Below are positions 1 through 64,000 of a DNA stretch of 64,000 nt, one piece after another. Positions within the stretch are counted from its first letter, which is position 1. The number at the start of each line of letters is the position of its first letter. The position numbers and the translations under genes are program-made. The notes beneath the pieces were generated by a model, which made no database searches, had not been told where the DNA came from, and was given only the letters and a program-made list of their open reading frames with translations. This DNA comes from a phage, in the sequence record NC_100327.1; one strand, given 5' to 3'.

Positions 1-798
1 TCTCGGGTTTTTCTTTTTCTTTTTAGATGTCGAACCACCTTTGGCAGCAGCTTTAGCTTTTCGTTTTTTAGCAGGTTCTGGATTTTTAGGGGTAGGAGAT
101 CCGTGCATCCCAGACTCTGCACTTATTTCAAACACAGAGTCTTTGAACCTTTTTCCAACCTTGGTCCAATACAAAGCCCCATCCTGAACGCTAAATGTTG
201 AGTTAGTCAGCCTTGCAAACCTGCGGAGGTTCTCTGCAGTGTTTCCAGAGAAAGCCATAGAGTATTGCAAAGTCTGGTTTCCAAAACCAACAACCCTACC
301 TTTTGGCAAGTTCATATCCTTCAGTAGATCATTAAGCACAGAGTTCAGAGGTGTGCCTTTCTGATAAGATCTTGTGCTTTGGCACTTAATGATGTTCTCA
401 GTACCATCCCCAAAGATGAACTTAGTTTTTCTGGTCGGACCTTCCCATCTGTCTTCAACAAACTCCACAGTTCCGGAGAATATCAACTGGTTCTCATTAT
501 CATAGCCAGCTTCAAACATAACTGCAAGGGCATCAGCCTGATGCATATCCAAATAGTTAACTGTATCGTCAGATAGGTTGTAAACTGTCACATAACCTTT
601 GTTTGGCTCTTTGGTATTGTCCTTTTGTATGTCAAACTCTATATTGGCAGCACCAGTGTCCGAGCTAACTTCATAAACTCCGGAATCACTCTCCCCTTTC
701 TTTTCAACAGATTTTGGGATATTGGTTTTTGATTTGCCGCCATGTTCTACAGGACGACCAAACAATAATCGCCATGTTCTACGTCTGTACTCTGCCAT
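1..798 (-). CDS. tail/baseplate protein, 3' end cut by window edge
   Basis: Minus-strand open frame from ATG at 796-798 (overlaps upstream stop, TAATG) running off the window start; absent from ORF track; lies downstream of tape measure. Confidence 0.45.
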   Translation of the reverse strand, partial: MAEYRRRTWRLLFGRPVEHGGKSKTNIPKSVEKKGESDSGVYEVSSDTGAANIEFDIQKDNTKEPNKGYVTVYNLSDDTVNYLDMHQADALAVMFEAGYDNENQLIFSGTVEFVEDRWEGPTRKTKFIFGDGTENIIKCQSTRSYQKGTPLNSVLNDLLKDMNLPKGRVVGFGNQTLQYSMAFSGNTAENLRRFARLTNSTFSVQDGALYWTKVGKRFKDSVFEISAESGMHGSPTPKNPEPAKKRKAKAAAKGGSTSKKKKKNPR

Positions 799-1178
799 TA
801 TTCTAACCCTTGCTGTTCCTTGTAAAGATCAACCGGGGTGCCGTATACAAGTTGTAGCTCAGATCTCGCCCCAAGGTTATATCTTCCAACCCTGCCCCAA
901 TATTGATCGTCTTTAAACGACAGCGCCATCAGTCTACCTTTCGGTAAATCATCTCTGTAATGCAGTCCGTCTAAAATATCTTGACAAGCTGTTACTTTTC
1001 TAGTTACTAAAGGGCTGTCACCTACTGGACCAAGAGATAACCACCAGGACTCATCCCTCTCATTCCATTGCATACGCATTTCATACGTTTCGTTGTCTAA
1101 AACAACACGCATGGTTTGGTCAGGAAAGCCGTCAATGTCCCACACAAAGGTTATTATGCACCAATCTTTAAGCTCCAT
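798..1178 (-). CDS. hypothetical tail protein
   Basis: ORF track 126 aa, ATG start; sits between tape measure and baseplate-like gene. Confidence 0.5.
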   Translation of the reverse strand: MELKDWCIITFVWDIDGFPDQTMRVVLDNETYEMRMQWNERDESWWLSLGPVGDSPLVTRKVTACQDILDGLHYRDDLPKGRLMALSFKDDQYWGRVGRYNLGARSELQLVYGTPVDLYKEQQGLE

Positions 1179-1190
1179 TATACGCTCCCC

Positions 1191-2075
1191 TTATTTCCCG
1201 TTAACTTTGTTGTAGTTTCCCTGCTCAGATGGGACTATGGTAGAAGGTCTTCCATATTCCTGATAATACCAATCCGCAGCCGATTGGGTAACACCGTTTT
1301 CATCTGTCCACATCATAGACTTGTATGGCTGCCACTCCTCTGCAGCGTTTGTGGATGCAGTGTCTGCGAATGCTCCTGTGTCCCTCTTGTTACCTACGTT
1401 ACTACCATTCTTACAGTCGTTGACAGCACCTTTTTGCTGGGTTTTGCCTACTTTCTTAGGATTGCTGTATACAGTTGCATTAACAACCTTATTCAAGTAG
1501 AATGTGCGGAACTCTGTAAGCTCTACATCAAACACCATTGCAGCGCCTTCACCAACAGACTTGTTGGCAGAAAGACTGGTTATGATGTAGTTCTCAAGAA
1601 GTCTCTCCTCGGTAACCAAAGAAACCAACTGTCGCTTATTGATAATCTCAGTCAAAGCCTCCAATGCAGCGCCTGGTCGCATAGATGCTGCAGGGTTTTT
1701 AGAGTCAGTATTCCTGTCAATGTAGTTTTGCTCATAAATTATGTGTGGGGATGTATTTACCCTACCAGTAAAAGAAAATACACCATCTTTAATTACAGCG
1801 TGGTCTGACAGGGTAGATTTATCTTCCACCGCAAACCCAGTCTTATCAACAGAATGTTTGAAAGAGTAATTCTCAACCTGATCGAAGATAATGGCAAGAT
1901 CGTTAGTAAAGTTTTTACCCTTCATCTCCGTATTGCGACCGCCATAGTTAAGACCGCTGACAAACATAGTGTACTTTACATCGCTTTCAGTTTGCTGCTC
2001 TGCCTTTTCAGCCTTTGGAGATTTAACCTCTTGAGGCTTGTACAGGTCTTTTTCATCAACTATATTGCTTGGCAT
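1191..2075 (-). CDS. tail-associated protein (post-tape-measure position)
   Basis: ORF track 1191..2102; start moved to internal ATG (codon 10) preceded by GGAGAGG. Confidence 0.5.
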   Translation of the reverse strand: MPSNIVDEKDLYKPQEVKSPKAEKAEQQTESDVKYTMFVSGLNYGGRNTEMKGKNFTNDLAIIFDQVENYSFKHSVDKTGFAVEDKSTLSDHAVIKDGVFSFTGRVNTSPHIIYEQNYIDRNTDSKNPAASMRPGAALEALTEIINKRQLVSLVTEERLLENYIITSLSANKSVGEGAAMVFDVELTEFRTFYLNKVVNATVYSNPKKVGKTQQKGAVNDCKNGSNVGNKRDTGAFADTASTNAAEEWQPYKSMMWTDENGVTQSAADWYYQEYGRPSTIVPSEQGNYNKVNGK

Positions 2076-2142
2076 AACCTCTCCAGGACACTCCGATACC
2101 ATCTAGATATTGTATCATAAAATAGCCGTTTTTACAACACCG

Positions 2143-2168
2143 ATAAAATAAAGGGGGCCGGAGCCCCC
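2143..2168 (-). terminator. rho-independent terminator after tape measure gene
   Basis: GGGGGC-cgga-GCCCCC hairpin with A-run on plus strand (U-run for minus transcript). Confidence 0.55.
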
Positions 2169-2179
2169 TGCACAGTTTA

Positions 2180-4516
2180 TTACCAAAGGTCGGTAGACAT
2201 GAAGTTGATATCTTTATTGTTCTCCCACTCAAGTTTTGCATCAAATATTTTGTTAAACTCACCCTCATCTATTGAAATCGTGATTTTCCCATCACTGATC
2301 TCTAAAGGTAGCATTTCCATAGTTCTTAATTGAGAAGCAAAACCAGGGCCACCCGGCAACGGAAGAGTCCCGCCCGGTAAGGTGTCCAAAGGATTAACAA
2401 ACCCGTTACCTCCCGATATGATATCTTTGCGAATCATATCGCTGATAGTATCCAGCTGCTGATTTCTTTCACTTAGTGGGTTGTAACGGTCATTAAATAA
2501 TTCCCCGGCGCTTAGTATTGTACCGATAATGCCCAGCTTACCGAGCAGACCAACTTTGCCACCAGGTGTCTTGAGGCCACCTCCACCTTTTCCTGCCGGA
2601 GCTCCACCACCAGATCCTTCTGTAGTAGCGGCACCCGCTGCTCCAGCTGCACCTCTTAGAGAGTTAAGGAATTTAAAGGTTTTTACAAGCATGGATGCCA
2701 TGACAAAACCTTTTGTTAGGGCGTTGACTACCAGCATGATGGCAGCAGCAAACCCTGCCCATTTAGCATAGCTAAAGGTGTCATGAAGCTCTTCAGAATA
2801 TTCCTTCGTCTTAGCTGTTATGAATCCCCATTTAATCCCCCATTCAAGGAAAAACATGCGGATCTTGACTATAGTGTTGTTTAGTTCACCAACTACCCAG
2901 TTAAGGCCTCTCACAAACCCGCTAACAAAATCACCAGAGGCATCCCACACAAATTGCAGAGTCTCACCCGTGCGGATCAGTGTATAATAGAACTCTGTTA
3001 GTTCGTCAGACCAACGGGTGAACAGTTTCTGACGAGTCAGTTCGATGAAGGTTTTCAGTCTGTTTTCTGCCAGCACGTTAGACTTCTGCATTCTTTCATA
3101 ACCAGCTGCAGATGCCTCGTTCATGTACTTAGCCACATACTTCATGATCTTGGCTGTTTTAACCTCACCTTTCTTCATCATGTCCATGAACTGATCCATG
3201 GAGAGTTCAGAAAGACCAAAAGCCTCTTTGGTGGCCTTGATAAAAGGTTCGTATGCACCAGGCAATGCTTCAGCAAGTTGTTGCTTCAGTTCTTCGGACA
3301 TTACTTGTCCTTTCCCAAGCATCTGTTGGATTGCCATAATACCGCGCTGGTATTTTACCTCATCGGCACCATAAGCAGCAGCATACTGTGAGTATGCAGA
3401 AAACAGCTCATGCACTTCCTGATTTGTCATCTGGTTTTTGGCGTTTACCGACATCTGGGCGTAACCTTGAAGACCAGATTTGAGATCAAAACCAAGACGC
3501 ATAGCCTCTTGCTGGACAAACGCAACCTCACTGTTGGCTTTGTTTGGATCTCCAGTAACAGCAGTAAGAGCAGCACTTGCCCCCTCCATCATGTGACCGG
3601 ATCTGTTAACCGCAGCAAATCCAGAAAAAGCTGTATACGCAGCTGTTGCATTAATAACAGATCTACGTAAGTCTCTCATGGCATCGCCTAGTGTAAGCGT
3701 TTGGCTGGTGGCGCTTTTAAACCCAGACTGCAGCGCTGACAGGTGGGCGTTAAAGGTTGACTTCTTCATCTCCCCGCGAGCAAACCTGGACTCTAACTCT
3801 GAGTATCCTGGCAAGCTTCCACGGAATCCGGCCCCATACTTGGCAGAAAGTCTTATCGCGGAGTTGTAGAGGTGGGTTCTCCTTGCCTCACGATCCGACA
3901 TAAGCCTATTATCCATACCAGCTTTACTGTCTCTTCTTAGCTGTCTATGATAACGATTCATAGCGGCTGTCTGAGCTTTCACAAGGTTAGGGTCGGAAGC
4001 TACACCACCCATATTAGGGTTACCGGGGATATATTTGAAAGCTTTGGCATTAGCCAGAACTCTTGCCTTAGGTGCCTTATAACCGCCGTAAGACACTGGT
4101 GCAGATTTGGCAGCCTTTTTGGCCTCTTTAGCTTGCTGCTGGTAGAACTTACGCATCCTAGCCATTTCTGGATTTTTAGCGGTAAGATTACCTACAGCTT
4201 GTTTACGTCTCGCATTCTCCCTACGTTCTATTGCAGCCCTTACTGCAGCCTCTTTCTTGGCCTGTGCTACGCTCTCTCTGTGCAGTTTAGCATTTGCCTG
4301 AGATTGCTGTCTGGCAACCCTCTGCATTGTCTGCTGGGTTTTAACAGCTACCGCCTGCCATCTACTCATGGGGTTGGCTGAGTTAAAATCCTCGCCCAGT
4401 TTCCTGAACTCCCTCCCAATACTGCGAATTTTCTCTACAGCTTTTTTGTAGGAGGAGTTCTCTATCTCAAAGCCAATCTTGTTGACTGTTGTGGCAACTA
4501 TTTTGTTTGTAGCCAT
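2180..4516 (-). CDS. tail tape measure protein
   Basis: 778 aa, ATG with GAGGA RBS; long alpha-helical Ala/Gln/Lys-rich N-terminus, Gly-rich segment, hydrophobic stretches; follows chaperone pair. Confidence 0.8.
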   Translation of the reverse strand: MATNKIVATTVNKIGFEIENSSYKKAVEKIRSIGREFRKLGEDFNSANPMSRWQAVAVKTQQTMQRVARQQSQANAKLHRESVAQAKKEAAVRAAIERRENARRKQAVGNLTAKNPEMARMRKFYQQQAKEAKKAAKSAPVSYGGYKAPKARVLANAKAFKYIPGNPNMGGVASDPNLVKAQTAAMNRYHRQLRRDSKAGMDNRLMSDREARRTHLYNSAIRLSAKYGAGFRGSLPGYSELESRFARGEMKKSTFNAHLSALQSGFKSATSQTLTLGDAMRDLRRSVINATAAYTAFSGFAAVNRSGHMMEGASAALTAVTGDPNKANSEVAFVQQEAMRLGFDLKSGLQGYAQMSVNAKNQMTNQEVHELFSAYSQYAAAYGADEVKYQRGIMAIQQMLGKGQVMSEELKQQLAEALPGAYEPFIKATKEAFGLSELSMDQFMDMMKKGEVKTAKIMKYVAKYMNEASAAGYERMQKSNVLAENRLKTFIELTRQKLFTRWSDELTEFYYTLIRTGETLQFVWDASGDFVSGFVRGLNWVVGELNNTIVKIRMFFLEWGIKWGFITAKTKEYSEELHDTFSYAKWAGFAAAIMLVVNALTKGFVMASMLVKTFKFLNSLRGAAGAAGAATTEGSGGGAPAGKGGGGLKTPGGKVGLLGKLGIIGTILSAGELFNDRYNPLSERNQQLDTISDMIRKDIISGGNGFVNPLDTLPGGTLPLPGGPGFASQLRTMEMLPLEISDGKITISIDEGEFNKIFDAKLEWENNKDINFMSTDLW

Positions 4517-4570
4517 GGTTTCCTCATAATAAAAAGGGCCAGATCCCAGAAAAGGAATCCGGCCCTTAGA

Positions 4571-4819
4571 TTATCCTCTCCTGCGCTTAGCTTTCGCAGC
4601 AGCTGCGGCAGCCTTCTGCTCCCGCTCCATTTCCCTGTTTTGGACGGTATCTAGGAATTCTTCGATATCAAGATACTCACAGAGCTTCAGGAAATACGCC
4701 ATATCTGCAAGATTTAGCGATTCAAAATTTTCCCCTTTGAAATTCTTGAGCACCCTACACCAAAGAAAGTCGAACCAGTTGAGTGAACTGTTCTTGGCTG
4801 CCCACTCACTGGCCCTCAC
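4571..4819 (-). CDS. tail assembly chaperone frameshift extension (candidate)
   Basis: 82-aa frame with no ATG (track M is GTG); frame stays open upstream into the 3' end of 4831..5304, the classic G/GT-type arrangement before the tape measure. Confidence 0.35.
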   Translation of the reverse strand: MRASEWAAKNSSLNWFDFLWCRVLKNFKGENFESLNLADMAYFLKLCEYLDIEEFLDTVQNREMEREQKAAAAAAKAKRRRG

Positions 4820-4830
4820 AACAACCTTGC

Positions 4831-5304
4831 TTATTCCTGCTCTTCCGGAGTCTGATCCAGGTTGTTCACCTGCTGAATCATACCCATCTGCTGTAACATC
4901 TCCAGAAGGCTTCCTAAACCGTCTTGTGTGAAAAAACAGCCGTAGTTAACCTCCAGAACCTTACCTGCCAGCTTAATCATCTCCAGCAGATGCCCTGCAA
5001 ACACAACATCTGGGTTAAGCTTATCCACACCATCTACGGTAATATCTTCGAACAAGATTTTAAATAACTCTTCAATAGAGCTATCATCAAGTTCTTGGAA
5101 CAGGTAAGCCAGAGCAGTAGGAAGGACCTCTGCCATATTCTGACCACCAGAGATAATAGATCCACCGATAGCACCTAGCGGGACAGCCACAATCTTACCG
5201 ATTTTAGGCATGTTTTTCATTGCTTTCATCGGTCCCCAGTGGGTGATCACAAAGTTGTGCCCTGCTAAATCAATCTCTGTTGTAGGTCTAAAGTTTATAG
5301 CCAT
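4831..5304 (-). CDS. tail assembly chaperone
   Basis: 157 aa acidic protein, ATG start, between tail tube and tape measure. Confidence 0.5.
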   Translation of the reverse strand: MAINFRPTTEIDLAGHNFVITHWGPMKAMKNMPKIGKIVAVPLGAIGGSIISGGQNMAEVLPTALAYLFQELDDSSIEELFKILFEDITVDGVDKLNPDVVFAGHLLEMIKLAGKVLEVNYGCFFTQDGLGSLLEMLQQMGMIQQVNNLDQTPEEQE

Positions 5305-5466
5305 TTTATAGCATCCTTATTAGTCATGTTGTGCACCATATTTGTGTATTTTACCATGATTATGGTGCATTGTCAATTTAACCTTTCAAGCAATTCAAGA
5401 ACGTGTGTCAAAACCATAAAAGCAAAAAGCCCCACCCGAAGGTGAGGCTTATGCTAAAGTGTGCCC

Positions 5467-5940
5467 TTAGATAATACCTGCAAGACCTGCGAGGCCAGTA
5501 AGAGCACCAGTGATGTTATCACGGTTGAGCCATGCATCCAGAATACCGATATCCCAGTCCAGCTGACCTACTTCGGTTCCGTAAGTCAGGTCAGGCTGTT
5601 TCTGGATCCAACCAATTGTGGAAATACCAGGACCCTGGCTACCTTCCAGCAGAACTGGGAAGAATACCAGACCAGTAATCGATGCCTGTTTCTGCCAGTC
5701 AGAAAGGTAAGCGTTCCATACAGAAGTGTTCTGCAAAGATACAGTCATAACACCAGATTGGTTACGAGACAGGGCCGCAGACATTTCGCCATCCACACCG
5801 ACGTGAGGGTAGATGTTGTCTTCGTTTCTTGAAACAACGATCTTGGTGTCAGCAGCGAAGCCAGTGACACGCTGCTGCATCAGGTACAGTTTGACCTTTT
5901 TAGGGTCATACGCATAAGGAGTTAAAATTTGAGTTTCCAT
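5467..5940 (-). CDS. tail tube protein
   Basis: 157 aa, ATG with AAGGAAG RBS; immediately downstream of sheath gene. Confidence 0.6.
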   Translation of the reverse strand: METQILTPYAYDPKKVKLYLMQQRVTGFAADTKIVVSRNEDNIYPHVGVDGEMSAALSRNQSGVMTVSLQNTSVWNAYLSDWQKQASITGLVFFPVLLEGSQGPGISTIGWIQKQPDLTYGTEVGQLDWDIGILDAWLNRDNITGALTGLAGLAGII

Positions 5941-5950
5941 CTAGTCTTCC

Positions 5951-7327
5951 TTATTCAGTCATTGCAACAGCATTGGTGGATTTAGAACCAACTTTGTCCA
6001 GAAGAACGTTGATCCGGATACGAACGAAGTGCAGGGCGTTGTTATACACCAGTTCCACTTTCACACCTTCCAGAACACGAGCAGCCAACTGATTGGTTGG
6101 GATTTCTGCACGTTTAGGAACTGTGATGATCGGGTCGTAGAATACATTATTGTCTTCGTCGAAACCTGTCAGGATCGCACCATTCTTAATGCCAGTGTTG
6201 ATTGGGTTGTTCATCAGGACAGACTTGATAACCGGAAGATCATCATCAGACATCTTCATGCTTAAACCCATGTTGGAGCGACGATGCATGTACCCAAACA
6301 TAGATTCTTCAGATCTGAACTTGATCCAGTGTGCAAAACGAATAGCGTCTGCATACTGACCTGAAGCACACTTACCTTCCCAGAAAGCGCCAACACCGTT
6401 AATCATTCTGTAGAAGTTAACGTGGTTTTCCCAAATAGCCATACGCTGAGTTAAAGTCAGAGACGGTGCAATCACACCTGGCATCTGTTTTAAGTGCAAG
6501 CTGTCGCCGTAAGACGGATCGTTGGATGCCATAGCACCTATGATACCACCCTCCGGGAAGTCCTTATCTGCGCGAGGATCGTACATGCCGACACTGTCAT
6601 ATTGTGCAGCTTTCAGTTTGGTGGCGATGTTATTATCTTTACCAGTCACATCTTCTGCAGTAGAGTAGACGTGCAGCTTGTAGTTGGCCTGAGCCCACTT
6701 AGCACATGCTTCAATGTCGGTGTGGTCTTCATGGCACAGGAAGTACCAATTGTCCCGCTCAGCATTGATCTTATCAACTACTGTAGAAGGTTTTTCAGCA
6801 TTGGCGATATTTTTAATTGTATAGTTACCAGTATGATAACCTACAGTGCAGTCACCAGTGATGGTGATAACACCGTCTTCAGCCGCTACAGTGATATCGT
6901 CCAAGTTATCATCTGCTTCGATTTTAGTCTTCATGGACTCTGCGATCTGAGTTGCAGCTGTCCCACCAGAGATAGGAACTATCAAAGAGGTATTGTAGCC
7001 ACCTTTTGCAATAGTCATTACTACATCGGTATCAGCTGCGGCAGCAATACCTTTAAAATCTACAGTGGTTTTTTCTTTGGCCTGTCTGCCGATCATAACA
7101 TATTGTGGAGGGAATACACCACCAAAAGCTTTTGCTGCAAACTCATACGCTGCAGAGCCTTGTGCGAAACCATCTTCCACCATCTGATCCAGCTCCGCAT
7201 ATACGCGAGCTCGCTCAGTAAAGTTGTTGTGGATAGCGATGAACAGGGGAGTTTCGAAACCTACAGTGTCAATAGGTTGGGTTCCGAGGTTAACTGTAAC
7301 ATCTACCACTTTATCTAAATATGGCAT
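5951..7327 (-). CDS. tail sheath protein
   Basis: 458 aa, ATG with AGAGGA RBS; size and sheath-tube-chaperone-tape-measure order typical of contractile tails. Confidence 0.65.
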   Translation of the reverse strand: MPYLDKVVDVTVNLGTQPIDTVGFETPLFIAIHNNFTERARVYAELDQMVEDGFAQGSAAYEFAAKAFGGVFPPQYVMIGRQAKEKTTVDFKGIAAAADTDVVMTIAKGGYNTSLIVPISGGTAATQIAESMKTKIEADDNLDDITVAAEDGVITITGDCTVGYHTGNYTIKNIANAEKPSTVVDKINAERDNWYFLCHEDHTDIEACAKWAQANYKLHVYSTAEDVTGKDNNIATKLKAAQYDSVGMYDPRADKDFPEGGIIGAMASNDPSYGDSLHLKQMPGVIAPSLTLTQRMAIWENHVNFYRMINGVGAFWEGKCASGQYADAIRFAHWIKFRSEESMFGYMHRRSNMGLSMKMSDDDLPVIKSVLMNNPINTGIKNGAILTGFDEDNNVFYDPIITVPKRAEIPTNQLAARVLEGVKVELVYNNALHFVRIRINVLLDKVGSKSTNAVAMTE

Positions 7328-7399
7328 TTGTTTCCTCTTAATATCTGTGCACGGATATCAAACACGCAGTGTAATCATTACACTACACAATTATAACGA

Positions 7400-7951
7400 T
7401 TACTGACCACTGTCTGTAACCGATTTATCAGAATTGGGTGAAGGGAAGTGTGTGGTTATTTCAGCCTTAATTCCCTGAAGATCCTCAAAAGCCCCAATGT
7501 CTGTCTCAACAAACCTTACGTTAAATGTCAGCATTACCGTGGCTCTATTTTCATACGTCTGCTTATTCAACGGCACTCTTTGAGGTGAGATTGTTGAATT
7601 GTTAGAGTAGGCAAAGCACGATCCCAGAGGGAAATACTTGTCATAAAACATTGGAAGGTTTATTGCTTGCAATACTCTGCTAAGTGCAGCATATGCCCTG
7701 CCGCGATAAGCTGTTAACAGATAAGTAACAGTGTAACTGTGGGTGACGTAAGCATTACCTTCCGCATCTTGAAACTCATTATCTTCCCAAGTGGTGGGAT
7801 TGATCGCCAGGGTTTGCAAAAGTACAAACTCACCTTCCGGCTTCGGTATGGTAGAGCTTTCTGCCAGAACTACAGTTCTTCCTGTGGCAACCTTGACAAG
7901 CTTAGCGATGGTTGTTTCAAGATCAGAAAAAACTTTTTCGAAAGCTTCCAT
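7400..7951 (-). CDS. tail completion/neck protein (position-based)
   Basis: 183 aa, ATG overlapping upstream stop (ATGA). Confidence 0.4.
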   Translation of the reverse strand: MEAFEKVFSDLETTIAKLVKVATGRTVVLAESSTIPKPEGEFVLLQTLAINPTTWEDNEFQDAEGNAYVTHSYTVTYLLTAYRGRAYAALSRVLQAINLPMFYDKYFPLGSCFAYSNNSTISPQRVPLNKQTYENRATVMLTFNVRFVETDIGAFEDLQGIKAEITTHFPSPNSDKSVTDSGQ

Positions 7952-8376
7952 CAGTTTTCTCCTTCAGGCTCTTCTACCACAAAAAATCTATATCTTCCAC
8001 CACCAGACGTGACATAAGCATCACATTTTAAAACGGTAAACCACTTCAGGTCACCACGGATGTCGGGCAGTTGAATTTGATCAGCCATTGCATATGTTCC
8101 TTCGTCTGGACTATACAACTTGGTTGAGGAGTAAACTGTAAAAGCCTCGTACTGTCTGTCACCCTCAGGATTTATCTGGGAGGAGTAATCTTTAGCTGCC
8201 CTTCCTGTCAACGGCTGCACAACACACTCTAAGACATCAAACTCTTCATACTCAAGTTCTAACCCCTCGTTAGCAAAAGGACCACCAACTGTTTTGTTAT
8301 ACACTCTGTGGCGACCTTTGAATGTTTTACGGGGTATTAGCCTGTTCTTTCCTATCAGCTTATAACCTGCTGCCAC
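7951..8376 (-). CDS. neck/head-tail joining protein (position-based)
   Basis: 141 aa; GTG start with GGGGG RBS. Confidence 0.4.
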   Translation of the reverse strand: MAAGYKLIGKNRLIPRKTFKGRHRVYNKTVGGPFANEGLELEYEEFDVLECVVQPLTGRAAKDYSSQINPEGDRQYEAFTVYSSTKLYSPDEGTYAMADQIQLPDIRGDLKWFTVLKCDAYVTSGGGRYRFFVVEEPEGEN

Positions 8377-8385
8377 TCAACCCCC

Positions 8386-8850
8386 TTATTTTTGCTGTCC
8401 AATTTTAAAGGTTGCAGATTCCAGCAGCACATCGTAATGCCGCATAGCCTCGTTGAAGCCCTTCTCTTGTGCCCACTGCTCACTAACAGTAGGGTTACTA
8501 AACTGACCAGCCTCAATAACAAACTGGATAGCTTTGGCCCCTGTGTCCCCCATCTGCTTAAGAATAGCCTCTGCACTTGATCCTCTAGCCATAGCTCTCA
8601 ACAATTTTTCTGTCAAGGTCTGTAGTTGAGTGCTGTGAAATGCAAAAGCTGTCTCCATGAAATTGCGAACAGGCAGCCCGTTCCAACCGAAGTTGTGAAT
8701 GGCTGCCAATGTTGCCATATTTAAGCCTGACGGGTGAGGTTCGTCATAAAAGCCGTAGGTTATTGTTTTACTTTCAAGTCTCACAAGTTCTTTGTAGAAG
8801 CGATCTAAACGCTTTAGGTTGAACCTTGTTTGACATTTAACCTTTAGCAT
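8386..8850 (-). CDS. neck/head-tail joining protein (position-based)
   Basis: ORF track 8386..8862; start moved to ATG at codon 5 with GAGGG RBS. Confidence 0.4.
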   Translation of the reverse strand: MLKVKCQTRFNLKRLDRFYKELVRLESKTITYGFYDEPHPSGLNMATLAAIHNFGWNGLPVRNFMETAFAFHSTQLQTLTEKLLRAMARGSSAEAILKQMGDTGAKAIQFVIEAGQFSNPTVSEQWAQEKGFNEAMRHYDVLLESATFKIGQQK

Positions 8851-8903
8851 TATATCCCTCACTAATGTATTTTACCACAAAGATACATCAAAAGCAACAA
8901 TTT

Positions 8904-9524
8904 TTAAAAACTGCGTTTGCGTCTTGGGTGGCGAGGAGGTTGGTTATTTAGACCGCTGATAGGTGTAATCCCCTGGACATCGAACGGTCCGTTGCTGTTT
9001 TCATTAAATTTAACCCGAATTCCTTCGTCTACACGAACACCACCAATGATAATCATTCTGCTGTAAGCATCTAGCTCAGAATCTACATAGTCTGGGTGTG
9101 CCAGCAGCCAATCAAGGAAATCCTTCCATTGGGCGTAGGAAGATCCACCACGAATCTCTATGGTCTCATCACCTATTTTTTCCAGACGGGAAGTTATACT
9201 TGCATTACCGCTGGACACTTCCTGCATCATCAGCCACCGCACAAGCTGCACAAGCACATTGTACTTAAGTAGAGGTAGCTTATCAGGATCTGCCGGATAA
9301 TTTAGTTTCAACTTCTCCATGTCAAGGAATGTTTTAATTACCTCATCAGGGAGGGTTTCCTCATCAACATTGCCAAGCAACAACCTCATAATATTAATAA
9401 GAGGTTGGTCTGGATCAGGTTCCGGAGGTACAGGATCTTCTTTTGGTGGTTCTTCTGGGGTATCGACTACACCATCATGGTTAGGCGGTGACGGGATAAT
9501 CTCTTCATCTTCATACCATGCCAT
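8904..9524 (-). CDS. head-tail connector region protein, acidic
   Basis: ORF track 8904..9581 (TTG); internal ATG (MAWYED) preferred because the extension would run through a hairpin. Confidence 0.4.
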   Translation of the reverse strand: MAWYEDEEIIPSPPNHDGVVDTPEEPPKEDPVPPEPDPDQPLINIMRLLLGNVDEETLPDEVIKTFLDMEKLKLNYPADPDKLPLLKYNVLVQLVRWLMMQEVSSGNASITSRLEKIGDETIEIRGGSSYAQWKDFLDWLLAHPDYVDSELDAYSRMIIIGGVRVDEGIRVKFNENSNGPFDVQGITPISGLNNQPPRHPRRKRSF

Positions 9525-9583
9525 TTGAAAATACCTCGTAAAAATAAAGCCCCATTCCTGATTTGGAAGGGGCCTTAACAAAA

Positions 9584-10429
9584 TTATGCCAGTGCAGCCT
9601 CAAAATCTTTCATCATATTTTGGAAAGTTTTTGCCTTACTTAAGATAACACCGTGCTCTTTGGCGAAGGTTTGGAGTGCATCTTTTGAACCACTTTTGTC
9701 ATCTTCGTTGTTAAGAGCTGCGGCCTGCTGCAGTATGGCATCAACATCACTGCGAGAAGATCTTGATTCTTGTGCCTGTTCAGGATCCTGCTCAGTGCCT
9801 CCCGGTGCAGCCGGATCTGGGGATTCTCCACCCCCACCACCTGGTTCAGTAGGACCTACAGGTGGCTCCGGCTCTGGTTCAGGCAGTGGAGCTACCGTAG
9901 AAACCAGCCCAAGATTTACAACCTGAGAACGTTTCTTAGGCCACTCGATGGTGAAAGTTTGGGTATCTTCTTCATAAACAATGTTGCATTGCTCATCGTT
10001 TATGGTCACTTTTTTAGGCATACCTTCAGGGTCCCACAGATGGCCCTCTGCCACGGAAACTTTGAAAGCAGCATCTACCTCTTTAAACACTGACGGAGTG
10101 AGTGTAATATTGACATCCCCGCTTTGCAGTGTTAAAGTGCTTTCATCAAGGTTCTCTGTGAAGAACAGAAGAATAACACCCATACGGATAGTTGAAATAC
10201 CAGTATCAATTGGCAGGCCTGTGTGTTTTGCAATCTTCTCGAAGAAGTCTACAATCGTTCTACATGGATAGTGAACACTGCCGATAACGAATTCTGTTGG
10301 TGGCAGCAGGGCTGATAAACCAACATTGATTTCTGGATTATATTGTGCTAAAAATTGATAAAAACTTAACTGATTGTTGAAAACTCTTAATAGAGGATCA
10401 TACTCAACTGGGTAGACGGTTCGCTTCAC
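9584..10429 (-). CDS. structural protein with Pro/Glu-rich linker
   Basis: 281 aa; GTG start with AGGAG RBS; PEPEPEPP/GGGGG low-complexity linker; follows major capsid gene. Confidence 0.4.
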   Translation of the reverse strand: MKRTVYPVEYDPLLRVFNNQLSFYQFLAQYNPEINVGLSALLPPTEFVIGSVHYPCRTIVDFFEKIAKHTGLPIDTGISTIRMGVILLFFTENLDESTLTLQSGDVNITLTPSVFKEVDAAFKVSVAEGHLWDPEGMPKKVTINDEQCNIVYEEDTQTFTIEWPKKRSQVVNLGLVSTVAPLPEPEPEPPVGPTEPGGGGGESPDPAAPGGTEQDPEQAQESRSSRSDVDAILQQAAALNNEDDKSGSKDALQTFAKEHGVILSKAKTFQNMMKDFEAALA

Positions 10430-10454
10430 GGGACACTCCTGTTAAACCCTAATA

Positions 10455-10487
10455 AATAAAAAAGGGGAGGGGGAGAACCCCCTCCCC
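10455..10487 (-). terminator. rho-independent terminator after major capsid gene
   Basis: GGGGAGGGGG-agaa-CCCCCTCCCC hairpin flanked by A-run (U-run on minus transcript). Confidence 0.7.
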
Positions 10488-10511
10488 ATATGGGATGAAT
10501 CACCTCAGTGA

Positions 10512-11522
10512 TTATTCACCACCTTTCAGAGTTGCTTTAACAACCAGCTCTGGACGGGTGTTAACTGCCAGCATGGAAGTTTCAGATTCAATCTTCTCTT
10601 CACGCAGGTATGCAGAGTGTTTATACCACATGTACAGTTCCTGTGCTGGAGTGTTTGCTTCGTTAACATCGTCTGCCGGAGCAAAGTGCAGCTGGAACAT
10701 CTGATCAATACCCATCGGCAGAATGCGAGCTTCTTTCTTAGGAATATTGCCAGAGATATCTTCGATAAAGGTGATACCTTTATGCTCAAACACACGGTAT
10801 ACGCTGTCTTGACCGCCAGCACCCAGACGGCGACGCAGAGGTTCCTGAGCAGAGCCGTAATAGGTATATGCCAGTTCTACCAGCGGGTGATGGGTAATAG
10901 CACTGAAGAACTCTGGTGAGCACAGGGCTACAATACGATAGCCAGCTGCGTTATCGCCAGCTTGCAGCGCGATGTGCAGACGAGCTTCTTCCAGAACCTC
11001 CATAGGATCCTGATCTGCTTTTGCAGGGTCAATCTCAACAGACTTCTGAGACACACCCCACAGAGTGTAGTAGTCATACTGACAGGTTGTGTCACCAGGT
11101 GCATAGGATTTACCCAGAATAGCCTGGAACAGCGCTTTCTCACGCAGTGCTTCATGAGAAACACGGATACGGCGAACAACGCGGGTTACTACATCCTGAA
11201 CAGTTTTCGGAGCATCTGGAGTGAAGTAACGACGGAAGTTCTGAACATCTGCTGCGGTGATGCCTTTGTCCAGAGGGAAGAACGGGATGTTCAGGTTTTT
11301 AACCTGAGCACGTTCACTACCAACGTAGTTACGCTCACCACCACGACGGCGTGCCGGAATATCGGTTACAACTTCATCAACACGCTCAATCTGAGCAATT
11401 GTTGAGGTGCCGAGACGGGTTTCGAACAGATCCATACCAGTAATCAGTCGGAATTGACGCGGAACAAGGTCCAGAGTAGCACCTAAATCAACAATGCCAA
11501 ATTCATCTTTACGAGTAATCAT
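10512..11522 (-). CDS. major capsid protein
   Basis: 336 aa, ATG with GGAG RBS, strong terminator downstream; position after scaffold; reminiscent of lambda-E/P2-N type coat proteins. Confidence 0.6.
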   Translation of the reverse strand: MITRKDEFGIVDLGATLDLVPRQFRLITGMDLFETRLGTSTIAQIERVDEVVTDIPARRRGGERNYVGSERAQVKNLNIPFFPLDKGITAADVQNFRRYFTPDAPKTVQDVVTRVVRRIRVSHEALREKALFQAILGKSYAPGDTTCQYDYYTLWGVSQKSVEIDPAKADQDPMEVLEEARLHIALQAGDNAAGYRIVALCSPEFFSAITHHPLVELAYTYYGSAQEPLRRRLGAGGQDSVYRVFEHKGITFIEDISGNIPKKEARILPMGIDQMFQLHFAPADDVNEANTPAQELYMWYKHSAYLREEKIESETSMLAVNTRPELVVKATLKGGE

Positions 11523-11570
11523 TTATTTCTCCAAAGTAAAACTTAAATATTTTCCCGAACAATTTAGGAC

Positions 11571-11960
11571 TTACTCTTCACCAAGAGTCTGGACGTGAAC
11601 TTTGTTACCCAGAGCTTCCAGCTTTTCAATAACAGCCTGCTTAGCTGCTTCACCGTTAGACCCCAGCAGCTTATCTTTTGCAAAGGTAACACCGTGAACT
11701 GCAACAACCAGTTTATATTTCTGACCTGTTTGCAGAGGCTCAGCAAGATGAACTTTTCCTGCATCTTTTACCAAAGCTCGGTCTACAAGAACACCATAAA
11801 CGTCTGAGCCATCATCGTTAGCGATAGTGCCAGTTTTTGTTACAACAGTACCAGCATGGTGGTGCTCTGTCAGTGTAATTTCCATCTCTTTAAAATTGTA
11901 GCCAGCATCGCTAGAATCAACTTTGCCGAGCACGATATCAGAATATTGAGCGGTAATCAT
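11571..11960 (-). CDS. head decoration/accessory capsid protein (position-based)
   Basis: 129 aa, ATG with GGGGGAAATAA RBS, between scaffold and capsid genes. Confidence 0.4.
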   Translation of the reverse strand: MITAQYSDIVLGKVDSSDAGYNFKEMEITLTEHHHAGTVVTKTGTIANDDGSDVYGVLVDRALVKDAGKVHLAEPLQTGQKYKLVVAVHGVTFAKDKLLGSNGEAAKQAVIEKLEALGNKVHVQTLGEE

Positions 11961-11980
11961 TTATTTCCCCCGTTAATGTC

Positions 11981-12958
11981 TTATTTGGTAGATTCTGCAC
12001 GTGCACGAGCAAGTGCTTTTGCAACGTTTTCAGCAAGAATTTCTTCTGCGGATTTTGCAATATCATCCACAACAGGTTCGCCATCATTACCATGTTCAGT
12101 GGTGGCAAACTCTTCTTTAGTTTTATGCACCTCTGCTTCCAGCTCTTCAATTTTTGCTTGAGCTTTCTCCAGCATAGCTACGATAGGTTCGTTAGCTTTT
12201 TCCAGCATGAAGTCAACCAGGGTTGCATGATCTTCTTCACCAACAAAGCTTAAAGCTTGAGCCTTAGTCAGCATTTTAGCTTTTTCAACTTCAACCTGGG
12301 CCTTGATGATTTCTTCAGCTTTACTCTGGGTTGCTTTCAGCTCTTCTACTTGCTTCAGCAGATCCAGATACTCTTTAGTTTTGGTTACGTCCACCGGATT
12401 CTCCTCGGTATTTGCGGATTTTGCAACATCATCCACCTCGGTAGTTTTATCCACCTCAGCAGGTTCCTGTACCGCCTTGATCAGGTTCCCTTCTTTATCG
12501 AAGAGATCAGCGGTTACTTGTTCAAAAATCTGTTGTGTTTTTAACAGGCTGTACTGATCTGCCACACTAAGCTGCTTGCCTTCTTTTGCAGCTTTATGAA
12601 TGGTCACGTTATCACAACGCTCTTCCAGCCATGCAATACAAGACTCTGCGTCAGCTTGCGCCCATTCCCAATCAGGATGCTCTTTAGCCCAAGCCTCCTC
12701 TTCAATCTCAAAACCAAGCATGTGTGCAAGTGCTTTAGCATCATCATACCACATATCGAAGAAACGACGCAGGTATTCTTCAAAACTAAGCTCCACAGTA
12801 ACTTGGCGAAGTGCCTTAACAATATCGTCTGTTAACTGCTCAGGCTTAAGATCACTCTTCATCAAAAGAGATACAGGTCTGTTGTTAGCGCTATAGCCTT
12901 GCGCCTTATGGCACAGGGCAATCCCCTTCTCTTTAATAGTAATCGTTTTTTCAGACAT
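11981..12958 (-). CDS. head scaffolding protein
   Basis: 325 aa, highly charged, predicted coiled-coil (EELEAEVHKTKEE...), ATG overlapping upstream stop. Confidence 0.55.
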   Translation of the reverse strand: MSEKTITIKEKGIALCHKAQGYSANNRPVSLLMKSDLKPEQLTDDIVKALRQVTVELSFEEYLRRFFDMWYDDAKALAHMLGFEIEEEAWAKEHPDWEWAQADAESCIAWLEERCDNVTIHKAAKEGKQLSVADQYSLLKTQQIFEQVTADLFDKEGNLIKAVQEPAEVDKTTEVDDVAKSANTEENPVDVTKTKEYLDLLKQVEELKATQSKAEEIIKAQVEVEKAKMLTKAQALSFVGEEDHATLVDFMLEKANEPIVAMLEKAQAKIEELEAEVHKTKEEFATTEHGNDGEPVVDDIAKSAEEILAENVAKALARARAESTK

Positions 12959-13377
12959 TATTCATTGCCCTCTTCTACAACACTGATCCCGAAGTTTACG
13001 TTGGTAATTTCACCAGTTTCTTCATCAACATTACCTGTTGCCTGAATGCTTAGGCCACCAACAATGCCAGCCTTCTTAGCTTCCCATAATTCAGGATTAT
13101 TGTATTTAACTTTAGCAACCCAAGAGCCAGCCTTGATGACCTGCTCAGTGCCAATTACTACAACATCAAACTCTTCTTGAATCCACGTCTTTTCAATAGT
13201 GAAAGCATCTGTAGAGGTCAAGTGAAAAAGGTTTTCAGAAACTAGGCCTGCGGCGTATGCTGCGTCCCAGTTATCTTTAGCCTTTTTGATGGTGTCTTTA
13301 CTCATCCACTCACCGTGAGCATCTTTAGTGTCAGGTTCGTAGATGATTTCGTAGGAAATCATTTCTTCCTGTGGCAT
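12958..13377 (-). CDS. head assembly protein (function uncertain)
   Basis: ORF track 12958..13533 overlaps portal 3' end; start placed at ATG (MPQEEM) with GGGGA RBS; no ClpP/U35 motifs recognised. Confidence 0.35.
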   Translation of the reverse strand: MPQEEMISYEIIYEPDTKDAHGEWMSKDTIKKAKDNWDAAYAAGLVSENLFHLTSTDAFTIEKTWIQEEFDVVVIGTEQVIKAGSWVAKVKYNNPELWEAKKAGIVGGLSIQATGNVDEETGEITNVNFGISVVEEGNE

Positions 13378-13444
13378 CTTATTCCCCATGTGGATTATTT
13401 TATCACGCCAAAGGAGGTTTTGCAACCCCCTGTGTTGATAATTT

Positions 13445-15001
13445 TTAATTTTCCATGTTGGATATGGAATTATCTCTGGTTGATGATATTTTAGAAGTGC
13501 CGTTTCCAGTGGATCCTGCAGCCATTCCATCACCAGCCCTACTGATGTCCTGGCCCAAGAGCTTCATCAGCTCTTCCTGATCCATGTCCTCGTCAAATCT
13601 TTCATCAAACCCGCCTACTTCAAGAATCTTATTAATTACTGCAGGAGTTTTTGGCAAGTAACCTACAGCACCGATCCTCTGGACAAACTTGGAGAAGCTC
13701 TCCATGTCCACTTCTTCGATCAGACCAGGTTTCAGTTTAGGCATATCATCATCTTCAAGGATGATACCATTCAATGCCAGAAGCTGTGGGATAAGATCTT
13801 TATTGAAGGCCTCAGTGATAATATCTATATCACGCTGAACAAAATGACCATGGATAGACTGTTTTGACTCAGACAGAGAGAAAGATCCGACGTTATCGTT
13901 ACCGAGGTTAATAAAGCCAGCACCGAAACGGTCAAGAATCGCCTTCTTACGGGCATCAATCAAATCTTTAGTGGAATACTGCTTACCCATACCGTCAACC
14001 CCCTTCAGGGTCATGGAGTAAAGCTCTTTACCAGACTTATCTCTATCAGACGGAAGTATAAAGAAACTTTGCTCACCACTATGGGCGTTTGCTGCGTCAA
14101 GCATAAGGTCTGCAACCATTCTCCCTTCCATTGAATTCGGGTCAATGCTGGCCTTGTTCAAAATATTGGAAGGAATTTTCAGCTCAAGCACACCACCAAG
14201 GTCTTTGGAACAGCCAACAACCTCAAGGTTTTCAATCAGAACTTTCTCACGGAAAGATCTGTAGCAACCTATCATTGGCGACACACCTGCAGGGTTAGAT
14301 TCTGTTCCTGACAGAGTCATGAGCATAAGCTTTTTAGCAGGGATGAAAATTTCAGGCTCATTAAAGCCTTTTGAAGGCATTGCAGCAAGAGGTCCAGCCC
14401 AGCGTGCATTCTGAGTGTTTAGAAATGCATTAGGTGACTGATAAATACCTGTCAGTGTTCTACTATTCTTGTCAAAGACAAACGGCTCTGATCTGGACAA
14501 ACTGGCCTGAGGTCGGAATGCAATTTTATCAATAAGAAGCATCCCGGCATATTTACCTTCTTTCTCTCTGCGGTATACTTTCTCAAACAGTGAAAAACCA
14601 TACTCGTTAAAGGTAGCTGCGCTTCTTGCAATATCTCGAAGAGTTTGTTGGTTTGCCAAATTACGCAAAGAATACTCTATAAGCTCGGCAGCTTTCTTAG
14701 AGTCTTCACTTTTAACATTATAAAGGATCTTAAAATCATTGAATGCTTTCGTGATGAAAACATACTTTGTATCTAAGGCAGTAGCAACTGTGGAATCACA
14801 TTTCATAGTCTCCACTGTAGCAATCAGCTGAGGCCAACGCAATTCCTCAACCATCATAGATTGCGATTCTGCCATAATTTGGGAAAGTGCGCCAGAACCG
14901 ATCTCACTCATACGAACATTATGAGTTGGTGCGCCTGCGTTCCCAGATTTATTCACAGTTTTGGCTGTGGCGTTGTGTTTCCTGCGGTTCTTTTTGGACA
15001 C
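13445..15001 (-). CDS. portal protein
   Basis: 518 aa, GTG start with GAGGGG RBS; size and position between terminase and scaffold. Confidence 0.7.
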   Translation of the reverse strand: MSKKNRRKHNATAKTVNKSGNAGAPTHNVRMSEIGSGALSQIMAESQSMMVEELRWPQLIATVETMKCDSTVATALDTKYVFITKAFNDFKILYNVKSEDSKKAAELIEYSLRNLANQQTLRDIARSAATFNEYGFSLFEKVYRREKEGKYAGMLLIDKIAFRPQASLSRSEPFVFDKNSRTLTGIYQSPNAFLNTQNARWAGPLAAMPSKGFNEPEIFIPAKKLMLMTLSGTESNPAGVSPMIGCYRSFREKVLIENLEVVGCSKDLGGVLELKIPSNILNKASIDPNSMEGRMVADLMLDAANAHSGEQSFFILPSDRDKSGKELYSMTLKGVDGMGKQYSTKDLIDARKKAILDRFGAGFINLGNDNVGSFSLSESKQSIHGHFVQRDIDIITEAFNKDLIPQLLALNGIILEDDDMPKLKPGLIEEVDMESFSKFVQRIGAVGYLPKTPAVINKILEVGGFDERFDEDMDQEELMKLLGQDISRAGDGMAAGSTGNGTSKISSTRDNSISNMEN

Positions 15002-15017
15002 AAGCTTTACCCCTCAA

Positions 15018-15054
15018 AACAGTATAACAAAATAGCCCTCGTGTTAGAGGGCTA
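15018..15054 (-). terminator. hairpin terminator between terminase and portal
   Basis: TAGCCCTC-gtgtta-GAGGGCTA hairpin with adjacent A/T-rich run. Confidence 0.45.
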
Positions 15055-15103
15055 GTATCTCCGATTACTCTATTCTACCACATCTAATTAAGATTGGCAA
15101 CAC

Positions 15104-15910
15104 TTAGATAAAACGCTTGAACATAGAAGGTGATGAGATTGATGGAATCACACAAGGAAGTGCTACCTCCTCTTTCTCCAGGAAATTAATCGCAGAAGCT
15201 ACACAGTCAGCCCAGTCGTCTTTTCTGTTAAATGTTGATCTTTCCCCGTTGAATTTTTCAAGTTCGGTCAGAAATGCTTCCAGAGTATCAGGATGGAAAC
15301 TGGATTTTACAATCCTTACCATTCCTTGTTGGGCAAGATTGGCAAAAGGTGAGAACCTTGTCAGTTTAGACTTGTTGGAAGGCATTGGGTCTTCTTCAAC
15401 CCTAAACCCTTCGGCGAGCAAGGATCTGGAGGAGGTTAAGAACTCACTCTTACCTGCCTGACCGGGGTCCACAGAGAATACGATTATACAATCATCACCA
15501 TCAAACTGCGCCTGTTTCCTGATGATCACATCTCGTTCACCAGCCTTTTTACAGAACTTGCCTTCCAGACCTGTGGAATACCTCCCGTCATCCACGTTCT
15601 CAGGACAATAATCACCGGACAGGTAATAAAAGCCGTCGCTATCTTTACTTACCTTAACACTGGCGGTAAAGTCAGGAAATTTATTACCGGAAGTTCTCTC
15701 GGTTCCTGCCTTATCCCATGCCCTGCAAGATACTGACCCAAGAGGTACTCTATCGGCATCACGAAGGAAAGATCTTTGAAAATAGTTTGCACCCTCAGGC
15801 TTTGCAAACCAGTTACCATGGAGAAGCTGAGCTTTTTCCAGCTCTGGTAGACCTTCGAGGAAAGCAAGGTATTCTGGGTTGTCTCTCAAACAGACAGGAT
15901 TATCGAATCC
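15104..15910 (-). CDS. terL: terminase large subunit, nuclease domain (coding segment 3 of 3)
   Basis: Frame open from 15910 to stop at 15104-15106; no ATG at 5' end (track M is TTG); AWDKAG and DDWADC nuclease-type motifs; 5' boundary approximate. Confidence 0.65.
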   Translation of the reverse strand, partial: GFDNPVCLRDNPEYLAFLEGLPELEKAQLLHGNWFAKPEGANYFQRSFLRDADRVPLGSVSCRAWDKAGTERTSGNKFPDFTASVKVSKDSDGFYYLSGDYCPENVDDGRYSTGLEGKFCKKAGERDVIIRKQAQFDGDDCIIVFSVDPGQAGKSEFLTSSRSLLAEGFRVEEDPMPSNKSKLTRFSPFANLAQQGMVRIVKSSFHPDTLEAFLTELEKFNGERSTFNRKDDWADCVASAINFLEKEEVALPCVIPSISSPSMFKRFI

Positions 15911-16883
15911 TTATATTCAAAGGTGGTCGCAACACCACCCTCCGCACCATTACGTGCTGCTGCATGTTACCATGCAGAGTAGACTATATCACCACCCATC
16001 TCAGGGTGCTTCGCTTTTCGAGCGCCATAAGCTTGCGCCCTACTCCCTCTCGGGATAGTCGTTGAACTACATTACCAATCGTAATTGTTTGAAATATAGG
16101 TGTAAGTCTTACGGTCTTTTATTCCTTTAACAACACTAAAACTTACTCCCCACTTCTTAGCTATTTTATTTACACACAAAACCCTATCACTAAGATCCTC
16201 GCAGATACCTATTATCTTGTGCTCACTTATCCTATTAGAGGTTGGCACTTTTCTAAAGTTAAACTCTTTAGAAATATCTGGGTATACTGAGCCATTCTTT
16301 ATACCACTTACAAGTGGTTGATTGACACCAAACATTTCACAAATGTCTTTTACCCTTGCACCTTGCTCTAACAGCCTACATATTTCAAGAGCAGTGGCAT
16401 CATCTAGGGACCTGTATTTATTGACATAGTCCTTTTTAAGTCCCATTTCATGAGCGTGATGTGTGTTTTCCTCAGGCGTTGTCCACTCAAGGTTCCATGC
16501 GGCGTTATTCAACTTATTACCATCCAGGTGGTTTACTTGAGTTTTCACGCTGGGATTATCATTATCAACAAAAGTCATAGCGATAACTCTATGGACTAGC
16601 ACTTGGAACTTTTTCCCGCCCTCGCACAAAGTGACCATAGCATAGCCAGTCTTTTTCTGCACATTAGGATGGAGGAATTTATTAGAATACAGACTGTAAA
16701 TTCTGCCATCGTATGTAGCACAATAATGATTGTAGCCTAAAAAGCCTAAATTTCTCATTTCAAACATCTCCCTACTACAGGTTCGGAAGGGTAATTATAG
16801 CTGCTGATTGTCCGTTTAGCAATCGGATTTTCCAGCAATTAACGAAGTTATTCGACGTGCATTTCTGCACGAAGCCACTATCA
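15911..16883 (-). mobile_element. intron-like insertion with HNH homing endonuclease ORF (candidate group I intron)
   Basis: About 970 nt between terminase segments 2 and 3; GC-richer non-coding flanks around a free-standing HNH ORF; boundaries approximate. Confidence 0.5.
16072..16767 (-). CDS. HNH homing endonuclease
   Basis: 231 aa, ATG start; NHLDGNKLNN...HH HNH motif and C-terminal DNA-binding helix region. Confidence 0.75.
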   Translation of the reverse strand: MFEMRNLGFLGYNHYCATYDGRIYSLYSNKFLHPNVQKKTGYAMVTLCEGGKKFQVLVHRVIAMTFVDNDNPSVKTQVNHLDGNKLNNAAWNLEWTTPEENTHHAHEMGLKKDYVNKYRSLDDATALEICRLLEQGARVKDICEMFGVNQPLVSGIKNGSVYPDISKEFNFRKVPTSNRISEHKIIGICEDLSDRVLCVNKIAKKWGVSFSVVKGIKDRKTYTYISNNYDW

Positions 16884-17207
16884 TTTAATGGTTGCGCCTA
16901 TAAACGAGAATGACAACGGTCTTGGCTTGATCTCCACACCCAGTCCGTTAACCGTGGTGTATTTCTCTATCAACTCTTCTTTAGAGTCTCCCCAGATAAA
17001 TTCACCGTCGCGTCGGATAAAATATCTTTTCTTACCGCATTTCTCCGGATCTGGATACCCTTCATCGTCCAACCACCATCTAACCAGTTTGGCAAGCATG
17101 TGTTCTGAATCGGGGTTACAGCTGATAACCATTCTTGATGGATACTTTGACTGAGATCGCAGACGAGACATCAGGTAGTCTATCTGCTCCCATTCGAACT
17201 GTGTCGT
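16884..17207 (-). CDS. terL: terminase large subunit (coding segment 2 of 3)
   Basis: Frame open between stops at 17208-17210 and 16881-16883; track ORF 16881..17171; VISCNPD motif-III-like sequence; boundaries approximate. Confidence 0.6.
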
Positions 17208-18087
17208 TTATGTTCGGGCAAGGTCGCTAGTCTTGCCCCGCCATTTTCAGGCAGCTGCATGTCTCCATGCAGACCAGACTATATCTTATGAATGTGCAAA
17301 TACTCTGCCGCTCTAAGAATAGTTTCCTCATCCTCTTGGAAGAAACCTAAAGCTCTGTTGCATTTATCACAAAGCAACCCTCTTACAGCACCAGTTTTAT
17401 GGTCATGATCAACACAAAAGAAATCTCTGTACCCTTGCGTCCTATACTCATCAAGAGATATTCTACAAATGGCACACTTATGATCTTGATCTGAGAGTAG
17501 ACGATAGTATTCATCTTTTGTTATGTGAAATTTCTTCTCAATCTGATAAAACTTTTCACACATCTTACACCTGTTCGTAACCAGATATACTTTACCATAG
17601 TCACGTTTTGTGTAAAAACTATCAGCGAGCATACTTTCATGACAAGATTTGCATTCAAAAAGTTCACCTTTCTTCAGCAAGTCTTGAATAAATAATGCTG
17701 CGTCATCTCTCTTAACCATATTTTTGTTTCTACGAGATCCACCATTCCTGTAGTACATATAGCATTCCTTGCATGTACCTGAGTATCCATCCTTGCTCTT
17801 AGATGATAAAAAGAAATCATCAATAGGTAGAACTCTTTGGCAATCCATACATTTTTTAGTATTACACATTCACCCTCCCGTTTCGAATCGCTTGATTCTA
17901 CGTCTTTCGACTAGTCGTTGAACGTTCATCCTCTCGGATGCTTCGCTGCGGATTATCTAAATTAACACACTGTTACCATACCTTCGATCTCTCTTCGAAG
18001 CCTCTATCATGTTACCATGACAGGTTGGTGGTGTCAATAATAAAGATTTCCCCGCAATTAGGGAGGTTTTACGAGAGCTACAAATTA
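17208..18087 (-). mobile_element. intron-like insertion with Endonuclease-VII-type homing endonuclease ORF (candidate group I intron)
   Basis: About 880 nt between terminase segments 1 and 2; structured non-coding flanks; boundaries approximate. Confidence 0.5.
17279..17869 (-). CDS. Endonuclease VII-family (His-Me finger) homing endonuclease
   Basis: 196 aa, ATG start; multiple CxxC pairs and CVDHDHKTGAVRGLLCDKCN motif. Confidence 0.7.
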   Translation of the reverse strand: MCNTKKCMDCQRVLPIDDFFLSSKSKDGYSGTCKECYMYYRNGGSRRNKNMVKRDDAALFIQDLLKKGELFECKSCHESMLADSFYTKRDYGKVYLVTNRCKMCEKFYQIEKKFHITKDEYYRLLSDQDHKCAICRISLDEYRTQGYRDFFCVDHDHKTGAVRGLLCDKCNRALGFFQEDEETILRAAEYLHIHKI

Positions 18088-18513
18088 ACCCTCATCGAAG
18101 CAAACCATGGTGTACTCAAGCCCCTGATGGTTAAGCTTATCTTGTACATACTCCATATGGCAGTATTTTACAACAGCTCCCTTTTTGCTTCTATCCCACT
18201 TACCAGTGTTCGGATCAAACCGTGGAAAAATGAACTTATGATCCTTCTCTCTGAACTTTGGCTTAATGTTTTCAGGCAGATCACTATAAATAGCTACTGC
18301 TTTAGGCCATAGTCCACCCTCACCTTCCAACTGTGGGGTTGTTCTTCGGAACATAACCACAGAGCTGTGGGGGTCATCAATAATTTTAAGTGGCATCAAC
18401 TGCAAGAGGAACGACTTGCCAGACCCTGCGGCACCGCCGATTACCAAAATATCTGCATCGTTTTCTAGGATCATCTTCTGCTTTTCAGAACACGGTCCGT
18501 AAATCTTAGACAT
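18088..18513 (-). CDS. terL: terminase large subunit, ATPase N-terminus (coding segment 1 of 3)
   Basis: ATG with AAGGAGAGAGG RBS; Walker A GGAAGSGKS; Walker B MVCFDEG followed at once by an in-frame stop. Confidence 0.75.
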
Positions 18514-18800
18514 TAACCTCTCTCCTTTGGAAACAGTGTTCTAATATAGTCTTGCAAAATGATCAATTTAGCTCTATCATTGCTACAAGACAGATTATTA
18601 TCCCTCATAATGCCAGAATTCACTGCATCTGGCGCACCTTTCTTCAAAGGCATAGCTTTAGCAGGTGGTTTCATGGCACCTTCCGGGGGTTTAACAATCA
18701 ACCTTCCTACATCCGGAGGGTCAATCTTGTATTCTCTCTCAACGCTGGTTGCACACCCACATAATAACAAGCACACAATAAACAGTGTAGCAACTCTCAT
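18513..18800 (-). CDS. o-spanin (Rz1-like outer-membrane lipoprotein)
   Basis: 95 aa; lipoprotein-type signal with LLLCGC; proline-rich mature region; ATG overlaps i-spanin stop (ATGA). Confidence 0.55.
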   Translation of the reverse strand: MRVATLFIVCLLLCGCATSVEREYKIDPPDVGRLIVKPPEGAMKPPAKAMPLKKGAPDAVNSGIMRDNNLSCSNDRAKLIILQDYIRTLFPKERG

Positions 18801-19195
18801 CTACCCTCCTGATTAATACTCTCATTATAAATATCTATAAGCTGATCAGGGAGTGTTGACTTCTTACCCTCAGGTGACTGGAGGTAAATAATCTGCTTTT
18901 CTTTACCTGCCTTCTCAGCCATATTTAATTTATCCTGTAGATCAGAAAGGGATTTTTCAAGGTTTTTAACCTCCTCTGCGTGGCCCATTTTAATTTTGTC
19001 GGCCTGCTTTTGTTGCTGATCAAGGATCCGTTCCCACTTTAACTCTGTTGCTGACACACCTTCTTGGTAGGCATCATTAAGCTTAGAGTTAAACCAATAC
19101 ACGGCCCCAAGATAAGCTGTACCTATCGCAGCTGCAAAAACTAAACCTTTTATGATCCCTCTATACCTGCTCAGCCATGTTAAAACTGAAATCAT
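18797..19195 (-). CDS. i-spanin (Rz-like)
   Basis: 132 aa; N-terminal transmembrane helix then charged coiled-coil; ATG with GGAG RBS. Confidence 0.55.
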   Translation of the reverse strand: MISVLTWLSRYRGIIKGLVFAAAIGTAYLGAVYWFNSKLNDAYQEGVSATELKWERILDQQQKQADKIKMGHAEEVKNLEKSLSDLQDKLNMAEKAGKEKQIIYLQSPEGKKSTLPDQLIDIYNESINQEGR

Positions 19196-19211
19196 TTTAA
19201 GGCTCCAGAAA

Positions 19212-19244
19212 CGAAAAAACCCCGCAGCTATACAGCTAACGGGG
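19212..19244 (-). terminator. rho-independent terminator
   Basis: CCCCG...CGGGG hairpin adjacent to A6 run (U-run on minus transcript). Confidence 0.5.
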
Positions 19245-19300
19245 CGGGTTAAAATTGAGTAACCTAAATAGATCGAAACTAACTAAAAGGAGACTAATAC

Positions 19301-19570
19301 TTATCGAGGCACTCGGTGGATGATTCTAACAGTAACTGCATTTTCATTCATCAAGTATGCATCTACATCTCTGTAAATATAAAACTTCTGCTCACTATCA
19401 ACAACACAAGCTACCGCCCCTTCAGAGTTGTCTTCAAAAAAGACCACCACTGCATCGCAGCTGAGTTCATGATATGACTCTCGAAGATTTACAGCCAGAG
19501 GATTGAAATCGTCACGAAAATCTACGGTATGGGTTGGATTTACACGCTCTACAATTTTAAGTGTATACAT
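19301..19570 (-). CDS. hypothetical protein
   Basis: ORF track 19301..19660 would overlap tRNA-Pro; start moved to internal ATG (MYTLKIVERV), 89 aa. Confidence 0.45.
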   Translation of the reverse strand: MYTLKIVERVNPTHTVDFRDDFNPLAVNLRESYHELSCDAVVVFFEDNSEGAVACVVDSEQKFYIYRDVDAYLMNENAVTVRIIHRVPR

Positions 19571-19616
19571 TTTAAAGGTTCCTTTTGTTTGTATATGTTT
19601 AAAGTATAACTGAAAG

Positions 19617-19693
19617 TGGTCTCCACGGAGTGATTCGAACACTCGACCTCCTGATCCCAAATCAGGCGCTCTACCAAGCTGAGCTACGCGGAG
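19617..19693 (-). tRNA. tRNA-Pro (anticodon TGG)
   Basis: Hand-folded cloverleaf: 7-bp acceptor with C1-G72, D-arm, anticodon loop TTTGGGA, T-loop TTCGAAT, encoded CCA. Confidence 0.75.
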
Positions 19694-19703
19694 TATTTAT
19701 TAT

Positions 19704-19779
19704 TTGGTGGCCCTGGGTGGAATTGAACCACCGTCTGGCGATTATGAGTCGCTTGCTTGAACCTTCCAGCTACAGGGCC
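19704..19779 (-). tRNA. tRNA with CAT anticodon (Met, or Ile if lysidine-modified)
   Basis: Acceptor GGCCCTG/CAGGGCC, anticodon loop CTCATAA, T-arm GGTGG-TTCAATT-CCACC, CCA encoded. Confidence 0.75.
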
Positions 19780-19780
19780 A

Positions 19781-19856
19781 TGGTGCTGATGGCAGGACTT
19801 GAACCCGCAACCTATTGATTACAAATCAATTGCACTACCGATTGTGCTACATCAGC
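19781..19856 (-). tRNA. tRNA-Thr (anticodon TGT)
   Basis: Perfect acceptor GCTGATG/CATCAGC, anticodon loop TTTGTAA, T-loop TTCAAGT, CCA encoded. Confidence 0.8.
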
Positions 19857-19860
19857 AAAA

Positions 19861-19959
19861 AGGTGCTAGGTGATGGAATCGAACCACCTATGTATTCAAC
19901 GACTACCTCGTCTATTTTCAGGATTAAAAATCCTCGCCCTTGCCAAAGGGCTTACCTAG
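19861..19959 (-). tRNA. aberrant tRNA-like element with Lys (TTT) anticodon loop and ~25-nt insertion
   Basis: About 99 nt: perfect acceptor GCTAGGT/ACCTAGC, D-arm GCCC-TTTGGCAA-GGGC, anticodon loop TTTTTAA, T-arm GGTGG-TTCGATT-CCATC; extra hairpin GACGA-ggtag-TCGTT between anticodon and T arms; 3' end ACC not CCA. Confidence 0.4.
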
Positions 19960-20057
19960 CTCAGTATGTTGACCATGTTGCTAGTCGGCGATGACGACTG
20001 TAACATTTGATAATCCGGTTCTGCTTCCGACTTTCGCTTAATTACAAGGTCAACAAT

Positions 20058-20148
20058 GTGGCGGAGAGTAATGGAATCGAACCATCATCGAGTCATCCTC
20101 AACGGGACGGTTTTCAAGACCGCTTGAGCACCATTGCTCCCTACCCTC
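20058..20148 (-). tRNA. tRNA-Ser (anticodon TGA), type II
   Basis: Acceptor GGAGGGT/ACTCTCC with one G-U, anticodon loop CTTGAAA, long variable arm, T-loop TTCGATT, CCA encoded. Confidence 0.65.
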
Positions 20149-20263
20149 CTTTATAAATTATACTGATAATGACACTGATTTTCGAGCAGTTAGTGACTAG
20201 TATAAACGACGATAAATATCAATGCCATTATCTGTATTATTTATGCATCTAAAAATATAAATT

Positions 20264-20350
20264 TGGTGGGGAGTGGTGGAGTCGAACCACCCGAGTCGCA
20301 ATGACAATAGATTTACAGTCTACACCGCTACCTCTACGGGATAACTCCCC
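20264..20350 (-). tRNA. tRNA-Tyr (anticodon GTA), type II
   Basis: Acceptor GGGGAGT/ACTCCCC, anticodon loop CTGTAAA, long variable arm, T-arm GGTGG-TTCGACT-CCACC, CCA encoded. Confidence 0.75.
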
Positions 20351-20354
20351 AATT

Positions 20355-20429
20355 TGGCACCCCGTACTGGACTCGAACCAGTGTCAACGGCTTAGAAGGC
20401 CGCTGCTTTATCCACTAAGCTAACAGGGC
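20355..20429 (-). tRNA. tRNA-Arg (anticodon TCT)
   Basis: Acceptor with two G-U pairs, D-loop AGTGGATA, anticodon loop CTTCTAA, T-arm ACTGG-TTCGAGT-CCAGT, CCA encoded. Confidence 0.75.
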
Positions 20430-20525
20430 ACTGGGTGGCTTTCTTTTACACCTTAGCCGCCAGAAAAGGTGGGAGACCATGTTTACAATATTACACTGTT
20501 AAGCAAAGTTTGTCAAGAAAATATT

Positions 20526-20864
20526 TTAGCTATTGCTAACAGGTTGTATTTCTGTGGTAAATGGCATAAAAGGTGCTGGTTTTTCAGCCTCTTCTACTAC
20601 CACCTCTTCCTCTTCACCAAACATCTCATCATATTCTTCCTGCATTCGGTCTGCCTTATCAAGAACATACTCTGCAATGCTTTGACGAATATTTTGTTTG
20701 GTTTTCGGGTCCAACATCAGCTCTCTTAGAACTTTGTGAGCTTCTGGAACCATCGCTATAAAAGATTCCTTCATATCGAGGATGTTCTTCTCTAGCTGAA
20801 TGGCGTTGGACTCCTCTTTCAGAGGTCTGCCTCTACGGCGACGCTTTTTAGTTGTATCCGCCAT
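20526..20864 (-). CDS. AT-hook-like DNA-binding protein with acidic tail
   Basis: ORF track 20526..21017; start moved to ATG (MADTTKKRRRRGRPLK) with GGAGG RBS; RGRP basic motif; Glu-rich C-terminus. Confidence 0.5.
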   Translation of the reverse strand: MADTTKKRRRRGRPLKEESNAIQLEKNILDMKESFIAMVPEAHKVLRELMLDPKTKQNIRQSIAEYVLDKADRMQEEYDEMFGEEEEVVVEEAEKPAPFMPFTTEIQPVSNS

Positions 20865-21212
20865 GTTTCCTCCATTATCACGTGATAGGTGGATTTTATC
20901 ATAGCAAATACTGATTGTCAAGTTCGCCGCAGGGTGGTATTCCCTGCGACTTGTCCAGCGTCCTGGACCAGCAAGACCCAACAAGTGGGTTTTCCAGCTA
21001 TACCCATTACCGCGCACAGGCTCGACCTTATTACAGGTTGGCTGGGGTCACATCGTCATGTGCTGGCTGCCCCTACCATTTTAAGTGTGGTGCACTATCA
21101 AGCCCTCTAAGGGGAACTCAGTCTTCTCCGAACCCTGTTTCAAAGCATCCAGAGATAAAGCCATCAAATTCATCTTTAAATTGGATATTCATCATGATAC
21201 ACGAAAACAACC

Positions 21213-21455
21213 TCATTGTAAAGCACAAATAAATAAAACATACTTAATTTGTTTGTTATCAGGCTCAGGGTAGAAGTAGAAGATCTTGCTATCACCGATC
21301 TGAACACCACCATCCCAACAACATAGCCCATAACCTGTATTCATACAAGCTAAGTCGTTGGCAAAATCTATTGCATCATCCAGTGCACGAAATTCACCTT
21401 CATCTTCTAAATAATCCTCATTCATGGAACGAAAAACGAGCTTAACCTTAAACAT
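21213..21455 (-). CDS. hypothetical protein
   Basis: 80 aa ORF, ATG start. Confidence 0.4.
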   Translation of the reverse strand: MFKVKLVFRSMNEDYLEDEGEFRALDDAIDFANDLACMNTGYGLCCWDGGVQIGDSKIFYFYPEPDNKQIKYVLFICALQ

Positions 21456-21531
21456 AGCATTACCTGTAGACCTCGTAAGTTAAAATTGCATCACATCATA
21501 TTGCAGATCTTATCAGGTAACACTATTTTTG

Positions 21532-21741
21532 TCAACAGATTCCGGCCTTATCCTTCCTGTCTGCGTATTCTTTAATCGCAACCTCATCTGCATTAGTGAC
21601 CAGGTCTTCAAAGTAACTCTCAAGCTCCTCGTCAATGTCAGGAGACCAGCTCTTTTTCCTGTCAGTGTGAATTGCAGACTTGTTGAACTTATTACAGTTC
21701 TTTGCTACCGGGTTGTTCATTAAGCGCTCCTCAGCGTTCAT
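21532..21741 (-). CDS. hypothetical protein
   Basis: 69 aa ORF, ATG overlapping upstream gene end. Confidence 0.4.
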   Translation of the reverse strand: MNAEERLMNNPVAKNCNKFNKSAIHTDRKKSWSPDIDEELESYFEDLVTNADEVAIKEYADRKDKAGIC

Positions 21742-22309
21742 AGTAAATTTTATTTAACATTACCTCATCTTTTGCAGAAAGAATACCGAGATATGCATCA
21801 CCGAATCTACCTGCAACAACCTCTGCATGATACATCACTTCGTTAATATCGTCAAGAGTGATAACTGGATGACCGTATCTCTCTGAGTATTGTCTCAGAG
21901 TGCGATGTAGAGAGTCATCATCATAGGCAGACTTTTTAATATCACAAACACGACGAATAGCCTTGATGTCGAAAAAACCTGTGCGATACCACCCAAGAAA
22001 AAGGTTTCGTGCAGTGTCAACATCTACATTGATACCATCAAGAACCTTATCTACAAGATAGCTGTCATCCTTTGGACCAGCGTCCTTAGTGCGAATGTAG
22101 TTGCCATCTTTTCCAGGCGACATCTCCTTCTCATCCCCAACCTGCATGCCATCATTTGGCGGTGTTAGCCACTTATCCGGATGCTTACGATCACGAGCGT
22201 TAGAATGATTACGCTGGAAACCGGGCTTCCACTTGAAAGTTTTCTCCATCTGTTCTTCATTCTGATAACGTTTTGCAATCTTTTCACGGTCATCTTTGCG
22301 TGAACCCAT
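21731..22309 (-). CDS. hypothetical protein
   Basis: 192 aa, ATG with GAGGAGG RBS. Confidence 0.55.
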   Translation of the reverse strand: MGSRKDDREKIAKRYQNEEQMEKTFKWKPGFQRNHSNARDRKHPDKWLTPPNDGMQVGDEKEMSPGKDGNYIRTKDAGPKDDSYLVDKVLDGINVDVDTARNLFLGWYRTGFFDIKAIRRVCDIKKSAYDDDSLHRTLRQYSERYGHPVITLDDINEVMYHAEVVAGRFGDAYLGILSAKDEVMLNKIYYER

Positions 22310-22689
22310 AGCTGCCTCCTCTTCAAGTTATAGAAAAACTCACTGTATCGCTTTGTAACGAGCTTTTCTATCAAACTGGTGCGATTGCATTACCTGGTAT
22401 AGTTTATATAGCTGTGGAGCGATTTAGGGGCCTTCTTGTCAGTTTCCACACATAAACTTCATCCAAGCTCGCGCGGGAGACTCTCAACCGACTCCTTACG
22501 GCGCTGGCAAGCTTTCGTCGGTGGTCCACATCAGTGCTCGGCCTTTGGCCTGCGCTATCGCTTCGCTCCCACACATGTTAACAGACCTGCATGTATGAAC
22601 TTCTGTTATTGTGTGCACCAAGGAGGCCCGGCATCTCGCCCCTCGTAGGCGAGTGCCAATGAAGGGCCGACACTGCCCATAGTAAGTAA

Positions 22690-22810
22690 TAAATTTAAAA
22701 CATGGTACTTAGGATCTAGTATATTCTACATAAGTTAAGTATATGTACTTAGTACCATAAGTACTAGATCTTTTATTTTTTATTATTTAGTTATTTTAGT
22801 TATATTCTTT
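22690..22810. promoter_or_regulatory. AT-rich palindrome-bearing region (candidate origin/regulatory DNA)
   Basis: Over 75% A+T with GTACTTAG/CTAAGTAC-type inverted repeats and T-runs, adjacent to iteron array. Confidence 0.4.
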
Positions 22811-22812
22811 AT

Positions 22813-22900
22813 GTGTCCGTATCACGGACAGTTAGTGTCCGTATTACGGGCAGATGTGTCCGCGTGACGGACAGTAGTGTCCGTATCACGGACAGTTAAT
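22813..22900. repeat. array of 4-5 palindromic operator/iteron-like sites at ~22-bp spacing
   Basis: TGTCCGT-atc-ACGGACA twice exactly, plus variants TGTCCGT-att-ACGGGCA and TGTCCG-cgtga-CGGACA and a degenerate fifth copy. Confidence 0.7.
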
Positions 22901-22969
22901 AGTATCCGTTCCATGACGAACATAAAACATACGAATCCTTATAGTACAGATATTTAAGTTTTTACTGGT

Positions 22970-23320
22970 CTAACCAGTTGTTGACATCCGAATAACTTCT
23001 TCTGGTGGCAAAACTTTGGAAAATGTGCATCTTTTACCTCTCCCTTGTGTGGATGTTTCAACCACTCCTGCACATTCTAAAGTTTTAACGCACGCTGCTG
23101 CTTTTGTTTTCTTTATCCCAACATCTGCTGCAATTTTCCTTGTGCTTGGTGTGAAGCGTGAATTTCCTCCAAGCTTATACCAGTTGTGCAGGTAGCAGTA
23201 TACGATCTTGTCATACAAGTCAAGAACAACAACCTCCCCAGTTGTGTCATTCAAAACTTTTGACATAGATAGTATTTCAAGGGGGACTTTAAGATATAGC
23301 AGCTTATCCCCATCTTTCAT
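22970..23320 (-). CDS. winged-helix/HTH DNA-binding protein (candidate binder of adjacent iterons)
   Basis: 116 aa, ATG with AGGAG RBS; helix-turn-helix-like segment STRKIAADVGIKKTKAAACVKTLECAGVV. Confidence 0.45.
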   Translation of the reverse strand: MKDGDKLLYLKVPLEILSMSKVLNDTTGEVVVLDLYDKIVYCYLHNWYKLGGNSRFTPSTRKIAADVGIKKTKAAACVKTLECAGVVETSTQGRGKRCTFSKVLPPEEVIRMSTTG

Positions 23321-23367
23321 ATCTCCTGATTCTCCTTGTGTGGCAATTTTCTTTAAAATAGCAGGGA

Positions 23368-23922
23368 TTACTCCCTGCTGTCAATATCAAAACTCATTGC
23401 AATACGGTATGCCTCTTCTAATGGTAAGAGTCTCCCCCACACATCCCAACCGACATCAAGCTGCCTGCCAAACAACTGTTGTGTGGTTCCGTGAGCATGA
23501 CCGAACAGTTGGACTGATCCGTGAGGCTTTCTGTTCCACTTTGCAAACTGGTAATGGCTCATACAGATCAAATTCTTGTTGTGGCGAAGCTCGTAATAAT
23601 CTACAACCTCATGACCGAACTCTTTCATAATTCTGACAGTCGTCCTTGTGTCATGGTTGCCACGAACAAGAATAATATGTCCGTTCAACATATTTAGAAT
23701 ATCTGGAAGTAAGTTGTTGATATTCTTATCATTAGTGCACGCAATATCTCCCAAGTGGAACACAGTGTCTGCAGGTGACACAACAGAGTTCCACTCGGCG
23801 ATGATTCCCGCATTCATACTGTCAAGATTGTGATCATACTGAGATCTGTGTTTTTGACATGAATCAAACTCCATGACCCGCTGGTGGAGAAAGTGTGTGT
23901 CGCTTGTTACAAAGTATTTCAT
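23368..23922 (-). CDS. calcineurin-like metallophosphoesterase
   Basis: ORF track 23368..24027; start moved to ATG (MKYFVTSDTHF) with GAGGAA RBS; motifs SDTH, HLGDI, GNHD. Confidence 0.7.
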   Translation of the reverse strand: MKYFVTSDTHFLHQRVMEFDSCQKHRSQYDHNLDSMNAGIIAEWNSVVSPADTVFHLGDIACTNDKNINNLLPDILNMLNGHIILVRGNHDTRTTVRIMKEFGHEVVDYYELRHNKNLICMSHYQFAKWNRKPHGSVQLFGHAHGTTQQLFGRQLDVGWDVWGRLLPLEEAYRIAMSFDIDSRE

Positions 23923-23929
23923 ACATTCC

Positions 23930-24340
23930 TCATTTAAGTTTAATGCAGTTTTTAAGCTGGCGTTCCATACGATCCACAACCTTGTCTGGAACATCATGAA
24001 TGCTTTTATTACCGTGGCGGTTTTCAACCACGATCACGGTATAACTATACCCATGACTGATTGCCATGTCAACATATTCCTGCACATGTTTTTCTTTTGT
24101 AAACGTATTACTTACCACGATACGGTCGTATCCCATACGCATCATATCTTCTACGTTATCTTTGCACCATTTTGCTGCGAGTGTTACTTTACTTGCATCC
24201 CAGTTGTAATTGCCGTCATCGTCATACCAGAACATGTCGTTCTCAAAATGTGGATACAGACCCTCTAAAGATAGCGCATTTGCCAGTGTTGATTTGCCAG
24301 ACCCTGGTAGACCACGCACGATATATAGCATTTTAGACAT
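23930..24340 (-). CDS. P-loop kinase (polynucleotide-kinase-like)
   Basis: ORF track 23930..24397; start at ATG (MSKMLYIVRG) with GGAGGG RBS; Walker A GLPGSGKST. Confidence 0.6.
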   Translation of the reverse strand: MSKMLYIVRGLPGSGKSTLANALSLEGLYPHFENDMFWYDDDGNYNWDASKVTLAAKWCKDNVEDMMRMGYDRIVVSNTFTKEKHVQEYVDMAISHGYSYTVIVVENRHGNKSIHDVPDKVVDRMERQLKNCIKLK

Positions 24341-24461
24341 AGTGACCCTCCGTTTTAATTTCAACGGTAGTATACCTAACTGTTTTGTTAATTTCAAGTG
24401 TTGACACTAGGTTATTTGTGTGGCAGGATAGACTGACAAAATGACAAATGAGGAACATATA

Positions 24462-25376
24462 ATGAAGTATTTTAATGCAGACGACCTAGTTGACAAAGGT
24501 CTTGTAACCAGTAGGTATTACCCAGATCTCGGGTTAAAGATCTATAAATATGCTAGAAAAGTATTTTACAACAATTTATGGCATTTGTCCCCTCGTTTAC
24601 TGGAGTGCCGAGGCATTGTTGTAGGTAATGAAGGAAATGTTGTGGCATGGCCCTTCACAAAAGTGTTTAACTTGGGAGAAAACTCCACCAACCTGCCTGA
24701 CAATAAGCTTGTGACTGCGGTAGAGAAAAAGAACGGATTCCTTGGTGTGGTATCATCTCATAAAGGTGACCTATTGTTCTCAACAACCGGGTCTCTTGAT
24801 TCTCCATATTGTAACCTTGCAAAGGAAACCATCCAAGAGCAATGTGGTAATTTAGATCTTATCAAGAAGGTTATGGGCAATGAAAACATGACATTCATGT
24901 TTGAAATTTGTCACCCTTCAGATCCGCATATTGTTCAAGAAGACCATGGCGCATATTTGATAGGTTGCAGATATAATGATTCTGGAATAATGCTACCAGA
25001 AGCCGCTTTAGATGGGATTGCCAAATACCTTGGTGCAAAACGTCCTCACACTGTGCGTGAAATTCCGTTCAGCTATGCAAAAGAGTTAGCTGCAGAAACA
25101 AGAGGTGAAGGATATATGATTCGTAAGCCTTACTACCCTTATGATCTGCAGTTGAAGATCAAGTCTCCATACTATCTGGCACGAAAGGCCGTAATGAGGG
25201 GTAAAGCTTGGAAGATTTGGGATGATGATATCTTTAAACGTGTTGACGAAGAGTTTTACGGCATGGTAAACTTCATTCGTAACAACTACACAGAGGATGT
25301 ATGGAACTGCCTCCTGGAGCAGGAACGCCGTGAGATACTTGACTGCTATTTCCACAACGAGGACTATATGCAATGA
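24462..25376 (+). CDS. RNA ligase-like nucleotidyltransferase
   Basis: ORF track 24441..25376; start at second ATG with GAGGAA RBS; ligase motifs EKKNGFLG (KxNG), EGYMIR, KIKSP. Confidence 0.6.
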   Translation: MKYFNADDLVDKGLVTSRYYPDLGLKIYKYARKVFYNNLWHLSPRLLECRGIVVGNEGNVVAWPFTKVFNLGENSTNLPDNKLVTAVEKKNGFLGVVSSHKGDLLFSTTGSLDSPYCNLAKETIQEQCGNLDLIKKVMGNENMTFMFEICHPSDPHIVQEDHGAYLIGCRYNDSGIMLPEAALDGIAKYLGAKRPHTVREIPFSYAKELAAETRGEGYMIRKPYYPYDLQLKIKSPYYLARKAVMRGKAWKIWDDDIFKRVDEEFYGMVNFIRNNYTEDVWNCLLEQERREILDCYFHNEDYMQ

Positions 25377-25723
25377 AGAAGTTGATTGTGTGGCTGGATG
25401 ACTTGAGAGATCCGTCAAATTACGAGCTCCAAGACGCTGTTTGGCTAAAGAATTCCTCCGAGTTTATAGATTTTATTAACGATAATAGAAAGCTCTACAG
25501 ACGCGTTTCTGAGTGGCACATGGACAACGACCTTGGAGAGTTGTTCGAAGGGTACGATTGCCTATCTATGTTGGAGGAAAAATTTGTATTTGGTAAGCCC
25601 CCTGTAGTTGACAACGTGAAGATTTTCGTGCATACTTCTAACCCATCAGCGGCTCGTAAATTCATGCTTGCAGCTGACTCGTTTAAAAAGTTTGGAATAG
25701 AGATTAAACAAAACATCTACTGA
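25373..25723 (+). CDS. small receiver-like (Rossmannoid) protein, translationally coupled to RNA ligase
   Basis: 116 aa; ATG overlaps ligase stop (ATGA); pattern IVWLDD ... DNDLGE ... KIFVHTSNP ... K. Confidence 0.45.
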   Translation: MKKLIVWLDDLRDPSNYELQDAVWLKNSSEFIDFINDNRKLYRRVSEWHMDNDLGELFEGYDCLSMLEEKFVFGKPPVVDNVKIFVHTSNPSAARKFMLAADSFKKFGIEIKQNIY

Positions 25724-25731
25724 GGACACTT

Positions 25732-26493
25732 ATGCGACGACTGATTATTATCTCCGGTGCTGGTTTGAGCGCTGAATCTGGTATTCCCACTTTCCGATCT
25801 GGTAGCACTGCAATGTGGGAGAATTTCAGCATCGATGAGGTGTGCAACATCCACACCTTTGCCAAGAACTACTACAAGGTGCATGACTTTTACAATGCAC
25901 GTCGTGTAGCTCTAGGCGGTGTTGAGCCTAACCTTGCACATCTTCGGATCGCTGAGTGGTATTCCCGCTGGTCTGGTCGTGTGATCAACCTTACCACCAA
26001 TGTAGATGATTTGCTGGAGCGTGCGGGTGTAAAACATGAAGATATTTTACATGTTCACGGGTATTTGCCAGAAATAGTCTATGAGGACGACGAAGGAAGT
26101 AACGTCATTAAGGACATTGGATACTCTGAGGTAGATGCAGGAAAGTATACCTGGGTTAAGCCTAATGTGGTGTTCTTCGGAGAAGTAGCTCCGAAGTATA
26201 CAGACATGTATGACCTGTTGACTTCTCTTACGAGTAATGATATGGTTATCCTTGTAGGGTGTTCCAACACAGTTATCAATTTTAACTGGGAGCTATTCCC
26301 TGCCTGCAATAAGGGAACCAAACTGCTGATCGTTAACAAATACGACTCACAGCAGCTAGGGGAGAATGGTATTTCACGTAGTGATATTTACCAATATGAG
26401 GATCGCGGCATCCCAGTTTGGTTTAACGGGGCGGTTGATGCTTTCTCTGATAAAACATTCATTGAGACCGTAGAAAACTTTATGGAACTTTAA
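25732..26493 (+). CDS. Sir2-family NAD-dependent protein (deacylase/ADP-ribosyltransferase-like)
   Basis: 253 aa, ATG with GAGGA RBS; GAGLSAESGIPTFR, TTNVDDLLERAG, HVHG, NVVFFGE motifs. Confidence 0.8.
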   Translation: MRRLIIISGAGLSAESGIPTFRSGSTAMWENFSIDEVCNIHTFAKNYYKVHDFYNARRVALGGVEPNLAHLRIAEWYSRWSGRVINLTTNVDDLLERAGVKHEDILHVHGYLPEIVYEDDEGSNVIKDIGYSEVDAGKYTWVKPNVVFFGEVAPKYTDMYDLLTSLTSNDMVILVGCSNTVINFNWELFPACNKGTKLLIVNKYDSQQLGENGISRSDIYQYEDRGIPVWFNGAVDAFSDKTFIETVENFMEL

Positions 26494-26506
26494 AAGGAGA
26501 CCTTTA

Positions 26507-27220
26507 ATGCTGAATACCAAATTAATTGACAACCTGGAAAAACTGTCCCAACCTGAAAACTACCTTTGGTCTGCCAACTGGGTGGAAAACTGGAACCGTG
26601 TGGCAGCTAAAGTGAAAAAATCATACACACCATTCGAATTACAGCTTAGCTTCATTGAGGAAGAGTTCAATGAAGTTTTGGAAGAGCTGGAGAAAGGTGA
26701 TGGCGGAGATCACCTGCTAAAAGAGGCCTGCGATCTTCACGTTGTCACAAGTTATGCCGCTTATCTTGTTAATGATAATCACGAAAAGTGGTCAAACCTG
26801 TTTGATAATCCACAGGGTCTTAAGTTCAAGATCGGTGAGTTCTATGATACACTGATCGCTGCGAAAAACACCTCTAAGCAAAAAGCGTCCGCTTACCGCT
26901 TAGCAGAGTTGTCAACAGCTTTGCTGTTCCAGCTTCGCGGCGATGTGTGCGGGATGATGCGTAAGGTTCTCAAATCGAATGACAGCAAGTTTGCACGGGT
27001 CAACCATCTACAGTATTCACACGGTGCCAGTGCAGATATGCCTGCTGAACAACTCATCGAGTTGGAGATTAAAGATCTTGAGCGTCGTTTTGGTGGTCGC
27101 TACGAAGGTTTCGTTGCTAAAGAGGAGTTCTACAACGGCAATAAAGTTATTATATTCCTTGACAGTAAAGGTAAGATTATGAAGCCTTCGAGCTTCAAGG
27201 ATGTAACAGAGTATATTTAA
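26507..27220 (+). CDS. MazG-like nucleotide pyrophosphohydrolase domain protein
   Basis: 237 aa, ATG with AAGGAG RBS; EExxE...D helical signature (FIEEEFNEVLEEL...EACDLH). Confidence 0.45.
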   Translation: MLNTKLIDNLEKLSQPENYLWSANWVENWNRVAAKVKKSYTPFELQLSFIEEEFNEVLEELEKGDGGDHLLKEACDLHVVTSYAAYLVNDNHEKWSNLFDNPQGLKFKIGEFYDTLIAAKNTSKQKASAYRLAELSTALLFQLRGDVCGMMRKVLKSNDSKFARVNHLQYSHGASADMPAEQLIELEIKDLERRFGGRYEGFVAKEEFYNGNKVIIFLDSKGKIMKPSSFKDVTEYI

Positions 27221-27227
27221 CAACATA

Positions 27228-27252
27228 GCCGGGATTACCCGGCTTTACTTAT
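27228..27252 (+). terminator. rho-independent terminator
   Basis: AGCCGGG-atta-CCCGGCT hairpin followed by TTTACTT. Confidence 0.55.
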
Positions 27253-27282
27253 TATGGAAAGTATGCAGTGAGGTAGTCAGTT

Positions 27283-27591
27283 ATGTACAAGCATTCCAGA
27301 GATCTTGAAAAAGATGCTGTGTTTGGCGACCAGATGAAGGAGCTGATCAAACTTATTGGTAGAATGGAAGATAAGTTTGACACTAAAATCTACATCGATA
27401 GCAAGGTCTTCAACCACAAAATATGGACAAATGTGTGTGTTGGGCTACATGGTGATAAAGATATTGTAAATTTGGTTGTAATAAAGTTCATAGTGTGGCA
27501 GAATAGGACTATACGTTATTACGACCCACACTTACTTGTTTATCCTATAAAAGACCTACTACAGAAGGAGGACTGCAATGCCGTTATTTAA
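27283..27591 (+). CDS. hypothetical protein
   Basis: 102 aa, ATG with GAGG RBS. Confidence 0.5.
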   Translation: MYKHSRDLEKDAVFGDQMKELIKLIGRMEDKFDTKIYIDSKVFNHKIWTNVCVGLHGDKDIVNLVVIKFIVWQNRTIRYYDPHLLVYPIKDLLQKEDCNAVI

Positions 27592-27847
27592 TCTTGCTAA
27601 ACCTGTAGAAGCACATCAGTTTGACGGAAGCTCTTCATCAGTATCTGATCTGCAACGGTGGATTGATACAGGTGTGTTTACATCGTCACCTGTTCGGACC
27701 AGAGATCTTCGTCGCATGTGTGAGCTTGTCGAGCCTTTTGGTAACCTTGTCTTGTACCAGGGAGATTGGCTAGTTGACTTTATGGGAGACTGGTTGGTAA
27801 TGAGTAAAGAAGAGATGTTTAAAATTTTTAAGGAAGAGGCCGAGTAA
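27578..27847 (+). CDS. hypothetical protein
   Basis: 89 aa, ATG with GGAGG RBS, overlaps neighbours. Confidence 0.5.
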   Translation: MPLFNLAKPVEAHQFDGSSSSVSDLQRWIDTGVFTSSPVRTRDLRRMCELVEPFGNLVLYQGDWLVDFMGDWLVMSKEEMFKIFKEEAE

Positions 27848-29130
27848 TGCATCAGATCAAAACAACACTGTACGCACTGAATAAAGATGGCAGCTACCAA
27901 CAGTGGAAAGTATTCACGGATGGTGATAAGGTTATCGTAGAGTTTGGCAAGCTTGATGGTAAACTGCAGTACAAAGAGACGGTATGCACACCTAAGAACG
28001 TAGGTCGTGCCAACGAGACTACAGCTGAGCAACAGGCCGAGCTTGAGGCTATCAGCAAGTGGGAAAAACAAGTCCGTCTGGGGTATGTTGAAAACATGGA
28101 AGATTGCGAGCAGGGTGTTGATCTTTTACCCATGCTGGTGCATGACTACCTGAAGCGTGGCAAGGCACTTAAATTACCTTGCTGGATCTTGCGTAAGTTA
28201 GATGGCCTTCGTCTGCTTGTTGTTTTCCAAAATGGTGAGCCTAAATTTATTTCCCGTGGTAATAAGTCCTACCCTATTCAAGGAAAGCTTTTAGAGCAAC
28301 TTCGTTCTTTCCATTCTACCACTGGGATTAAACAACTTGATGGGGAACTATACATTCATGGTCTTCCTTTGCAGAAAATAGTGTCTCTTGCTAAACGGTG
28401 GCGCACACAGGAAGAGATTCAGGCCGAGATCGATAAAGACTATGAGGCAGATAAAAAACGCCGTCATGCAGCAATTAAGGCAGGCTTATCAACATACAAA
28501 AACTTCAACAAGGTAGATATTCCTGTCGATGTTGAGCCTGTTCGTGATGATTTGCGTTACGGTGGGTACTGTAGCTACGATCTGGAGTATCACATTTTTG
28601 ATATTCCTAGCGACAAGGTGTGGTGGGATCCAGAAACAGAGTCTGGACGCTGCAAGGATCTTATGGATGCAGAGGATACCGTTACCACTCTGATGCTTGA
28701 CCATATCAAGGTTGTTGACGCAGAGCTTGCGTACACAGTTGATCATTGCGAAGAATCTGTTGGTATATTCATGTCCGAAGGATATGAAGGTACTATCATG
28801 CGTAATTTCTGCGGTAAATACGAGTACGGTCAGCGAACATCTGAAGCATTGAAATGGAAAAAGTTCAACGACGCAGAGGTGAAAGTTATTGACGTTGAGA
28901 AAGATAAGAATGATGAAGGTGTTCTTATCTGTGTTGACAAGGAAGGTGTTATTGTTAAAATGAAGATGAAAGGCACGCACGAGGAGCGTAGCTATGACAG
29001 GATGCAGGAAATGATCGGCAAGTTTGTCACCTTCAAATATCAATCAAGGACAGAAGACAACAACTACCAATTCCCTGTCGGTATCTGCGTCCGAAATGTT
29101 GACCCAGACACTTGGGAGGTTCTGGAATGA
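27847..29130 (+). CDS. ATP-dependent DNA ligase
   Basis: 427 aa; motif I RKLDGLR (KxDGxR), DGELY, EGTIMR, KWKKF. Confidence 0.8.
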   Translation: MHQIKTTLYALNKDGSYQQWKVFTDGDKVIVEFGKLDGKLQYKETVCTPKNVGRANETTAEQQAELEAISKWEKQVRLGYVENMEDCEQGVDLLPMLVHDYLKRGKALKLPCWILRKLDGLRLLVVFQNGEPKFISRGNKSYPIQGKLLEQLRSFHSTTGIKQLDGELYIHGLPLQKIVSLAKRWRTQEEIQAEIDKDYEADKKRRHAAIKAGLSTYKNFNKVDIPVDVEPVRDDLRYGGYCSYDLEYHIFDIPSDKVWWDPETESGRCKDLMDAEDTVTTLMLDHIKVVDAELAYTVDHCEESVGIFMSEGYEGTIMRNFCGKYEYGQRTSEALKWKKFNDAEVKVIDVEKDKNDEGVLICVDKEGVIVKMKMKGTHEERSYDRMQEMIGKFVTFKYQSRTEDNNYQFPVGICVRNVDPDTWEVLE

Positions 29131-29254
29131 TGTAGGAAGGTTTAGTAGGTAACGGTAGCCAATCGAATGATGGTTTTTCAATTGGCACCTACATAACCAC
29201 ACTGTGTAGTGTTGTTGATCTGGTTAGTTATGAGTAAACTGGAGAGTATGAAAA

Positions 29255-29725
29255 ATGAAACTTGATAAAAATGTTCAACGAAAAGCTTTCTTGGATATGA
29301 TCGCATATTCAGAAGGCACAGATAATGGTAGACAACCCACCAAGGATCGGGGCTATGATGTCATAGTTGGTGGCAAGCTGTTTAGCGATTACAGCAAGCA
29401 TCCAGGTGTGTACGTTAAGCTAAATGCTAAACTTACCTCCTCCGCTGCTGGGCGTTACCAGGTTTTGGAGAAGTTTGCTAAACACTACATGGAACAGTTA
29501 GGATTGCCAGATTTTGGCCCTGCCAGTCAGGACAAGATTGCGTTGCAACTGATCCGTGAGTGCAAGGCTCTCGCCGACATTGACGAAGGGCGTATCCACG
29601 AGGCTATCCATAAATGCCGTTCCCGCTGGGCTTCGTTACCTGGTGCTGGATATGGTCAGCATGAACAGAAGATTGAGAAGTTGATCGAGGTGTTTAAAAA
29701 GGCAGGCGGTGTTGTCCTTGATTGA
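29255..29725 (+). CDS. endolysin (lambda R-type lytic transglycosylase)
   Basis: 156 aa; near-colinear with lambda R as recalled (QRKAFLDM.A.SEGTDNGRQ ... GAGRYQ ... WASLPGAGYGQ). Confidence 0.85.
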   Translation: MKLDKNVQRKAFLDMIAYSEGTDNGRQPTKDRGYDVIVGGKLFSDYSKHPGVYVKLNAKLTSSAAGRYQVLEKFAKHYMEQLGLPDFGPASQDKIALQLIRECKALADIDEGRIHEAIHKCRSRWASLPGAGYGQHEQKIEKLIEVFKKAGGVVLD

Positions 29726-29728
29726 TCA

Positions 29729-29757
29729 TTGACATAACCACACGGACGTGGTATTGT
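29729..29757 (+). promoter_or_regulatory. sigma70-type promoter
   Basis: TTGACA - 17 nt - TATTGT. Confidence 0.5.
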
Positions 29758-29788
29758 TGCCTCATAAAATGTTTAGGAGGGTTTAACC

Positions 29789-29995
29789 ATGAAAGATTTT
29801 CTGTTGGCAATTTTGTTCATGGCAGCATGTCTGGCCTGTGGTGTCGTGTTTGCAGGTGAAACAGCGTATCTTGTCGATGTATATCGGGACAATGGTAAAC
29901 GTATTTGCCTTTATGAGACAAGCCAAGGTGAGCTCTACGAGCTTGTGAAACAAGGCGAGGCTGGATCTTGTCCTCGCACCCATTTCTTTGAATGA
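29789..29995 (+). CDS. small Cys-containing secreted/lipoprotein-like protein
   Basis: 68 aa, ATG with AGGAGGG RBS; N-terminal hydrophobic signal with Cys residues (FMAACLACG); directly after endolysin. Confidence 0.5.
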   Translation: MKDFLLAILFMAACLACGVVFAGETAYLVDVYRDNGKRICLYETSQGELYELVKQGEAGSCPRTHFFE

Positions 29996-30004
29996 GGAGA
30001 ATAC

Positions 30005-30469
30005 GTGGAAGACGGACGTTTAATGAAGTCTGAACGCAGGCTTATTGTGCAACTGATCCCAGAAACAGCTTGGTATAATAACCTACGAAACGCTGTGAAG
30101 AAGAGTGAGTGGGATAAGATCCGTAAGAAGTGCTACAGAGAAGCCAACTACACTTGTGAGGTGTGCGGAGGTAAAGGCAGCAAACACCCAGTGGAGTGTC
30201 ATGAACTTTACACTTTCGAAGATGGAGTGATCCGTCTTGTCGGACTGATAGCGTTGTGCCCGGATTGTCACACATCGGTGCACCCTGGGTTAGCAAATAT
30301 CCGTGGAAAGTATGCTCAGGCAGTTAATCAGTTGGCTAAGGTGAATAAGATCACCAAGGGCATGGCAGAGGCTTATTATCGAGACTGCTTTGCAGAGTGG
30401 CGGGAGCTTAGCAAGGTTCCGGAATGGAAGACTGACTTTTCTTGGATACATCAGTATTTGGAGAATTAA
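30005..30469 (+). CDS. HNH-type zinc-finger nuclease-like protein
   Basis: 154 aa; GTG start with GAGGAG RBS; CEVCGG...ECHELY...CPDCHTSVH. Confidence 0.45.
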   Translation: MEDGRLMKSERRLIVQLIPETAWYNNLRNAVKKSEWDKIRKKCYREANYTCEVCGGKGSKHPVECHELYTFEDGVIRLVGLIALCPDCHTSVHPGLANIRGKYAQAVNQLAKVNKITKGMAEAYYRDCFAEWRELSKVPEWKTDFSWIHQYLEN

Positions 30470-30471
30470 GT

Positions 30472-31326
30472 GTGGTATACTACAATGACAATGATAAAGA
30501 TGCAGTTGCTTGGTTGAAGAATCTAATATCTTTAGGACTACTTCCTCAAGGCGAGGTGGATGATCGTTCTATTACAGAGGTTACTGTAGAAGATCTTAGA
30601 GGTTTCACACAGTGGCACTTCTTCGCTGGCATAGGTGGATGGCCTTTGGCCTTGAAACTTGCTGGCATTCCAGAAACTTGGTCGGTATGCACAGGATCTC
30701 CGTGCTGCCAACCTTTCTCTCAAGCAGGTAAGCAACGTGGAAAATTTGACCCAAGACATCTTGCACCAACATACCTCCGGCTCGTTAAACAGCTTAAACC
30801 TGAGTTCATGTTTGGAGAGCAGGTTGCAAAAGCGATTGAATCCGGATGGCTCGACGATATGCAGAATGAAATGGAAAACGCTGGTTACAGCTTCGGGGCT
30901 TCCATACTTAATGCTGCAATCCTCAACGCCCCGCACCGCCGCGAACGACTTTACTTCGGGGCAGTTAGCAACGTGGTTAACCCCTACGGTAACTCAGGTA
31001 GGGTGCAGATCTCAGGAAGCGATGGAAAGGCGCAAGCAACAACGCTTAGCAACTGGCAGGAAGTCATTAAGTCCTGGGAATCTGTGGGAGCAGGTGAGGA
31101 TGTATTACGGGTGTGGGAGCATACAAGACAGTATCTATGCCGAGACGGAAAATGGCGTAAACTTCCTGAACCCGGCATTCCCTTGTTGGTTGATGGGCTA
31201 TCCACCCCAATGGGATTGTCTCGCCACAAAGGCTTCGGTAACGCCATAGTTCCTCAAATAGGGGCACTTTGGGTGCAAGAGTTTATGAAGTCAGTGGATG
31301 ATTGTGTGAGAGGTGAGCATGGCTAA
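30472..31326 (+). CDS. DNA (cytosine-5)-methyltransferase
   Basis: ORF track 30442..31326; GTG start just after upstream stop; motif I FFAGIGGW, motif IV GSPCCQPFSQAGK, RRERLYF, GNAI. Confidence 0.8.
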   Translation: MVYYNDNDKDAVAWLKNLISLGLLPQGEVDDRSITEVTVEDLRGFTQWHFFAGIGGWPLALKLAGIPETWSVCTGSPCCQPFSQAGKQRGKFDPRHLAPTYLRLVKQLKPEFMFGEQVAKAIESGWLDDMQNEMENAGYSFGASILNAAILNAPHRRERLYFGAVSNVVNPYGNSGRVQISGSDGKAQATTLSNWQEVIKSWESVGAGEDVLRVWEHTRQYLCRDGKWRKLPEPGIPLLVDGLSTPMGLSRHKGFGNAIVPQIGALWVQEFMKSVDDCVRGEHG

Positions 31327-31609
31327 GAAACCTGTAAAAGAGAAATTTGATAAGACAGCTTTTGTATTCGATACACCTCTGGACGACATCATTAGAGGTA
31401 TGCAATCATTGTATCGGAAGGCTGAATCTGAGCAGCTGTCGGAATCAGAACTTTACTGGCTCGGTTGGTGGGAGTTAAACCTGCCTAAAGCTGAAAGTTC
31501 TTCTCTGAGAACTGTTAAAACGTGCGCCCAAGAAAACGCTGCACTTGGAATCTACCACAAAAGGAAAAGATCAACAAAAAGCTCTCCAAGAAAGACTAAA
31601 AAGTCTTGA
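31319..31609 (+). CDS. hypothetical protein with basic tail
   Basis: ORF track 31313..31609; ATG at codon 3; C-terminal KRKRSTKSSPRKTKKS. Confidence 0.45.
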   Translation: MAKKPVKEKFDKTAFVFDTPLDDIIRGMQSLYRKAESEQLSESELYWLGWWELNLPKAESSSLRTVKTCAQENAALGIYHKRKRSTKSSPRKTKKS

Positions 31610-31635
31610 CAAAAGTGTTATTAATCTGATATTAT
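31606..31635 (+). promoter_or_regulatory. sigma70-type promoter
   Basis: TTGACA - 18 nt - TATTAT upstream of 31669 gene. Confidence 0.55.
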
Positions 31636-31668
31636 CAGTCAGATATTTATAAACTAGGAGAACTAGAC

Positions 31669-31977
31669 ATGCTTAAAATTTTTATTGTTGAAGATAAAGA
31701 TATTGTCCAGTTGTATGCAAACGAGAATCATAAAGGTATTATTCTGAAGAAGGAAAGCAACCTCTATGAAAACACAATTCAACCTGGTGATGTAATTAAG
31801 ATCTGTGGCTATCTGCTACCAGACTCATTGATGAAAATAACCCACCACTGGGGGTCTAATCCGTTCCTTTTTGAAAAGTATTGGGATGTTGAGTCACTTA
31901 TTGCAGAGAGTGATGATGCATTTCATTACAGCATCCAACCATCTTGCAGAATAACTAACAGGAGGGTCTTTGAGTAG
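31669..31977 (+). CDS. hypothetical protein
   Basis: 102 aa, ATG with AGGAG RBS, downstream of promoter. Confidence 0.55.
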   Translation: MLKIFIVEDKDIVQLYANENHKGIILKKESNLYENTIQPGDVIKICGYLLPDSLMKITHHWGSNPFLFEKYWDVESLIAESDDAFHYSIQPSCRITNRRVFE

Positions 31978-33109
31978 AGAATATCCACTTATTGAGTCCA
32001 TAGATTGTCTAGCTGATCTTCTTGAACCTGACGCTATAGTTTATTATGACTTCGATCAGGTTGCATATCAAGCTGCAGCAAGTTGTGAAAAAAGGACAAT
32101 TGAGGTAACACACAAAGCCTCCGGACGTAAGAAGATGTTTAAAACACGAACAGAGTTCTGGGGGCGGCAGAAGAACACCGTTGGTGGTTGGTTAAAAGCT
32201 GAGAATACCAACCGTGAAGCTGCATGTAAAAAGGCTGGCAAGGAGTTTATTCCGTGGACACGAGAAGATTTCGATGTCTTGGATATCCAAACCCCTGATC
32301 CTGTAGAGAACTGCTTGCACACAATTAAGTGTAAAGCTAATGCAGTCCTTAATTATCTCGGTATTCCGGAAGATCGGTGCGTGGGGGTACTTGGAGGCAC
32401 AGGTAATTTCAGACTAGATCTTCCCATGCCGGAAAGATATAAAGCCAACCGTAACAATACTCTTCGACCACTGCTGCTTGGAGATGCAAGACAGTATCTC
32501 CAAAAGCAGTATAATGCTCAAGTGATCAACGGTATCGAGGCTGACGACTGGTTAGCTATCCAGCAATTTGAAGGTTGGAACCACTACCAAAAAACAGGTA
32601 AGTTCAACAAGTTTATTATCTCTATTGATAAGGACCAAAGAACACTACCGGGGCTTGTGTTCGATCCCATGCGAAACGATAAGGGAGATTTTGTAAGGGA
32701 AACCCCTATGCTGATCGATAACGGTATGGGGAACATCTTCATGAAGCCTAATGGAGAGGTTGGCGGTTACGGGATGCTGTTCTTCGGATACCAAATGCTG
32801 TGTGGTGACTCTGCTGACAACATCAAGCCGTATCAAGGACTTATCGGTAAGGGTAAGTTCGGGGATGCCTCAGCATTCTACCTACTGTCTCAGTGCAGCA
32901 CTCCAAAGGAGATGTGGGTGGCTATTATTGATCAGTACAAGAAGTGGTTCCCGAAAGGTGTTGTTAAGTATACTGACTTCAATGGTATTGATCGTAGAAT
33001 TTCCGTAGGTCAATGGATGAGTATAATTTTTGACTGTTTGTATATGAAGCGGACATTTAATGACCAGACAAAACTTGTTAACGTTCTTAGAAATGTTGGA
33101 GCAATCTGA
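31970..33109 (+). CDS. 5'-3' exonuclease / flap endonuclease
   Basis: 379 aa; TTG start with AGGAGG RBS; H3TH-type motif CGDSADNIKPYQGLIGKGK. Confidence 0.65.
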   Translation: MSREYPLIESIDCLADLLEPDAIVYYDFDQVAYQAAASCEKRTIEVTHKASGRKKMFKTRTEFWGRQKNTVGGWLKAENTNREAACKKAGKEFIPWTREDFDVLDIQTPDPVENCLHTIKCKANAVLNYLGIPEDRCVGVLGGTGNFRLDLPMPERYKANRNNTLRPLLLGDARQYLQKQYNAQVINGIEADDWLAIQQFEGWNHYQKTGKFNKFIISIDKDQRTLPGLVFDPMRNDKGDFVRETPMLIDNGMGNIFMKPNGEVGGYGMLFFGYQMLCGDSADNIKPYQGLIGKGKFGDASAFYLLSQCSTPKEMWVAIIDQYKKWFPKGVVKYTDFNGIDRRISVGQWMSIIFDCLYMKRTFNDQTKLVNVLRNVGAI

Positions 33110-33441
33110 TGACTAAAAATGCTGTAGATAACGCAATTATGGAAGCTGTTTTTGAGGATGATCACACAACAGGGACACTTAAAACAAAAAATACATTCGT
33201 TGTTGCCACAGGTATGTGGCGGTTGTATGAAGATGACACCATTTCATACATCCTGTACACGGATGATTACGCAGATGACCGTGTATGGTCTGCTGTTTTA
33301 AAAGAGGATTGTGAGCTGATTGAGGGCGAGCGGTTATGCATGTTCACCAGTGTGGAAACAGATGTTAAGCTTTGCTCTCTCGTCTTGTTCAAAGATAAGG
33401 CTTATGCTCCTGATGAAGGAGAGGAGGACGAGGAAGCATGA
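33109..33441 (+). CDS. hypothetical acidic protein
   Basis: 110 aa, ATG overlapping upstream stop, Glu/Asp-rich C-terminus. Confidence 0.5.
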   Translation: MTKNAVDNAIMEAVFEDDHTTGTLKTKNTFVVATGMWRLYEDDTISYILYTDDYADDRVWSAVLKEDCELIEGERLCMFTSVETDVKLCSLVLFKDKAYAPDEGEEDEEA

Positions 33442-34067
33442 GAGAGCGTCTATTATCCATAGACCAGTCGTTGACACACACAGCTTGCGTTGTATGGGAC
33501 GATGGAAAGCCTGTTCATAAGGTTGTGTTACGAACTCAAAGCTCATCTGCAAAAGAGAAGAAACCAGGGACGGTTTCTTTTGCAACAGCTGCTGAGCGTA
33601 TTGACTGGATCTGCAAACAGGTCAGATATTACATCCACACGCACGGCGTTGACACCGTGGTTATGGAAGGGCTTTCCTTTGGATCACGCGGGGATGCCAC
33701 ACGCGAACTGGCTGGGTTGTTTTACGGTCTTGAAGTTATGCTTTGGGATGCTTTAGCTGATTGTGAAAATGACGGCCTGTTTAAGGTCCACACCGTGACA
33801 CCAACAACTGCCAAAAAGTTTGCTCGTAGTCATCTTCCTGAGGAACTTGCTTTTGAGGAGAAGAAAAAGCTTGACAAAAAGACAGGTAAAGAGCATACTG
33901 TGAAGAAACCTGTTACGATGGATAAAAAGTTGATGGTTAAGGCCTGCGAAGTATCTGAACCTGGGTTCCTAGATGGGATCAATTTGGTACAAGGTAAGGC
34001 CGATCTCGCAGATGCTTATTGGATAGGCAGGGCGCATCTGGAGGGGTTATCGCAAAGCGTAAAATAA
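33438..34067 (+). CDS. RuvC-like Holliday junction resolvase (RNase H fold)
   Basis: 209 aa; LSIDQSLTHTACVVWDDG N-terminus, VVMEGLSFG acidic motif, C-terminal Asp cluster. Confidence 0.5.
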   Translation: MRERLLSIDQSLTHTACVVWDDGKPVHKVVLRTQSSSAKEKKPGTVSFATAAERIDWICKQVRYYIHTHGVDTVVMEGLSFGSRGDATRELAGLFYGLEVMLWDALADCENDGLFKVHTVTPTTAKKFARSHLPEELAFEEKKKLDKKTGKEHTVKKPVTMDKKLMVKACEVSEPGFLDGINLVQGKADLADAYWIGRAHLEGLSQSVK

Positions 34068-34624
34068 GAAAGAAAGCTGTCAAAGCCCCCGTTCATAGCG
34101 GGTGGCTAAAAGATTCTAAGGACATAGCCAACTTTCGAAAAGAATTGTCAGAGGAGCAGGATGGTCTTGATCCGATCTTGTGCGAGCCACTTCGTAAGCC
34201 TTGTTTAGATCATGATCATCTGACTGGTCGTTGCAGGGGTGTTTTGTCTCAGTGCACTAATACCTTTGAGGGGTATGTGCTTAAATACTGGATGAAATAC
34301 TGTAACGAGTATACAGATTGCAGTTTATCAGAGGCGTTGCGCCGGATGGCTGACTATCTGGAGAAAGACTACAGCGACTTCCCGCTCCACAAAAACTACA
34401 GAGATGATATGACAAAGTTCTTGAGGAGATGCTCTAAAGCTACGATTATTGCACGAGCAGAATCAGATCTCAATCTTGTCATTAATCCAGAGTGCACCAA
34501 GCATGAGGCTATTGAGTCCTACATGCAGGAGTTTATAAAGAAAACTGAGGAGAGAGATTTCTATGGGGATGAAAAAGGTATTCAATCCTTGCGACTCAGT
34601 CCTGATCAGGATGAAATACCGTAA
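34019..34624 (+). CDS. Endonuclease VII-like junction-resolving enzyme
   Basis: Track ORF starts at TTG inside the RuvC-like gene; no in-frame ATG/GTG before the catalytic motif CLDHDHLTGRCRGVLSQC, so true start is uncertain. Confidence 0.55.
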   Translation: MDRQGASGGVIAKRKIRKKAVKAPVHSGWLKDSKDIANFRKELSEEQDGLDPILCEPLRKPCLDHDHLTGRCRGVLSQCTNTFEGYVLKYWMKYCNEYTDCSLSEALRRMADYLEKDYSDFPLHKNYRDDMTKFLRRCSKATIIARAESDLNLVINPECTKHEAIESYMQEFIKKTEERDFYGDEKGIQSLRLSPDQDEIP

Positions 34625-34784
34625 CTGGAAAGGTGTTGTTGCAGATCGCTGCGTTACTGAGCCTAATTTATGGTTTGGCTCTACAGAGTATCATAAAGAA
34701 GAGCAGTGGTTGATGCATGCCTTTGATGTAGACAAGGGCGAATATCGTGACTTCGCTTTAAAAGACATTCTTCAGTTTTACTAA
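34563..34784 (+). CDS. hypothetical protein
   Basis: 73 aa, ATG start, overlaps preceding gene. Confidence 0.4.
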   Translation: MGMKKVFNPCDSVLIRMKYRNWKGVVADRCVTEPNLWFGSTEYHKEEQWLMHAFDVDKGEYRDFALKDILQFY

Positions 34785-34796
34785 GGAATTTTGACG

Positions 34797-35780
34797 ATGA
34801 TGACAAAGTTAACTCTTGAGCAAATTTTAACACTAAAGCAGCAGGGATACACTAATAGACAAATTGCTCGTGAATTTTTAGGCCGTGAGTCACGTGAGAG
34901 TTGGATCCGACTACAGCTTAAACGTGCACAAGAGAATATGTCAGAGATTGTAGGAGAAGCAACGGAGCGCTTCCTTGAAGAACACAAAGGAGCTAAAGTT
35001 TGGGTGTATGATACAGAAACATCACCAACAAACGGCTGGTTCTTTGGGCACTATAAGACCAACATTCAAACCTGCGGTATTGAAATTATGCCCTATATGC
35101 TAACTTTCGCAGGTAAGTGGTTAGACAGTCCTAGTGTGGTTGACTGCGCTCTTCCCGATTACAAAATGTGGGATGAGGATATTCACAATGACCTCGAATT
35201 GATTCAGGACTTGTGGTATTATCTGGATAAATGTGATGTCGCAGTAGCCCACAATTCAGGTTTTGACTGTGGGTGGGCAAACCAACGATTTGCATTTCAC
35301 GGGTTGCCTCCAACAAGCCCATACAAAGAGGTTGACACCCTTAAAATGATCAAGAAGGCATTCCGTTTGAATGCAAACACTTTGGAGTATGCATGCAAAT
35401 ACTTCCAACTTGCCCGACAGAAACTGATTGACCACACATTTGAAATGTGGATCAAGTGTGTTCATGGTGATCTTGAGGCGTTTAAACAGATGCGGGAGTA
35501 CAATGTTGGTGATATCCTATCTCTGGAAGGCCTGTATTTGCTGGCACGCCCGTTTGCTAAGCAGCACCCCAACATGTCATTGTACTACCAGGATGAGGAG
35601 CCAAAAGTTCGTTGCCCACGCTGCGGTGGAGAACACCTTCACGAGGAAGAAGCTTTGGCGTATACTCAACTGAGTGCATTTAAAACATATCGCTGCGAAG
35701 GTTGTGGATCTGTTGTTCGTGACCGTAACAACATCCGTACCAGAGAAGAAATGAAAAACACCCTGATTCAGATAATCTAA
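34797..35780 (+). CDS. DEDD-family 3'-5' exonuclease with N-terminal HTH
   Basis: ORF track 34791..35780; ATG at codon 3 with AAGGAA RBS; Exo motifs VWVYDTETS, VAHNSGFDCG, YNVGDILSLEGLY; C-terminal CxxC...CxxC. Confidence 0.65.
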   Translation: MMTKLTLEQILTLKQQGYTNRQIAREFLGRESRESWIRLQLKRAQENMSEIVGEATERFLEEHKGAKVWVYDTETSPTNGWFFGHYKTNIQTCGIEIMPYMLTFAGKWLDSPSVVDCALPDYKMWDEDIHNDLELIQDLWYYLDKCDVAVAHNSGFDCGWANQRFAFHGLPPTSPYKEVDTLKMIKKAFRLNANTLEYACKYFQLARQKLIDHTFEMWIKCVHGDLEAFKQMREYNVGDILSLEGLYLLARPFAKQHPNMSLYYQDEEPKVRCPRCGGEHLHEEEALAYTQLSAFKTYRCEGCGSVVRDRNNIRTREEMKNTLIQII

Positions 35781-35785
35781 TCAAG

Positions 35786-35815
35786 TATAGGGAGGCTTGC
35801 GCCTCCCTTTTCCTT
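35786..35815 (+). terminator. rho-independent terminator
   Basis: GGGAGGC-ttgc-GCCTCCC hairpin followed by TTTTCCTTTT. Confidence 0.6.
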
Positions 35816-35826
35816 TTGGAGGCACT

Positions 35827-36645
35827 TTGAGCAAGAAAGAGTCCAACGACAAATATTACACAAACCCTGAGTATGCAGAATATCTTGTTGGTAAAGTAAA
35901 AGATAAGTATGGAAATTGTGCATACGTTGAGCCTTCTGCTGGAAGGGGTTCTTTTTCAAAACTATTTTCAGAGATACTGTCTTACGATCTAGTACCAGAT
36001 CCTGAATTTGAAGGACCAACACCGTGCATTCAGGCAAACTTCTTGGAGGTGCATCCCAAGGCAGATGTCTTCATAGGTAACCCACCATTTGGCAAGAATT
36101 CATCTTTAGCTTGCAAATTCTTTAACCATTGTGCATCATTGCTAGAGCTTGGAGGGGCTATAGCCTTCATCTTGCCACGGACATTTGAAAAAATATTTTT
36201 TGCAAACAAACTGGACATGTCGATGCACCTTGTCTACAGTGAAAGGTGCCCTAAGAACTCGTTTCTACTTAATGGCAAACCTTATGACGTGCCGTGTGTT
36301 TTCCAAATTTGGGAGAAAAAGGCGTGCAACAGGGATCCTGTAGAGATTGGGGAGAATAAGTTATTTTCTTTTAGCACTCCAGATGACTACGACTTCTGTG
36401 TAAGACGTGTTGGGTATAATGCTGGAAAAGTATTGGGGGAGGATGACCCAAAATCTGAAGAATCAACATATTTCATAAAATCTTTAGTTGACGGTGTTGA
36501 CAGAGTGTTTGCTGAATGCTATTCTTCTTTTCAAGAAGAAGCAGGTAAGACTGCCGGAATGAAGAGTATAGGTAAGAAAGAACTACAATACATTTTGGAG
36601 ACTAGGTATGATCAAAAGCATAGACTTGACCAAAGAACTTACTGA
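35827..36645 (+). CDS. N6-adenine DNA methyltransferase (gamma-class motif order)
   Basis: ORF track 35797..36645 begins inside the terminator; start placed at TTG after GGAGG; motif I VEPSAGRGSF precedes motif IV FIGNPPFG. Confidence 0.75.
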   Translation: MSKKESNDKYYTNPEYAEYLVGKVKDKYGNCAYVEPSAGRGSFSKLFSEILSYDLVPDPEFEGPTPCIQANFLEVHPKADVFIGNPPFGKNSSLACKFFNHCASLLELGGAIAFILPRTFEKIFFANKLDMSMHLVYSERCPKNSFLLNGKPYDVPCVFQIWEKKACNRDPVEIGENKLFSFSTPDDYDFCVRRVGYNAGKVLGEDDPKSEESTYFIKSLVDGVDRVFAECYSSFQEEAGKTAGMKSIGKKELQYILETRYDQKHRLDQRTY

Positions 36646-37066
36646 TGCAAAAGCTTTTGGTGAGACAGCGGTACAAAGGGGGCAGGCGATGGGACTGGCA
36701 CTACCTTTCGTATTAAAAGAGCACTTTACAGATTTTCAACTTATCAAGGGTGATAAGGGAATGCTTATCCTGGAGCATAAGTTGAGTAAGAAACGCTATA
36801 AAGTTGTTTTTAATTCTAAAGCTCCAACAAAACTGGGATTCAGAACTTACAATCTTAACCCATCCTACACTAAGGGTGTTGGAAGGGTAGAACAACAGCA
36901 TTTCAGTGCCAGAGCTTCTTTAGCCCCTTTGATGCTAAATTTCTCAGGGGTGGCTTTAGGATACCTTGATAAGAAAAGAGTTCTTCATGTCCGTTTCACA
37001 GACTTTGTAACGCTTCTAGCCAACAACGAGGTTGATGAAAAGGGACGTGTAAAAACAAACTTCTAA
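36608..37066 (+). CDS. hypothetical protein
   Basis: 152 aa, ATG with GGAG RBS. Confidence 0.5.
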   Translation: MIKSIDLTKELTDAKAFGETAVQRGQAMGLALPFVLKEHFTDFQLIKGDKGMLILEHKLSKKRYKVVFNSKAPTKLGFRTYNLNPSYTKGVGRVEQQHFSARASLAPLMLNFSGVALGYLDKKRVLHVRFTDFVTLLANNEVDEKGRVKTNF

Positions 37067-37093
37067 TAACGCATAGTATGATTGGAGAACGCA

Positions 37094-37285
37094 ATGACAC
37101 TAAAGTTAACAATTCCAGACAGCTTTTCAGAAGACTTTATCCCAGAAATGATGGGTAAGATGCGATCATTGCTTGATCAGATCGAGGAAGCTGTTTGGGA
37201 AGACGATGCTGTAGTGGCTAACGAGCTGGTAGATAAGTGTAAAAGTATTATTGATGCAGTTGAAGAATACCACGGAGGTTTTTGA
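37094..37285 (+). CDS. hypothetical small acidic protein
   Basis: ORF track 37082..37285; ATG at codon 5 with GGAG RBS. Confidence 0.45.
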   Translation: MTLKLTIPDSFSEDFIPEMMGKMRSLLDQIEEAVWEDDAVVANELVDKCKSIIDAVEEYHGGF

Positions 37286-37899
37286 TGGATATTATTGTTC
37301 TTAACGCCCCACCCAGCAGTGGTAAGGATCACATTGCAGATCTCTTGTTGGAAGCTATTCCTAACTCACACCACCGTGAGGTTAAGGAGATGCTCTTCAG
37401 TGTGGCAATTAAGGCAGCTGGTGTAACTCCTCAACTCTGGAATGCACTTTATGACCGCCACTACAAAGAAGAGCCTTGCCCTTTCTTAATGATAGACGGC
37501 AAGCATGTTTCTCCGCGAGAATGGATGATCCATTGTAGTGAAAATCTGATTAAACCTATCTTTGGTGAAGATGCTTTCGGTAAAGCCGCAGTCGCATCTT
37601 TGAAGAAAGATTTCCCTAAAGGTAAAGGGGTTGTTGTTTACTCCGATGGTGGATTCAAAGAGGAGCTGGCATGCCTTAGCGAGTACGCGTACAGCACAGG
37701 TGGAGATCTGTTGTTGTTCCGTATTCACCGTGTCGGATATGACTGGGGAAATGATTCCAGAACCTATCTAAGTCTGGAAAAGAACGGAATAAAAGGAATT
37801 GAGTTCGATGTTGTAAACCCTGAAGGTGCACCTTGGGAATGTGCATCGGAGATTGTGTGCAAGTATATTGATGCTAAAGAGGCCCAAGAAGAATGTTAA
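37285..37899 (+). CDS. deoxynucleoside monophosphate kinase-like P-loop kinase
   Basis: ORF track 37282..37899; ATG at codon 2 with GGAGG RBS; P-loop NAPPSSGKD. Confidence 0.55.
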   Translation: MDIIVLNAPPSSGKDHIADLLLEAIPNSHHREVKEMLFSVAIKAAGVTPQLWNALYDRHYKEEPCPFLMIDGKHVSPREWMIHCSENLIKPIFGEDAFGKAAVASLKKDFPKGKGVVVYSDGGFKEELACLSEYAYSTGGDLLLFRIHRVGYDWGNDSRTYLSLEKNGIKGIEFDVVNPEGAPWECASEIVCKYIDAKEAQEEC

Positions 37900-38486
37900 T
37901 CGGTATTGATGTAGATTTGACACTGGTAGATTCAGGAACAGCATGGTGGGAGTGGTTGGAGCGTTTATATGGTCCAGCCAGTAAGACAGTCACTAAACCT
38001 TCTAATGGGTTAATGTATTACGATCTGTCAAAGTATTGGCCTGATCGCCCCAAAGAAAACATCATAGGGCCTTTTGATTTCTGGAGTGACCCGTTCCTCT
38101 ACGACTTTCTTAAGCCTGAAGAGGGGGCTATTGAGGTTATGAAAGATTTGGTGGCTCGTGGTCACAAGCTTGCATTTATCTCGGTATGCAAGAAAGGTCA
38201 CCTTGCATCTAAATCAAGGTTCTTAAAGCGTTGGACTAGTGATTTTATGGATCTGGACGATCACACCCAGGGTCACGGCTTCTACGCCACGCATTTCAAG
38301 GGAAATGTGGCTGTAGATGTTATAATTGACGACAGGCATGAATACCTGAACCAATTCGCTTCACGCCCTGAAGTTATTAAAATCCTAAAAGATACGCCTT
38401 ATGAGCAATTTGAGGAGTTAAAGGTCAGTGTTGACTATACCGCTAATAGCTGGTATAAAATAGGAAAGTTTTTAGAAGGTATTTGA
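37893..38486 (+). CDS. HAD-superfamily 5'(3')-deoxyribonucleotidase-like hydrolase
   Basis: 197 aa; HAD motif I IGIDVDLTLVD. Confidence 0.65.
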   Translation: MLIGIDVDLTLVDSGTAWWEWLERLYGPASKTVTKPSNGLMYYDLSKYWPDRPKENIIGPFDFWSDPFLYDFLKPEEGAIEVMKDLVARGHKLAFISVCKKGHLASKSRFLKRWTSDFMDLDDHTQGHGFYATHFKGNVAVDVIIDDRHEYLNQFASRPEVIKILKDTPYEQFEELKVSVDYTANSWYKIGKFLEGI

Positions 38487-38487
38487 A

Positions 38488-38688
38488 ATGGGCAGATGTT
38501 CTAAAGGTGGCGATCCTGTAGTCAGATACGGTGACTGGCTAGAGGTGTATGATCTGGGAGGTAAGCTGGTGTATGCCTCCAGGATCACCCAAGACATGTG
38601 CTCCGATATGTTCAACAGATACCTTGCATTTAAGGCCAACATAAACCCAGACGAAATTTCCAAAATTAAAACAAGGAGAGCTAAATAA
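38488..38688 (+). CDS. hypothetical protein
   Basis: 66 aa, ATG with GAAGG RBS. Confidence 0.45.
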   Translation: MGRCSKGGDPVVRYGDWLEVYDLGGKLVYASRITQDMCSDMFNRYLAFKANINPDEISKIKTRRAK

Positions 38689-39671
38689 TGCTAAAACTGT
38701 GCACTGCAAAGATCATTGCTGACAGCATTTCCGAGAAAGGTAAGCGCATCACCACTTTTGAGCTAGAGTATCCTCGAATTATTCACTCAGAGCTTATGAC
38801 GCACCGAGTGTTCAGCCGAAACGCCATGTCTTCCCGTGCAGTGCCTGTCGGAAAGATGCTGCAACAGATTGTGGAGAATCCGGCAATGCCAGTTCGCTTC
38901 GGTGTAAATAAGCGAGGAATGGAAGATGGTGGGGAACACGATCAAAAGATCCGTGTAGAGTACACTGATATGGAGCTAACTCCGGAAGAGTTTTGGAAAG
39001 AAGCTGCAAAAAACGCCGCTTGGCATGCAGAGAAGTTTGCCCTTGCTGGTTACCATAAGCAAGTATGTAACCGCTTAGTGGAGCCTTTTCAGCGCATGAA
39101 AACAGTTGTAACAAGCACCGAGTGGAATAATTTTTTCCACCTCCGTTGCTGGCACGATGCGGATCCTACGATTCAGATGTTAGCTAATTGTATGTGGGAG
39201 GCTCTTGTGAATAGCACTCCTGAAATCCTTAAACCGGGTCAATGGCACACTCCATATGTAGAGCACGTTTATTTGGACGGGGAGTTTAACTACGCTGTAC
39301 GTGACACAGAAGGAAAGCTCTGCATTCTCGATACTAAAGAAGCTCTGTCTATCAGTGCTAGTTGCTGTGCACAAGTATCTTATCGAAATATTGACAGCAC
39401 GTTTGAAAAGGCAGACAGTGTGGCTAAAAAATTGATTGGTGGGGATCGTATTCATGCAAGCCCTTACGAGCACCAGGCAACACCTATGGATCACGATAAC
39501 GCAATGGAACGTTTAAACTACTACCTGTCTTCATGTGAAATCACACAAGACATCAGTACTTGGCAGGAAGGTGTAACCCATCAAGACCGTGATGGTAAAT
39601 TCTGGTCTGCCAACTTTTGTGGGTGGGTTCAGCACAGACAACTGCTTAATAACCACTTCGTGAAAGGTTAA
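38688..39671 (+). CDS. thyX: flavin-dependent thymidylate synthase ThyX
   Basis: 327 aa, ATG with AAGGAGAG RBS; ThyX signature ELMTHRVFSRNAMSSRA. Confidence 0.85.
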   Translation: MLKLCTAKIIADSISEKGKRITTFELEYPRIIHSELMTHRVFSRNAMSSRAVPVGKMLQQIVENPAMPVRFGVNKRGMEDGGEHDQKIRVEYTDMELTPEEFWKEAAKNAAWHAEKFALAGYHKQVCNRLVEPFQRMKTVVTSTEWNNFFHLRCWHDADPTIQMLANCMWEALVNSTPEILKPGQWHTPYVEHVYLDGEFNYAVRDTEGKLCILDTKEALSISASCCAQVSYRNIDSTFEKADSVAKKLIGGDRIHASPYEHQATPMDHDNAMERLNYYLSSCEITQDISTWQEGVTHQDRDGKFWSANFCGWVQHRQLLNNHFVKG

Positions 39672-39672
39672 T

Positions 39673-39698
39673 CCTATCACAGCGATAGGTAACTTTTG
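39673..39698 (+). terminator. hairpin terminator after thyX
   Basis: CCTATC-acagc-GATAGG followed by TAACTTTTGTG. Confidence 0.5.
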
Positions 39699-39700
39699 TG

Positions 39701-39729
39701 TTGACTAATAGTATTAGATAATCTATAAT
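39701..39729 (+). promoter_or_regulatory. sigma70-type promoter (consensus -10)
   Basis: TTGACT - 17 nt - TATAAT. Confidence 0.65.
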
Positions 39730-39757
39730 AATGGCTCACTTTGTTGGTGAGCCAGAA

Positions 39758-40231
39758 ATGGAGACAGATATGAGTAATGTTATGATTCCTAAAAAGACAT
39801 TTATTTCAGTTACTTTGGATTTCCTATCTACCGTTCCCGGGTTTAACGTTCGCACACGAAACGGTCTCCGAGCTGCACTCTTTGCCGTAGGGTTTGATTT
39901 AAAAAGTATTGATGTTCTTCGTGGAAAAAACGTTCGATGCAAAAATAAGCCAACACATTATCGAAAGGCAGATGTATTTGCTGGTGTCATGCGTGCAGAC
40001 TTTAGATACCCGCAAATGTATAACGGTGTAGATATTTTAGATGTGGATAAAGCACCTGGTGAGGCAATGCTTGTTCAAGATCTTCCGTATGATATTCCTG
40101 TAGAGGATCGTGTTAATGTAAGAAAGTATACAAAACAATCTGAAAAGGCTGAAGATATTCATATTGTTGATGAACCTTTCAATTTTGAAGATCTGCATCG
40201 CCTGGAAAAATTATTCGGTATTGAAAGCTAA
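39758..40231 (+). CDS. hypothetical protein
   Basis: ORF track 39731..40231 would begin inside the promoter -10; start moved to ATG at codon 10 (METDMSNV) with GGTGAG RBS. Confidence 0.5.
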   Translation: METDMSNVMIPKKTFISVTLDFLSTVPGFNVRTRNGLRAALFAVGFDLKSIDVLRGKNVRCKNKPTHYRKADVFAGVMRADFRYPQMYNGVDILDVDKAPGEAMLVQDLPYDIPVEDRVNVRKYTKQSEKAEDIHIVDEPFNFEDLHRLEKLFGIES

Positions 40232-40241
40232 GGTGGTGAAG

Positions 40242-40472
40242 ATGAGTCATAACTCCAAGTGGAAGGATCTTGGTTTTGCAAGTCGGTCAGAGTATGTTGG
40301 TTGGCTTTGGTTCAACGGCCTGACAAACGATATTAAAATGTATGATGATGTTTATTATGACGAGTATACAGGCAAAATTATAAATATCTCTGTAGAAGAG
40401 GATACCTTTATCCAGCAAGATACTGATACCTGCCTTGATAAATACGTTGATGAAGTGGAGGAAGCAAATTGA
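40242..40472 (+). CDS. hypothetical small protein
   Basis: ORF track 40164..40472; ATG (MSHNSKW) with AAGGTGGTGA RBS. Confidence 0.45.
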   Translation: MSHNSKWKDLGFASRSEYVGWLWFNGLTNDIKMYDDVYYDEYTGKIINISVEEDTFIQQDTDTCLDKYVDEVEEAN

Positions 40473-42784
40473 TCACCAAGGTAATTAAAAGCAACGGATG
40501 TGAAGTGGCATTCGATCCAGAACGTTTAAATAAGGCAGCTATTTTCGGTGACGACGGTAACGGCAATTGGTCACATATTGCACTGGATGCATACAAACGA
40601 CTGTATGATGGATGTACAACCAAAGAAGTTAACCAAGCTATCATAGACTCCTGTGTTAGCCGTAAAGACGAAGCACATTCCCGTATGGCTGGTCGTGTTC
40701 TTATTGGTCAGATTTATAAAGAGGCTTTTGGAGGGTTTACAAAGATCCCTTCCTTACCATCATTTTACAACGACATGGTTGAGAAAGGGTATTGGGAGGA
40801 TATGGGATATAGCTTTACCGAGCTAAACACTTTAGACGCTGTTATTGACCACAGTAAAGATCTCGGTTATGGCTATGCAGTCCTTAAACAGTTTCGCGAC
40901 AAATACGGGATCAAGGATACTCTTAAAGACACCTTGTTTGAATCTCCCCAGATGATGTTTATGGGGATAGCAATGGCTGTCATGAAGAATATGCCGAAAG
41001 AACGTCGTATCAACGATGTTGTAAAATTATACACTTATCTGTCCGACTTAAAGATCAATGCCCCGACACCGTACTTAAACGGGCTGCGCACAGGTAAGAC
41101 AGGGTATGCATCTTGTTGTGTAATAAAAGCTGACGATACAGCAAAATCTATTGGTGTGGCACGTGAAGTTGCGTACACAATGACGGTTAACCAAGCAGGT
41201 ATCGGCTACTATTTATCATCAAGATCTGCAGGTGATGGTGTTCGCGGTAACACTATTAAACACATGGGTAAGATTCCATATTATCGAGGTATTGATGCTG
41301 GTGTTAAGGAGAACAGACAACAATCACGTGGCGGTTCTGCAACAGTATCATTCCTTGCACTGGACCCGCAGATTGATGAGCTAATCCGTTTGAGAAACCC
41401 TATGACTGTTGCTTCAAAAAGAATCAACACCATGGACTACTCCATCGGTATTAATAGGTCGTTTATCAACCGTGTGGCTAAGAATTTAGATTGGATGCTT
41501 GTTTCTTATAAGCACGCTCCTCAACTGCATGAGGGTATCTTCACCATGTCTATGGAGGAGTTCGATGCAGAGGTTGAGCGTATTGCTAAAGATGACAGTA
41601 TTCCTAAGACATGGATCCGGGCTAGAGATCTTGCTGTTGAGCTGATCACGCAGCGTACTGAGGTGGGAAGGCTGTACGTATACTGGACAGATGAGATGAA
41701 TAGACATACACCTTTTAAAGATGTGATCTATTCAAGCAACCTGTGTGCAGAAATAGCCCTCCCGACAAAAGGCTATTCAGATATGCGTAATATCTTCAAG
41801 TACGATGTTGATGATGGTGAGGTTGCATTGTGCTTCCTGTCATCTCTTGTAGCTGGAAGGGTTACCCCAGAGGAGTATGAGGATGTTGCATACTACACGG
41901 TGCTTATGATTGACAATGTTATGGAAATCATGACATATCCGTATGAAAACATGGAGAGTACTGTTAAAAAACGCAGATCCATCGGGGTTGGCCTTACCAA
42001 TGTTGCACATTTTATTGCCAGCCACAAGGTTACTTACGGATCTCCTGAAAGTAAACAGCTTGTTCACGATCTTGCAGAACTTCACAGCTACAGCTTGCAT
42101 AAGGCAAGTTTACGGTTGGCAAAAGAGCGTGGTGTCTGCGAGTGGATGTATAAAACAAAATATCCAGAAGGTTGGTTACCAATCGACACTTATAACAAAG
42201 AGGTCGATAGTGTGGTGAAAGATCCTTCTCTTAAACAGGATTGGGAAGGGTTACGTAAAGAAATCATTGAAAATGGTGGGCTACGTAATAGCGTTCTTGA
42301 AGCATATATGCCTAATGAAAGCTCTTCGCTGGCAACAAACACCACTAACGGGGTTTATCCTGTCCGTGAGCACATTATCTTTAAAAAGTCGCCACAAGGG
42401 CAGGTGCTGTTTATCGTTCCTGAATACGATGAGTTGAAAGAGTATTACACTTCGGCTTGGGACGTTGATACTAACGACATGATCGATATGTATGCTGTGA
42501 TTCAAAAATTCACAGGTCAGGCAATCAGCGCGGATTTATACATAGACTACACCAAGTTGAAAGATGGTAAAATTTCAATGAAGGAGCAGCTAGGGTACCT
42601 TATCCGTGCCACTAAATTCGGGATGAAGACATGGTATTATTTAAACTCTAGGGTTGGTGCTGGTGACTCCTTGGCAGAGGAACTTCATGCCAAGAAACAG
42701 GCTGAAGATGAAACCAGAAAGAACTATCCTTTGATTGCAGATAGTTCAGTTGAAGATCCGTATTGCGAAAGCTGTGCACTATAA
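40469..42784 (+). CDS. nrdA: ribonucleotide reductase class Ia large subunit
   Basis: 771 aa; TTG start with GGAGGAAG RBS; N-terminal ATP-cone; catalytic-site motif SSNLCAEIALPT. Confidence 0.9.
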   Translation: MITKVIKSNGCEVAFDPERLNKAAIFGDDGNGNWSHIALDAYKRLYDGCTTKEVNQAIIDSCVSRKDEAHSRMAGRVLIGQIYKEAFGGFTKIPSLPSFYNDMVEKGYWEDMGYSFTELNTLDAVIDHSKDLGYGYAVLKQFRDKYGIKDTLKDTLFESPQMMFMGIAMAVMKNMPKERRINDVVKLYTYLSDLKINAPTPYLNGLRTGKTGYASCCVIKADDTAKSIGVAREVAYTMTVNQAGIGYYLSSRSAGDGVRGNTIKHMGKIPYYRGIDAGVKENRQQSRGGSATVSFLALDPQIDELIRLRNPMTVASKRINTMDYSIGINRSFINRVAKNLDWMLVSYKHAPQLHEGIFTMSMEEFDAEVERIAKDDSIPKTWIRARDLAVELITQRTEVGRLYVYWTDEMNRHTPFKDVIYSSNLCAEIALPTKGYSDMRNIFKYDVDDGEVALCFLSSLVAGRVTPEEYEDVAYYTVLMIDNVMEIMTYPYENMESTVKKRRSIGVGLTNVAHFIASHKVTYGSPESKQLVHDLAELHSYSLHKASLRLAKERGVCEWMYKTKYPEGWLPIDTYNKEVDSVVKDPSLKQDWEGLRKEIIENGGLRNSVLEAYMPNESSSLATNTTNGVYPVREHIIFKKSPQGQVLFIVPEYDELKEYYTSAWDVDTNDMIDMYAVIQKFTGQAISADLYIDYTKLKDGKISMKEQLGYLIRATKFGMKTWYYLNSRVGAGDSLAEELHAKKQAEDETRKNYPLIADSSVEDPYCESCAL

Positions 42785-42789
42785 TTTTA

Positions 42790-42812
42790 AAGGGGCTTCG
42801 GCCCCATTTTAG
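42790..42812 (+). terminator. intercistronic hairpin (attenuator/terminator) between nrdA and nrdB
   Basis: GGGGC-ttcg-GCCCC followed by ATTTT. Confidence 0.5.
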
Positions 42813-42822
42813 AGGTAGAATA

Positions 42823-43911
42823 ATGGCTGTATTTAATGCTGAGAACACCGCTCATAAAACTGGTGACTATCCGCTGTTTCTGGGACAGCAAATGGGTATG
42901 TACGACTCTATCAACAAAAAATATCCACAACTGTTTGAACTATACAAAAAACAAAAAGAGCAAGATTGGGCAGAGGATGAAGTGGATTTGTCGCAATCTA
43001 TTTCAGATTTTGTAACATGCTCAAAGTCAACTTATGACGTGATGGTGCAGACCTTGATGTGGCAATGGGAGGCTGATAGCGTTGCGGCAAGATCGATCAT
43101 CTGCCTCTTTTCACCATTCATCACTAATAGTGAGCTTTTCACTCTATTGATGAAACAGTCAGAGATTGAAGTTCTTCACGCACTAACTTACTCAGAGATT
43201 GTTAGACAATGCCTCCCCAATGCCCGTGAGATTATAGAAGAGATTCAGGAAAACCAAAACGTTCTGAGCAGATCTGGCGTTATTGTCAAATACATGCAAG
43301 AGCTTGAGGATATTGGTGCAAAATACCGACTGGATCCTTCTAGTGTTGAAGAAGATATTGTGCGGAAATGCATTCTTAGAGCGCTTTTTGCACTTTTAGC
43401 CCTGGAAAGTATTGAGTTTATTGCAAGTTTTGCATGCACTTTCGCAGTAGCTGAACAGGGTATTTTTGTTCAGGTGGCGCAGCTTGTTCAAAAAATCATG
43501 CTTGACGAAATGCTACATTCGAAAGGTGATTTTGCCATCATTGATATCTTGCTTAACGATCCCGCATGGGAGAAAAGCTTCCTGGAGATAAAAGGGGAGT
43601 TAAAAGAGATTCTTGATGAAGTACGAACCAAAGAGTACGGTTGGAGTGACTATATTTTCAGCGAAGGAAGAGCGATTATAGGTCTTAACTCACCGTTGCT
43701 TAAAGAATGGGTTGACTATAACTGTTCACCGATTTATGATTACTACGACATCGACAAAGACTTTGTGCCGCCAACAAAGGACCCGCTACCGTTTATGCAG
43801 GTGTGGATGAAACCTTCATTGCAACAGACGGCGAACCAAGAAATGTCGAACACTGACTACCGCGTCAACACAACTGTTAACGACGCTGAAGAAGAAATTT
43901 GGGAGTTTTAA
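42823..43911 (+). CDS. nrdB: ribonucleotide reductase class Ia small subunit
   Basis: ORF track 42763..43911; ATG (MAVFNAEN) with AGAGG RBS; ferritin-like helices with EExxH-type metal ligands. Confidence 0.85.
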   Translation: MAVFNAENTAHKTGDYPLFLGQQMGMYDSINKKYPQLFELYKKQKEQDWAEDEVDLSQSISDFVTCSKSTYDVMVQTLMWQWEADSVAARSIICLFSPFITNSELFTLLMKQSEIEVLHALTYSEIVRQCLPNAREIIEEIQENQNVLSRSGVIVKYMQELEDIGAKYRLDPSSVEEDIVRKCILRALFALLALESIEFIASFACTFAVAEQGIFVQVAQLVQKIMLDEMLHSKGDFAIIDILLNDPAWEKSFLEIKGELKEILDEVRTKEYGWSDYIFSEGRAIIGLNSPLLKEWVDYNCSPIYDYYDIDKDFVPPTKDPLPFMQVWMKPSLQQTANQEMSNTDYRVNTTVNDAEEEIWEF

Positions 43912-43914
43912 TAT

Positions 43915-44193
43915 ATGAGCTGCGAAAAATCTTTTTTCATCATCATTTACGGTAAGGATAACTGCCCACATTGTGTCAGAGCAAAAGAATTTGCAATCAG
44001 CAAAGGTCTGCCTTTTGTATATAAGACACTTGGCGAGGGATACACAAAAGAAGAGCTTATTGAGAAGTGTAGTCCAATCGTCCCCAGAACGTTGCCGCAG
44101 ATCTTCTTAGAAAGCGATCTTGACAGTATCCATATAGGCGGTGCCGACGATTTCATCTCTTTTGTTAAGAATGGTTTTGGAGAGAAAAAGTGA
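43915..44193 (+). CDS. glutaredoxin/NrdH-like redoxin
   Basis: 92 aa; CPHC active site; between nrdB and nrdD. Confidence 0.75.
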   Translation: MSCEKSFFIIIYGKDNCPHCVRAKEFAISKGLPFVYKTLGEGYTKEELIEKCSPIVPRTLPQIFLESDLDSIHIGGADDFISFVKNGFGEKK

Positions 44194-46313
44194 AAGTTGT
44201 AAAACGGGACGGTAGAGAAGAGTTCTATAACGGAATTAAGGTGATCAAGGCGGCAGAGTCCGCCTTACTTGAGTCTGGACATACTGAAGAAGAAGCTTAC
44301 CGGATCGCTTGTGCGGTTAATGAAGTTGTTGCTAACAATCTACCAACCGACCAGTGCACGATCTCTGTAAAAAATATCCATATCCTTGTTGAAGATGCTC
44401 TTATGGATATGGGTTTAAAATGTGCAGCCAGAGAATACATCCAGTATAGACAGACAAGAGATAATAACAGAGAGGCAGGTGGAAAACTGCTTGCAGATAT
44501 TAGTGGCTTCTTGGATCGAACTTGTGATGAATTTACAAAAGAAAACGCAAATAAGCCTACCAATCATGTACACACTCATCGTGACCTGCTTGCAGGCATC
44601 CTTAGCAAACACCTTGCATCAACACAGATCCTGCCAGACCGTGTCTCAGAAGAGCACAATAAAGGCTTCATCCATGTGCATGATCTTGACTACTTGATCA
44701 GTCCGTTAACAAACTGTTGTTTGGTAAATTATCCAGATATGTTGGAAAACGGATTCAACATTGGTAACGCCCATGTCAGTAAGCCGAAGTCAATAGGGGT
44801 TGCAACAACAATCCTTAGCCAAATCTCTAGTGCGGTAGCTAGTGCTCAATATGGGGGTCAGACTATGAGCCATATTGATCATTATCTGGCACAGTATGCT
44901 GAGGCGACTTATGAGAAGAACCTTAAATTTTGCCAGGAACATTGGTTGCCAGATGCTGAGACTGTTGCAATGCAGATGACAGATAAAGACGTATTTGACA
45001 GCATGCAGACTTTACTCTATCAAATCAATACGTTAACTTCTGTCAACGGGCAAACCCCATTCATCACATTAAGTTTAGGTCTGGACACCTCAGTCTTTGG
45101 TAGAATGATTACCAAAAACTACTTGAAAGTCCACAAAATGGGTCTTGGTGAAGAACGTATCACACCTGTGTTCCCTAAAGTGTTGTTCTTCCTAGAAGAG
45201 GGTGTCAACATGAACCCTGGAGATCCTAACTATGATTTGAAACGATTAGCTCTGGAATGCTCTGCAGAGCGGATTTATCCTGACTTTGTTTCTGTTCCAC
45301 TAAATCGTAAAGTGACAGGCTCGACAGATGGTAAAGTAACGAGCATGGGTTGCCGGAGTTTTCTTAGCAAATACAATGACTTGGAAACAGGCGAGGAGAA
45401 ATACCTTGGCAGATTTAACTTAGGCGTTGTTAGCCTTAATCTGCCAATGATTGCGGCAAAAGCTAAAACGGAAGGTGTTGATTTCTTTGCAGTTCTTGAC
45501 GAATACCTAGATCTTGCATACGAGGCTCACCTTGTAAGGGTTGATCGTCTAAAAGGGACAAAGGCAGGGCAGAACCCTATCATGTGGTGTGAAGGCGCTC
45601 TTGCTCGCCTGGGCCCTGAAGAGAGTATTGATAAACTCTTCTACGACGGGTACGCTTCCATCAGTATTGGGTATATTGGTGTGTATGAAACCTGTCAGAT
45701 TTTGGGCAGGGAGGGTGACAAGGCTTTAGCTCTTGGAATACTTCAGCACATGAGAGATGCTTGTGAGAGATACAAGAAGGAAAGTAGACTAGCGTTTAGC
45801 TTGTACGGCACCCCTTCTGAGAGTCTATGCTATAAAGCTGCAACCTGTCTGGATCGTGAATATCCTGAAGTGTTGAAGCACGAGCATGAATATCTCACCA
45901 ACAGTTTCCATCAGCCAGTATGGATCAATAGCTCTCCTTTTGATAAGTGGGAGTATGAGGAAGGTTTTGCTATGATCTCCTCTGGTGGCAACATCGGATA
46001 CGTAGAGACACCAAATCTGAAAAACAACTTAGATGCTTTGGAAGCTCTTGTTGATTTCGGATATAAACACATTATGTATTTTGGTATCAACCAGCCTGTG
46101 GATAAATGTCTCAAGTGTGGTTTCTCTGGTGAGTTCAGTGCAACAGCTAAAGGCTTTGTATGCCCAGAGTGTGGAAACCATGAAGAGGGAACGATCAGCG
46201 TAATTCGACGTGTGTCTGGATACCTTTCCAGTCCTAACTCTCGTCCTTACAATAAAGGTAAGCAAGCGGAAGTTATCGAGCGAGTTAAGCACTACGGAAG
46301 TTGTGGTTGCTGA
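44190..46313 (+). CDS. nrdD: anaerobic ribonucleotide reductase class III
   Basis: 707 aa; GTG start overlapping upstream stop; N-terminal ATP-cone; zinc ribbon CLKCG...CPECG; glycyl-radical motif RVSGY. Confidence 0.9.
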   Translation: MKVVKRDGREEFYNGIKVIKAAESALLESGHTEEEAYRIACAVNEVVANNLPTDQCTISVKNIHILVEDALMDMGLKCAAREYIQYRQTRDNNREAGGKLLADISGFLDRTCDEFTKENANKPTNHVHTHRDLLAGILSKHLASTQILPDRVSEEHNKGFIHVHDLDYLISPLTNCCLVNYPDMLENGFNIGNAHVSKPKSIGVATTILSQISSAVASAQYGGQTMSHIDHYLAQYAEATYEKNLKFCQEHWLPDAETVAMQMTDKDVFDSMQTLLYQINTLTSVNGQTPFITLSLGLDTSVFGRMITKNYLKVHKMGLGEERITPVFPKVLFFLEEGVNMNPGDPNYDLKRLALECSAERIYPDFVSVPLNRKVTGSTDGKVTSMGCRSFLSKYNDLETGEEKYLGRFNLGVVSLNLPMIAAKAKTEGVDFFAVLDEYLDLAYEAHLVRVDRLKGTKAGQNPIMWCEGALARLGPEESIDKLFYDGYASISIGYIGVYETCQILGREGDKALALGILQHMRDACERYKKESRLAFSLYGTPSESLCYKAATCLDREYPEVLKHEHEYLTNSFHQPVWINSSPFDKWEYEEGFAMISSGGNIGYVETPNLKNNLDALEALVDFGYKHIMYFGINQPVDKCLKCGFSGEFSATAKGFVCPECGNHEEGTISVIRRVSGYLSSPNSRPYNKGKQAEVIERVKHYGSCGC

Positions 46314-46316
46314 TAC

Positions 46317-46346
46317 TTGACAAAAGCCACAAGGATGTGGCATATT
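46317..46346 (+). promoter_or_regulatory. sigma70-type promoter with palindrome in spacer
   Basis: TTGACA - 18 nt - TGgCATATT (extended -10); spacer holds GCCACA-agga-TGTGGC. Confidence 0.45.
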
Positions 46347-46382
46347 ATTGACACACAGTGAGCTAGGAGTAGGAGGTGCAGT

Positions 46383-46499
46383 ATGTCTACAGGTATTTAT
46401 AAAATTTGCAAGTGCGGCTGTCATTGCAATCTTCGTTGGTGCAAGGCACTGGACGATTTTATTTGGCATTGCCCTGAATGCGATGCGGAGTACTTATAA
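46383..46499 (+). CDS. zinc-ribbon microprotein (38 aa)
   Basis: Found by hand (below ORF-track size cut-off); ATG with AGGAGG RBS; MSTGIYKICKCGCHCNLRWCKALDDFIWHCPECDAEYL has 7 Cys and 2 His. Confidence 0.5.
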   Translation: MSTGIYKICKCGCHCNLRWCKALDDFIWHCPECDAEYL

Positions 46500-46514
46500 G
46501 CATAAGGGGTCGAA

Positions 46515-46619
46515 ATGCGGAAATCTATCAAGAAAATCAAGATAAAATTGTTAGCACTGAAGCGTAAGTATAAAAAGTTATACGGCTTCATCAAATGGAC
46601 TTTTATAAGTTTATCTTGA
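46515..46619 (+). CDS. basic micro-ORF (34 aa), speculative
   Basis: ATG preceded by AAGGGG; Lys-rich peptide MRKSIKKIKIKLLALKRKYKK... Confidence 0.25.
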   Translation: MRKSIKKIKIKLLALKRKYKKLYGFIKWTFISLS

Positions 46620-46650
46620 ATAGAAGCACACCACAGAAGAGAGGTTCCTT

Positions 46651-46887
46651 ATGATAGGTGTCTGTGTAAAAGCTAACAGATGGTTTACATTCGGTAAGGA
46701 TTACGAAATTATCTTTCATTCGGACAGAGCCACAACAGTAGAAAGTAATGATGGGTGCTACTGGTTCGTTAGTTACCAGGGTGATGGGTATTATAGATCT
46801 ACTGATTCCAGAGGGGAAGAAGCTGTTTTCTTAGATAGAGCTTATTGTGGGCCTGAATATCCCTATCTCAAAGAGGGTAAGGCATGA
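46651..46887 (+). CDS. hypothetical protein
   Basis: 78 aa, ATG with GAGAGG RBS. Confidence 0.5.
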   Translation: MIGVCVKANRWFTFGKDYEIIFHSDRATTVESNDGCYWFVSYQGDGYYRSTDSRGEEAVFLDRAYCGPEYPYLKEGKA

Positions 46888-47357
46888 ATGTTGTCAATAT
46901 TATAGAGTGTAGCATGGTTGACGGCCCAGGTATCAGGACAACAGTGTTCTGTTCTGGTTGTCCACATCACTGCGTCGGTTGCCAAAACAAAAGTGTTTGG
47001 TCCCCCGCTAAAGGGGAACCGTTAACAAATGACACAATCGAGAGCATACTTAGCTCTATAGAACCAAACCATATTACCGGCGTTACATTATGCGGTGGAG
47101 AGCCTTTAGCACCTTACAATATTGATGGTATGTATTCAATCATTTGCGCTATCCGTGAACGCTTCGGCAACACAAAAACTATCTGGGTGTACACAGGGTA
47201 TTTGTTTGAAGAAGTCCCCGATTACATTAAAGATAGTGTTGATTACATTATGGACGGTAAGTACGAAAAAGATAACCCCACCAAAAAACCCTTTAGAGGC
47301 AGTGATAACCAAAGAATGTTTAAAAAGGTAGCAGATGGTTGGGTTCAGGTTGACTAA
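46884..47357 (+). CDS. nrdG: anaerobic ribonucleotide reductase activating protein (radical SAM)
   Basis: 157 aa; cysteine cluster CSGCPHHCVGC; adjacent to nrdD. Confidence 0.85.
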   Translation: MNVVNIIECSMVDGPGIRTTVFCSGCPHHCVGCQNKSVWSPAKGEPLTNDTIESILSSIEPNHITGVTLCGGEPLAPYNIDGMYSIICAIRERFGNTKTIWVYTGYLFEEVPDYIKDSVDYIMDGKYEKDNPTKKPFRGSDNQRMFKKVADGWVQVD

Positions 47358-47360
47358 TCG

Positions 47361-47390
47361 TTGACAAAGCTTTGTTAAGTCGGTTATAAT
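47361..47390 (+). promoter_or_regulatory. sigma70-type promoter (consensus)
   Basis: TTGACA - 18 nt - TATAAT. Confidence 0.65.
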
Positions 47391-47419
47391 TGTCGTAATG
47401 AAAGCAGAGGAGGTGCCAA

Positions 47420-47533
47420 ATGGCTAAAAAAGCCTTGAAGAAGGCGTACAAGAAAGAGATTGCGCTTGAGCTTAAGAAAAAACACAAGCGTGAAAATAAA
47501 CATCATGAAGATGAAGAGGGGGTGCAACAGTGA
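47420..47533 (+). CDS. small basic protein (37 aa)
   Basis: Found by hand; ATG with AGAGGAGG RBS 8 nt upstream; MAKKALKKAYKKEIALELKKKHKRENKHHEDEEGVQQ; stop overlaps next start (GTGA). Confidence 0.45.
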   Translation: MAKKALKKAYKKEIALELKKKHKRENKHHEDEEGVQQ

Positions 47534-47880
47534 CACAAGAACGTATCGATTTGGCTAATAAGTTTGTAGATCTCATTTTGCCACGGTTAGTTACTCAACA
47601 TGCAGATGCTATTTCTACTAATCTTGATGGCTTACGCCTAATGCTGAATCGCACAGATGACCCTCGTATTCGGGCTGATTTAGAAGCCTCTGCCAACAAA
47701 CTGGAAAAGTTCTTGCAAGTAGACACGCAAGAAGCCTTGCACAAGATTATGGTGGAAGGTTTCTCTAAAGAATTTACCATTAAAGAGCTTAAGGAGCTGA
47801 TCCACCAAGAAGAGATGAATATCCGAGTTCAGGCTGTTGCAAGCAGCATGGAAGCGGCTATTGAAAAACTGTTGCAGTAA
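47530..47880 (+). CDS. hypothetical helical protein
   Basis: 116 aa; GTG start with GAGGGGG RBS. Confidence 0.5.
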   Translation: MTQERIDLANKFVDLILPRLVTQHADAISTNLDGLRLMLNRTDDPRIRADLEASANKLEKFLQVDTQEALHKIMVEGFSKEFTIKELKELIHQEEMNIRVQAVASSMEAAIEKLLQ

Positions 47881-47918
47881 AAGTACTTGGCACATCTCAA
47901 TCTGAAAGGAGTCCCAAC

Positions 47919-48707
47919 ATGGGTCGAGCTAAAGAAACAAAACGCATGCGTGATGAAGCTAGAGAGGCTCGCAAATCTGATCGCCTGCGTAAGGCTGCTG
48001 AGAAATTTGCTGACGAAAGAGAGCACACCGCTCCAGCTCTCCGACCAATGAATAAGAAGCAGCAAAAGTATCTTGATTATCTAGGGTCACGTAAGATTAT
48101 TATTGTAAACGGTGTGTTTGGATCCGGTAAGACATTTATGGCATCTGCATATGCAGGTGATCTTCTGCGTAAGAACGAGATTGATAAGATCATTGTTGCA
48201 CGTCCTTACGTCCAGACAGGAAAGACTTCAGGATTTAAACCCGGAAATGCAATGCAGAAACTGTGGCCCTATCTTCGAAGCATGATGGACACGATTTGTC
48301 GTCGTGTTGGCAAAGGTGCTTTTACCGCAATGCTGGGAGACGGTCAGAACAGTCGTATCGAGATTTGTGAAGTTGAAAGCATTCGTGGTCGTAGTTTCGA
48401 TGAGCGATGCTTTGTCCTGATTGACGAGGCACAGCAAACTAACCCTGAAGAAATGTTGTCAATTATCACAAGGATCTCTGATCAAGCCACCCTTGTAATT
48501 ATGGGTGATAATAGCCAACGTGACATCCCTGGTAAATCTGGCCTCGCATGGGTGACGGATTTCTTTACTCGTCATCCAGATCCTGAGGTTGGAATGATTA
48601 GCTTTGATAGTCCAGACGATGTCGTTCGTTCCGGGTTGGGTCGTCAGATTGCACTCAATCTTATTGAAGATCGTGCAAATCATATTTGGACCCCTGTTTC
48701 CGAGTAA
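47919..48707 (+). CDS. phoH: PhoH-like ATPase
   Basis: 262 aa, ATG with AAGGAG RBS; Walker A GVFGSGKTF; Walker B CFVLIDEAQ. Confidence 0.85.
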   Translation: MGRAKETKRMRDEAREARKSDRLRKAAEKFADEREHTAPALRPMNKKQQKYLDYLGSRKIIIVNGVFGSGKTFMASAYAGDLLRKNEIDKIIVARPYVQTGKTSGFKPGNAMQKLWPYLRSMMDTICRRVGKGAFTAMLGDGQNSRIEICEVESIRGRSFDERCFVLIDEAQQTNPEEMLSIITRISDQATLVIMGDNSQRDIPGKSGLAWVTDFFTRHPDPEVGMISFDSPDDVVRSGLGRQIALNLIEDRANHIWTPVSE

Positions 48708-48752
48708 TACAGAAGGGTGGTTATTCCACCCTTAAAATATCTAAAACAGTTG

Positions 48753-48781
48753 TTGACAAACAGGTAAGCTTTAGATATTAT
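48753..48781 (+). promoter_or_regulatory. sigma70-type promoter
   Basis: TTGACA - 17 nt - TATTAT. Confidence 0.6.
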
Positions 48782-48811
48782 CATCGGACAAAACAAGGAG
48801 AAGGAGATAGT

Positions 48812-49123
48812 ATGGCTACAATACAAGAGAGACTGAATAAAATATACTGCCTGTTCGTCTACAACGGTGAGACAATTTTGGCAAATAAAGGATCCAAGAA
48901 TGTGTGGATCAAGGACAGTGGTGGTAATATAATCAACTTAGCGTTGCTACGTGAGCGCCGACACAGATTCTTTATCGAGTCTCGAATTATTGAAAGCAGC
49001 ACCTGCTACAGAACAGGCGATAAAGTAATTGTTGACAATGATACGTGGTATGTGGTAGACTGGCAATCATTGAGTTGTGATGCTTCTGACAATCGTAAGT
49101 ATTCCATAGTGATTGCTAAATAA
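48812..49123 (+). CDS. hypothetical protein
   Basis: ORF track 48686..49123; start moved to ATG (MATIQERL) with AAGGAGAAGGAG RBS. Confidence 0.5.
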   Translation: MATIQERLNKIYCLFVYNGETILANKGSKNVWIKDSGGNIINLALLRERRHRFFIESRIIESSTCYRTGDKVIVDNDTWYVVDWQSLSCDASDNRKYSIVIAK

Positions 49124-49183
49124 AGGTAAATGTGAATCAGGTTTAAATAAATAGCTTTCAACTTCCAATATTAAGGATTTCTC

Positions 49184-50230
49184 ATGAATTTAACACCTCG
49201 CAGCACCATGGTACACGGCATGAAAGAAAAACAGAACGGTTTCGAACCTATGAGTAATAAAATGTTTGGTATGCCGGGCGGTATCATGGAAACATACAGC
49301 TACCCAACACCTGTTGTTGACCACGTTCTTTATATCGACGATTTGGAAGACCTGCAGGATCATATGTCTCGTCTGCAGACGATCCGTATGGCTCAGCCGG
49401 AAGAAAGCATTCGGGTGATCATCAATAGCCCTGGTGGTTGCGTGCACATTGCAATGGCTTATCTACAGGCATTCCGCGAGTCTCAGGCAAGCGTTGTTGC
49501 ACATGCTGAAGGGATGTGCTGCTCTGCGGGAACAATCTTATGGCTGGGTTGTAAAGAACGCACTGTGGCTCCGGACACAGAATTTATGTTCCACTACTAT
49601 CAAGGTGGCACTTATGGTAACGGTGTGAACATGAATACTCAGGTCAGCTACTGGAAAAAACGTTTTGAACGCCTGATCGAAAAATACTACGGTGGGGTGC
49701 TGACAGAAGATGAGATCGCATCCATCACAGCTGGTGGTGAAGTGTGGTTGGACGGAGAGGAGCTGGCAGCTCGAACTGGAGCCATCATTCTGGATGAAGG
49801 TAACATACAGCGCATCCAGAACGGACAAAAACCTAAAAAGCTTCTGGCAAAAGGTGATGAAGGCGTGTTAGGTGAAGCAGGTCTTCCTGAGATTCACCAG
49901 TGCACCTCTTTAGATGAGCTAGTTCATGCTGTTGAATCTGCGAAAGCGGTTGGTTCGAAAGGTGATGTTCACACTGTGTTCCTAAATCTGCAGATGGAAA
50001 GTGGTGAGACCATTAAGATTGCCTTAGGTGAGATTACCTCAGAAGATCTGCAGCGATTCTCTGTCGTTGAACTTCAAGACATTCTGTCCCAATTGAAGAC
50101 AACCCTGAACGGCGGTGAAGAGGTTAAGGTAAAAGATAAGACTCGCAAGCGTCTGGTGGACAATATTATTAAAACAGCAAAAGAGCTCAATGAAAAAATC
50201 CTGGGTGCAGGAATTGTCGAAGAAGCTTAA
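49184..50230 (+). CDS. ClpP-like (S14-family) serine peptidase with ~150-aa C-terminal extension
   Basis: 348 aa, ATG with AAGGA RBS; INSPGG, CCSAGTILWLG (Ser) and FMFHYYQGG (His) align with ClpP catalytic regions. Confidence 0.7.
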   Translation: MNLTPRSTMVHGMKEKQNGFEPMSNKMFGMPGGIMETYSYPTPVVDHVLYIDDLEDLQDHMSRLQTIRMAQPEESIRVIINSPGGCVHIAMAYLQAFRESQASVVAHAEGMCCSAGTILWLGCKERTVAPDTEFMFHYYQGGTYGNGVNMNTQVSYWKKRFERLIEKYYGGVLTEDEIASITAGGEVWLDGEELAARTGAIILDEGNIQRIQNGQKPKKLLAKGDEGVLGEAGLPEIHQCTSLDELVHAVESAKAVGSKGDVHTVFLNLQMESGETIKIALGEITSEDLQRFSVVELQDILSQLKTTLNGGEEVKVKDKTRKRLVDNIIKTAKELNEKILGAGIVEEA

Positions 50231-50242
50231 ACATTAATTCTA

Positions 50243-50268
50243 AAGCCCTCTTCGGAGGGCTTTTATGA
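50243..50268 (+). terminator. rho-independent terminator
   Basis: AAGCCCTC-ttcg-GAGGGCTT followed by TTAT. Confidence 0.65.
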
Positions 50269-50281
50269 TCTGGAGATTTGC

Positions 50282-50815
50282 ATGACTTGTGCTAGAAAAC
50301 CTGATGAACAACGTAACGCTTACGATGAGTATGTGACACCGGAGTGGTGTGCAGAAGGGCTGTATGACCTTATTCCGTTCCCAGAAGACTGGACCTATTT
50401 AGAGCCTTGCAGGAATAGTGCCTCAGGTGTGTTCTACTCACGTATGCCGTTAGGATCTGCATGGGGAGAAATCCAAGAAGGTGTTGACTATCTGAATACA
50501 GAATACAACCATGTTGACTGTATTATCACCAACCCACCATACAGTTTGGCTCGTGAGTTTGTAGACAAGGCGTTGAAAGATGCTGACGTAGTTATTATGC
50601 TTTTGCGTCTTAATTTTCTGGAAAGCAAAGCCAGATTTGAATGGTGGCTTGATAATGCACCTACCACTGTGATCACAATATCTAAGCGTCCATCTTTTCA
50701 ATCAAATGGCAGAACTGACGGGCAAGCATATGCATATTTTGTCTGGGATAAGAAAAACCGTTTAGACTTGCCGCCATTTATGTGGTTGGCACCTCCAGAG
50801 GTAGACCTGAAATGA
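50282..50815 (+). CDS. small phage-type N6-adenine DNA methyltransferase
   Basis: 177 aa, ATG with GGAG RBS; motif IV DCIITNPPYS. Confidence 0.65.
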   Translation: MTCARKPDEQRNAYDEYVTPEWCAEGLYDLIPFPEDWTYLEPCRNSASGVFYSRMPLGSAWGEIQEGVDYLNTEYNHVDCIITNPPYSLAREFVDKALKDADVVIMLLRLNFLESKARFEWWLDNAPTTVITISKRPSFQSNGRTDGQAYAYFVWDKKNRLDLPPFMWLAPPEVDLK

Positions 50816-51096
50816 AAATGAGTGCTAAGGACAAATTACACCAGTTAGCGCTAAAACGTCCTGTAACGCTTCCTGACGAGCTTAACTCTATTTATGATGC
50901 GATTGTAGGGGAGATACAAAATAAAGCGTTAGCAGGCTTTCTGGGGTGCGGATTTTCGATAAATCTACCATCGCATCTCTCAGATTACTTCCCGCACATT
51001 GTTGGAGATTTAAGGGCAGGAGGTCTGCAGGTAGATGTTGTTGGCATCTCCCCAGAGAAAAATAATACGGTTGCCTACTTGACAGTAACCTGGTAG
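50812..51096 (+). CDS. hypothetical protein
   Basis: ORF track 50782..51096; ATG overlapping upstream stop (ATGA). Confidence 0.45.
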   Translation: MKMSAKDKLHQLALKRPVTLPDELNSIYDAIVGEIQNKALAGFLGCGFSINLPSHLSDYFPHIVGDLRAGGLQVDVVGISPEKNNTVAYLTVTW

Positions 51097-51132
51097 TTGT
51101 GTATTGTTGTTTTCAACAAGAGGGGGTCATTT

Positions 51133-51372
51133 ATGTACAAGTCATTTTCAATCTACTCAAGACAGTCGAAACACTACACAGAGATCCTGATCACTCAGAA
51201 AAAATCTGTGGAAGGTGAGTGGGAATATCACCATAAAATGTTGCGTCCAGACTGGGTTTTTGATAGACTTATTGCTATGATCCCTCTCGGAGAAGTATAC
51301 CCTCTGACAGCCCATCGCGATGCTTGGGATTTAATTGATTACATAGATTCATTTAAGGAGCCTAGATTATGA
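51133..51372 (+). CDS. hypothetical protein
   Basis: ORF track 51097..51372; ATG (MYKSFSIY) with GAGGGGG RBS. Confidence 0.45.
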   Translation: MYKSFSIYSRQSKHYTEILITQKKSVEGEWEYHHKMLRPDWVFDRLIAMIPLGEVYPLTAHRDAWDLIDYIDSFKEPRL

Positions 51373-51770
51373 AGATTGAGATTACTAAAGAAGGTAAGAA
51401 AGTGTCCGGCAACTATGCAACAGTAATTCGGGATTTAATGTTTGAAGCCACCAAGATCGGTACATCTAAAGTTGGTCAAACTGTTAGTGTGCAAAGTAAT
51501 ATCGCCACAGGAGAGAAGGTATTCATTGTGGTCAAAGGGCAGGATCCTGTGGAAGGAACAGTGGGCCGAGGAGGTTACCTGTGCATTTCTGAAGAGCCTC
51601 GTATGCTAGTGGCTGACTCCGCTACTATAGGTGGGAAACGTGTGTGCGAGGCGGATGAGGTGATGATTATCCAGCCTGTTGACCCAGATGATCCAGCAAC
51701 TTGGGTGGTAGGAAATGAAATCTTCTCTTTAGAAGAGTTATCCTTCCTAGCCCCGCGCTCTGTTCAGTAA
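51369..51770 (+). CDS. small-protein paralog family A member (longer form)
   Basis: 133 aa, ATG with AAGGAG RBS; shares MKIEIT start and KVFIVVKGQD motif with family. Confidence 0.5.
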   Translation: MKIEITKEGKKVSGNYATVIRDLMFEATKIGTSKVGQTVSVQSNIATGEKVFIVVKGQDPVEGTVGRGGYLCISEEPRMLVADSATIGGKRVCEADEVMIIQPVDPDDPATWVVGNEIFSLEELSFLAPRSVQ

Positions 51771-51809
51771 TAATTTATCTTACCAGGGACGGTAGAAGCA
51801 GGAGGTAGC

Positions 51810-52043
51810 ATGAAAGTTAAATTTCTTACAGATTTAGGGTACCCTTCCTTGGTTGACTGTGTTGGTAAAATTGTGGAAGCAAAACGGCTATCTGCAAACG
51901 AGAATGTTGTCCTGGTTAAAGGGAAGGATTTACTAGCTGCAGGTGCAGAGTCTGGCAGGATCTCTCCTGATTATATGTATTACCTATCTTTAAGTAATCT
52001 GCCAGAGCGAGGCGGTAAAGGCCTTGAAGTTGTGGAGGGGTGA
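51810..52043 (+). CDS. small acidic protein, paralog family A
   Basis: 77 aa, ATG with AGGAGG RBS; MKVKFL...VVLVKGKDLLAAGA. Confidence 0.55.
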   Translation: MKVKFLTDLGYPSLVDCVGKIVEAKRLSANENVVLVKGKDLLAAGAESGRISPDYMYYLSLSNLPERGGKGLEVVEG

Positions 52044-52048
52044 CAGGT

Positions 52049-52573
52049 ATGCTTCTGATTAACTGGGAAGACCTCTATGGGGACAAAGACCCTGTTGCGT
52101 TTGTTGATCGTAGGTGGAGATACACTGAAGAACAACTGGCGGCAAAAAATTTAACTGCAAAACGCAGAAAGATCATCCAGTGCAAGTACAAATACGCACA
52201 GTTTGCTGCAAAAGTGTCTCCACAAATCGAGAGCTTTGTGCTTAAATTGTATGACGAGTACCTCAAATTCAAATTGGATTTTGTACAGGTGTACCGTGCA
52301 CAGATACGACCAGATACCAACATATGTAGATGGAAGGTTGTTTGTGACGGTAAAGATTTGCCGCTCAGCTTGACAATTGAGTGGCGTTATGGGTATCATG
52401 AGTGTGGTCTGTATGATATTTGGGATGTCATTGTAGATCCTGCTAAGCATCTGAACACAGAGGAGCTGGAATATATCAATAAGGTTATTCTCGATATGTT
52501 TTTCAGCTACACCCATGAAAACTCTGAGAAAGAACGGGATAATTTTCTTGACACCCTCAGTTGCCATTTGTAG
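52049..52573 (+). CDS. hypothetical protein
   Basis: ORF track 52040..52573 (GTG); ATG at codon 4 after GGAGGGG. Confidence 0.5.
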   Translation: MLLINWEDLYGDKDPVAFVDRRWRYTEEQLAAKNLTAKRRKIIQCKYKYAQFAAKVSPQIESFVLKLYDEYLKFKLDFVQVYRAQIRPDTNICRWKVVCDGKDLPLSLTIEWRYGYHECGLYDIWDVIVDPAKHLNTEELEYINKVILDMFFSYTHENSEKERDNFLDTLSCHL

Positions 52574-52576
52574 TAT
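52548..52576 (+). promoter_or_regulatory. sigma70-type promoter
   Basis: TTGACA - 17 nt - TAGTAT. Confidence 0.5.
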
Positions 52577-52603
52577 ACAATTTAACCTACAAAGGGAGGA
52601 CCA

Positions 52604-52840
52604 ATGAGTATAAATGTTGTGCTAATAGGTTACCTGGTAATGTCCGTTATAACAGCGGTATTCTTGACAGGTGTATGCATCGTGTCCAGACGAAGGGTGA
52701 AGTTTGAGGATTTTATCACCATCATCACTGCTGCACCTTTTTGGCCTGTTGTTATCTTCATCGTGATAATGTGCCTTGTTGATTACTACAAGAATATCCG
52801 TAAGGAGAAAAAGGAGGGTAGGGATGGAGACCGCACCTAA
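52604..52840 (+). CDS. small membrane protein (two predicted TM helices)
   Basis: 78 aa, ATG with GGGAGG RBS; hydrophobic segments VVLIGYLVMSVITAVFLTGVCIV and FWPVVIFIVIMCLV. Confidence 0.5.
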   Translation: MSINVVLIGYLVMSVITAVFLTGVCIVSRRRVKFEDFITIITAAPFWPVVIFIVIMCLVDYYKNIRKEKKEGRDGDRT

Positions 52841-52976
52841 AACTGTTTATACTGTTCTTAAAGAGATTGCGTTCTACGCAGATCTTAGCCAGGCACCTTT
52901 ATGGGAAAAGAGCATGTATTTAAAATGGTGCGTTAATTTAGGGAGGCCTTCCAGTGTTTCAAGCCATGTTTATTGA
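52824..52976 (+). CDS. hypothetical small protein
   Basis: ORF track 52776..52976; ATG (METAPKT) with AAGGAGGG RBS. Confidence 0.45.
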   Translation: METAPKTVYTVLKEIAFYADLSQAPLWEKSMYLKWCVNLGRPSSVSSHVY

Positions 52977-53073
52977 GATGCTATCTGGGGTATTGTTACT
53001 GGTAGCCATCTTAGGTGGTGCAGTTCTGATGTATAACTATCTTGAAAAAGGAGACAGCAATGGTAAAAAATAA
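52954..53073 (+). CDS. hydrophobic micro-peptide (candidate)
   Basis: Found by hand; GTG after GGGAGG; ...MFIEMLSGVLLLVAILGGAVLMYNYLEK... Confidence 0.3.
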   Translation: MFQAMFIEMLSGVLLLVAILGGAVLMYNYLEKGDSNGKK

Positions 53074-53245
53074 ATCTTTAGAGCAGGCTGAAAACCTTCT
53101 CCACGAGCTGGTAAAGGAGTGGAAAGTTGAATACTCAGATTTTAATGCACGAGAGGGTGAAGATTATTGGCCTACGGAGCGCTCAGAGGGCGAATGGTAT
53201 CAAGATTTTATAGAGTGGTTATATCAGACGTGCGATGAGGGGTGA
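53060..53245 (+). CDS. hypothetical small acidic protein
   Basis: ORF track 53042..53245; ATG at codon 7 with AAGGAG RBS. Confidence 0.45.
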   Translation: MVKNKSLEQAENLLHELVKEWKVEYSDFNAREGEDYWPTERSEGEWYQDFIEWLYQTCDEG

Positions 53246-53247
53246 CG

Positions 53248-53712
53248 ATGTTTGTTAAATATGTAAAAACGTGCCTCAACAGTCTTGGCAGAGAGCATTG
53301 GTACACCTTGCTTGAAAAAGGGGAAATTTTAACAAAATCTGGAAAGATAACTTTGATACCTCTTGATAGTAAAGGTAAAGACCCGTCACGACTTGTTATA
53401 GATGATTACGTTACAGGTGTGACGTTCGAGGTCTCTGTGGAGAGGTTAATACGCAGAGCTGGCGGCCCTTATGACCGAAGAGAGTATGTTTTCGATTCCG
53501 TTACAGAGATGGGGGAGCATCCGTCTTTAATGTTCAGGATGGTAATCAGAGATATGAGGTCATCTATAGATAGGATCGTAAAGGACATTAAGGAACCTTT
53601 TAGAGTAAAAGTTAAGAAGTTTTTCGATTCTAAGATTAACATACTCGCCGTTGCACTAGGTGTAGTTCAACTTCTGTTAATTTTGCACTATTTTGAACTA
53701 CTATTTAAGTAG
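53248..53712 (+). CDS. C-terminally membrane-anchored protein
   Basis: ORF track 53242..53712; ATG at codon 3; C-terminal hydrophobic helix ILAVALGVVQLLLILHYF. Confidence 0.5.
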   Translation: MFVKYVKTCLNSLGREHWYTLLEKGEILTKSGKITLIPLDSKGKDPSRLVIDDYVTGVTFEVSVERLIRRAGGPYDRREYVFDSVTEMGEHPSLMFRMVIRDMRSSIDRIVKDIKEPFRVKVKKFFDSKINILAVALGVVQLLLILHYFELLFK

Positions 53713-53774
53713 TAGTTGAGATATGGCACAAAGGATGTGCCATAGTGAAATAAACTAAGAAAGAGGTAGAGAGA

Positions 53775-54122
53775 ATGCCAAAGATTAAAACGTTATTACT
53801 GTGGGTAGCTGTTTTAGCTTTTATAGGGTACTGGACTTGGGAAACTGAATTAAAAGATATCGGATATACCAGTCTTGAGAGCAAGGCGTGCATTGGCATA
53901 ACCGATGCGTTCAGGCAAAATGCTATGGATCACGAATGTGTTGATGCAGATATAGATGAGAAACTGTCTAAGGACAAAGATTTTTACCATGGGCATGCTT
54001 TACTTGATAGTGGTGACACTGTAGAGTTCTGGTCGTGGTTTCGTGAAGATGGAACAATAAAAACAGCAGTAAAGATTTCTAACAAAGAGTTAATGCTGTT
54101 GCAGCAAAAGGAGGCTCAATGA
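53775..54122 (+). CDS. N-terminally anchored membrane/periplasmic protein
   Basis: 115 aa, ATG with AGAGG RBS; N-terminal TM LLLWVAVLAFIGYW. Confidence 0.5.
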   Translation: MPKIKTLLLWVAVLAFIGYWTWETELKDIGYTSLESKACIGITDAFRQNAMDHECVDADIDEKLSKDKDFYHGHALLDSGDTVEFWSWFREDGTIKTAVKISNKELMLLQQKEAQ

Positions 54123-54406
54123 TTTGGATATCCTATGCTGATGGCACCATGCTGTATACTGCAGGTACCAGATATGAAGTTCAGGAGAACGATAAAAAAT
54201 TTATCGTAAAAACATTTGACAAGGACGACAACCTTTTGCTAGAATTGACTTACAAAGTTGGAGAGGTATCCAATATCCAGTTGGATTGTGGTCATAAAGA
54301 TAATTCACTCAAAAAACCTGGAGTAGGTAAGGCTTCAGAAGAACGTCTGTCTCGTATTGCAGAAAGCGTTTCTCCCCAAAAATCTAAGAAGAGGACTAGA
54401 AAATGA
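54119..54406 (+). CDS. hypothetical protein
   Basis: 95 aa, ATG with AAGGAGG RBS. Confidence 0.5.
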   Translation: MIWISYADGTMLYTAGTRYEVQENDKKFIVKTFDKDDNLLLELTYKVGEVSNIQLDCGHKDNSLKKPGVGKASEERLSRIAESVSPQKSKKRTRK

Positions 54407-54597
54407 AAAACTTACGTTTTAACACTTATTACTACAACACATTGAATGATTTGTATTATATTGTTCGAAGTAAAAGTCCTGAAACAGTCCTATTCTGCCG
54501 CGAACCTTTCAAAGGGGAGGAAGTAGAGTCTGAGATGAATGTTAGCCAGATCACCTCTTTGTTGCTCTCAGGCGCAATGGAAGAAGCAATATTCTAA
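54403..54597 (+). CDS. hypothetical protein
   Basis: 64 aa, ATG overlapping upstream stop. Confidence 0.45.
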   Translation: MKNLRFNTYYYNTLNDLYYIVRSKSPETVLFCREPFKGEEVESEMNVSQITSLLLSGAMEEAIF

Positions 54598-54615
54598 ACC
54601 AGGCGGGAGGGTTTT

Positions 54616-54801
54616 ATGAAGCACTATTGCCTGTCTGGTAGAATGGGTGCAGATTGTGATTGGGTTTTCTTAAAACTTGTCAGCATTCGAGAGTTCATCC
54701 CAGAGGAAGAGCAAGAAAGCGAGCTGATGTCATGGATCAACCATTACGGTAACACTTTTCGGCATGTTAAGGTAGAAGAGTTGCCAAGCGAGGCTGATTG
54801 A
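54616..54801 (+). CDS. hypothetical protein
   Basis: 61 aa, ATG with GGGAGGG RBS. Confidence 0.45.
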   Translation: MKHYCLSGRMGADCDWVFLKLVSIREFIPEEEQESELMSWINHYGNTFRHVKVEELPSEAD

Positions 54802-54803
54802 CT

Positions 54804-54893
54804 ATGATTGCATCAATATTAACGTTTATGGGTGGCGTGGCATTCGGATTCATTGTTTGCCTGTTTATAGTGATTATGTCTATGCGAGGCTGA
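54804..54893 (+). CDS. hydrophobic micro-peptide (29 aa, candidate)
   Basis: Found by hand; MIASILTFMGGVAFGFIVCLFIVIMSMRG; begins 3 nt after upstream stop. Confidence 0.3.
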   Translation: MIASILTFMGGVAFGFIVCLFIVIMSMRG

Positions 54894-54896
54894 ATT

Positions 54897-55193
54897 ATGA
54901 AACTTTTTGAGTGGTTTAAAAAGTTTAAATATAAAGCTGTAGCCATCGTGCCGTGGTCCATTCAGTGGGTTGATGAAGGTGGTCTACCGATACCTGGTGA
55001 CAAAGATACTGGGTACTGGATTATGATGGAGAACGGGTTTGGAAAGCGAAAGTATACGTGCACAAACTCTACTCGATCTGCACTTAATAGAGTGCCTGGT
55101 TACAAACTTATGGTTGTGTGGAAAATGTCAGGCGTGCCTCCAGCCAATGCTCAATTTCTTACTGACAATCCTACCACGGTAGAGGGAGATTGA
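54897..55193 (+). CDS. hypothetical protein
   Basis: 98 aa, ATG with GAGG RBS. Confidence 0.5.
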   Translation: MKLFEWFKKFKYKAVAIVPWSIQWVDEGGLPIPGDKDTGYWIMMENGFGKRKYTCTNSTRSALNRVPGYKLMVVWKMSGVPPANAQFLTDNPTTVEGD

Positions 55194-55195
55194 TA

Positions 55196-55477
55196 ATGAA
55201 AAAGATTAACAGTAGTGAAGTCGAGTTTAAACTTGTCGGAAAAGGCACTTACTGGGAAGTTCGTCAAAAGGTATATTTGTTCGGTCTTATTCCTTACTGG
55301 TCTAAATTCTACTGGGGAGCTAACGAGTGGGGAAGATACGCCACCAAATCAATGGCACTTATTGGTATAGCAGAGTACATTGCAGCCAGAGATAGGGTTG
55401 GAGACACTTATTACTATACTGCGGACGATATTCGTAACAGTGTTTACGTCCCACAACCACCTGATGGAGACCGTTGA
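55196..55477 (+). CDS. hypothetical protein
   Basis: ORF track 55190..55477; ATG at codon 3 with AGAGGGAG RBS. Confidence 0.5.
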   Translation: MKKINSSEVEFKLVGKGTYWEVRQKVYLFGLIPYWSKFYWGANEWGRYATKSMALIGIAEYIAARDRVGDTYYYTADDIRNSVYVPQPPDGDR

Positions 55478-55701
55478 TGAAAGTTAAAGTTTTAGATTCA
55501 AGCTTCTATATTGGTCAGGAGCCCTTAGTGGGGAAAGTGTTTACTGCTGTCCCTAACGAAGATTACCCCGACCTTTTAAAAATAAAAGGGGCAGATCTTA
55601 TTGCCGCTGGTGCATCTCAGGAATGCTTTGACAGTCAGTGGACCTACAACTTTGCCCTAGGTGAGGATGTAGAGATAGTGGAGGACAATCATGAAGGTTA
55701 A
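55477..55701 (+). CDS. small acidic protein, paralog family A
   Basis: ORF track 55474..55701; ATG; MKVKVLDSSFYIGQ...LLKIKGADLIAAGA...DVEIVED. Confidence 0.55.
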   Translation: MKVKVLDSSFYIGQEPLVGKVFTAVPNEDYPDLLKIKGADLIAAGASQECFDSQWTYNFALGEDVEIVEDNHEG

Positions 55702-55945
55702 AATTCTTGATTCTAACGTCTACTTGGGACAATCCTTCCTGAAGGGAAAGGTCGTTCCTGCGGTATACTTTGAAGGGTTGCCGTGGGATGATCCTGTTCG
55801 GCAACATCACAGTTATGTAGGCCACAACGTAGTGTTTATCTTAGGAGCAGACCTGATCACCGCTGGTGCACCTGAATATTATTTCGGGGAAGAGTCCTAT
55901 TATGCCTTTGGGGTAGGGTCAGATGCAGATATTGTAGAGCTGTGA
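55691..55945 (+). CDS. small acidic protein, paralog family A
   Basis: 84 aa; MKVKILDSNVYLGQ...VVFILGADLITAGA...DADIVEL. Confidence 0.55.
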   Translation: MKVKILDSNVYLGQSFLKGKVVPAVYFEGLPWDDPVRQHHSYVGHNVVFILGADLITAGAPEYYFGEESYYAFGVGSDADIVEL

Positions 55946-55957
55946 TGGGTAACCGTT

Positions 55958-56356
55958 GTGAAAAATAAACTGTTCAAAGTTACAATGAAAATTCGCGGAG
56001 CTTGGAGCATAAAGCAAGGGCGTATTCCAGAATTTGAGAAAGACTTCTACGTAGTCTCCACCTCGGAGGAGGCTGCATGCTGGCAAGCTGGCTATGCCTA
56101 TGCAAGAACCTGGTACGAAGGATACCAGACTGGGGGCTATGACGGAGAAATTATCAGCAAGGGTGTAGAAGAAATTAATGTGTTGACAAGTGAAAAAGTT
56201 TTTGTTATAGTGCATCCAGATTCCAGAGTGAAGCATTACTGGAATGCCAGAACAAAAACTTGGACACCGTTTGCAGATTCTGCTACACCACTTTTAAACC
56301 AGAAAGCTCTTGACTCTGTCCCGAGCTATGGGGTTGTTGAAGAAAAGCTAAACTGA
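55958..56356 (+). CDS. paralog family B protein (~130 aa)
   Basis: GTG start; C-terminal region HPDSRVKHYWNARTKTWTPF parallels 58163..58558. Confidence 0.5.
   Translation: MKNKLFKVTMKIRGAWSIKQGRIPEFEKDFYVVSTSEEAACWQAGYAYARTWYEGYQTGGYDGEIISKGVEEINVLTSEKVFVIVHPDSRVKHYWNARTKTWTPFADSATPLLNQKALDSVPSYGVVEEKLN
56183..56211 (+). promoter_or_regulatory. sigma70-type promoter inside coding sequence
   Basis: TTGACA - 17 nt - TATAGT. Confidence 0.4.
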
Positions 56357-56373
56357 AACAGTGGGGTACTAAC

Positions 56374-56664
56374 ATGATGGATTTAGTTCTGGACACTGAT
56401 AACACCGGAGCGTTTAAAAAGGATGGTGTAACAAGCGTTGACCAATCCTTCCCTGCCAAGATTGACTCAAAATGGACCTACAAGTTTGATGGAGAGATCT
56501 TCGCAAATGATGAGAAGGTTGTAGATGCTGCAGCCATTTTGAACGCTCTAGGGTACGACCCTGTGAATTCTTTGATCAAGGATCCTGTTGAGTTTGCAGA
56601 GTATGTTCGAAAAATGGCAGATCTTGCTGTGGATATTTTAAAAACTATCGACAACAATCTGTAA
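56374..56664 (+). CDS. hypothetical protein
   Basis: 96 aa, ATG with GGGG RBS. Confidence 0.5.
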   Translation: MMDLVLDTDNTGAFKKDGVTSVDQSFPAKIDSKWTYKFDGEIFANDEKVVDAAAILNALGYDPVNSLIKDPVEFAEYVRKMADLAVDILKTIDNNL

Positions 56665-56670
56665 AAACTG

Positions 56671-56699
56671 TTGACACAACGCTTCAGATTTAGTATCAT
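56671..56699 (+). promoter_or_regulatory. sigma70-type promoter
   Basis: TTGACA - 17 nt - TATCAT. Confidence 0.6.
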
Positions 56700-56746
56700 T
56701 GTTTTCAAAGAGGGTTTGGTTCCCTCTTCTTTAAAAGGAACACGTT

Positions 56747-57064
56747 ATGCAAATTGAAATCACTGGCAACGTAGAAATCACTGAAGGTATGGTGTCTTTC
56801 ATTTCCCACAAAATGTCTAAGCTGGAGCGTTTGCATCCCTCTGCCAACTATGCACGTGTGAGTGTAAAAGTTGAAAATGATCACCAGGAAGTTATGGCGT
56901 TCATTTTTGACAATTCTGGAAAAGAAGTTATTGCCAAAGCTAAAGGCAGTGATGCTTACGAGGCAACTGACCGTATGGTAGATGTTGCAGCACGTCAGCT
57001 GGCTAAATGCGGTGGAAAGAAAGGTAAGGGGAAAGGCAAAGTAAAGATTGACTTTGGAGAATGA
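56747..57064 (+). CDS. ribosome hibernation factor-like protein (HPF/RaiA/YfiA family)
   Basis: 105 aa; MQIEITGNVEITEG...KLER...VKVEN...AKGSDAYEATDRMVDVAARQLAK parallels E. coli HPF as recalled; Gly/Lys-rich tail. Confidence 0.7.
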   Translation: MQIEITGNVEITEGMVSFISHKMSKLERLHPSANYARVSVKVENDHQEVMAFIFDNSGKEVIAKAKGSDAYEATDRMVDVAARQLAKCGGKKGKGKGKVKIDFGE

Positions 57065-57073
57065 GGTGCTACA

Positions 57074-57175
57074 ATGGGTGTGATTAAGAAATTAGTCCCA
57101 AATGTAGAGATTGCATGCTTTGAAATTATGTTTGCAATCGCAGTTGTAGTTAATGTGTTAGGTTACGGCTATTAA
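57074..57175 (+). CDS. hydrophobic micro-peptide (33 aa, candidate)
   Basis: Found by hand; ATG after GAGGTG; MGVIKKLVPNVEIACFEIMFAIAVVVNVLGYGY. Confidence 0.35.
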   Translation: MGVIKKLVPNVEIACFEIMFAIAVVVNVLGYGY

Positions 57176-57201
57176 TATCAAATAATTGAGGAGACCTCTA
57201 A

Positions 57202-57471
57202 ATGAAAATTAAATTATTCAAAACTGAGCTGGCAGACAAAAACTGTGGACTGGTTGAAGGTATGATTGTCGAAGCACAACCAGTTGACTATATGAAGGTG
57301 GTTCGTGATGCCCTGGGTGAAGGTTTTGATCTGATGGAGCCAGCTCTGCGAGAAGATGTTATCGAGATGGCTAAAAAGCACACACCTGAAGGCATGGTGG
57401 TGTTTGTTGCACCGGGTAACGGAGAAGAGTTGATTGTAACTCCGGATGTGTATGAGATTGTAGAGGAATAA
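57202..57471 (+). CDS. small acidic protein, paralog family A
   Basis: 89 aa, ATG with GAGGAG RBS; MKIKLFK...MVVFVAPGNGEELIV...EIVEE. Confidence 0.5.
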   Translation: MKIKLFKTELADKNCGLVEGMIVEAQPVDYMKVVRDALGEGFDLMEPALREDVIEMAKKHTPEGMVVFVAPGNGEELIVTPDVYEIVEE

Positions 57472-57492
57472 CCCTGCTTGGATTAGCATACT

Positions 57493-57515
57493 TCCTCGAT
57501 AAGGAAGGTTTGTAA
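57493..57515 (+). terminator. hairpin terminator
   Basis: CTTCCT-cgata-AGGAAG followed by GTTTG. Confidence 0.4.
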
Positions 57516-57562
57516 TTATTTGTGGGAAAGGAATCCCAATCTCTTACCAGAGGTGATACTAT

Positions 57563-57826
57563 ATGATTGTTTATTTTAAAACTTCAGGTGGATACCCTGA
57601 TTCTCAAAGCTTGATCGGAAAAACGTGCACAGCATACTCACCTCTTGATGAGGAGGTAGGCGATATTCTACGAAATATGTATCGGATTGATCCTCAAGAA
57701 GCTTTTGATCAAAACCTTGTATTTGTCAAGGGCTCAGACATGAAGTCTTTGGGAGCATTCCCTGAAGCAGATGATGATGCCGTTTATTCGTTCATGACCC
57801 CTTTTGAAGCTATGGTTGTTGGGTGA
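57563..57826 (+). CDS. small acidic protein, paralog family A
   Basis: 87 aa, ATG with AGAGGTG RBS; LVFVKGSDMKSLGAF motif. Confidence 0.5.
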   Translation: MIVYFKTSGGYPDSQSLIGKTCTAYSPLDEEVGDILRNMYRIDPQEAFDQNLVFVKGSDMKSLGAFPEADDDAVYSFMTPFEAMVVG

Positions 57827-57830
57827 TAAT

Positions 57831-58163
57831 ATGAAAGTACGCTTTATTGGTGAAACAATTCCTGTGCATCTCCGGTCTCCTGAGGATTCTGCAGATCTTG
57901 CATCTCAAAAGGCGAGAGGTTATGATAAGAAAGTAACCTCAACCGATGTAGTGCTTGAGGCTACCAGTCTACCTGACCCTGCTGCATTCTTTAATCATTA
58001 TGGGTACTATTTCAGCAATCTGATGAATATCGGTGAGCTTGTGTTTATTAGTGGTGAAGAGATTGTTAGCAAGCTTGGCGGCGATCCAGATGTCTTTCAT
58101 GAAACCTGTCCTTTTGCATTTGTGGTAGGTTCAGATGTGGAAGTTATTGAGGAGGTGCGGTAA
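57831..58163 (+). CDS. small acidic protein, paralog family A
   Basis: ORF track 57804..58163; ATG (MKVRFIGE) with GGGTGA RBS; LVFISGEEIVSKLGG and VGSDVEVIEE motifs. Confidence 0.5.
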   Translation: MKVRFIGETIPVHLRSPEDSADLASQKARGYDKKVTSTDVVLEATSLPDPAAFFNHYGYYFSNLMNIGELVFISGEEIVSKLGGDPDVFHETCPFAFVVGSDVEVIEEVR

Positions 58164-58558
58164 TGGTAAGCCTATACCGTGTTGAGTATAGCTCAGATAC
58201 TGTATACAACGTAAGAAGCAAAGATCGCAGCGACAGAGTGCAAGAAATGTATGTTCTTGCCGACAGTCCGTTATCTGCAGCGTTCAAGGCAGGGGCTCTT
58301 GCATCTCGTTGGAAATTTGAAGGGGGATCTTTCTATGAAGAAACCCTTGAAGATTCTGTTGTTATTTCTTCTGTAGAGGTTTCAGACGACTACGAAGGGA
58401 AAAAGTTCGTAATGCGGCACCCACACAGCAACATTGCGTACTACTGGGATGTTCTGAACAACGAGTGGACCCCAGATCTTCAGAAGGCTACTGTGCTAAC
58501 ACCGTTTTTGGCAGATAAGTTCCCACCAGAAGGTAATTTATCCGCACTGTTTCAGTAA
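58163..58558 (+). CDS. paralog family B protein (~130 aa)
   Basis: 131 aa, ATG with GGAGGTG RBS; HPHSNIAYYWDVLNNEWTPD parallels 55958..56356. Confidence 0.5.
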   Translation: MVSLYRVEYSSDTVYNVRSKDRSDRVQEMYVLADSPLSAAFKAGALASRWKFEGGSFYEETLEDSVVISSVEVSDDYEGKKFVMRHPHSNIAYYWDVLNNEWTPDLQKATVLTPFLADKFPPEGNLSALFQ

Positions 58559-58576
58559 TTTTCTTGCACACAGGTG

Positions 58577-58605
58577 TTGACAACTCCAACCCTGTGTGAA
58601 ATAAT
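58577..58605 (+). promoter_or_regulatory. sigma70-type promoter
   Basis: TTGACA - 17 nt - AATAAT. Confidence 0.5.
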
Positions 58606-58637
58606 ACCTTCATCTTAACAAGACAGGAGACCGATTG

Positions 58638-58895
58638 ATGAAGATTAAATTGAAAAACCTTGAAACGGCAGAGATTCAGGACGGTGTTGATTTCCGTTCT
58701 AAAGATGGTGACATCTTAGAGGTAAATATTCCAACCTACGAGCTGATTAAAGGTTTTGGCAACGTTCCGGAAGAGGATATTACAGAAATTCTTATGATGT
58801 TGATTCTTGACGGAACTGTGTTTGTAGGTGAAGGTGAGAACGCTATTGCAATCCCAGGCCATTTTTATGAAGTAGTTGACGAAGAGGTGCTGTAA
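58638..58895 (+). CDS. small acidic protein, paralog family A
   Basis: ORF track 58635..58895; ATG; MKIKLKN...TVFVGEGENAIAI...EVVDEEV. Confidence 0.5.
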   Translation: MKIKLKNLETAEIQDGVDFRSKDGDILEVNIPTYELIKGFGNVPEEDITEILMMLILDGTVFVGEGENAIAIPGHFYEVVDEEVL

Positions 58896-59246
58896 ATGAA
58901 AGTAGAAATTACCGGTTTTGATGTGAATGTGGTTCCGGAAGATATTTTAGCTAAACTTCCAGAAGGTTTTGGTAACGGCGTTGTGGTGGATGCTGTTCCT
59001 CCTACCAAAGACATTCTGCTGCAGTATGGTGTAGCAGAGGAAGATGTCGATAAAGTTCTTACAATGATGGCAATCGATCGTGTTGTCGTTGTTAAAGGTC
59101 TCGATAATTTTGAGAGTGATCCCCTGATTATTCGTGGAGATGACTACAAAATCATCGATAATGAAGGCCAAGAGTTCTATGAGCCTTGTGCAGAAGATAT
59201 TCTTAACTTATTACTGGAAGCAGGCACCGAAGAGGAGGACGAATAA
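58896..59246 (+). CDS. small acidic protein, paralog family A (divergent)
   Basis: 116 aa, ATG with GAGGTG RBS; MKVEIT...RVVVVKGLDN...; Glu/Asp-rich tail. Confidence 0.45.
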   Translation: MKVEITGFDVNVVPEDILAKLPEGFGNGVVVDAVPPTKDILLQYGVAEEDVDKVLTMMAIDRVVVVKGLDNFESDPLIIRGDDYKIIDNEGQEFYEPCAEDILNLLLEAGTEEEDE

Positions 59247-59575
59247 TGAAGATTGACCCGTTACTGAAGGCTCGTGCAGAAAAAGCGTACACCATTAAGT
59301 TGACCAACCTGGTTCCTACTTGTCATCCGGATGTAGGTTGGCCCGAAGGTTTGGTGGAGGGAACTGTAACAGCTGCATACCTTCCTAACATCAAATACCT
59401 TATGGAAATCTTGGAGCTGGATGAGGAAACTGCAGAACAGTTCCAGTTGGATATGAAACAAAGTGGGACTCTGGTTATTCACGGGTGGTACAATACTAAA
59501 GATGCAGAAGACCCTCTGGTAACTTCTAATCTGGCATATGAAATCTTAGGACCTTTGAACCTGGAGAAAGACTAA
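59246..59575 (+). CDS. small acidic protein (family A-like)
   Basis: 109 aa, ATG with GAGGAGG RBS. Confidence 0.45.
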   Translation: MKIDPLLKARAEKAYTIKLTNLVPTCHPDVGWPEGLVEGTVTAAYLPNIKYLMEILELDEETAEQFQLDMKQSGTLVIHGWYNTKDAEDPLVTSNLAYEILGPLNLEKD

Positions 59576-59862
59576 TGAAAGATCTGGTTAAGATTAAGAT
59601 TAAAGATACCAATGGAGAACTCAGTCATTTTGGAATTAATGATGGTGACGAGCTGATCGCACACCTGCCTACCAAGGAAGTTGTAAGCAAAGCAGTTGCC
59701 GGAGAAGAAGATGCAATGCAGGCTGCAGGTGTGGATGAAAACTATGTAGCCATGTGCATGTGCCGAGATCAGGTTGTTCTGTATAAAGCGTATCGACCAA
59801 ACGGAGCCACGGAGTGGCTTGTATTCCGACCCGAAGGATATGAAATCTTAGAGGCACTATGA
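59575..59862 (+). CDS. small acidic protein (family A-like)
   Basis: 95 aa, ATG with GGAGAAAG RBS; MKDLVKIKIK start. Confidence 0.45.
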   Translation: MKDLVKIKIKDTNGELSHFGINDGDELIAHLPTKEVVSKAVAGEEDAMQAAGVDENYVAMCMCRDQVVLYKAYRPNGATEWLVFRPEGYEILEAL

Positions 59863-59951
59863 TAAATCTTGCCAAGGTTGCAACGGCACTGTTAATTATT
59901 TGCTGGTCTGTAACCTTAACACTGTGTCTTGTATTTCAGTGAGGTGCTTGT

Positions 59952-60215
59952 ATGAACATCCTGATGTGGGTTATAGCAGTGGCGTTTGTTGCATGTTTTT
60001 GCTGCTGGGTTGCGGTGAGGATTTCTGTAGCTACCCTTCGGAAGTTGGGGTTCTCAGAATGGGATATTAATATCCTTTCTTTTCGCAATGAAACAATCTC
60101 AGCCGCCCTGCTTTGTAAGAAATTCAAGTGGGAACCTTGTGAGGTCATGAGCTATCTAAGAACAGGCGATATCCCTGAAAGATTTAAAAAAGTTCTTGAC
60201 GGCAAGGATAAATGA
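59952..60215 (+). CDS. small membrane protein
   Basis: 87 aa, ATG with GAGGTG RBS; N-terminal TM ILMWVIAVAFVACFCCWVAV. Confidence 0.5.
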   Translation: MNILMWVIAVAFVACFCCWVAVRISVATLRKLGFSEWDINILSFRNETISAALLCKKFKWEPCEVMSYLRTGDIPERFKKVLDGKDK

Positions 60216-60243
60216 CAGTATAGTGACTAACAAGAGGTGAGGA

Positions 60244-60384
60244 GTGACTGATTTTACTGAAGCTTTAATGATGGCCTTGTCTGTTTTAGCGCTATCGGTG
60301 TGTTTTGGGGCGTTATTCACATCTCTGGTTAAAGTTTTACATACAGTATTATTACCCAAGGAGCGCAGTAATGACGAAGATTGA
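60244..60384 (+). CDS. hydrophobic micro-peptide (46 aa, candidate)
   Basis: Found by hand; GTG after AAGAGGTGAGGA; ...MMALSVLALSVCFGALFTSLVKVL... Confidence 0.3.
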   Translation: MTDFTEALMMALSVLALSVCFGALFTSLVKVLHTVLLPKERSNDED

Positions 60385-60622
60385 CTTGAATGCTGGCGAC
60401 CATGTTGTTGTCAAATGCATCGGAGATTATCTTGGATTCACAATCGGCAATACTTACGAGGCGGTAGTGGCGAAGGTTTATCATGATAAAGTCCTCAGTC
60501 TTGTATTTGACTGCGATGATGATGGAGATGACCGATACGTCTGTGAGGTGCTGGCACGAGACGACAGTGAAGACCAGAAATTCCTGGTTATTGAACTGAA
60601 CGGTATTTTTGTAGAACGTTAA
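60371..60622 (+). CDS. hypothetical acidic protein
   Basis: ORF track 60305..60622; ATG (MTKIDLNAG) with AAGGAG RBS. Confidence 0.5.
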   Translation: MTKIDLNAGDHVVVKCIGDYLGFTIGNTYEAVVAKVYHDKVLSLVFDCDDDGDDRYVCEVLARDDSEDQKFLVIELNGIFVER

Positions 60623-60650
60623 TTTAAAACAACATAAGGAGACTCTTACT

Positions 60651-60956
60651 ATGGCTAAATCTAAAGTTGAACTGTTCACCTCTCTTCCTTCTGACACTGC
60701 AGAGCGTGATCGCCTTCGCAAGACAATCGAAGAACTGGTGGAACTCCAACTTCAGATTAAAGATCTGAAAGATGCCATTAAGGATATCATTCTCGTTGAG
60801 AAGCAGGATCACCTGTATTCTCCTAAATTCATCAAATCTCTGGTGGCTACCGAGTTCGATATTCGCTATGAGGCTGAAAAACGTCGAGCTAAAATCGAAG
60901 AAGAGGTTGAGCACATGTCCGAGGCAGACATTCTGTTCAAACGCTCTGTAGAATAA
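60651..60956 (+). CDS. hypothetical coiled-coil protein
   Basis: 101 aa, ATG with AAGGAGA RBS. Confidence 0.5.
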   Translation: MAKSKVELFTSLPSDTAERDRLRKTIEELVELQLQIKDLKDAIKDIILVEKQDHLYSPKFIKSLVATEFDIRYEAEKRRAKIEEEVEHMSEADILFKRSVE

Positions 60957-60966
60957 TGACAAATAG

Positions 60967-60992
60967 AGGGGCTTGGGCCCCTCTTTTTACTA
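60967..60992 (+). terminator. rho-independent terminator
   Basis: AGAGGGGC-ttg-GGCCCCTCT followed by TTTTACT. Confidence 0.65.
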
Positions 60993-61011
60993 TCTATGAA
61001 GGAGATTTGAG

Positions 61012-61344
61012 ATGGGTATACCGATCACTGTAAAAGAATTGAATGAACGTGATGCAGGTGGTCTATGGCCTGCACGAAAAATACGCTGCATCCGTATGAA
61101 AGAGAACCTTGAGCATCTTGAGCAACAGAAACGGATTGAGGTTGGTGATATTTTCGAAGTATTTTATTCTGATCGCCGTAACTGGGAAACCATTCAACCT
61201 TCCGGTTTTGTTCTTGCTAAGCTTGACACTGGAGAAGTGATTGTTCCTGGGTTGGATATTGTCTTCGAAATTATCCAGGAGTGGGATCCGGACAAGATTA
61301 GATACGAAGAGCTATTCGGTGAAGGTATTATCAAACCTGTGTGA
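61012..61344 (+). CDS. hypothetical protein
   Basis: 110 aa, ATG with GAAGGAGA RBS. Confidence 0.5.
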   Translation: MGIPITVKELNERDAGGLWPARKIRCIRMKENLEHLEQQKRIEVGDIFEVFYSDRRNWETIQPSGFVLAKLDTGEVIVPGLDIVFEIIQEWDPDKIRYEELFGEGIIKPV

Positions 61345-61352
61345 GGTGGATT

Positions 61353-61652
61353 ATGTCTACAAAGGCGGCTAAATACTCCTACATGCCATCAACCTCTGCA
61401 GAGGTAGACTTTAGTTTCGATGTGTTTCCACTGTTTGAGGTGGTTCTGGCATACCCAACAATACTATCTACTCCTGAATCACTTGTGCCTGTTAAGTTGC
61501 AGAACGCTATGCATTCCATGCACTACAACAACAAATGTAGGCACAGATGGTGTCAGGACGAGGAAAAAGATTTGGATAGTTTGAGAGATTTTGACAGTCA
61601 CCTTTTGACACCTTTCAGCTACTCCAACCTTGATAAGCCCTCGTGGGTATAG
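61353..61652 (+). CDS. hypothetical protein
   Basis: ORF track 61341..61652; ATG at codon 5 with GAGGTGG RBS. Confidence 0.45.
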   Translation: MSTKAAKYSYMPSTSAEVDFSFDVFPLFEVVLAYPTILSTPESLVPVKLQNAMHSMHYNNKCRHRWCQDEEKDLDSLRDFDSHLLTPFSYSNLDKPSWV

Positions 61653-61669
61653 CAAAATATCAAATTTAA

Positions 61670-61700
61670 GACACCTAGGACGCTCTGTGGCGTCCTTTTC
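61670..61700 (+). terminator. rho-independent terminator
   Basis: AGGACGC-tctgtg-GCGTCCT followed by TTTCTTT. Confidence 0.55.
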
Positions 61701-61865
61701 TTTATCTGGTGCACGATTGCATACCTTGGGCAGTTAATCTCATTACAGAGCGTTTAAGAGCTCCCTACAAACAACTCCATATTTCGAGCGTAGCGAGAAC
61801 GCACGTCCGTTTTGACCCAAATCACCATACGCTCGGATTTTAACCAAACCCTCGCGGCGTTTCTG

Positions 61866-61894
61866 TTGACACATTACCGATCCAGTGATAGTAT
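61866..61894 (+). promoter_or_regulatory. sigma70-type promoter
   Basis: TTGACA - 17 nt - TAGTAT. Confidence 0.55.
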
Positions 61895-61926
61895 CCACAC
61901 ATAGTTTGTAGAATATGGAGTACACA

Positions 61927-62016
61927 ATGAGAACATTGTCCGAAGTTTTAGTGGTGATCCTGATGATCATTACGTCCATAGCGGCTGTTGCCGGAATACT
62001 CACGGGTGGAACATGA
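61927..62016 (+). CDS. hydrophobic micro-peptide (29 aa)
   Basis: Found by hand; ATG with GGAG RBS downstream of promoter; MRTLSEVLVVILMIITSIAAVAGILTGGT; stop overlaps next start (ATGA). Confidence 0.4.
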   Translation: MRTLSEVLVVILMIITSIAAVAGILTGGT

Positions 62017-62225
62017 TCAACACACATGTATCTGAAGAGACATCCGAAGGAGTGACCATATGTCCCTTGGATGAGCCAGTTAAAGAGGAAAACTTATATT
62101 CTGAGGACTCTTCATCTTCGTCCCAGACAGATCCTGAGGCTGATGACCTGACGTGGGAGGACATCGTAGATATCTGGTTCTCTATTATGCCTGAGCACGA
62201 AGAGTTCAGAGGTGGTAGACTATGA
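62013..62225 (+). CDS. small acidic protein
   Basis: 70 aa, ATG; Ser/Asp/Glu-rich. Confidence 0.45.
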   Translation: MINTHVSEETSEGVTICPLDEPVKEENLYSEDSSSSSQTDPEADDLTWEDIVDIWFSIMPEHEEFRGGRL

Positions 62226-62346
62226 AGCACCGAGCCCACACAGGTTCCTCATGCTAAAGCATGGCCTGAAGAGGAAAACGTGCATAATTCCTGTGCATTG
62301 GGACGTATAAAACCCTGTTCACACTCTCATTTCCAGAGGAGATTTT

Positions 62347-62562
62347 ATGAAGATAGAAATATTTGGTGGAGCTGACAACACTCGTGGCCTGATTTACCTT
62401 GAATTCGATGAATCATACCTGCCAGAGGTGTTAAATATAGACTCTGTTGCTGATGCTTTGGGAGTAAACCCTAAAGAACTCCACTCTTGTGCTGAGATCG
62501 ATGGTTGGGAGGAGACCATGAACATTGATTTCAGTGAAGTAGAGGATGAACCGCTGGACTGA
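62347..62562 (+). CDS. small acidic protein
   Basis: 71 aa, ATG with AGAGGAG RBS; MKIEIFGG start resembles family A N-termini. Confidence 0.45.
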   Translation: MKIEIFGGADNTRGLIYLEFDESYLPEVLNIDSVADALGVNPKELHSCAEIDGWEETMNIDFSEVEDEPLD

Positions 62563-62912
62563 CGCACAATTAGCTGCCCGGCCAAAGTGCTGGAAGCACC
62601 TATAACACATCTTTCAACTAAATTTCCCACCACCACAATCACTTACCTTCCACACATGACTGTTTGCTTGTTTAGTGAGCAGTCATGCCTTGACATTCTT
62701 GCCTATCCTGATAAAATTAAGTTCTTCTCTTTTCTTTTACCGAGTAATTCGGGTTTTCTGTTCTCTTCGGTTTGAAGGGGTATGGAGATACACCTGAGTG
62801 AACAGGGTGAACAACCGAACCATTGGCTATGGCATTAGCATGGCGAAGCGGACGGGTGACGAAAGAGGGGCCGGAGGACACCAGTCACTGCCATATGATA
62901 TATGGGTGATAA

Positions 62913-63473
62913 CCTGAAGAGTCTGAATAAGTGTTTAAGTACCAGTCAGAGGAAAAGGTGAATGGTAGCCGAAGGGGGGAGGGGGGTTTCTTGTATCTTT
63001 AATTTGTATATTATGTATACACTTGTAAACCAATCTCATCTGAATCTGTTTACCACACAAAGCGAATAGAGACAAATATTACCTATTAAACTTGAATTAT
63101 TTATAGAAAATACCACAACACCACTTAAGTCTTTGATTTTACACACAAATCCTACAGATATTCATCCTCCCTATTTAACATACCTGTAACATATTCCATA
63201 CTCTACCTGCCTGATCAATTTACCCAACCACATCCTCCATATTTTCCCTGTCTGTACTACCCCTGCCCCGCCGGGAGTCCCGTCATATCTGGCTTTCCAG
63301 CAAATATCGCACCCACAAATATCATTGCCTGAAGAGGGTTTCATCCCATAATACATGCCTTACCTGAAGAGCGCTTCATACACCACGTAAATTTTTTAAT
63401 TGACCTGCAATTTTCCCGTCATGACCCCATGCCCCGCCGGAGAGGTTGGCTTTTCCCACACAGACCTGAAGAG
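62913..63473. repeat. dispersed short direct repeats in non-coding DNA
   Basis: CCTGAAGAG at 62913, 63338, 63363, 63465; TGCCCCGCCGG near 63262 and 63430; TTGACCTG near 63400, 63505 and 63847; no credible ORF over ~1.4 kb. Confidence 0.55.
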
Positions 63474-64000
63474 TCAGCCAGAAATATCTGAACAGGCCCA
63501 ATTCTACCACGATTTTGACCTGACCTACAGGAGTGCTGCCAGGCGGACGAAATGGGAATACTTCTCATTCTTATAACAATTCTCAAATATCAAGGCAGTG
63601 AGGCAAATTAATAGGCTAGGCCGTTCACACAGTGGCACAACATTTGCAACCTATCTTGTGGGAGTGAATGAGAATACCTATCATTGTGAGAATAGTTATC
63701 ATTACGGGCAATTTAACATAATACCCATTATGCGCACCACTGGCGATACATACAGGGATTGATAACATGGGTTACTGTTTACGCACATAACAATTATATT
63801 TCTTATTATTTGTGGGGGATATAGTTAGCAGCCAATAGATTAGATATTGACCTGCAGACTTCTGACCGTCCAGACGTCTAAACGCCCACACAACAAGGAT
63901 TATACATACAACACTGAATGTAAACAGGACCGCAAAAATGCTACCATACAAGCTTGTAAATTTTTCATGCAGCACTTGACAAAGAGGAGAAAAACTTGTC

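Follow-up and report, generated by a model that had tools for sequence, protein, structure and literature searches.

Two questions arise from positions 52604-62016 of the phage window analysed here (the whole 64,000-nt stretch of NC_100327.1): do the tiny hydrophobic ORFs interleaved with its early genes encode genuine membrane micro-proteins, and does one of them serve as the holin that is not found next to the endolysin? The source phage is an E. coli Vequintavirus (rV5-like) with 99.8% identity to BASEL phage CarlMeissner. The interval is best explained as the distal section of an extended accessory-gene array made up of small genes, which host RNA polymerase appears to transcribe. Sequence comparison was carried out on 14 aligned genomes (L007, FV3, TP4, S127 BCL3, Mangalyan and NHEP1 among them), and gene annotation was surveyed in 12 annotated related records; the genus total is about 120 records. 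No Ribo-seq, infected-cell proteomics or TSS mapping for any Vequintavirus was found in the searched literature; translation of the micro-ORFs, their membrane insertion, early timing and mode of action are what we infer below.

The original prediction listed five hydrophobic ORFs of less than 50 aa, at 52954..53073, 54804..54893, 57074..57175, 60244..60384 and 61927..62016. All five are present on the + strand, and each contains one 19-residue window with a Kyte-Doolittle (KD) mean of 2.27-2.95, a hydrophobicity of TM grade. ORFs of 25-50 aa this hydrophobic number 9 out of 296 in the + strand gene array (24500-62600) and 0 out of 96 among small ORFs embedded in longer genes (Fisher P = 2e-4), and KD >= 2.2 was reached in just 0.02-1.7% of composition-matched shuffle trials. 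The micro-ORFs are hydrophobic far more than chance would give, and base composition does not account for it. Here the coding strand carries six hydrophobic small ORFs and no others: the five listed and 59859-59942, which had been overlooked in the prediction and in every record.

The four larger proteins that had been called membrane proteins (52604, 53248, 53775 and 59952) indeed all contain TM segments, with a weaker one in 53775. The 78-aa homologue of rV5 gp129 (52604..52840, +) has two TMDs (TM windows of KD 2.41 and 2.51) and a Lys/Arg-rich C-terminus; it is intact in 14/14 genomes with a pN/pS of 0.37, and its FV3 allele shows merely 53% identity. The rV5 gp133 homologue (154 aa, 53248..53712, +) carries a C-terminal TM helix (residues 130-148, KD 2.14) and matches phrog_7821 'virion structural protein'; gp133 itself was detected by MS in rV5 virions (Kropinski et al., 2013, Table S3). 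The same table gives one TMD by TMHMM/Phobius for rV5 gp134 'membrane protein', whose 115-aa homologue (53775..54122, +) has an N-terminal hydrophobic helix (KD 1.54), is intact in all 14 genomes and shows a pN/pS of 0.11. The fourth protein, the 87-aa rV5 gp155 homologue (59952..60215, +; phrog_13956), begins with a TM helix (residues 3-21, KD 2.63) and has a pN/pS of 0.12.

When conservation was examined in the 14 genomes, coding was supported for four of the five predicted micro-ORFs (52954, 54804, 60244 and 61927), and 57074 was doubtful. Judged by its substitution pattern, 52954 is under the strongest constraint of the set. This ORF (52954..53073, +; rV5 gp131 'membrane protein', phrog_15251) would encode a 39-aa single-TM micro-protein with a weakly basic C-terminal tail. 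It is intact in 14/14 genomes and has a homologue in 117 records; variable sites are distributed 3/2/19 over the codon positions, pN/pS is 0.06 in frame vs 4.2 and 2.0 in the other frames, and 10 out of 10 differences from L007 fall at third codon positions. The start alternates between GTG and ATG across genomes behind a GGGAGG Shine-Dalgarno (SD) motif. For two of the ORFs the originally proposed starts, GTG 52954 and ATG 61927, have stronger support than those in BASEL (52966 and 61915).

The 46-aa single-TM micro-protein at 60244..60384 (+; rV5 gp156 'membrane protein', phrog_16755) has acidic N- and C-termini. Its ORF is intact in 14/14 genomes with GTG/ATG start alternation, a strong SD and a pN/pS of 0.28 vs ~0.9 in the other frames. 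A homologue occurs in 117 records, and among 5.8e9 proteins the homologues form just 11 clusters, all from close relatives. A sigma70-like promoter found by promoter scan (TTGACG-17-TATAGT, 60196..60224, +) lies 20 nt upstream of the ORF, and its -35 and -10 boxes are kept in 14/14 genomes, including L007 despite its diverged spacer. The last micro-ORF (61915..62016, +) would encode a single-TM micro-protein of 33 aa, or likelier 29 aa from ATG 61927: GGAG is found 6 nt upstream of 61927, and the 29-residue profile phrog_34195 matches residues 5-33. It is present in 12/14 genomes and deleted in S127 BCL3 and NHEP1, and the diverged L007 counterpart (31 aa) retains the TM helix (KD 3.20). Upstream, the scan detected another sigma70-like promoter with an extended -10 (TTGACA-17-TAGTAT, 61866..61894, +), located downstream of a terminator at 61677-61696 and with boxes kept in 12/14 genomes. 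The sixth ORF (59859..59942, +), a predicted 27-aa single-TM micro-protein, overlaps the upstream stop by ATGA, and its own stop region provides the SD for 59952. It is intact in 14/14 genomes and full-length in 117/117 records. L007 differs at 42 of 84 nt and still has the start, a stop at the same position and the TM helix (KD 2.73); such retention of ORF length and TM despite 50% nucleotide divergence has a randomisation P of 1e-4. A search of 15 billion predicted proteins found no identical sequence, and PHROG gave no match. These comparisons support coding for 59859, which was unlisted and is annotated in no inspected record.

At least five single-helix micro-proteins of 27-46 aa (52954, 54804, 59859, 60244 and 61927) are probably genuine. 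That most of the micro-ORF set is non-coding is very improbable, since the coding signatures of the five ORFs other than 57074 argue strongly against it. Most of the set was already known: rV5 gp131, gp145 and gp156 were published in 2013 as 'membrane protein, 1 TMD' of 39, 33 and 46 aa (Kropinski et al., 2013, Table S3), and with gp129 they are the direct orthologues of 52954, 57074, 60244 and 52604, respectively. The rV5 paper offered prediction only, without selection or comparative analysis; it does not list the 54804, 59859 and 61915 ORFs, and its 61915 region carries a 101-aa ORF in another frame. Its Table S3 also has more tiny proteins with 1 TMD, encoded in the opposite genome arm, which points to a genome-wide habit. 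The assertion that such peptides are routinely missed by annotation holds in part, with homologues annotated in 6 (52954), 2 (54804), 8 (57074), 10 (60244) and 1 (61915) of the 12 records. The proposed ATGA/GTGA overlaps with neighbours reduce to one true ATGA among the five, formed by the stop of the 61915/61927 ORF and the start of 62013-62225; the overlaps of 52954 and 60244 with their neighbours span 14-23 nt (14 nt with the next gene for 60244), and 54804 and 57074 overlap nothing. No paralogy was found among the micro-proteins, which by sequence are mutually unrelated and genus-restricted, the sole exception being the 29-aa protein at 54804.

This 29-aa single-TM micro-protein (54804..54893, +) carries a conserved GxxxG motif. 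Its cassette is flanked by a 10-nt direct repeat, GCGAGGCTGA, with the left copy at 54788..54797 (+) and the right copy at 54884..54893 (+); the micro-ORF ends on a stop codon inside the right copy, which also supplies the SD of the following gene (ATG 54897). The cassette measures 96 nt, one repeat period, and cassette-free genomes retain one repeat copy at the junction (S127 BCL3: ...CCAAGCGAGGCTGAAGATG...). All 12 carriers have the ORF intact, and it is cleanly missing from two of the 14 genomes; ~90 of the ~120 genus records contain it, nearly always unannotated, and about a quarter of the genus is without it. Among 5426 E. coli genomes, 10 carry a member of the family. Compared with the copy in prophage L019, 20 of 87 nt differ (77% identity), and pN/pS is 0.26 in frame vs 0.71 and 2.57 out of frame. 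In E. coli prophages the 29-aa ORF heads an unannotated array of ~8 tiny TM ORFs directly after a canonical lysis cassette (holin-lysozyme-spanin), presumably in the late operon. Exchange of the cassette between phage and E. coli prophages would best explain these similarities.

The 33-codon hydrophobic ORF at 57074..57175 (+; rV5 gp145) is doubtful as a protein-coding gene and seems to be subject to an overlapping nucleotide-level constraint. The chances are close to even that this ORF alone is non-coding, a conserved leader/promoter region that is open and hydrophobic by chance. It is broken in 2/14 genomes: S127 BCL3 has ATA in place of the start, and Mangalyan carries an internal stop. Its pN/pS is 0.63 without third-position excess, and third positions in codons 12-33 are nearly invariant (1 of 22 variable, background 0.454; P = 3e-5). 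The -10 box of a sigma70-like promoter found by the scan (TTGACT-16-(TGn)TACAAT, 57048..57075, +) overlaps the ATG, so that its transcripts would be without the start codon. Neither box changes across the 14/14 genomes, S127 BCL3 included, and the spacer varies. The Hessa insertion energy of +2.0 kcal/mol is unfavourable, and the helix contains two Glu. Against a non-coding region stand a good SD (GAGGTG) 5 nt upstream, an ORF intact in 12/14 genomes, its own PHROG and the membrane-protein annotation in rV5. The helix peptide sequence is invariant, which equally fits strong protein-level constraint, and the leader RNA gave no structure signal (z = -0.35).

With regard to lysis, the statement that no canonical holin lies beside the endolysin was borne out: 29255-29725 encodes a soluble lambda R homologue (PDB 1AM7, E = 3e-56), and no holin or TM protein was found flanking the spanins (18513-19195, - strand). 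A soluble endolysin requires a hole-former, and the holin of rV5-like phages such as LL12 has not been identified (PMC6658697). A membrane protein of the interval may be the missing holin, an antiholin or a lysis-timing regulator, with the gp129 homologue or the universal micro-proteins 52954, 59859 and 60244 as candidates (14/14 aligned genomes and ~115-117 records). Its partner would be the lambda R-type endolysin encoded far away, on the pattern of T4 t and e; lysis genes are scattered here as in T4. We consider such a holin, antiholin or timing role unlikely on balance. The first gene of the interval is already a published candidate, rV5 gp129 being listed as 'putative holin' with 2 TMD (PMC3606486; Kropinski et al., 2013, Virol J 10:76, Table S3), and its two TMDs and basic C-terminus resemble the outline of class II holins. 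In the sister genus Certrevirus, a 2-TMD protein beside a hydrolase gene has been proposed as holin (PMC7344957). On the other side, neither the gp129 homologue nor any micro-ORF matches a holin family in Pfam, NCBIfam or PHROG, and gp129 is an orphan among 1.84e9 proteins. A putative near-consensus sigma70-like promoter from the scan (TTGACA-17-TAGTAT, 52548..52576, +) lies directly upstream of gp129; its boxes are kept in 10/14 genomes, and the segment is missing from the divergent-allele genomes FV3, TP4 and L007. The late-promoter motif of the rV5 paper is clustered among structural genes, with no copy directly upstream of the gp129 homologue or any micro-ORF and none in the vicinity of 60244 and 61915. 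The BASEL annotators chose a different protein outside the window, bas48_0115, which is more conserved (>= 94% identity in 118 records). The 'glycosidase' label on gp129's upstream neighbour is unsupported: this protein has no Pfam/PDB sequence match, an AF2 pLDDT of 64 and no Foldseek match at E < 0.05.

The proposal that a micro-protein itself fills the holin role found no support, and an essential hole-forming holin is unlikely among them. Like the canonical holins (lambda S105, S21 pinholin, T4 T, T7 gp17.5 and the HP1-family PF16080), they are small phage inner-membrane proteins by prediction; unlike these, they have one TMD, host-type promoters (conserved directly upstream of 60244 and 61915) and no family membership. 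At 27-46 aa they are below typical holin length, and they are without the holin-typical charged C-terminus except for the weakly basic tail of 52954. Some natural isolates lack 54804 or 61915 or carry a broken 57074; these three are dispensable in nature and would not be the sole holin. The prophage copies of the 29-aa gene adjoin a lysis cassette in an expected late operon, a hint of a lysis-linked role, but these prophages already possess a bona fide HP1-family holin. Genes 82-163 of rV5 form one predicted transcription unit that includes the endolysin (PMC3606486), so the position of the micro-ORFs there does not exclude a lysis function.

A further reading takes the micro-proteins as membrane-depolarising toxins for host shut-off or killing rather than partner-specific modulators, comparable to type I toxins (TisB, Hok, Ibs, Ldr) or to the single-gene lysis peptides known from ssRNA phages, such as LysM (37 aa) in levivirus M. 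They match these in size and in having a single hydrophobic helix, early expression from host-type promoters would be expected, and the GxxxG motif of the 29-aa peptide, kept in prophage copies, suggests self-association. We nevertheless find it quite improbable: the micro-ORFs stand in polycistronic, translationally coupled arrays, no NCBIfam/Pfam toxin model matches, and nothing pointed to an antisense RNA partner (antisense promoter-like matches at chance level, no Rfam match). One toxin could sit in the late operon of a resident prophage, but eight tiny ORFs in a row argue for something milder, and early collapse of membrane potential would be expected to hurt a phage whose replication programme is long.

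Small phage membrane proteins encoded outside structural modules are likewise known in T4 (Imm, Sp, RI, Ac) and HK97 (the gp15 moron), where they function in lysis inhibition or in the exclusion of superinfecting phages, and many are accessory and specific to a lineage; they differ in being mostly 50-100 aa, with extra-membrane domains and no homology to the present ones. T4 Imm and Sp, like E. coli MgrB, AcrZ, SgrT and PmrR, modulate larger proteins. With MgrB, AcrZ, SgrT, PmrR, MgtS, CydX and the Enterobacteriaceae intergenic smORF families the micro-proteins share a length of <50 aa, one TM helix, purifying selection, frequent lack of annotation and a proposed action through binding to a larger membrane protein; there is no sequence relationship, and the present ones are phage-encoded. 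Most Enterobacteriaceae smORFs under purifying selection are hydrophobic/TM, and modulation of larger proteins has been proposed for them (PMC11188072). An accessory nature is indicated by natural isolates in which 54804 and 61915 are cleanly absent or 57074 is broken. The best explanation, which we hold with slightly better than even confidence, is that these are accessory inner-membrane micro-proteins that modulate by helix-helix binding. The interval would then encode four small membrane proteins (78-154 aa) and at least five micro-proteins, interleaved with soluble proteins. Each micro-protein, little beyond one TM helix, would insert into the host inner membrane in early or middle infection and bind host or phage membrane proteins helix-to-helix, with possible roles in superinfection exclusion, transporter or divisome inhibition, or the tuning of membrane and lysis physiology.

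Positions 52000-62500 of the window share 99.8% identity with Escherichia phage CarlMeissner (Bas48), an rV5-like Vequintavirus, and match about 120 records of that genus at 90-99%. Among phage genera no DNA-level match to this stretch was found outside Vequintavirus, and the "Campylobacter phage" records among the matches are rV5-like genomes. The interval that carries the micro-ORFs lies at the far end of a long array of small + strand genes, which also holds nucleotide-metabolism genes and the endolysin; the rV5 paper handled genes 82-163 as a single transcription unit (PMC3606486). Two strong intrinsic terminator-like hairpins near the array end (60965-60984, which is bidirectional, and 61677-61696; 8-bp stems, 5-6 GC pairs, T-runs) divide the last genes into short separate transcription units, and every unit has a sigma70-like promoter of its own. 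Ahead of the gene for the phage's ribosome hibernation factor (HPF), at 56671-56746, there is a conserved promoter, TTGACA-17-TATCAT, followed in the leader by a conserved stem-loop (AAAGAGGG...CCCTCTT), both arms of which are altered in two genomes. Small soluble proteins, mostly acidic and many beginning with MK[VI]K, are spread through the array and form two paralogous families; BLASTP groups 51810-52043, 55477-55701, 55691-55945, and 57831-58163 in one and 55985-56356 with 58163-58558 in the other (E-values 1e-15 to 6e-4). The rV5 proteins gp133 (53248-53712, with a C-terminal TM helix), gp137 (54616-54801), and gp152 (59246-59575) are known from mass spectrometry of purified virions despite their non-structural array position; they could be contaminants or else proteins that are packaged or injected.

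All five hydrophobic micro-ORFs of the original prediction are present, each with one 19-residue window of mean Kyte-Doolittle (KD) hydropathy 2.27-2.95; they are called here by their start positions. Such hydrophobicity is rare, being reached by just 9 of the 296 ORFs of 25-50 aa in 24500-62600. Six of these lie on the coding strand, namely the five predicted ones and a further one at 59859-59942, and the other three are antisense ORFs located elsewhere, opposite A-rich coding sequence. No small ORF embedded in a longer gene is hydrophobic (0/96, Fisher P = 2e-4). It has been cautioned that AT-rich spacers give hydrophobic ORFs through composition (PMC11188072). This caveat is answered by composition-matched shuffles, which yield such a stretch in no more than 1.7% of trials, and we rejected base composition as the source of the hydrophobicity.

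To judge coding, the window was aligned with 13 relatives (83-99.7% identity; 14 of the ~120 genus genomes) and substitution patterns were compared. IMG/VR relatives sought via the HPF gene gave only two loci, one of which (L007, 83% identity) served as the outgroup. The 39-aa ORF at 52954-53073 is intact in 14/14 genomes and was judged a real gene: variable sites at the three codon positions number 3/2/19, pN/pS is 0.06 in frame vs 4.2 and 2.0 in the other frames, and all 10 differences from L007 fall at third positions. Its start, which alternates between GTG and ATG after GGGAGG, was chosen correctly in the original prediction. The 46-aa ORF at 60244-60384, also intact in 14/14 with a GTG/ATG start, has pN/pS of 0.28 vs about 0.9 and was likewise judged a real gene. 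At 54804-54893 the 29-aa ORF is cleanly absent from 2/14 genomes and intact in 12/12 carriers, where all substitutions are conservative; its verdict on these patterns is a real, accessory gene. The same verdict applies to 61915-62016 (33 aa, or 29 aa from 61927), present in 12/14, deleted in two genomes, and represented in L007 by a diverged 31-aa TM version; Shine-Dalgarno (SD) spacing and the PHROG profile favour ATG 61927 as its start, and it carries its own promoter. At the promoters of 60244 and 61915 the -35 and -10 boxes are conserved and the spacers have drifted. The unlisted 27-aa ORF at 59859-59942 is intact in 14/14 genomes and translatable at full length in 117/117 genus records. 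L007 differs from it at half of the nucleotides, yet keeps the start, stop position, and TM helix, a persistence with P = 1e-4 in 20,000 randomisations, and we judge it a real gene that was never annotated. Hydrophobic helix, selection, polymorphism, and promoter conservation are direct observations on the micro-ORFs. Two other annotated ORFs near the array end, 61709-61843 and 62212-62310 (CarlMeissner CDS bas48_0138 and bas48_0135), have pN/pS of 1.11 and 0.62 and homologues intact in just 11/14 and 6/14 genomes; they are without a coding signature and are probably not genes.

The remaining micro-ORF, 57074-57175 (33 codons, intact in 12/14), is doubtful. Its start codon is ATA in one genome and an internal stop occurs in another, pN/pS is 0.63, and an excess of third-position changes is absent. 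Codons 12-33 instead have frozen synonymous sites, with 1 of 22 third positions variable vs a 45% background (P = 3e-5). The -10 box of a sigma70-like promoter, TTGACT-16-TGnTAYAAT, overlaps the ATG, and the boxes are invariant in 14/14 genomes, including the genome without the ATG. Because the promoter is invariant and the third positions are frozen, some nucleotide-level function overlaps 57074. The stretch 57108-57200, which is the 3' two-thirds of the ORF plus the spacer ahead of 57202, is nearly invariant (4 variable sites in about 68 nt vs a 31% background, in genomes 83-99% identical elsewhere) and holds a 7-bp inverted repeat, GATTGCA...TGCAATC. An RNA element was considered and rejected, with no Rfam match and a folding z-score of -0.35, which is not unusual; only the overlapping promoter and the 7-bp repeat were seen as possible accounts of the constraint. 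From these patterns a peptide product of 57074 is unproven, and the chance that it is not a gene at all is roughly even.

The claim that such peptides are routinely missed by annotation is true for part of the set. Among 12 annotated relatives, homologues are called for 54804 in 2, for 61915 in 1, and for 59859 in none, but for 52954, 57074, and 60244 in 6, 8, and 10. CarlMeissner annotates all five predicted micro-ORFs as hypothetical proteins, two with other starts. An annotated feature beneath 54804 is absent in nearly every record, and the exact 59859 sequence has no match in a collection of 15 billion predicted proteins. In Table S3 of the rV5 paper (2013), gp131 (39 aa), gp145 (33 aa), and gp156 (46 aa), the orthologues of 52954, 57074, and 60244, are each listed as "membrane protein, 1 TMD". 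The table also calls gp129 (78 aa, 2 TMD) a "putative holin", classes gp134 among membrane proteins, and records gp133 as a virion protein on MS evidence; in the opposite arm rV5 has at least four more tiny 1-TMD proteins. Four of the five predicted micro-ORFs have PHROG families of their own, all with function unassigned. Searches of the micro-peptides and small membrane proteins against Pfam, NCBIfam, and PHROGs for remote homology returned nothing beyond these self-families. By tblastn the peptides match within the genus alone among 50,697 phage records, and the 46-aa peptide (60244) finds close relatives only in 5.8e9 proteins. The genome's tiny TM peptides matched one another at composition level only, and paralogy among them was rejected; our search of the Vequintavirus transcriptome and ribosome-profiling literature found nothing relevant. 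The observation is largely not new; what is new is the conserved, never-annotated 27-aa gene, the 29-aa cassette common to prophage arrays of micro-TM genes, and a constraint on 57074 that resembles that of non-coding DNA.

E. coli chromosomal entries occur in the protein cluster to which the 29-aa peptide (54804) belongs, and 10 of 5426 complete E. coli genomes match at 77-89% identity, over window positions ~54786-54899 alone. In strains PAR and M1/5 the match lies in a prophage, where the gene order is an HP1-family holin (PF16080), Phage_lysozyme, spanin genes, a 180-aa protein of unknown function, the 29-aa ORF, and an Sf6-type small terminase. The 29-aa ORF, unannotated in RefSeq, opens a tandem array of some eight ORFs, each 20-47 aa long with a single TM helix, lying between the holin-lysozyme-spanin cassette and the small terminase (L018:6015-6886 in PAR, L019:6015-6660 in M1/5). 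Many of these ORFs are start/stop-coupled, and their order is kept between both prophages while the sequences have diverged; RefSeq annotates almost none. A prophage copy of the 29-aa ORF differs from that of the phage at 20 of 87 nt, with pN/pS of 0.26 in frame and of 0.71 and 2.57 in the other frames. On the phage genome the cassette measures 96 nt and is bounded by direct repeats GCGAGGCTGA (54788-54797 and 54884-54893), and genomes without it keep one repeat copy at the junction. Since the repeat provides the SD of the following gene, cassette gain or loss keeps translational coupling. About a quarter of the genus lacks the ORF, and E. coli prophages of another type (Sf6-like terminase) carry it. 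The indel, the discrete ends, and the occurrence in unrelated phages are the features of a moron-like accessory cassette; 61915, deleted in 2/14 and with its own promoter, also fits, and 52954, 59859, and 60244, found throughout the genus, do not. This shows that the 29-aa peptide is an exchangeable accessory gene. As the prophages have their own holin, it is not the holin there, and it may have a lysis-adjacent role in them.

The original prediction had further proposed that a micro-peptide could serve as the holin, none being found beside the endolysin. The premise holds. The endolysin (29255-29725), a soluble lambda R homologue (PDB 1AM7, E = 3e-56), has as neighbours DNA ligase and a 68-aa protein whose N-terminus resembles a signal or lipoprotein sequence, and the i- and o-spanins (18513-19195, - strand, beside terminase) have no TM neighbour. 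The 68-aa protein, rV5 gp90 (29789-29995, +; phrog_4641), directly downstream of the endolysin, is the sole membrane or secreted protein adjoining it; its N-terminus is a hydrophobic, perhaps lipoprotein-type signal (MKDFLLAILFMAACLACG...) and it has an acidic Cys-containing domain, an outline resembling T4 antiholin RI or exclusion lipoproteins. Immediately downstream of the spanin pair, the large terminase gene is split, within 17279-18513 (- strand), by an intron with an HNH endonuclease ORF (17279-17869), an arrangement reported for rV5 and LL12. Three annotation teams differ on the holin: Kropinski et al. (PMC3606486) proposed gp129 (52604-52840 here) as the holin, the LL12 annotators could not identify one (PMC6658697), and the BASEL annotation of a holin, bas48_0115, lies outside the window.

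Against this background the idea that a micro-ORF is the holin was not supported, and a holin had already been proposed in print for gp129. Each micro-ORF has one TM-grade window and gp129 two, as a holin would. A charged, usually basic hydrophilic C-terminal domain is absent from the micro-ORFs, judging from their termini (54804 ends MRG, 59859 VFQ, and 61915 TGGT; the 60244 tail is acidic and that of 52954 mixed, EKGDSNGKK), and is found only in gp129 (KNIRKEKKEGRDGDRT). No holin match in Pfam, NCBIfam, or PHROG was obtained for any micro-peptide or gp129; the same Pfam scan picks up PF16080 in the prophage holin (E = 1e-15). Conserved sigma70-type promoters stand ahead of 60244 and 61915. 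The rV5 late motif TGGTAAAATA is concentrated on the - strand at 3-18 kb and has no exact copy in the + strand array; its 1-mismatch matches there (e.g., 51863, 53061, 59486) are intragenic, and none lies immediately before gp129 or any micro-ORF. The endolysin lies 23 kb away from the interval, and the spanins about 34 kb. Position by itself does not decide the matter, since the endolysin belongs to the predicted transcription unit that also holds the interval. Furthermore, 54804, 57074, and 61915 are each absent or broken in 2/14 genomes and hence dispensable, which together with the family, C-terminus, promoter, and late-motif results makes the evidence for a micro-ORF holin negative; 52954, 59859, 60244, and gp129 are universal in the genus and stay candidates. 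That something in the interval is a holin, an antiholin, or a lysis-timing agent is in our judgement unlikely.

For gp129 itself, a sigma70-type promoter with conserved boxes is present in 10/14 genomes, and an exhaustive HMMER search left the protein an orphan in 1.84 billion proteins. The gene (52604-52840, spacer 52540-52603) has two alleles only about 53% identical within flanking DNA about 90% identical, so it evolves unusually fast or has been replaced; the window-type allele has its own sigma70-like promoter, and the FV3/TP4/L007 type lacks the 30-nt promoter spacer and abuts gp128. We also considered the neighbouring "glycosidase" gp128 (52049-52573) as the enzyme of an enzyme-holin pair. 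It has no Pfam or PDB sequence match, the AF2 model is mediocre (pLDDT 64), and Foldseek against PDB gave no match with E < 0.05 (TM scores around 0.25), leaving the glycosidase label unsupported. With an orphan protein, two alleles, and such a neighbour, the case for gp129 as the holin is not strengthened.

What stands of the original interpretation is that these are real membrane micro-proteins, some of them under-annotated. We lean, by a modest degree, towards accessory single-pass inner-membrane micro-proteins that would be expressed from host-type promoters and would act through helix-helix contacts with host or phage membrane proteins; their translation, localisation, timing, and partners we infer. 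The contact mode draws some support from a GxxxG motif that is conserved between the 29-aa peptide and its prophage copies. In size (< 50 aa), single TM helix, and purifying selection the micro-proteins resemble regulators of the MgrB/AcrZ/SgrT type, which act by binding a larger membrane protein, with no homology to known members. A toxin-like role is very unlikely: on the type I models (Hok, TisB, Ibs, Ldr, ShoB) there is no NCBIfam or Pfam toxin match, an Rfam search of 51000-64000 gave nothing except one chance-level match, and the genes are translationally coupled inside operons, unlike the type I pattern tested. A broader reading, which we hold to be distinctly unlikely, makes single-helix micro-proteins a modular, exchangeable gene class in enterobacterial phages. 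Units of about 90-100 nt, with ends bearing a stop codon, SD, and start context, could then enter or leave the spaces between genes with translational coupling intact, and the 29-aa cassette would move between virulent rV5-like myophages and temperate prophages. The arrays would be an undescribed membrane-targeting toolkit that tunes holin triggering or blocks host membrane machines, and 52954, 59859, 60244, or gp129 would be the Vequintavirus holin or antiholin.

A genus with ~120 sequenced genomes still harbours a universally conserved gene that was never called (59859). The rV5-like phages, which serve in typing, biocontrol, and therapy cocktails, are among the E. coli phages isolated most often. 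With the membrane-protein candidates ranked and the dispensable ones dropped, the Vequintavirus holin question is directly testable with BASEL phages in E. coli K-12, and the prophage arrays of tiny TM genes near lysis cassettes offer a possible model for the membrane use of phage micro-proteins.

What the first reader, a model, noticed from the sequence alone, without database searches (positions are those of the whole stretch)
55958..58558. Paralog pair of ~130-aa proteins marking the cassette duplication
55958..56356 and 58163..58558 share a colinear C-terminal block (VIVHPDSRVKHYWNARTKTWTPFADSATPLLNQKA versus FVMRHPHSNIAYYWDVLNNEWTPDLQKATVLTPFLADKF) and similar N-termini. Each ends a run of two family-A genes, supporting a duplication of a ~0.9-1 kb unit followed by divergence.
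Basis: seen in the sequence. Interest (0 to 1): 0.45.

Follow-up and report, generated by a model that had tools for sequence, protein, structure and literature searches.

The report
Paralogous orphan accessory genes in rV5-like phage
Two ~131-residue proteins of an rV5-like E. coli phage are real, anciently diverged paralogs of an orphan family, and published transposon data on a near-identical phage show they are dispensable on lab E. coli but needed on a clinical isolate, so they are probably host-specific counter-defence or takeover factors.

Summary
ORFs 55958..56356 (B1) and 58163..58558 (B2) align over about 120 residues at 27% identity (BLASTP E 1e-9; shuffle z 17), and both match phrog_7379 end to end.

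The window is a Vequintavirus (rV5-like coliphage) accessory-gene block. Each B gene follows two genes of a small SH3-like family A.

The reading of one cassette duplication is only partly supported:
- In the family A tree, A1 and A2 are each other's closest relatives, not A1/A3 and A2/A4.
- DNA similarity between the cassettes is confined to two short coding motifs.
- Divergent relatives carry A1-A2 without B1, or a B1-type gene with no A genes beside it.
- The B1/B2 split therefore predates these lineages, and the genes move independently.

The B family is an orphan: five clusters among billions of proteins, all in rV5-like phages, with no hit in Pfam, NCBIfam, PADLOC or PDB sequences.

Function comes from the supplementary data of a 2025 preprint (HIDEN-SEQ on phage Bas54). 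B1, B2, A1 and A2 are non-essential on K-12. On uropathogenic isolate CFE311, insertions in A3, A4 and B2 vanish (log2FC -6 to -7) and B1 drops fourfold. The authors did not follow this up.

Most likely these are host-specific accessory, probably counter-defence, proteins with an unknown target.

The parts
55958..56356 (+). B1: 132-aa member of orphan family phrog_7379 (GTG start; near-neutral, pI 7.8)
   Evidence: ORF. phrog_7379 E 1e-73 over the full length. Paralogous to B2. The N-terminal strand upstream of the ATG at 55985 is conserved in all family members, which supports the GTG start. dN/dS about 0.09 against phage MaxBurger. The orthologue bas54_0157 is non-essential on K-12 and has log2FC -2.14, q<1e-5, on isolate CFE311.
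58163..58558 (+). B2: 131-aa member of the same family (acidic, pI 4.7). Its ATG overlaps the A4 stop (TAATG) and follows a strong GAGGAGG ribosome-binding site.
   Evidence: (E 2e-66). It is 97.7-100% conserved in 118 phage records. The orthologue bas54_0150 has 25 of 25 TA sites hit on K-12, and counts fall from 108 to 0 on CFE311, log2FC -6.77.
55477..55701 (+). A1: 74-aa family A protein (phrog_5009), SH3-like small beta-barrel
55691..55945 (+). A2: 84-aa family A protein, closest paralog of A1 (42% identity), immediately upstream of B1
   Evidence: (E 8e-15). bas54_0158 has log2FC -0.30, not significant, on CFE311.
57563..57826 (+). A3: 87-aa family A protein (phrog_13920), first gene of the second cassette
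   Evidence: bas54_0152 counts fall from 142 to 0 on CFE311, log2FC -7.16.
57831..58163 (+). A4: 110-aa family A protein (phrog_13661) with a long insert, immediately upstream of B2
   Evidence: bas54_0151 counts fall from 71 to 0 on CFE311, log2FC -6.17.
51810..52043 (+). A0: fifth, solitary family A paralog outside both cassettes
   Evidence: It is the only A gene detected in the distant relative L006.
58568..58605 (+). Hairpin (58568..58598) just after the B2 stop, overlapping a sigma-70-like promoter (58577..58605). Likely the downstream boundary of the A3-A4-B2 unit.
   Evidence: TTGACA-17-AATAAT, 11 of 12 matches, TG. (about -21 kcal/mol, z -3.8). The downstream gene bas54_0149 is unaffected on CFE311.

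Best explanation
B1 and B2 are anciently diverged paralogs of an orphan family of ~130-residue alpha/beta proteins found only in rV5-like (Vequintavirus-type) phages. They sit in the block of small accessory genes on the + strand. They are not needed for growth on E. coli K-12, but they contribute to infection of at least one uropathogenic isolate: B2 is indispensable there and B1 contributes partially. I infer that they are small cytoplasmic proteins that bind and neutralise a strain-variable host factor, most probably a component of an anti-phage defence system. The two copies have diverged in charge and sequence and have partly distinct targets or efficiencies. B2 acts together with the two SH3-like family A genes upstream of it (A3, A4) as one expression and functional unit. 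The repeated A-A-B order reflects old, stepwise duplication and reshuffling within a fast-turnover accessory region, not one copy-and-paste of a 1 kb cassette. What is shown: the paralogy, the family's restriction to these phages, purifying selection, the gene order, and the Tn-seq phenotypes in a 97-99% identical phage. What is inferred: the counter-defence role, the binding mechanism, and cooperation between A3, A4 and B2.
For: Paralogy is shown. The window is 99% identical to Vequintavirus phages. The family has only five clusters, all in rV5-like contigs, in searches of 5.8e9 and 1.8e9 proteins, and among cultured phages it occurs only in Vequintavirus. There is no match in Pfam, NCBIfam, PADLOC or PDB sequences. 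Both genes are under purifying selection, dN/dS about 0.09.

HIDEN-SEQ on Bas54 (phage MaxBurger), Extended Data Table 8 of bioRxiv 10.1101/2025.11.20.689424, with locus tags mapped:
- On K-12, B1 has 18 of 19 and B2 25 of 25 TA sites hit, so both are non-essential.
- On CFE311 against K-12, A3 is -7.16, A4 -6.17 and B2 -6.77, all with q<1e-5; B1 is -2.14 with q<1e-5; A1, A2, HPF and the gene downstream of B2 are unchanged.
- Two members of one two-member family both fall among the 27 significant genes of 227.

Insertions in A2, directly upstream of B1, have no effect, which argues against strong polarity. The transposon also carries no terminator.

Natural variation agrees. B2 is at least 97.7% conserved and intact in all 118 records. 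B1 is more variable, and together with A1 and A2 it is deleted in phage EduardKellenberger and truncated or fused in several assemblies.
Confidence: 0.55

Rival explanations
1. One segmental duplication copied a complete A-A-B cassette of about 1 kb. The copies then diverged, and the high A1-A2 similarity is secondary, caused by gene conversion between tandem neighbours.
For: The A-A-B order occurs twice within 3 kb. There are weak colinear DNA and tblastx matches, A2 with A4 at the 3' end and B1 with B2. A2-A4 has the strongest cross-cassette z-score, 9.1. Recombination between A1 and A2 does occur: the chimera P0026 is found in two contigs.
Against: The tree pairs A1 with A2 (72%), and nothing pairs A1 with A3 or A2 with A4. 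A1 and A2 are already distinct orthogroups in L003 and L007, so any conversion would have to be old. Relatives carry A1-A2 without B, or B1 without A. The junctions differ.
Confidence: 0.2
2. The B proteins act on the host translation apparatus. They mimic or bind ribosomal components and work alongside the phage-encoded hibernation factor nearby; they do not counter a defence system.
Confidence: 0.1
3. The conditional phenotype is not a property of the B proteins. It would be a local cis or polar effect, for example a disrupted transcript needed for something else or a region-specific artefact of the CFE311 library. In that case B1 and B2 are simply dispensable orphan genes of unknown role.
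For: Three adjacent, tightly coupled genes drop to exactly zero together, and the upstream gene bas54_0153 is also lower, -2.78 but not significant. There is one data set, with duplicated sheets.
Against: B1, 1.8 kb away in a different context, is independently significant, while its upstream neighbours A1 and A2 are not. The genes flanking the A3-A4-B2 block are unaffected. The authors saw little polarity genome-wide. Both genes are under purifying selection and B2 is invariant across the genus.
Confidence: 0.12
4. The B1-B2 resemblance is chance or compositional, and the two are not homologous.
For: Identity is only 27%.
Against: z is 17 against shuffles and E is 1e-9. The alignment is full length and colinear. 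Both match one PHROG profile end to end. Intermediate sequences P0007, P0008 and P0012 bridge them.
Confidence: 0.01

Closest known systems
PHROGs family phrog_7379 (unknown function)
   Same: Both B1 and B2 match the profile over its whole length, E 1e-73 and 2e-66. The paralogy is therefore already implicit in that clustering.
   Different: The family carries no annotation. Nothing in it says that two members sit in one genome, that two subtypes exist, or that there is a phenotype.
Small phage-encoded inhibitor proteins that bind one host protein (T7 Gp2, anti-CRISPR AcrIE2 and AcrIC9; anti-defence genes found by HIDEN-SEQ such as bas54_0140 and T4 nrdC.1)
   Different: There is no sequence relationship. 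The target is unknown and inhibition has not been shown. B is about twice the size of Gp2 or a typical Acr, and it has an extra C-terminal beta region carrying the conserved HP.S..YW...W motif.
Ribosomal protein eL20 / LX (L18a) fold
   Different: There is no sequence signal, eL20 is absent from bacteria, and the score is in the range of fold convergence.
Multigene families of small accessory genes in large lytic phages
   Same: Clustered, diverged paralogs lie in a non-essential region with presence/absence variation between relatives, and recombination occurs between tandem copies.
   Different: That such paralog expansions are common in large lytic phages is my own recollection, not tested here, and no specific named family was compared. 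What is specific here is the coupling of an alpha/beta B protein with two SH3-like A proteins.

Membership tests
phrog_7379 | Significant full-length match to the family HMM | tested here: met
   B1 E 1.3e-73 (residues 2-132 on profile 1-131). B2 E 2.1e-66 (1-131 on 1-131).
Any curated family (Pfam-A, NCBIfam, PADLOC defence proteins, PDB sequences) | Match above the curated or a significant threshold | tested here: not met
   No Pfam hit at E<=1. NCBIfam gives only 12-bit noise against cut-offs of 100 or more. No PADLOC hit. The best PDB sequence match has E 0.38.
Ribosomal protein eL20/LX (Pfam Ribosomal_L18A) | Sequence-profile match, and a fold match strong enough to imply homology | tested here: not met
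Segmental (cassette) duplication of an A-A-B unit | Same gene order in both copies | tested here: met
   A1-A2-B1 at 55477..56356 and A3-A4-B2 at 57563..58558.
Segmental (cassette) duplication of an A-A-B unit | Positional counterparts are each other's closest paralogs (A1 with A3, A2 with A4) | tested here: not met
   A1 and A2 cluster together at 72% bootstrap, and no A1/A3 or A2/A4 clade appears.
Segmental (cassette) duplication of an A-A-B unit | Residual colinear DNA similarity including non-coding junctions | tested here: not met
   There are only two short matches, both inside conserved coding motifs, and the junctions differ.
Segmental (cassette) duplication of an A-A-B unit | The cassette is inherited as a unit in related genomes | tested here: not met
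   L003 and L007 have A1-A2 without B1. L006 has a B1-type gene without any adjacent A.
Phage anti-defence (counter-immunity) proteins, a functional class | Dispensable on a permissive host and required on a host carrying the cognate defence | tested here: inconclusive
   Published Tn-seq shows non-essential on K-12, with B2, A3 and A4 lost and B1 reduced on CFE311. The host determinant has not been identified.
Phage anti-defence (counter-immunity) proteins, a functional class | Direct inhibition or binding of a defined defence component | not testable with these tools
   This needs genetics or biochemistry. No anti-defence HMM library was available.
SH3-like small beta-barrel fold (for family A) | Five-stranded barrel with a structural match to SH3/KOW/PsaE domains | tested here: inconclusive

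The most novel reading that the evidence does not exclude
The B family, together with its SH3-like A partners, is a previously unrecognised counter-defence module of rV5-like phages. It neutralises an as yet unidentified, possibly new, immunity determinant of uropathogenic E. coli. The two diverged paralogs, one neutral and one acidic, would cover different variants of the target, as expected from an arms race.
Probability: 0.35. Interest if true: 0.65.

Novelty: new member of a known kind. Interest (0 to 1): 0.42.

Why it matters
rV5-like phages are widely used in E. coli O157 biocontrol and in therapy cocktails, yet most of their genes have no known role. This analysis links an orphan paralog pair to a strong host-specific phenotype that lies in published supplementary data but was never discussed. 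That yields a concrete three-gene candidate (A3-A4-B2, plus B1) for a host-range or counter-defence determinant. It also gives a handle for finding the matching determinant in a clinical isolate. On the evolutionary side, the repeated A-A-B order is not a simple cassette copy. It shows how small accessory genes of large phages are duplicated, shuffled and lost independently.

Tried and rejected
1. Known-family assignment for B and A. Pfam, NCBIfam, PADLOC and PDB sequence profiles gave nothing.
2. Wider homologues. Two word-indexed searches and one exhaustive HMMER search returned only rV5-like sequences. The two long repetitive proteins P0010 and P0011 were judged spurious because each matched through six repeated stretches of a repetitive sequence.
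3. tblastn with the divergent P0008, to reach other Vequintavirinae genera, hit only Vequintavirus.
5. Linking family A to the neighbouring acidic 'family C' genes. hhalign probability was 1.7%, so the link was rejected.
6. A promoter directly upstream of A3. None was found by consensus scan, only a weak terminator-like hairpin at 57491..57507.
7. dN/dS between the L003 and L007 B genes. Synonymous sites were saturated.
8. Other literature leads (KpAvs2, retron triggers in Bas51, the rV5 genome paper). None concerns these genes.
9. The second HIDEN-SEQ host, CFE303. The sheet held under that title is a duplicate of the CFE311 run, so there is no second condition.
Full report
**Context.** The window is a Vequintavirus. 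Region 55400-58600 is 98-99% identical to about 115 rV5-like E. coli phages, including pangalan, CarlMeissner and rV5 itself. The finding lies in a long run of small + strand genes, nearly all annotated 'hypothetical protein'. The run sits downstream of the PhoH, ClpP and Dam-like genes seen in syntenic relatives.

**Check of the observation.** ORFs 55958..56356 (B1, 132 aa) and 58163..58558 (B2, 131 aa) are as described.
- BLASTP gives 27% identity over 119 columns, E 1e-9.
- The Smith-Waterman score is 111 against 27.9 +/- 4.9 for 5000 shuffles: z 17, Gumbel p about 1e-10.
- The similarity is full length, not only the quoted C-terminal block.
- Both proteins match one PHROG profile, phrog_7379, end to end at E 1e-73 and 2e-66.
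- An HMM built from the pair finds no third copy in the window.

**Family A and gene order.** Iterated HMM searches define a family A with five members: 51810 (A0), 55477 (A1), 55691 (A2), 57563 (A3) and 57831 (A4). Each B gene therefore does end a run of two A genes. A separate, loosely related set of acidic genes ('family C': 57202, 58638, 58896, 59246, 59575) flanks the second cassette. It is not related to A by profile comparison. A phage S30AE/HPF gene (56747..57064) lies between the cassettes.

**Was a cassette duplicated?** At DNA level, 55400-56400 and 57500-58600 share only two short colinear matches. One is 40 nt at 75% at the 3' ends of A2 and A4; the other is 82 nt at 63% in the B C-terminal block. 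tblastx adds one A2/A3 segment.

Pairwise z-scores within family A are A1-A2 25, A0-A1 12.5, A2-A4 9.1, A1-A4 7.4, A1-A3 4.7 and A3-A4 3.2. I built a neighbour-joining tree with orthologues from related contigs. Each of the five orthogroups is supported at 97-100%, and A1 groups with A2 at 72%. There is no A1/A3 or A2/A4 pairing.

Three more distant relatives were found through the B family:
- L003 (a 124 kb phage contig in an E. coli assembly) and L007 have A1, A2, then unrelated genes, HPF, C1, A3, A4 and a B2-type gene. They have no B1.
- L006 (a 139 kb metagenomic contig) has a single B1-type gene preceded by two unrelated genes. It lacks A1-A4, B2 and HPF.

B1 is 37% identical to the L006 protein, and B2 is 38% identical to the L003/L007 proteins. 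Cross-type pairs are 25-30% identical. So the two B types predate the split of these lineages, the genes are gained and lost separately, and a one-step copy of A-A-B is not supported. Stepwise duplication is the better reading, for example a B or A-B unit first and a separate A1/A2 tandem duplication later. Recombination among copies is ongoing: an A1/A2 chimera, P0026, exists in two contigs.

**How restricted is the family?** The searches returned the following.
- Two word-indexed searches of 5.8e9 proteins and one exhaustive HMMER search of 1.8e9 representatives return only five real clusters, all in rV5-like contigs.
- Among cultured phages, B1 is in 116 records and B2 in 118, all rV5-like and named Escherichia, Shigella or (dubiously) Campylobacter phages.
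- No Pfam, NCBIfam, PADLOC or PDB sequence match exists.
- The rV5 genome paper does not mention paralogs or duplications.

**Are they real genes?** Against phage MaxBurger, dN/dS is about 0.09 for both. B2 has a strong Shine-Dalgarno sequence and a start overlapping the A4 stop. B1 most likely starts at GTG 55958, because the residues upstream of the alternative ATG (55985, used in BASEL annotations) are conserved across the family and form the first strand of the model.

**Functional evidence from the literature.** The HIDEN-SEQ preprint (bioRxiv 10.1101/2025.11.20.689424) made a saturated transposon library of Bas54, which is phage MaxBurger. Its locus tags map directly onto this region: A1 0159, A2 0158, B1 0157, HPF 0155, C1 0153, A3 0152, A4 0151, B2 0150.

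On K-12, B1 (18 of 19 TA sites hit), B2 (25 of 25), A1 and A2 are non-essential. A3, A4 and C1 are 'intermediate'.

In competition on uropathogenic isolate CFE311 against K-12:

| Gene | Mean count, K-12 to CFE311 | log2FC | Significance |
|---|---|---|---|
| A3 | 142 to 0 | -7.16 | q<1e-5 |
| A4 | 71 to 0 | -6.17 | q<1e-5 |
| B2 | 108 to 0 | -6.77 | q<1e-5 |
| B1 | 256 to 57 | -2.14 | q<1e-5 |
| A1 | 176 to 348 | +0.98 | not significant |
| A2 | 189 to 154 | -0.30 | not significant |
| HPF | 781 to 541 | -0.53 | not significant |
| C2 (downstream of B2) | 450 to 595 | +0.40 | not significant |

Only 27 of 227 genes are significant. The paper does not discuss these genes. Only bas54_0063 and bas54_0140 were knocked out, and only DS-28 and Gao_Tmn were cloned from CFE311. 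The transposon lacks a terminator and the authors saw little polarity. Here, insertions in A2 do not phenocopy those in B1, which supports that view.

One caveat applies. Sheets S6 and S7 hold identical numbers, and S6, titled CFE303, was run on the 311 file. Only one host condition is therefore available.

**Natural variation fits the phenotype strengths.** B2 is intact and at least 97.7% identical in all 118 records; 105 are at least 99% identical. B1 is more variable, with only 4 of 116 at 99% or more. It is removed together with A1 and A2 by a ~3.8 kb deletion in phage EduardKellenberger, and it is truncated or fused in several assemblies.

**Interpretation.** B1 and B2 are old paralogs of an orphan accessory family. 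They are dispensable on a lab host and needed on a clinical host, B2 strongly and B1 partly. The most likely role is neutralisation of a strain-variable host factor, probably part of an anti-phage defence. B2 probably works with, or is at least co-expressed with, the SH3-like A3 and A4. A hairpin and promoter-like site just after B2 (58568..58605) marks the likely end of that unit. A translation-related role, suggested by the eL20-like fold and the HPF neighbour, and a cis or polar artefact remain as minor rivals.

**Verdict.** The single-cassette duplication reading is partly supported. The family is new to curated databases but already clustered in PHROGs, and it is of an ordinary kind for large phages. 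Interest is moderate and rests mainly on the unexploited conditional-essentiality signal.

Noticed in passing
window 56747..57064: A phage-encoded ribosome hibernation factor (Pfam Ribosomal_S30AE, E 2e-12) lies between the two cassettes. It is present in L003 and L007 and absent from L006. It is not conditionally required on CFE311 (log2FC -0.53).
   Followed up: partly
window 57202..57471 and 58638..59862: Five small, very acidic genes ('family C') are weakly similar to each other (pairwise z 0.7-7.2, with the higher values linking them in a chain). Four of them form a tandem array right after B2. Orthologues exist in L003 and L006. They are not related to family A by hhalign (probability 1.7%).
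   Followed up: partly
protein P0026 (two ~133 kb rV5-like contigs); corresponds to window 55477..55945: A 70-aa chimera joins A1 residues 1-47 to the C-terminus of A2. This shows recombination between the tandem paralogs at the shared DLIAAGA motif, collapsing two genes into one.
   Followed up: no
L009 (phage EduardKellenberger, Bas59) 3135..3602; window equivalent about 52500..56260: A ~3.8 kb natural deletion fuses the 52040-gene ('putative glycosidase') in frame to the last 33 codons of B1. It removes A1, A2 and about a dozen other small genes, and leaves A3-A4-B2 intact.
   Followed up: partly
proteins P0003, P0004, P0005: These are decayed B1 variants in assemblies. Two have N-terminal truncations or replacements. 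One is a B1 fragment fused to the C-terminal half of the next gene (56374..56664).
   Followed up: no
window 56183..56211: A near-consensus sigma-70 promoter-like site (TTGACA-17-TATAGT with a TG extension, 11 of 12 matches) lies inside the B1 coding sequence. It could drive the downstream genes.
   Followed up: no
window 58568..58605: A strong hairpin (about -21 kcal/mol, z -3.8) sits immediately after the B2 stop. Its loop holds the -35 box of a promoter-like site (TTGACA-17-AATAAT). There is no T tail, so it is not a classic intrinsic terminator.
   Followed up: partly
window 55958 versus 55985: BASEL-collection records annotate B1 from the ATG at 55985 (123 aa). The GTG at 55958 keeps a conserved N-terminal beta-strand shared by all family members, so the shorter annotation is probably wrong.
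   Followed up: yes
GenBank MG0656xx records: Eighteen records named 'Campylobacter phage', with host Campylobacter (C. jejuni in 16), are about 96-100% identical to E. coli rV5-like phages across this region. The host label looks doubtful.
   Followed up: no
bioRxiv 10.1101/2025.11.20.689424, Extended Data Table 8, sheets S6 and S7: The two resampling sheets hold identical numbers. S6 is titled K-12 against CFE303, but its command line names the CFE311 file. The CFE303 result for Bas54 is therefore missing from the held file.
   Followed up: yes
L006 13532..14644: A TnpB/OrfB_IS605 (Cas12f1-like) gene is inserted among the small accessory genes of the distant rV5-like relative.
   Followed up: no
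L003 10467..10763 and L007 10466..10762: A 98-aa gene with Pfam Phage_P22_Y8K6 follows the B2-type gene in these relatives. The window has no counterpart at that position.
   Followed up: no
BFVD hits V5KSY8 (phage 4MG, 185 aa) and K4F953 (Cronobacter phage GAP31, 97 aa): These are weak Foldseek matches to the B1 model, with E 8e-3 and 0.13 and probabilities 1.0 and 0.94. They may be remote B-family relatives in another Vequintavirinae genus. The sequences could not be retrieved here.
   Followed up: no

Follow-up and report, generated by a model that had tools for sequence, protein, structure and literature searches.

The gene at positions 56747 to 57064 of the window (the whole stretch of 64,000 nucleotides of phage DNA analysed here, sequence record NC_100327.1) encodes a 105-aa protein of the HPF/YfiA family, in a diverged form that carries a basic C-terminal tail, and the sole experiment on this protein, a published negative result on ribosome association (PMC6375957), is uninformative on ribosome binding. 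The source phage is a Vequintavirus, a myovirus resembling rV5. Nothing in the sighting itself is new, as gene, family and promoter have all been described before: the protein has 100% identity with that of rV5 ORF144 (ABI79209, labelled 'sigma 54 modulation factor'); the rV5 GenBank record DQ832317 already annotates both the gene and the promoter P144; the names given to the gene in other genomes include 'ribosome hibernation factor', 'hpf' and 'RaiA'; and ABI79209 appears among the phage HPFs of Mizuno et al. 2019 (PMC6375957), together with the GAP32 and PBECO4 proteins. A literature search found no later functional work on phage HPF. The present analysis adds the re-reading of the published negative, the recognition of a diverged tail-bearing subtype, and an analysis of its evolution and residues. 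The features of the locus are the following:

56671..56699, + strand: sigma-70-type promoter (-35 TTGACA at 56671-56676, 17-nt spacer, -10 TATCAT at 56694-56699)
56708..56728, + strand: possible, weakly supported stem-loop at the 5' end of the transcript (AAGAGGG, loop TTTGGTT, CCCTCTT)
56735-56739: Shine-Dalgarno AAGGA, 7 nt before the ATG, read from the sequence and unchanged in 10/10 vequintaviruses
56747..57064, + strand: ORF of 105 aa with ATG start (translation MQIEITGNVEITEG...KCGGKKGKGKGKVKIDFGE)
56747..57010, + strand: HPF/YfiA (Ribosomal_S30AE) core, codons 1-88, β-α-β-β-β-α (profiles, phmmer, AF2, Foldseek, dN/dS)
57011..57064, + strand: Gly/Lys-rich basic tail GGKKGKGKGKVKIDFGE, codons 89-105 and the stop codon, predicted to be disordered

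Membership of the HPF/YfiA family is secure. The protein scored 48.3 bits against Pfam PF02482 (Ribosomal_S30AE; gathering score 23.7) and 45.9 bits against TIGR00741 (HPF/YfiA family; cutoff 40.9). The first-pass annotation, made from the sequence alone, had called the product an HPF/RaiA homologue and proposed a profile search as a check; once run, this search placed the protein above both curated thresholds, and the motifs quoted there fall into the same alignment columns as their counterparts in E. coli HPF over residues 1 to 89. The phmmer search against the PDB aligned residues 1-89 with E. coli HPF (2rql, E = 5e-12). The AF2 model (84-sequence alignment, mean pLDDT 82) has the secondary structure E2-7, H13-29, E33-43, E46-55, E60-67, H70-92, corresponding to β-α-β-β-β-α, with block-mean pLDDT values of 85-93 over residues 1-80, 79 over 81-90 and 46 over 91-105 (residues 91-98 are each below 50). 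The best 35 Foldseek matches in the PDB were all HPF, YfiA or plastid pY structures: V. cholerae HPF 4HEI was the best (TM 0.82, rmsd 1.0 Å), and ribosome-bound E. coli HPF 6H4N was matched at TM 0.81 and 41% identity. The phage protein is not an equivalog of either enterobacterial HPF or RaiA: the enterobacterial HPF equivalog NF007780, its best NCBIfam match, gave 55.8 bits, far under the cutoff of 125, and the RaiA/YfiA equivalog NF007654 gave 17.6 bits, far under the cutoff of 158. The long-HPF dimerisation domain PF16321, which the long forms in the family sample do carry, was absent in the Pfam search (PF02482 alone matched, and the protein ends at residue 105).

Compared with the known factors, the protein combines traits of two. 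E. coli HPF (YhbH; 2RQL, 6H4N, 4V8H) has the same domain, core length and fold (TM 0.81), 41.5% identity from residue 1, and the residues K23, K26, E44, E60, D69, Y71, D75, D79, R83, Q84, K87 and K91 in common with it. It differs in having 6 residues instead of the 17-residue Gly/Lys tail of the phage protein; in K80, K89, T53 and H55, which the phage protein lacks; in one residue of the β1-α1 loop, deleted in the phage protein and kept in Murica-type phages; and in its stationary-phase control, as opposed to the constitutive-type sigma-70 promoter of the phage gene. E. coli YfiA/RaiA (protein Y; 1N3G, 4V8I) also consists of an S30AE core with a flexible C-terminal extension and without dimerisation domain, the phage protein has no 100S-promoting effect when expressed, and its NCBI name is 'RaiA'; however, the identity with YfiA is only 23.1%, and the YfiA tail has 24 residues with an acidic end (-3), unrelated in sequence to the basic phage tail (+4). 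The jumbo-phage HPF-like proteins (Cronobacter phage GAP32 and Escherichia phage PBECO4; phrog_8990) share the S30AE fold (TM 0.68-0.78); they are only 21-24% identical to the protein described here, belong to a different PHROG and come from unrelated phages, and are therefore regarded as independent acquisitions.

The Gly/Lys-rich tail described in the first-pass annotation is present as CGGKKGKGKGKVKIDFGE, 17 residues with a net charge of +4 that follow the K87-aligned position plus one residue; from the same position, HPF has 6 residues and YfiA 24, with the acidic end (net charge -3). The tail of the only other member of the phage clade (P0004, see below) is also basic, with a different sequence. 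A +1 G in the purine-rich tail tract of APCEc02 changes the end of the protein to ...GRKKGKGERQSKD, and a -1 A in Murica changes it to ...GKGKAK. The charge of the tail appears to be kept, and not its sequence. The indels of the tail tract (57011-57045) fall in G and A runs, and the APCEc02 variant was found independently in the Logan contig P0003; either genuine variation or sequencing errors in homopolymers may account for them. A tail at the corresponding place blocks RMF in the case of YfiA. By analogy, the phage tail leaving the end of α2 would head toward the mRNA channel and the RMF site, like the YfiA tail.

The ribosome-contact surface was compared, in E. coli HPF numbering, using contact-residue lists from cryo-EM work (bioRxiv 10.1101/2025.10.07.680626) and from S. 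aureus mutagenesis (PMC4889938). In the family, the conserved basic residues of α1 (K23, K26) and of the α2 track (K80, R83, K87, K89/K91) make contacts to 16S rRNA. The fold invariants T13, K23, L27, V39, Q48, A63, D69, Y71, A73, D75, D79 and Q84 are kept, as are the contact residues K23, K26, E44, E60, R83, K87 and K91, together with an R at position 29. The contact positions changed were: K80, replaced by V, and K89, replaced by G (K is found at these positions in 87% and 89% of the non-redundant family set, respectively); and T53 and H55, both replaced by F, which in the published lists contact m2G966 and the uS9 C-terminus. Other changes are near-absent in the family (K/R17V, M/L70A and I74T, like K89G, are each found in 0/128 members, and A72E in 2/128), and the phage protein has the signature DAYEATD versus DMYAAID. 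The phage protein matches 67% of 36 conserved columns, compared to a family median of 81%, which corresponds to the 9th percentile of 45 non-redundant members; P0004 is the family minimum. The losses of K80, K89, T53 and H55 do not in themselves prove a loss of binding: each contact loss occurs singly in genuine family members (the residue at position 80 is non-basic in 4/45, one of them a long HPF; position 89 is Q in E. coli YfiA). Of the contact positions, approximately 9/18 are kept between the two phage lineages (counted from the alignment of the phage proteins), no better than the whole protein (64%).

The exhaustive HMMER scan, covering 1.84 billion representative proteins, returned one other member of the phage clade, P0004, with 64-65% identity; next came ordinary cellular HPFs only, with 31-45% identity and E-values of 2.5e-7 or worse. 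P0004 is encoded in a phage contig of ~126 kb (L002, Logan ERR6997038, 125,761 bp) outside the phage collection, at the same place in a syntenic block of ~20 small genes. It shares V16, G14, A70, E72 and T74 exactly, has F at the H55 position too, and is also without K80 (T), K89 (S) and T53 (R). Among vequintaviruses, dN/dS over codons 1-88 was 0.045-0.18, and the gene is therefore under purifying selection; in the comparison with P0004/L002, synonymous sites were saturated (pS 0.79) and dN was 0.26. The 3-kb query around the ORF matched 120 phage records (the best being Escherichia phage pangalan, 99.3%), and the HPF-like gene was found in 118; the orthologues in these ~118 Vequintavirus genomes (phrog_12469) include rV5 ORF144, which has the same P144 and the same neighbours as the gene described here. 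Since the nearest cellular relatives are only 31-45% identical, the capture of the gene is old, and these comparisons argue for vertical inheritance within the rV5-like lineage under selection, and against the recent capture suggested in the 2019 paper (PMC6375957). Contig L002, together with L003-L005, represents a diverged rV5-like lineage whose proteins are 28-87% identical across the syntenic block; at the level of the HPF-like gene, nothing in the phage collection of 50,697 records corresponds to it, and it probably represents a species or genus of Vequintavirinae still to be described. Another sequence from the scan, P0006 (1160 aa, 8 stretches), was discarded after inspection as a repeat protein and probable artefact.

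Several annotations in public records are slips or doubtful. The 89-aa ORF at 57202-57471 (+), two genes downstream, was considered as a second HPF and rejected (no Pfam hit); its name 'sigma 54 modulation factor' in APCEc02, which nom, nomo, ECP32 and others have taken over, is a propagated annotation slip. In the bov/NWU phages, the true HPF gene carries the wrong label 'ATP-dependent protease La type I'. The host label is doubtful in eighteen records entitled 'UNVERIFIED: Campylobacter phage' (MG065xxx), which are vequintaviruses: those listed have 97-100% identity to the phage described here in the HPF-like protein, and two of the Campylobacter-labelled phages, C15 and A12a, have 98% DNA identity over the 3-kb region.

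The TTGACA-17-TATCAT promoter reported upstream of the ORF in the first reading of the sequence was confirmed, with 11/12 positions matching the consensus and conservation across the genus. It corresponds to P144, which the rV5 GenBank record annotates at the matching place (-76 to -48 relative to the ATG), and the end of its -10 hexamer lies 47 nt from the ATG of the HPF-like gene. The -35 hexamer is identical in 10/10 vequintaviruses examined and the -10 in 9/10; the -35 is also retained in the L002 lineage, whose orthologue is 64% identical. Between 44 and 64 kb, the coding strand has 8 sites with at least 11/12 matches and the opposite strand 0; as chance would give ~0.36 per strand (first-order Markov model), the promoter is beyond chance expectation. 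P144 would be recognised by unmodified host sigma-70 RNA polymerase. From the near-consensus sigma-70 promoters and the array of small genes we infer early expression; the rV5 genome paper gives predicted sigma-70 promoters only, and a literature search for time-resolved expression data found none for any vequintavirus. The HPF-like gene is probably the first of a small operon extending to the next promoter at 58577. Two other strong promoter-like sites with an extended -10 were observed: TTGACA-17-TATAGT at 56183-56211 (+), within the ORF at 55958-56356; and TTGACT-16-TACAAT at 57048-57075 (+), which overlaps both the last codons of the HPF-like gene and the start of a 33-aa hydrophobic ORF (57074-57175).

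The stem-loop at 56708-56728 was rejected as a regulatory RNA element: its fold was no better than that of shuffled sequences (z = -0.37); Murica-type phages have a G to A change in the 5' arm without compensating change; and most of it (the loop and the 3' arm) lies within a 26-nt segment missing from the L002 lineage, in which the shared GAGGG acts as Shine-Dalgarno. The Rfam search of the 64-kb window returned tRNAs only, and no other RNA element. ARAGORN called a cluster of seven tRNAs (Pro, Met, Thr, Ser, Tyr, Arg) at 19617-20429 (- strand), one of them a 99-nt 'tRNA-???' at 19862-19960, which has a four-base anticodon according to ARAGORN and an Rfam tRNA score of 35.5 bits. Other observations in the window include: a pair of 131/132-aa paralogues (27% identity, 55958-56356 and 58163-58558, no Pfam hit) flanking the HPF operon; a tandem pair of small genes (55474-55701 and 55691-55945, 42% identity, no Pfam hit) with a third, weaker copy at 51810-52043; and the segment from ~62600 to 64000, with only short ORFs on both strands and an 18-nt, 1.9-copy tandem repeat (63669-63703), which is the start of a 2.6-kb region termed non-coding in the rV5 paper (rV5 104013-106618).

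We re-read the experiment of Mizuno et al. 2019 (PMC6375957), in which the rV5 protein was expressed from pBAD24 in E. coli NM522, and ribosomes were purified through a 500 mM NH4Cl cushion and analysed by mass spectrometry. The viral HPF was present in the crude extract and undetected in the salt-washed 70S/100S fractions; 100S levels and ribosome profiles showed no discernible change on expression; and the authors speculated that viral HPF may compete with the host factor, preventing dimerisation. The supplementary tables contain internal controls that were not discussed in the paper: host HPF and RMF were both found in the crude extract of the cells expressing viral HPF (Supplementary Data 5) and were missing from all three salt-washed ribosome preparations (Data 2, 3, 4). 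As host HPF was likewise missing from these ribosomes, the published negative is uninformative on ribosome binding by the phage protein, and it speaks neither for nor against the suggestion in the first-pass annotation that the phage directly manipulates host translation. Host YfiA was detected in the salt-washed ribosomes of the bS21 sample (1 spectrum) and of the bL12 sample (6 spectra), both of them control-like, and was absent among the 71 proteins of the viral-HPF ribosome sample, yet present in the extract of that strain. This absence is consistent with displacement by viral HPF; it comes from one sample with low counts and may be noise.

The mechanism that we favour, to which we give an even chance, is reversible, YfiA-like binding at the canonical 30S decoding site, with the tail directed toward the mRNA channel, exclusion of the host factors and no promotion of 100S particles. 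The protein, having its own near-consensus promoter served by the host sigma-70 RNA polymerase, would probably be made from the start of infection. We infer that the 88-residue core would dock like HPF and YfiA, entering the 30S decoding channel when the host ribosome is vacant, via K22 and K25 of α1 plus R28, and R83, K87 and K91 of α2, and that the 17-residue basic disordered tail, starting where α2 ends, would point to the mRNA channel and to the RMF site. With K80, K89, T53 and H55 missing, the protein is expected to bind less tightly than the host factors and to come off more readily. Idle 70S ribosomes occupied in this YfiA-like manner would exclude host RMF, HPF and YfiA, and would stay intact and quickly re-usable for phage mRNAs, without promotion of 100S dimers. 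Family membership, fold, the retained contact residues, purifying selection and the conserved promoter count in favour of this mechanism, as does the tail, which matches a YfiA-type extension in length and is basic in the two phage lineages alike; and the absence of a phage-encoded RMF in the phage collection searched, together with the unchanged 100S levels on expression, fits a role without dimerisation. Against it are the published experiment, with no viral protein in the 70S/100S fractions and unaltered profiles (PMC6375957), the loss of K80, K89, T53 and H55, the low match to the conserved columns (67%), the contact positions conserved no better than the whole protein, the scores far under both equivalog cutoffs, and the consideration that an early global inhibitor of translation would also hit phage translation, unless it were weak or selective.

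A related and more tentative proposal is that the protein is a distinct phage-specific HPF subtype, with a remodelled contact surface and a basic tail, that acts as an anti-hibernation factor, binding the decoding site weakly and reversibly, evicting host YfiA/HPF and blocking RMF. If this were true, the ribosomes of slow-growing or defence-arrested cells would stay available to phage mRNAs, and the missing YfiA in the data discussed above (PMC6375957) would be its first trace.

It is doubtful, and somewhat less probable again, that the HPF fold, a dsRBD-like RNA-binding scaffold, was exapted and re-targeted to a host or phage RNA or to a nucleotide signal, with the tail adding non-specific nucleic-acid affinity. 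The clade-specific departures (I74T, M/L70A, K89G and K/R17V, 0/128; A72E, 2/128), all of them shared with P0004 except K89G (S in P0004), would suit such a change of target, as would the lack of preferential conservation of the contact positions between the two phage lineages; on the other hand, K23, K26, R83, K87 and K91 are kept, and single losses are also found in bona fide members (position 80 non-basic in 4/45, Q89 in YfiA). The protein went undetected on ribosomes (PMC6375957), but host HPF failed the same assay. A precedent exists in the Acb4 anti-CBASS sponge (Bacillus phage SPO1, 9E4W), another small phage protein with a related α/β dsRBD-like fold, turned by phages into a cyclic-nucleotide sponge, for which its authors reported structural similarity to V. 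cholerae HPF. However, the sequence homology of the phage protein to HPF is specific and covers the full domain, whereas its likeness to Acb4 is generic (TM ~0.5, Foldseek E ~1e-2), without detectable sequence homology, and Acb4 is a tetrameric ligand-binding assembly; PADLOC also gave no hits. An Acb4-like nucleotide-sponge role, which had been considered from the weak Foldseek hits, was accordingly rejected as a fold-level analogy, and is retained solely within the exaptation proposal.

A true HPF mimic, driving 70S ribosomes together with host RMF into inactive 100S particles and leading to host translation shutdown or ribosome storage, is unlikely. The protein is nearer to short HPF (41.5% identity) than to YfiA (23%), and its best NCBIfam match is the HPF model NF007780, but the score of 55.8 is well below the equivalog cutoff of 125. 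The tail exceeds the HPF tail by 11 residues and lies in the position from which the YfiA tail blocks RMF. RMF was absent from the phage collection; the host supplies it, and it was detected in the crude extract. Expression in E. coli led to no discernible 100S change (PMC6375957). Finally, a neutral passenger, that is, a captured host gene without role in infection, is barely credible: phages are known to acquire host genes by chance, and no phenotype of the gene is on record, but dN/dS is 0.05-0.18, 118 phage records carry the gene versus 120 matching the surrounding region, synteny is kept in a lineage with saturated synonymous divergence, the gene has a dedicated conserved promoter, and cellular relatives no closer than 31-45% identity indicate an old capture.

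The analysis adds no new object; the functional question is moderately interesting and easy to test. Few phage genes act directly on the ribosome. Dormancy-type outcomes of anti-phage defence are increasingly tied to ribosome hibernation; RMF, for instance, is induced under DRT2 defence (PMC13434031). A phage factor that enters the HPF/YfiA site could reveal the means by which virulent phages obtain translation capacity when the host is stationary or stressed, which would be relevant to phage therapy against non-growing bacteria.
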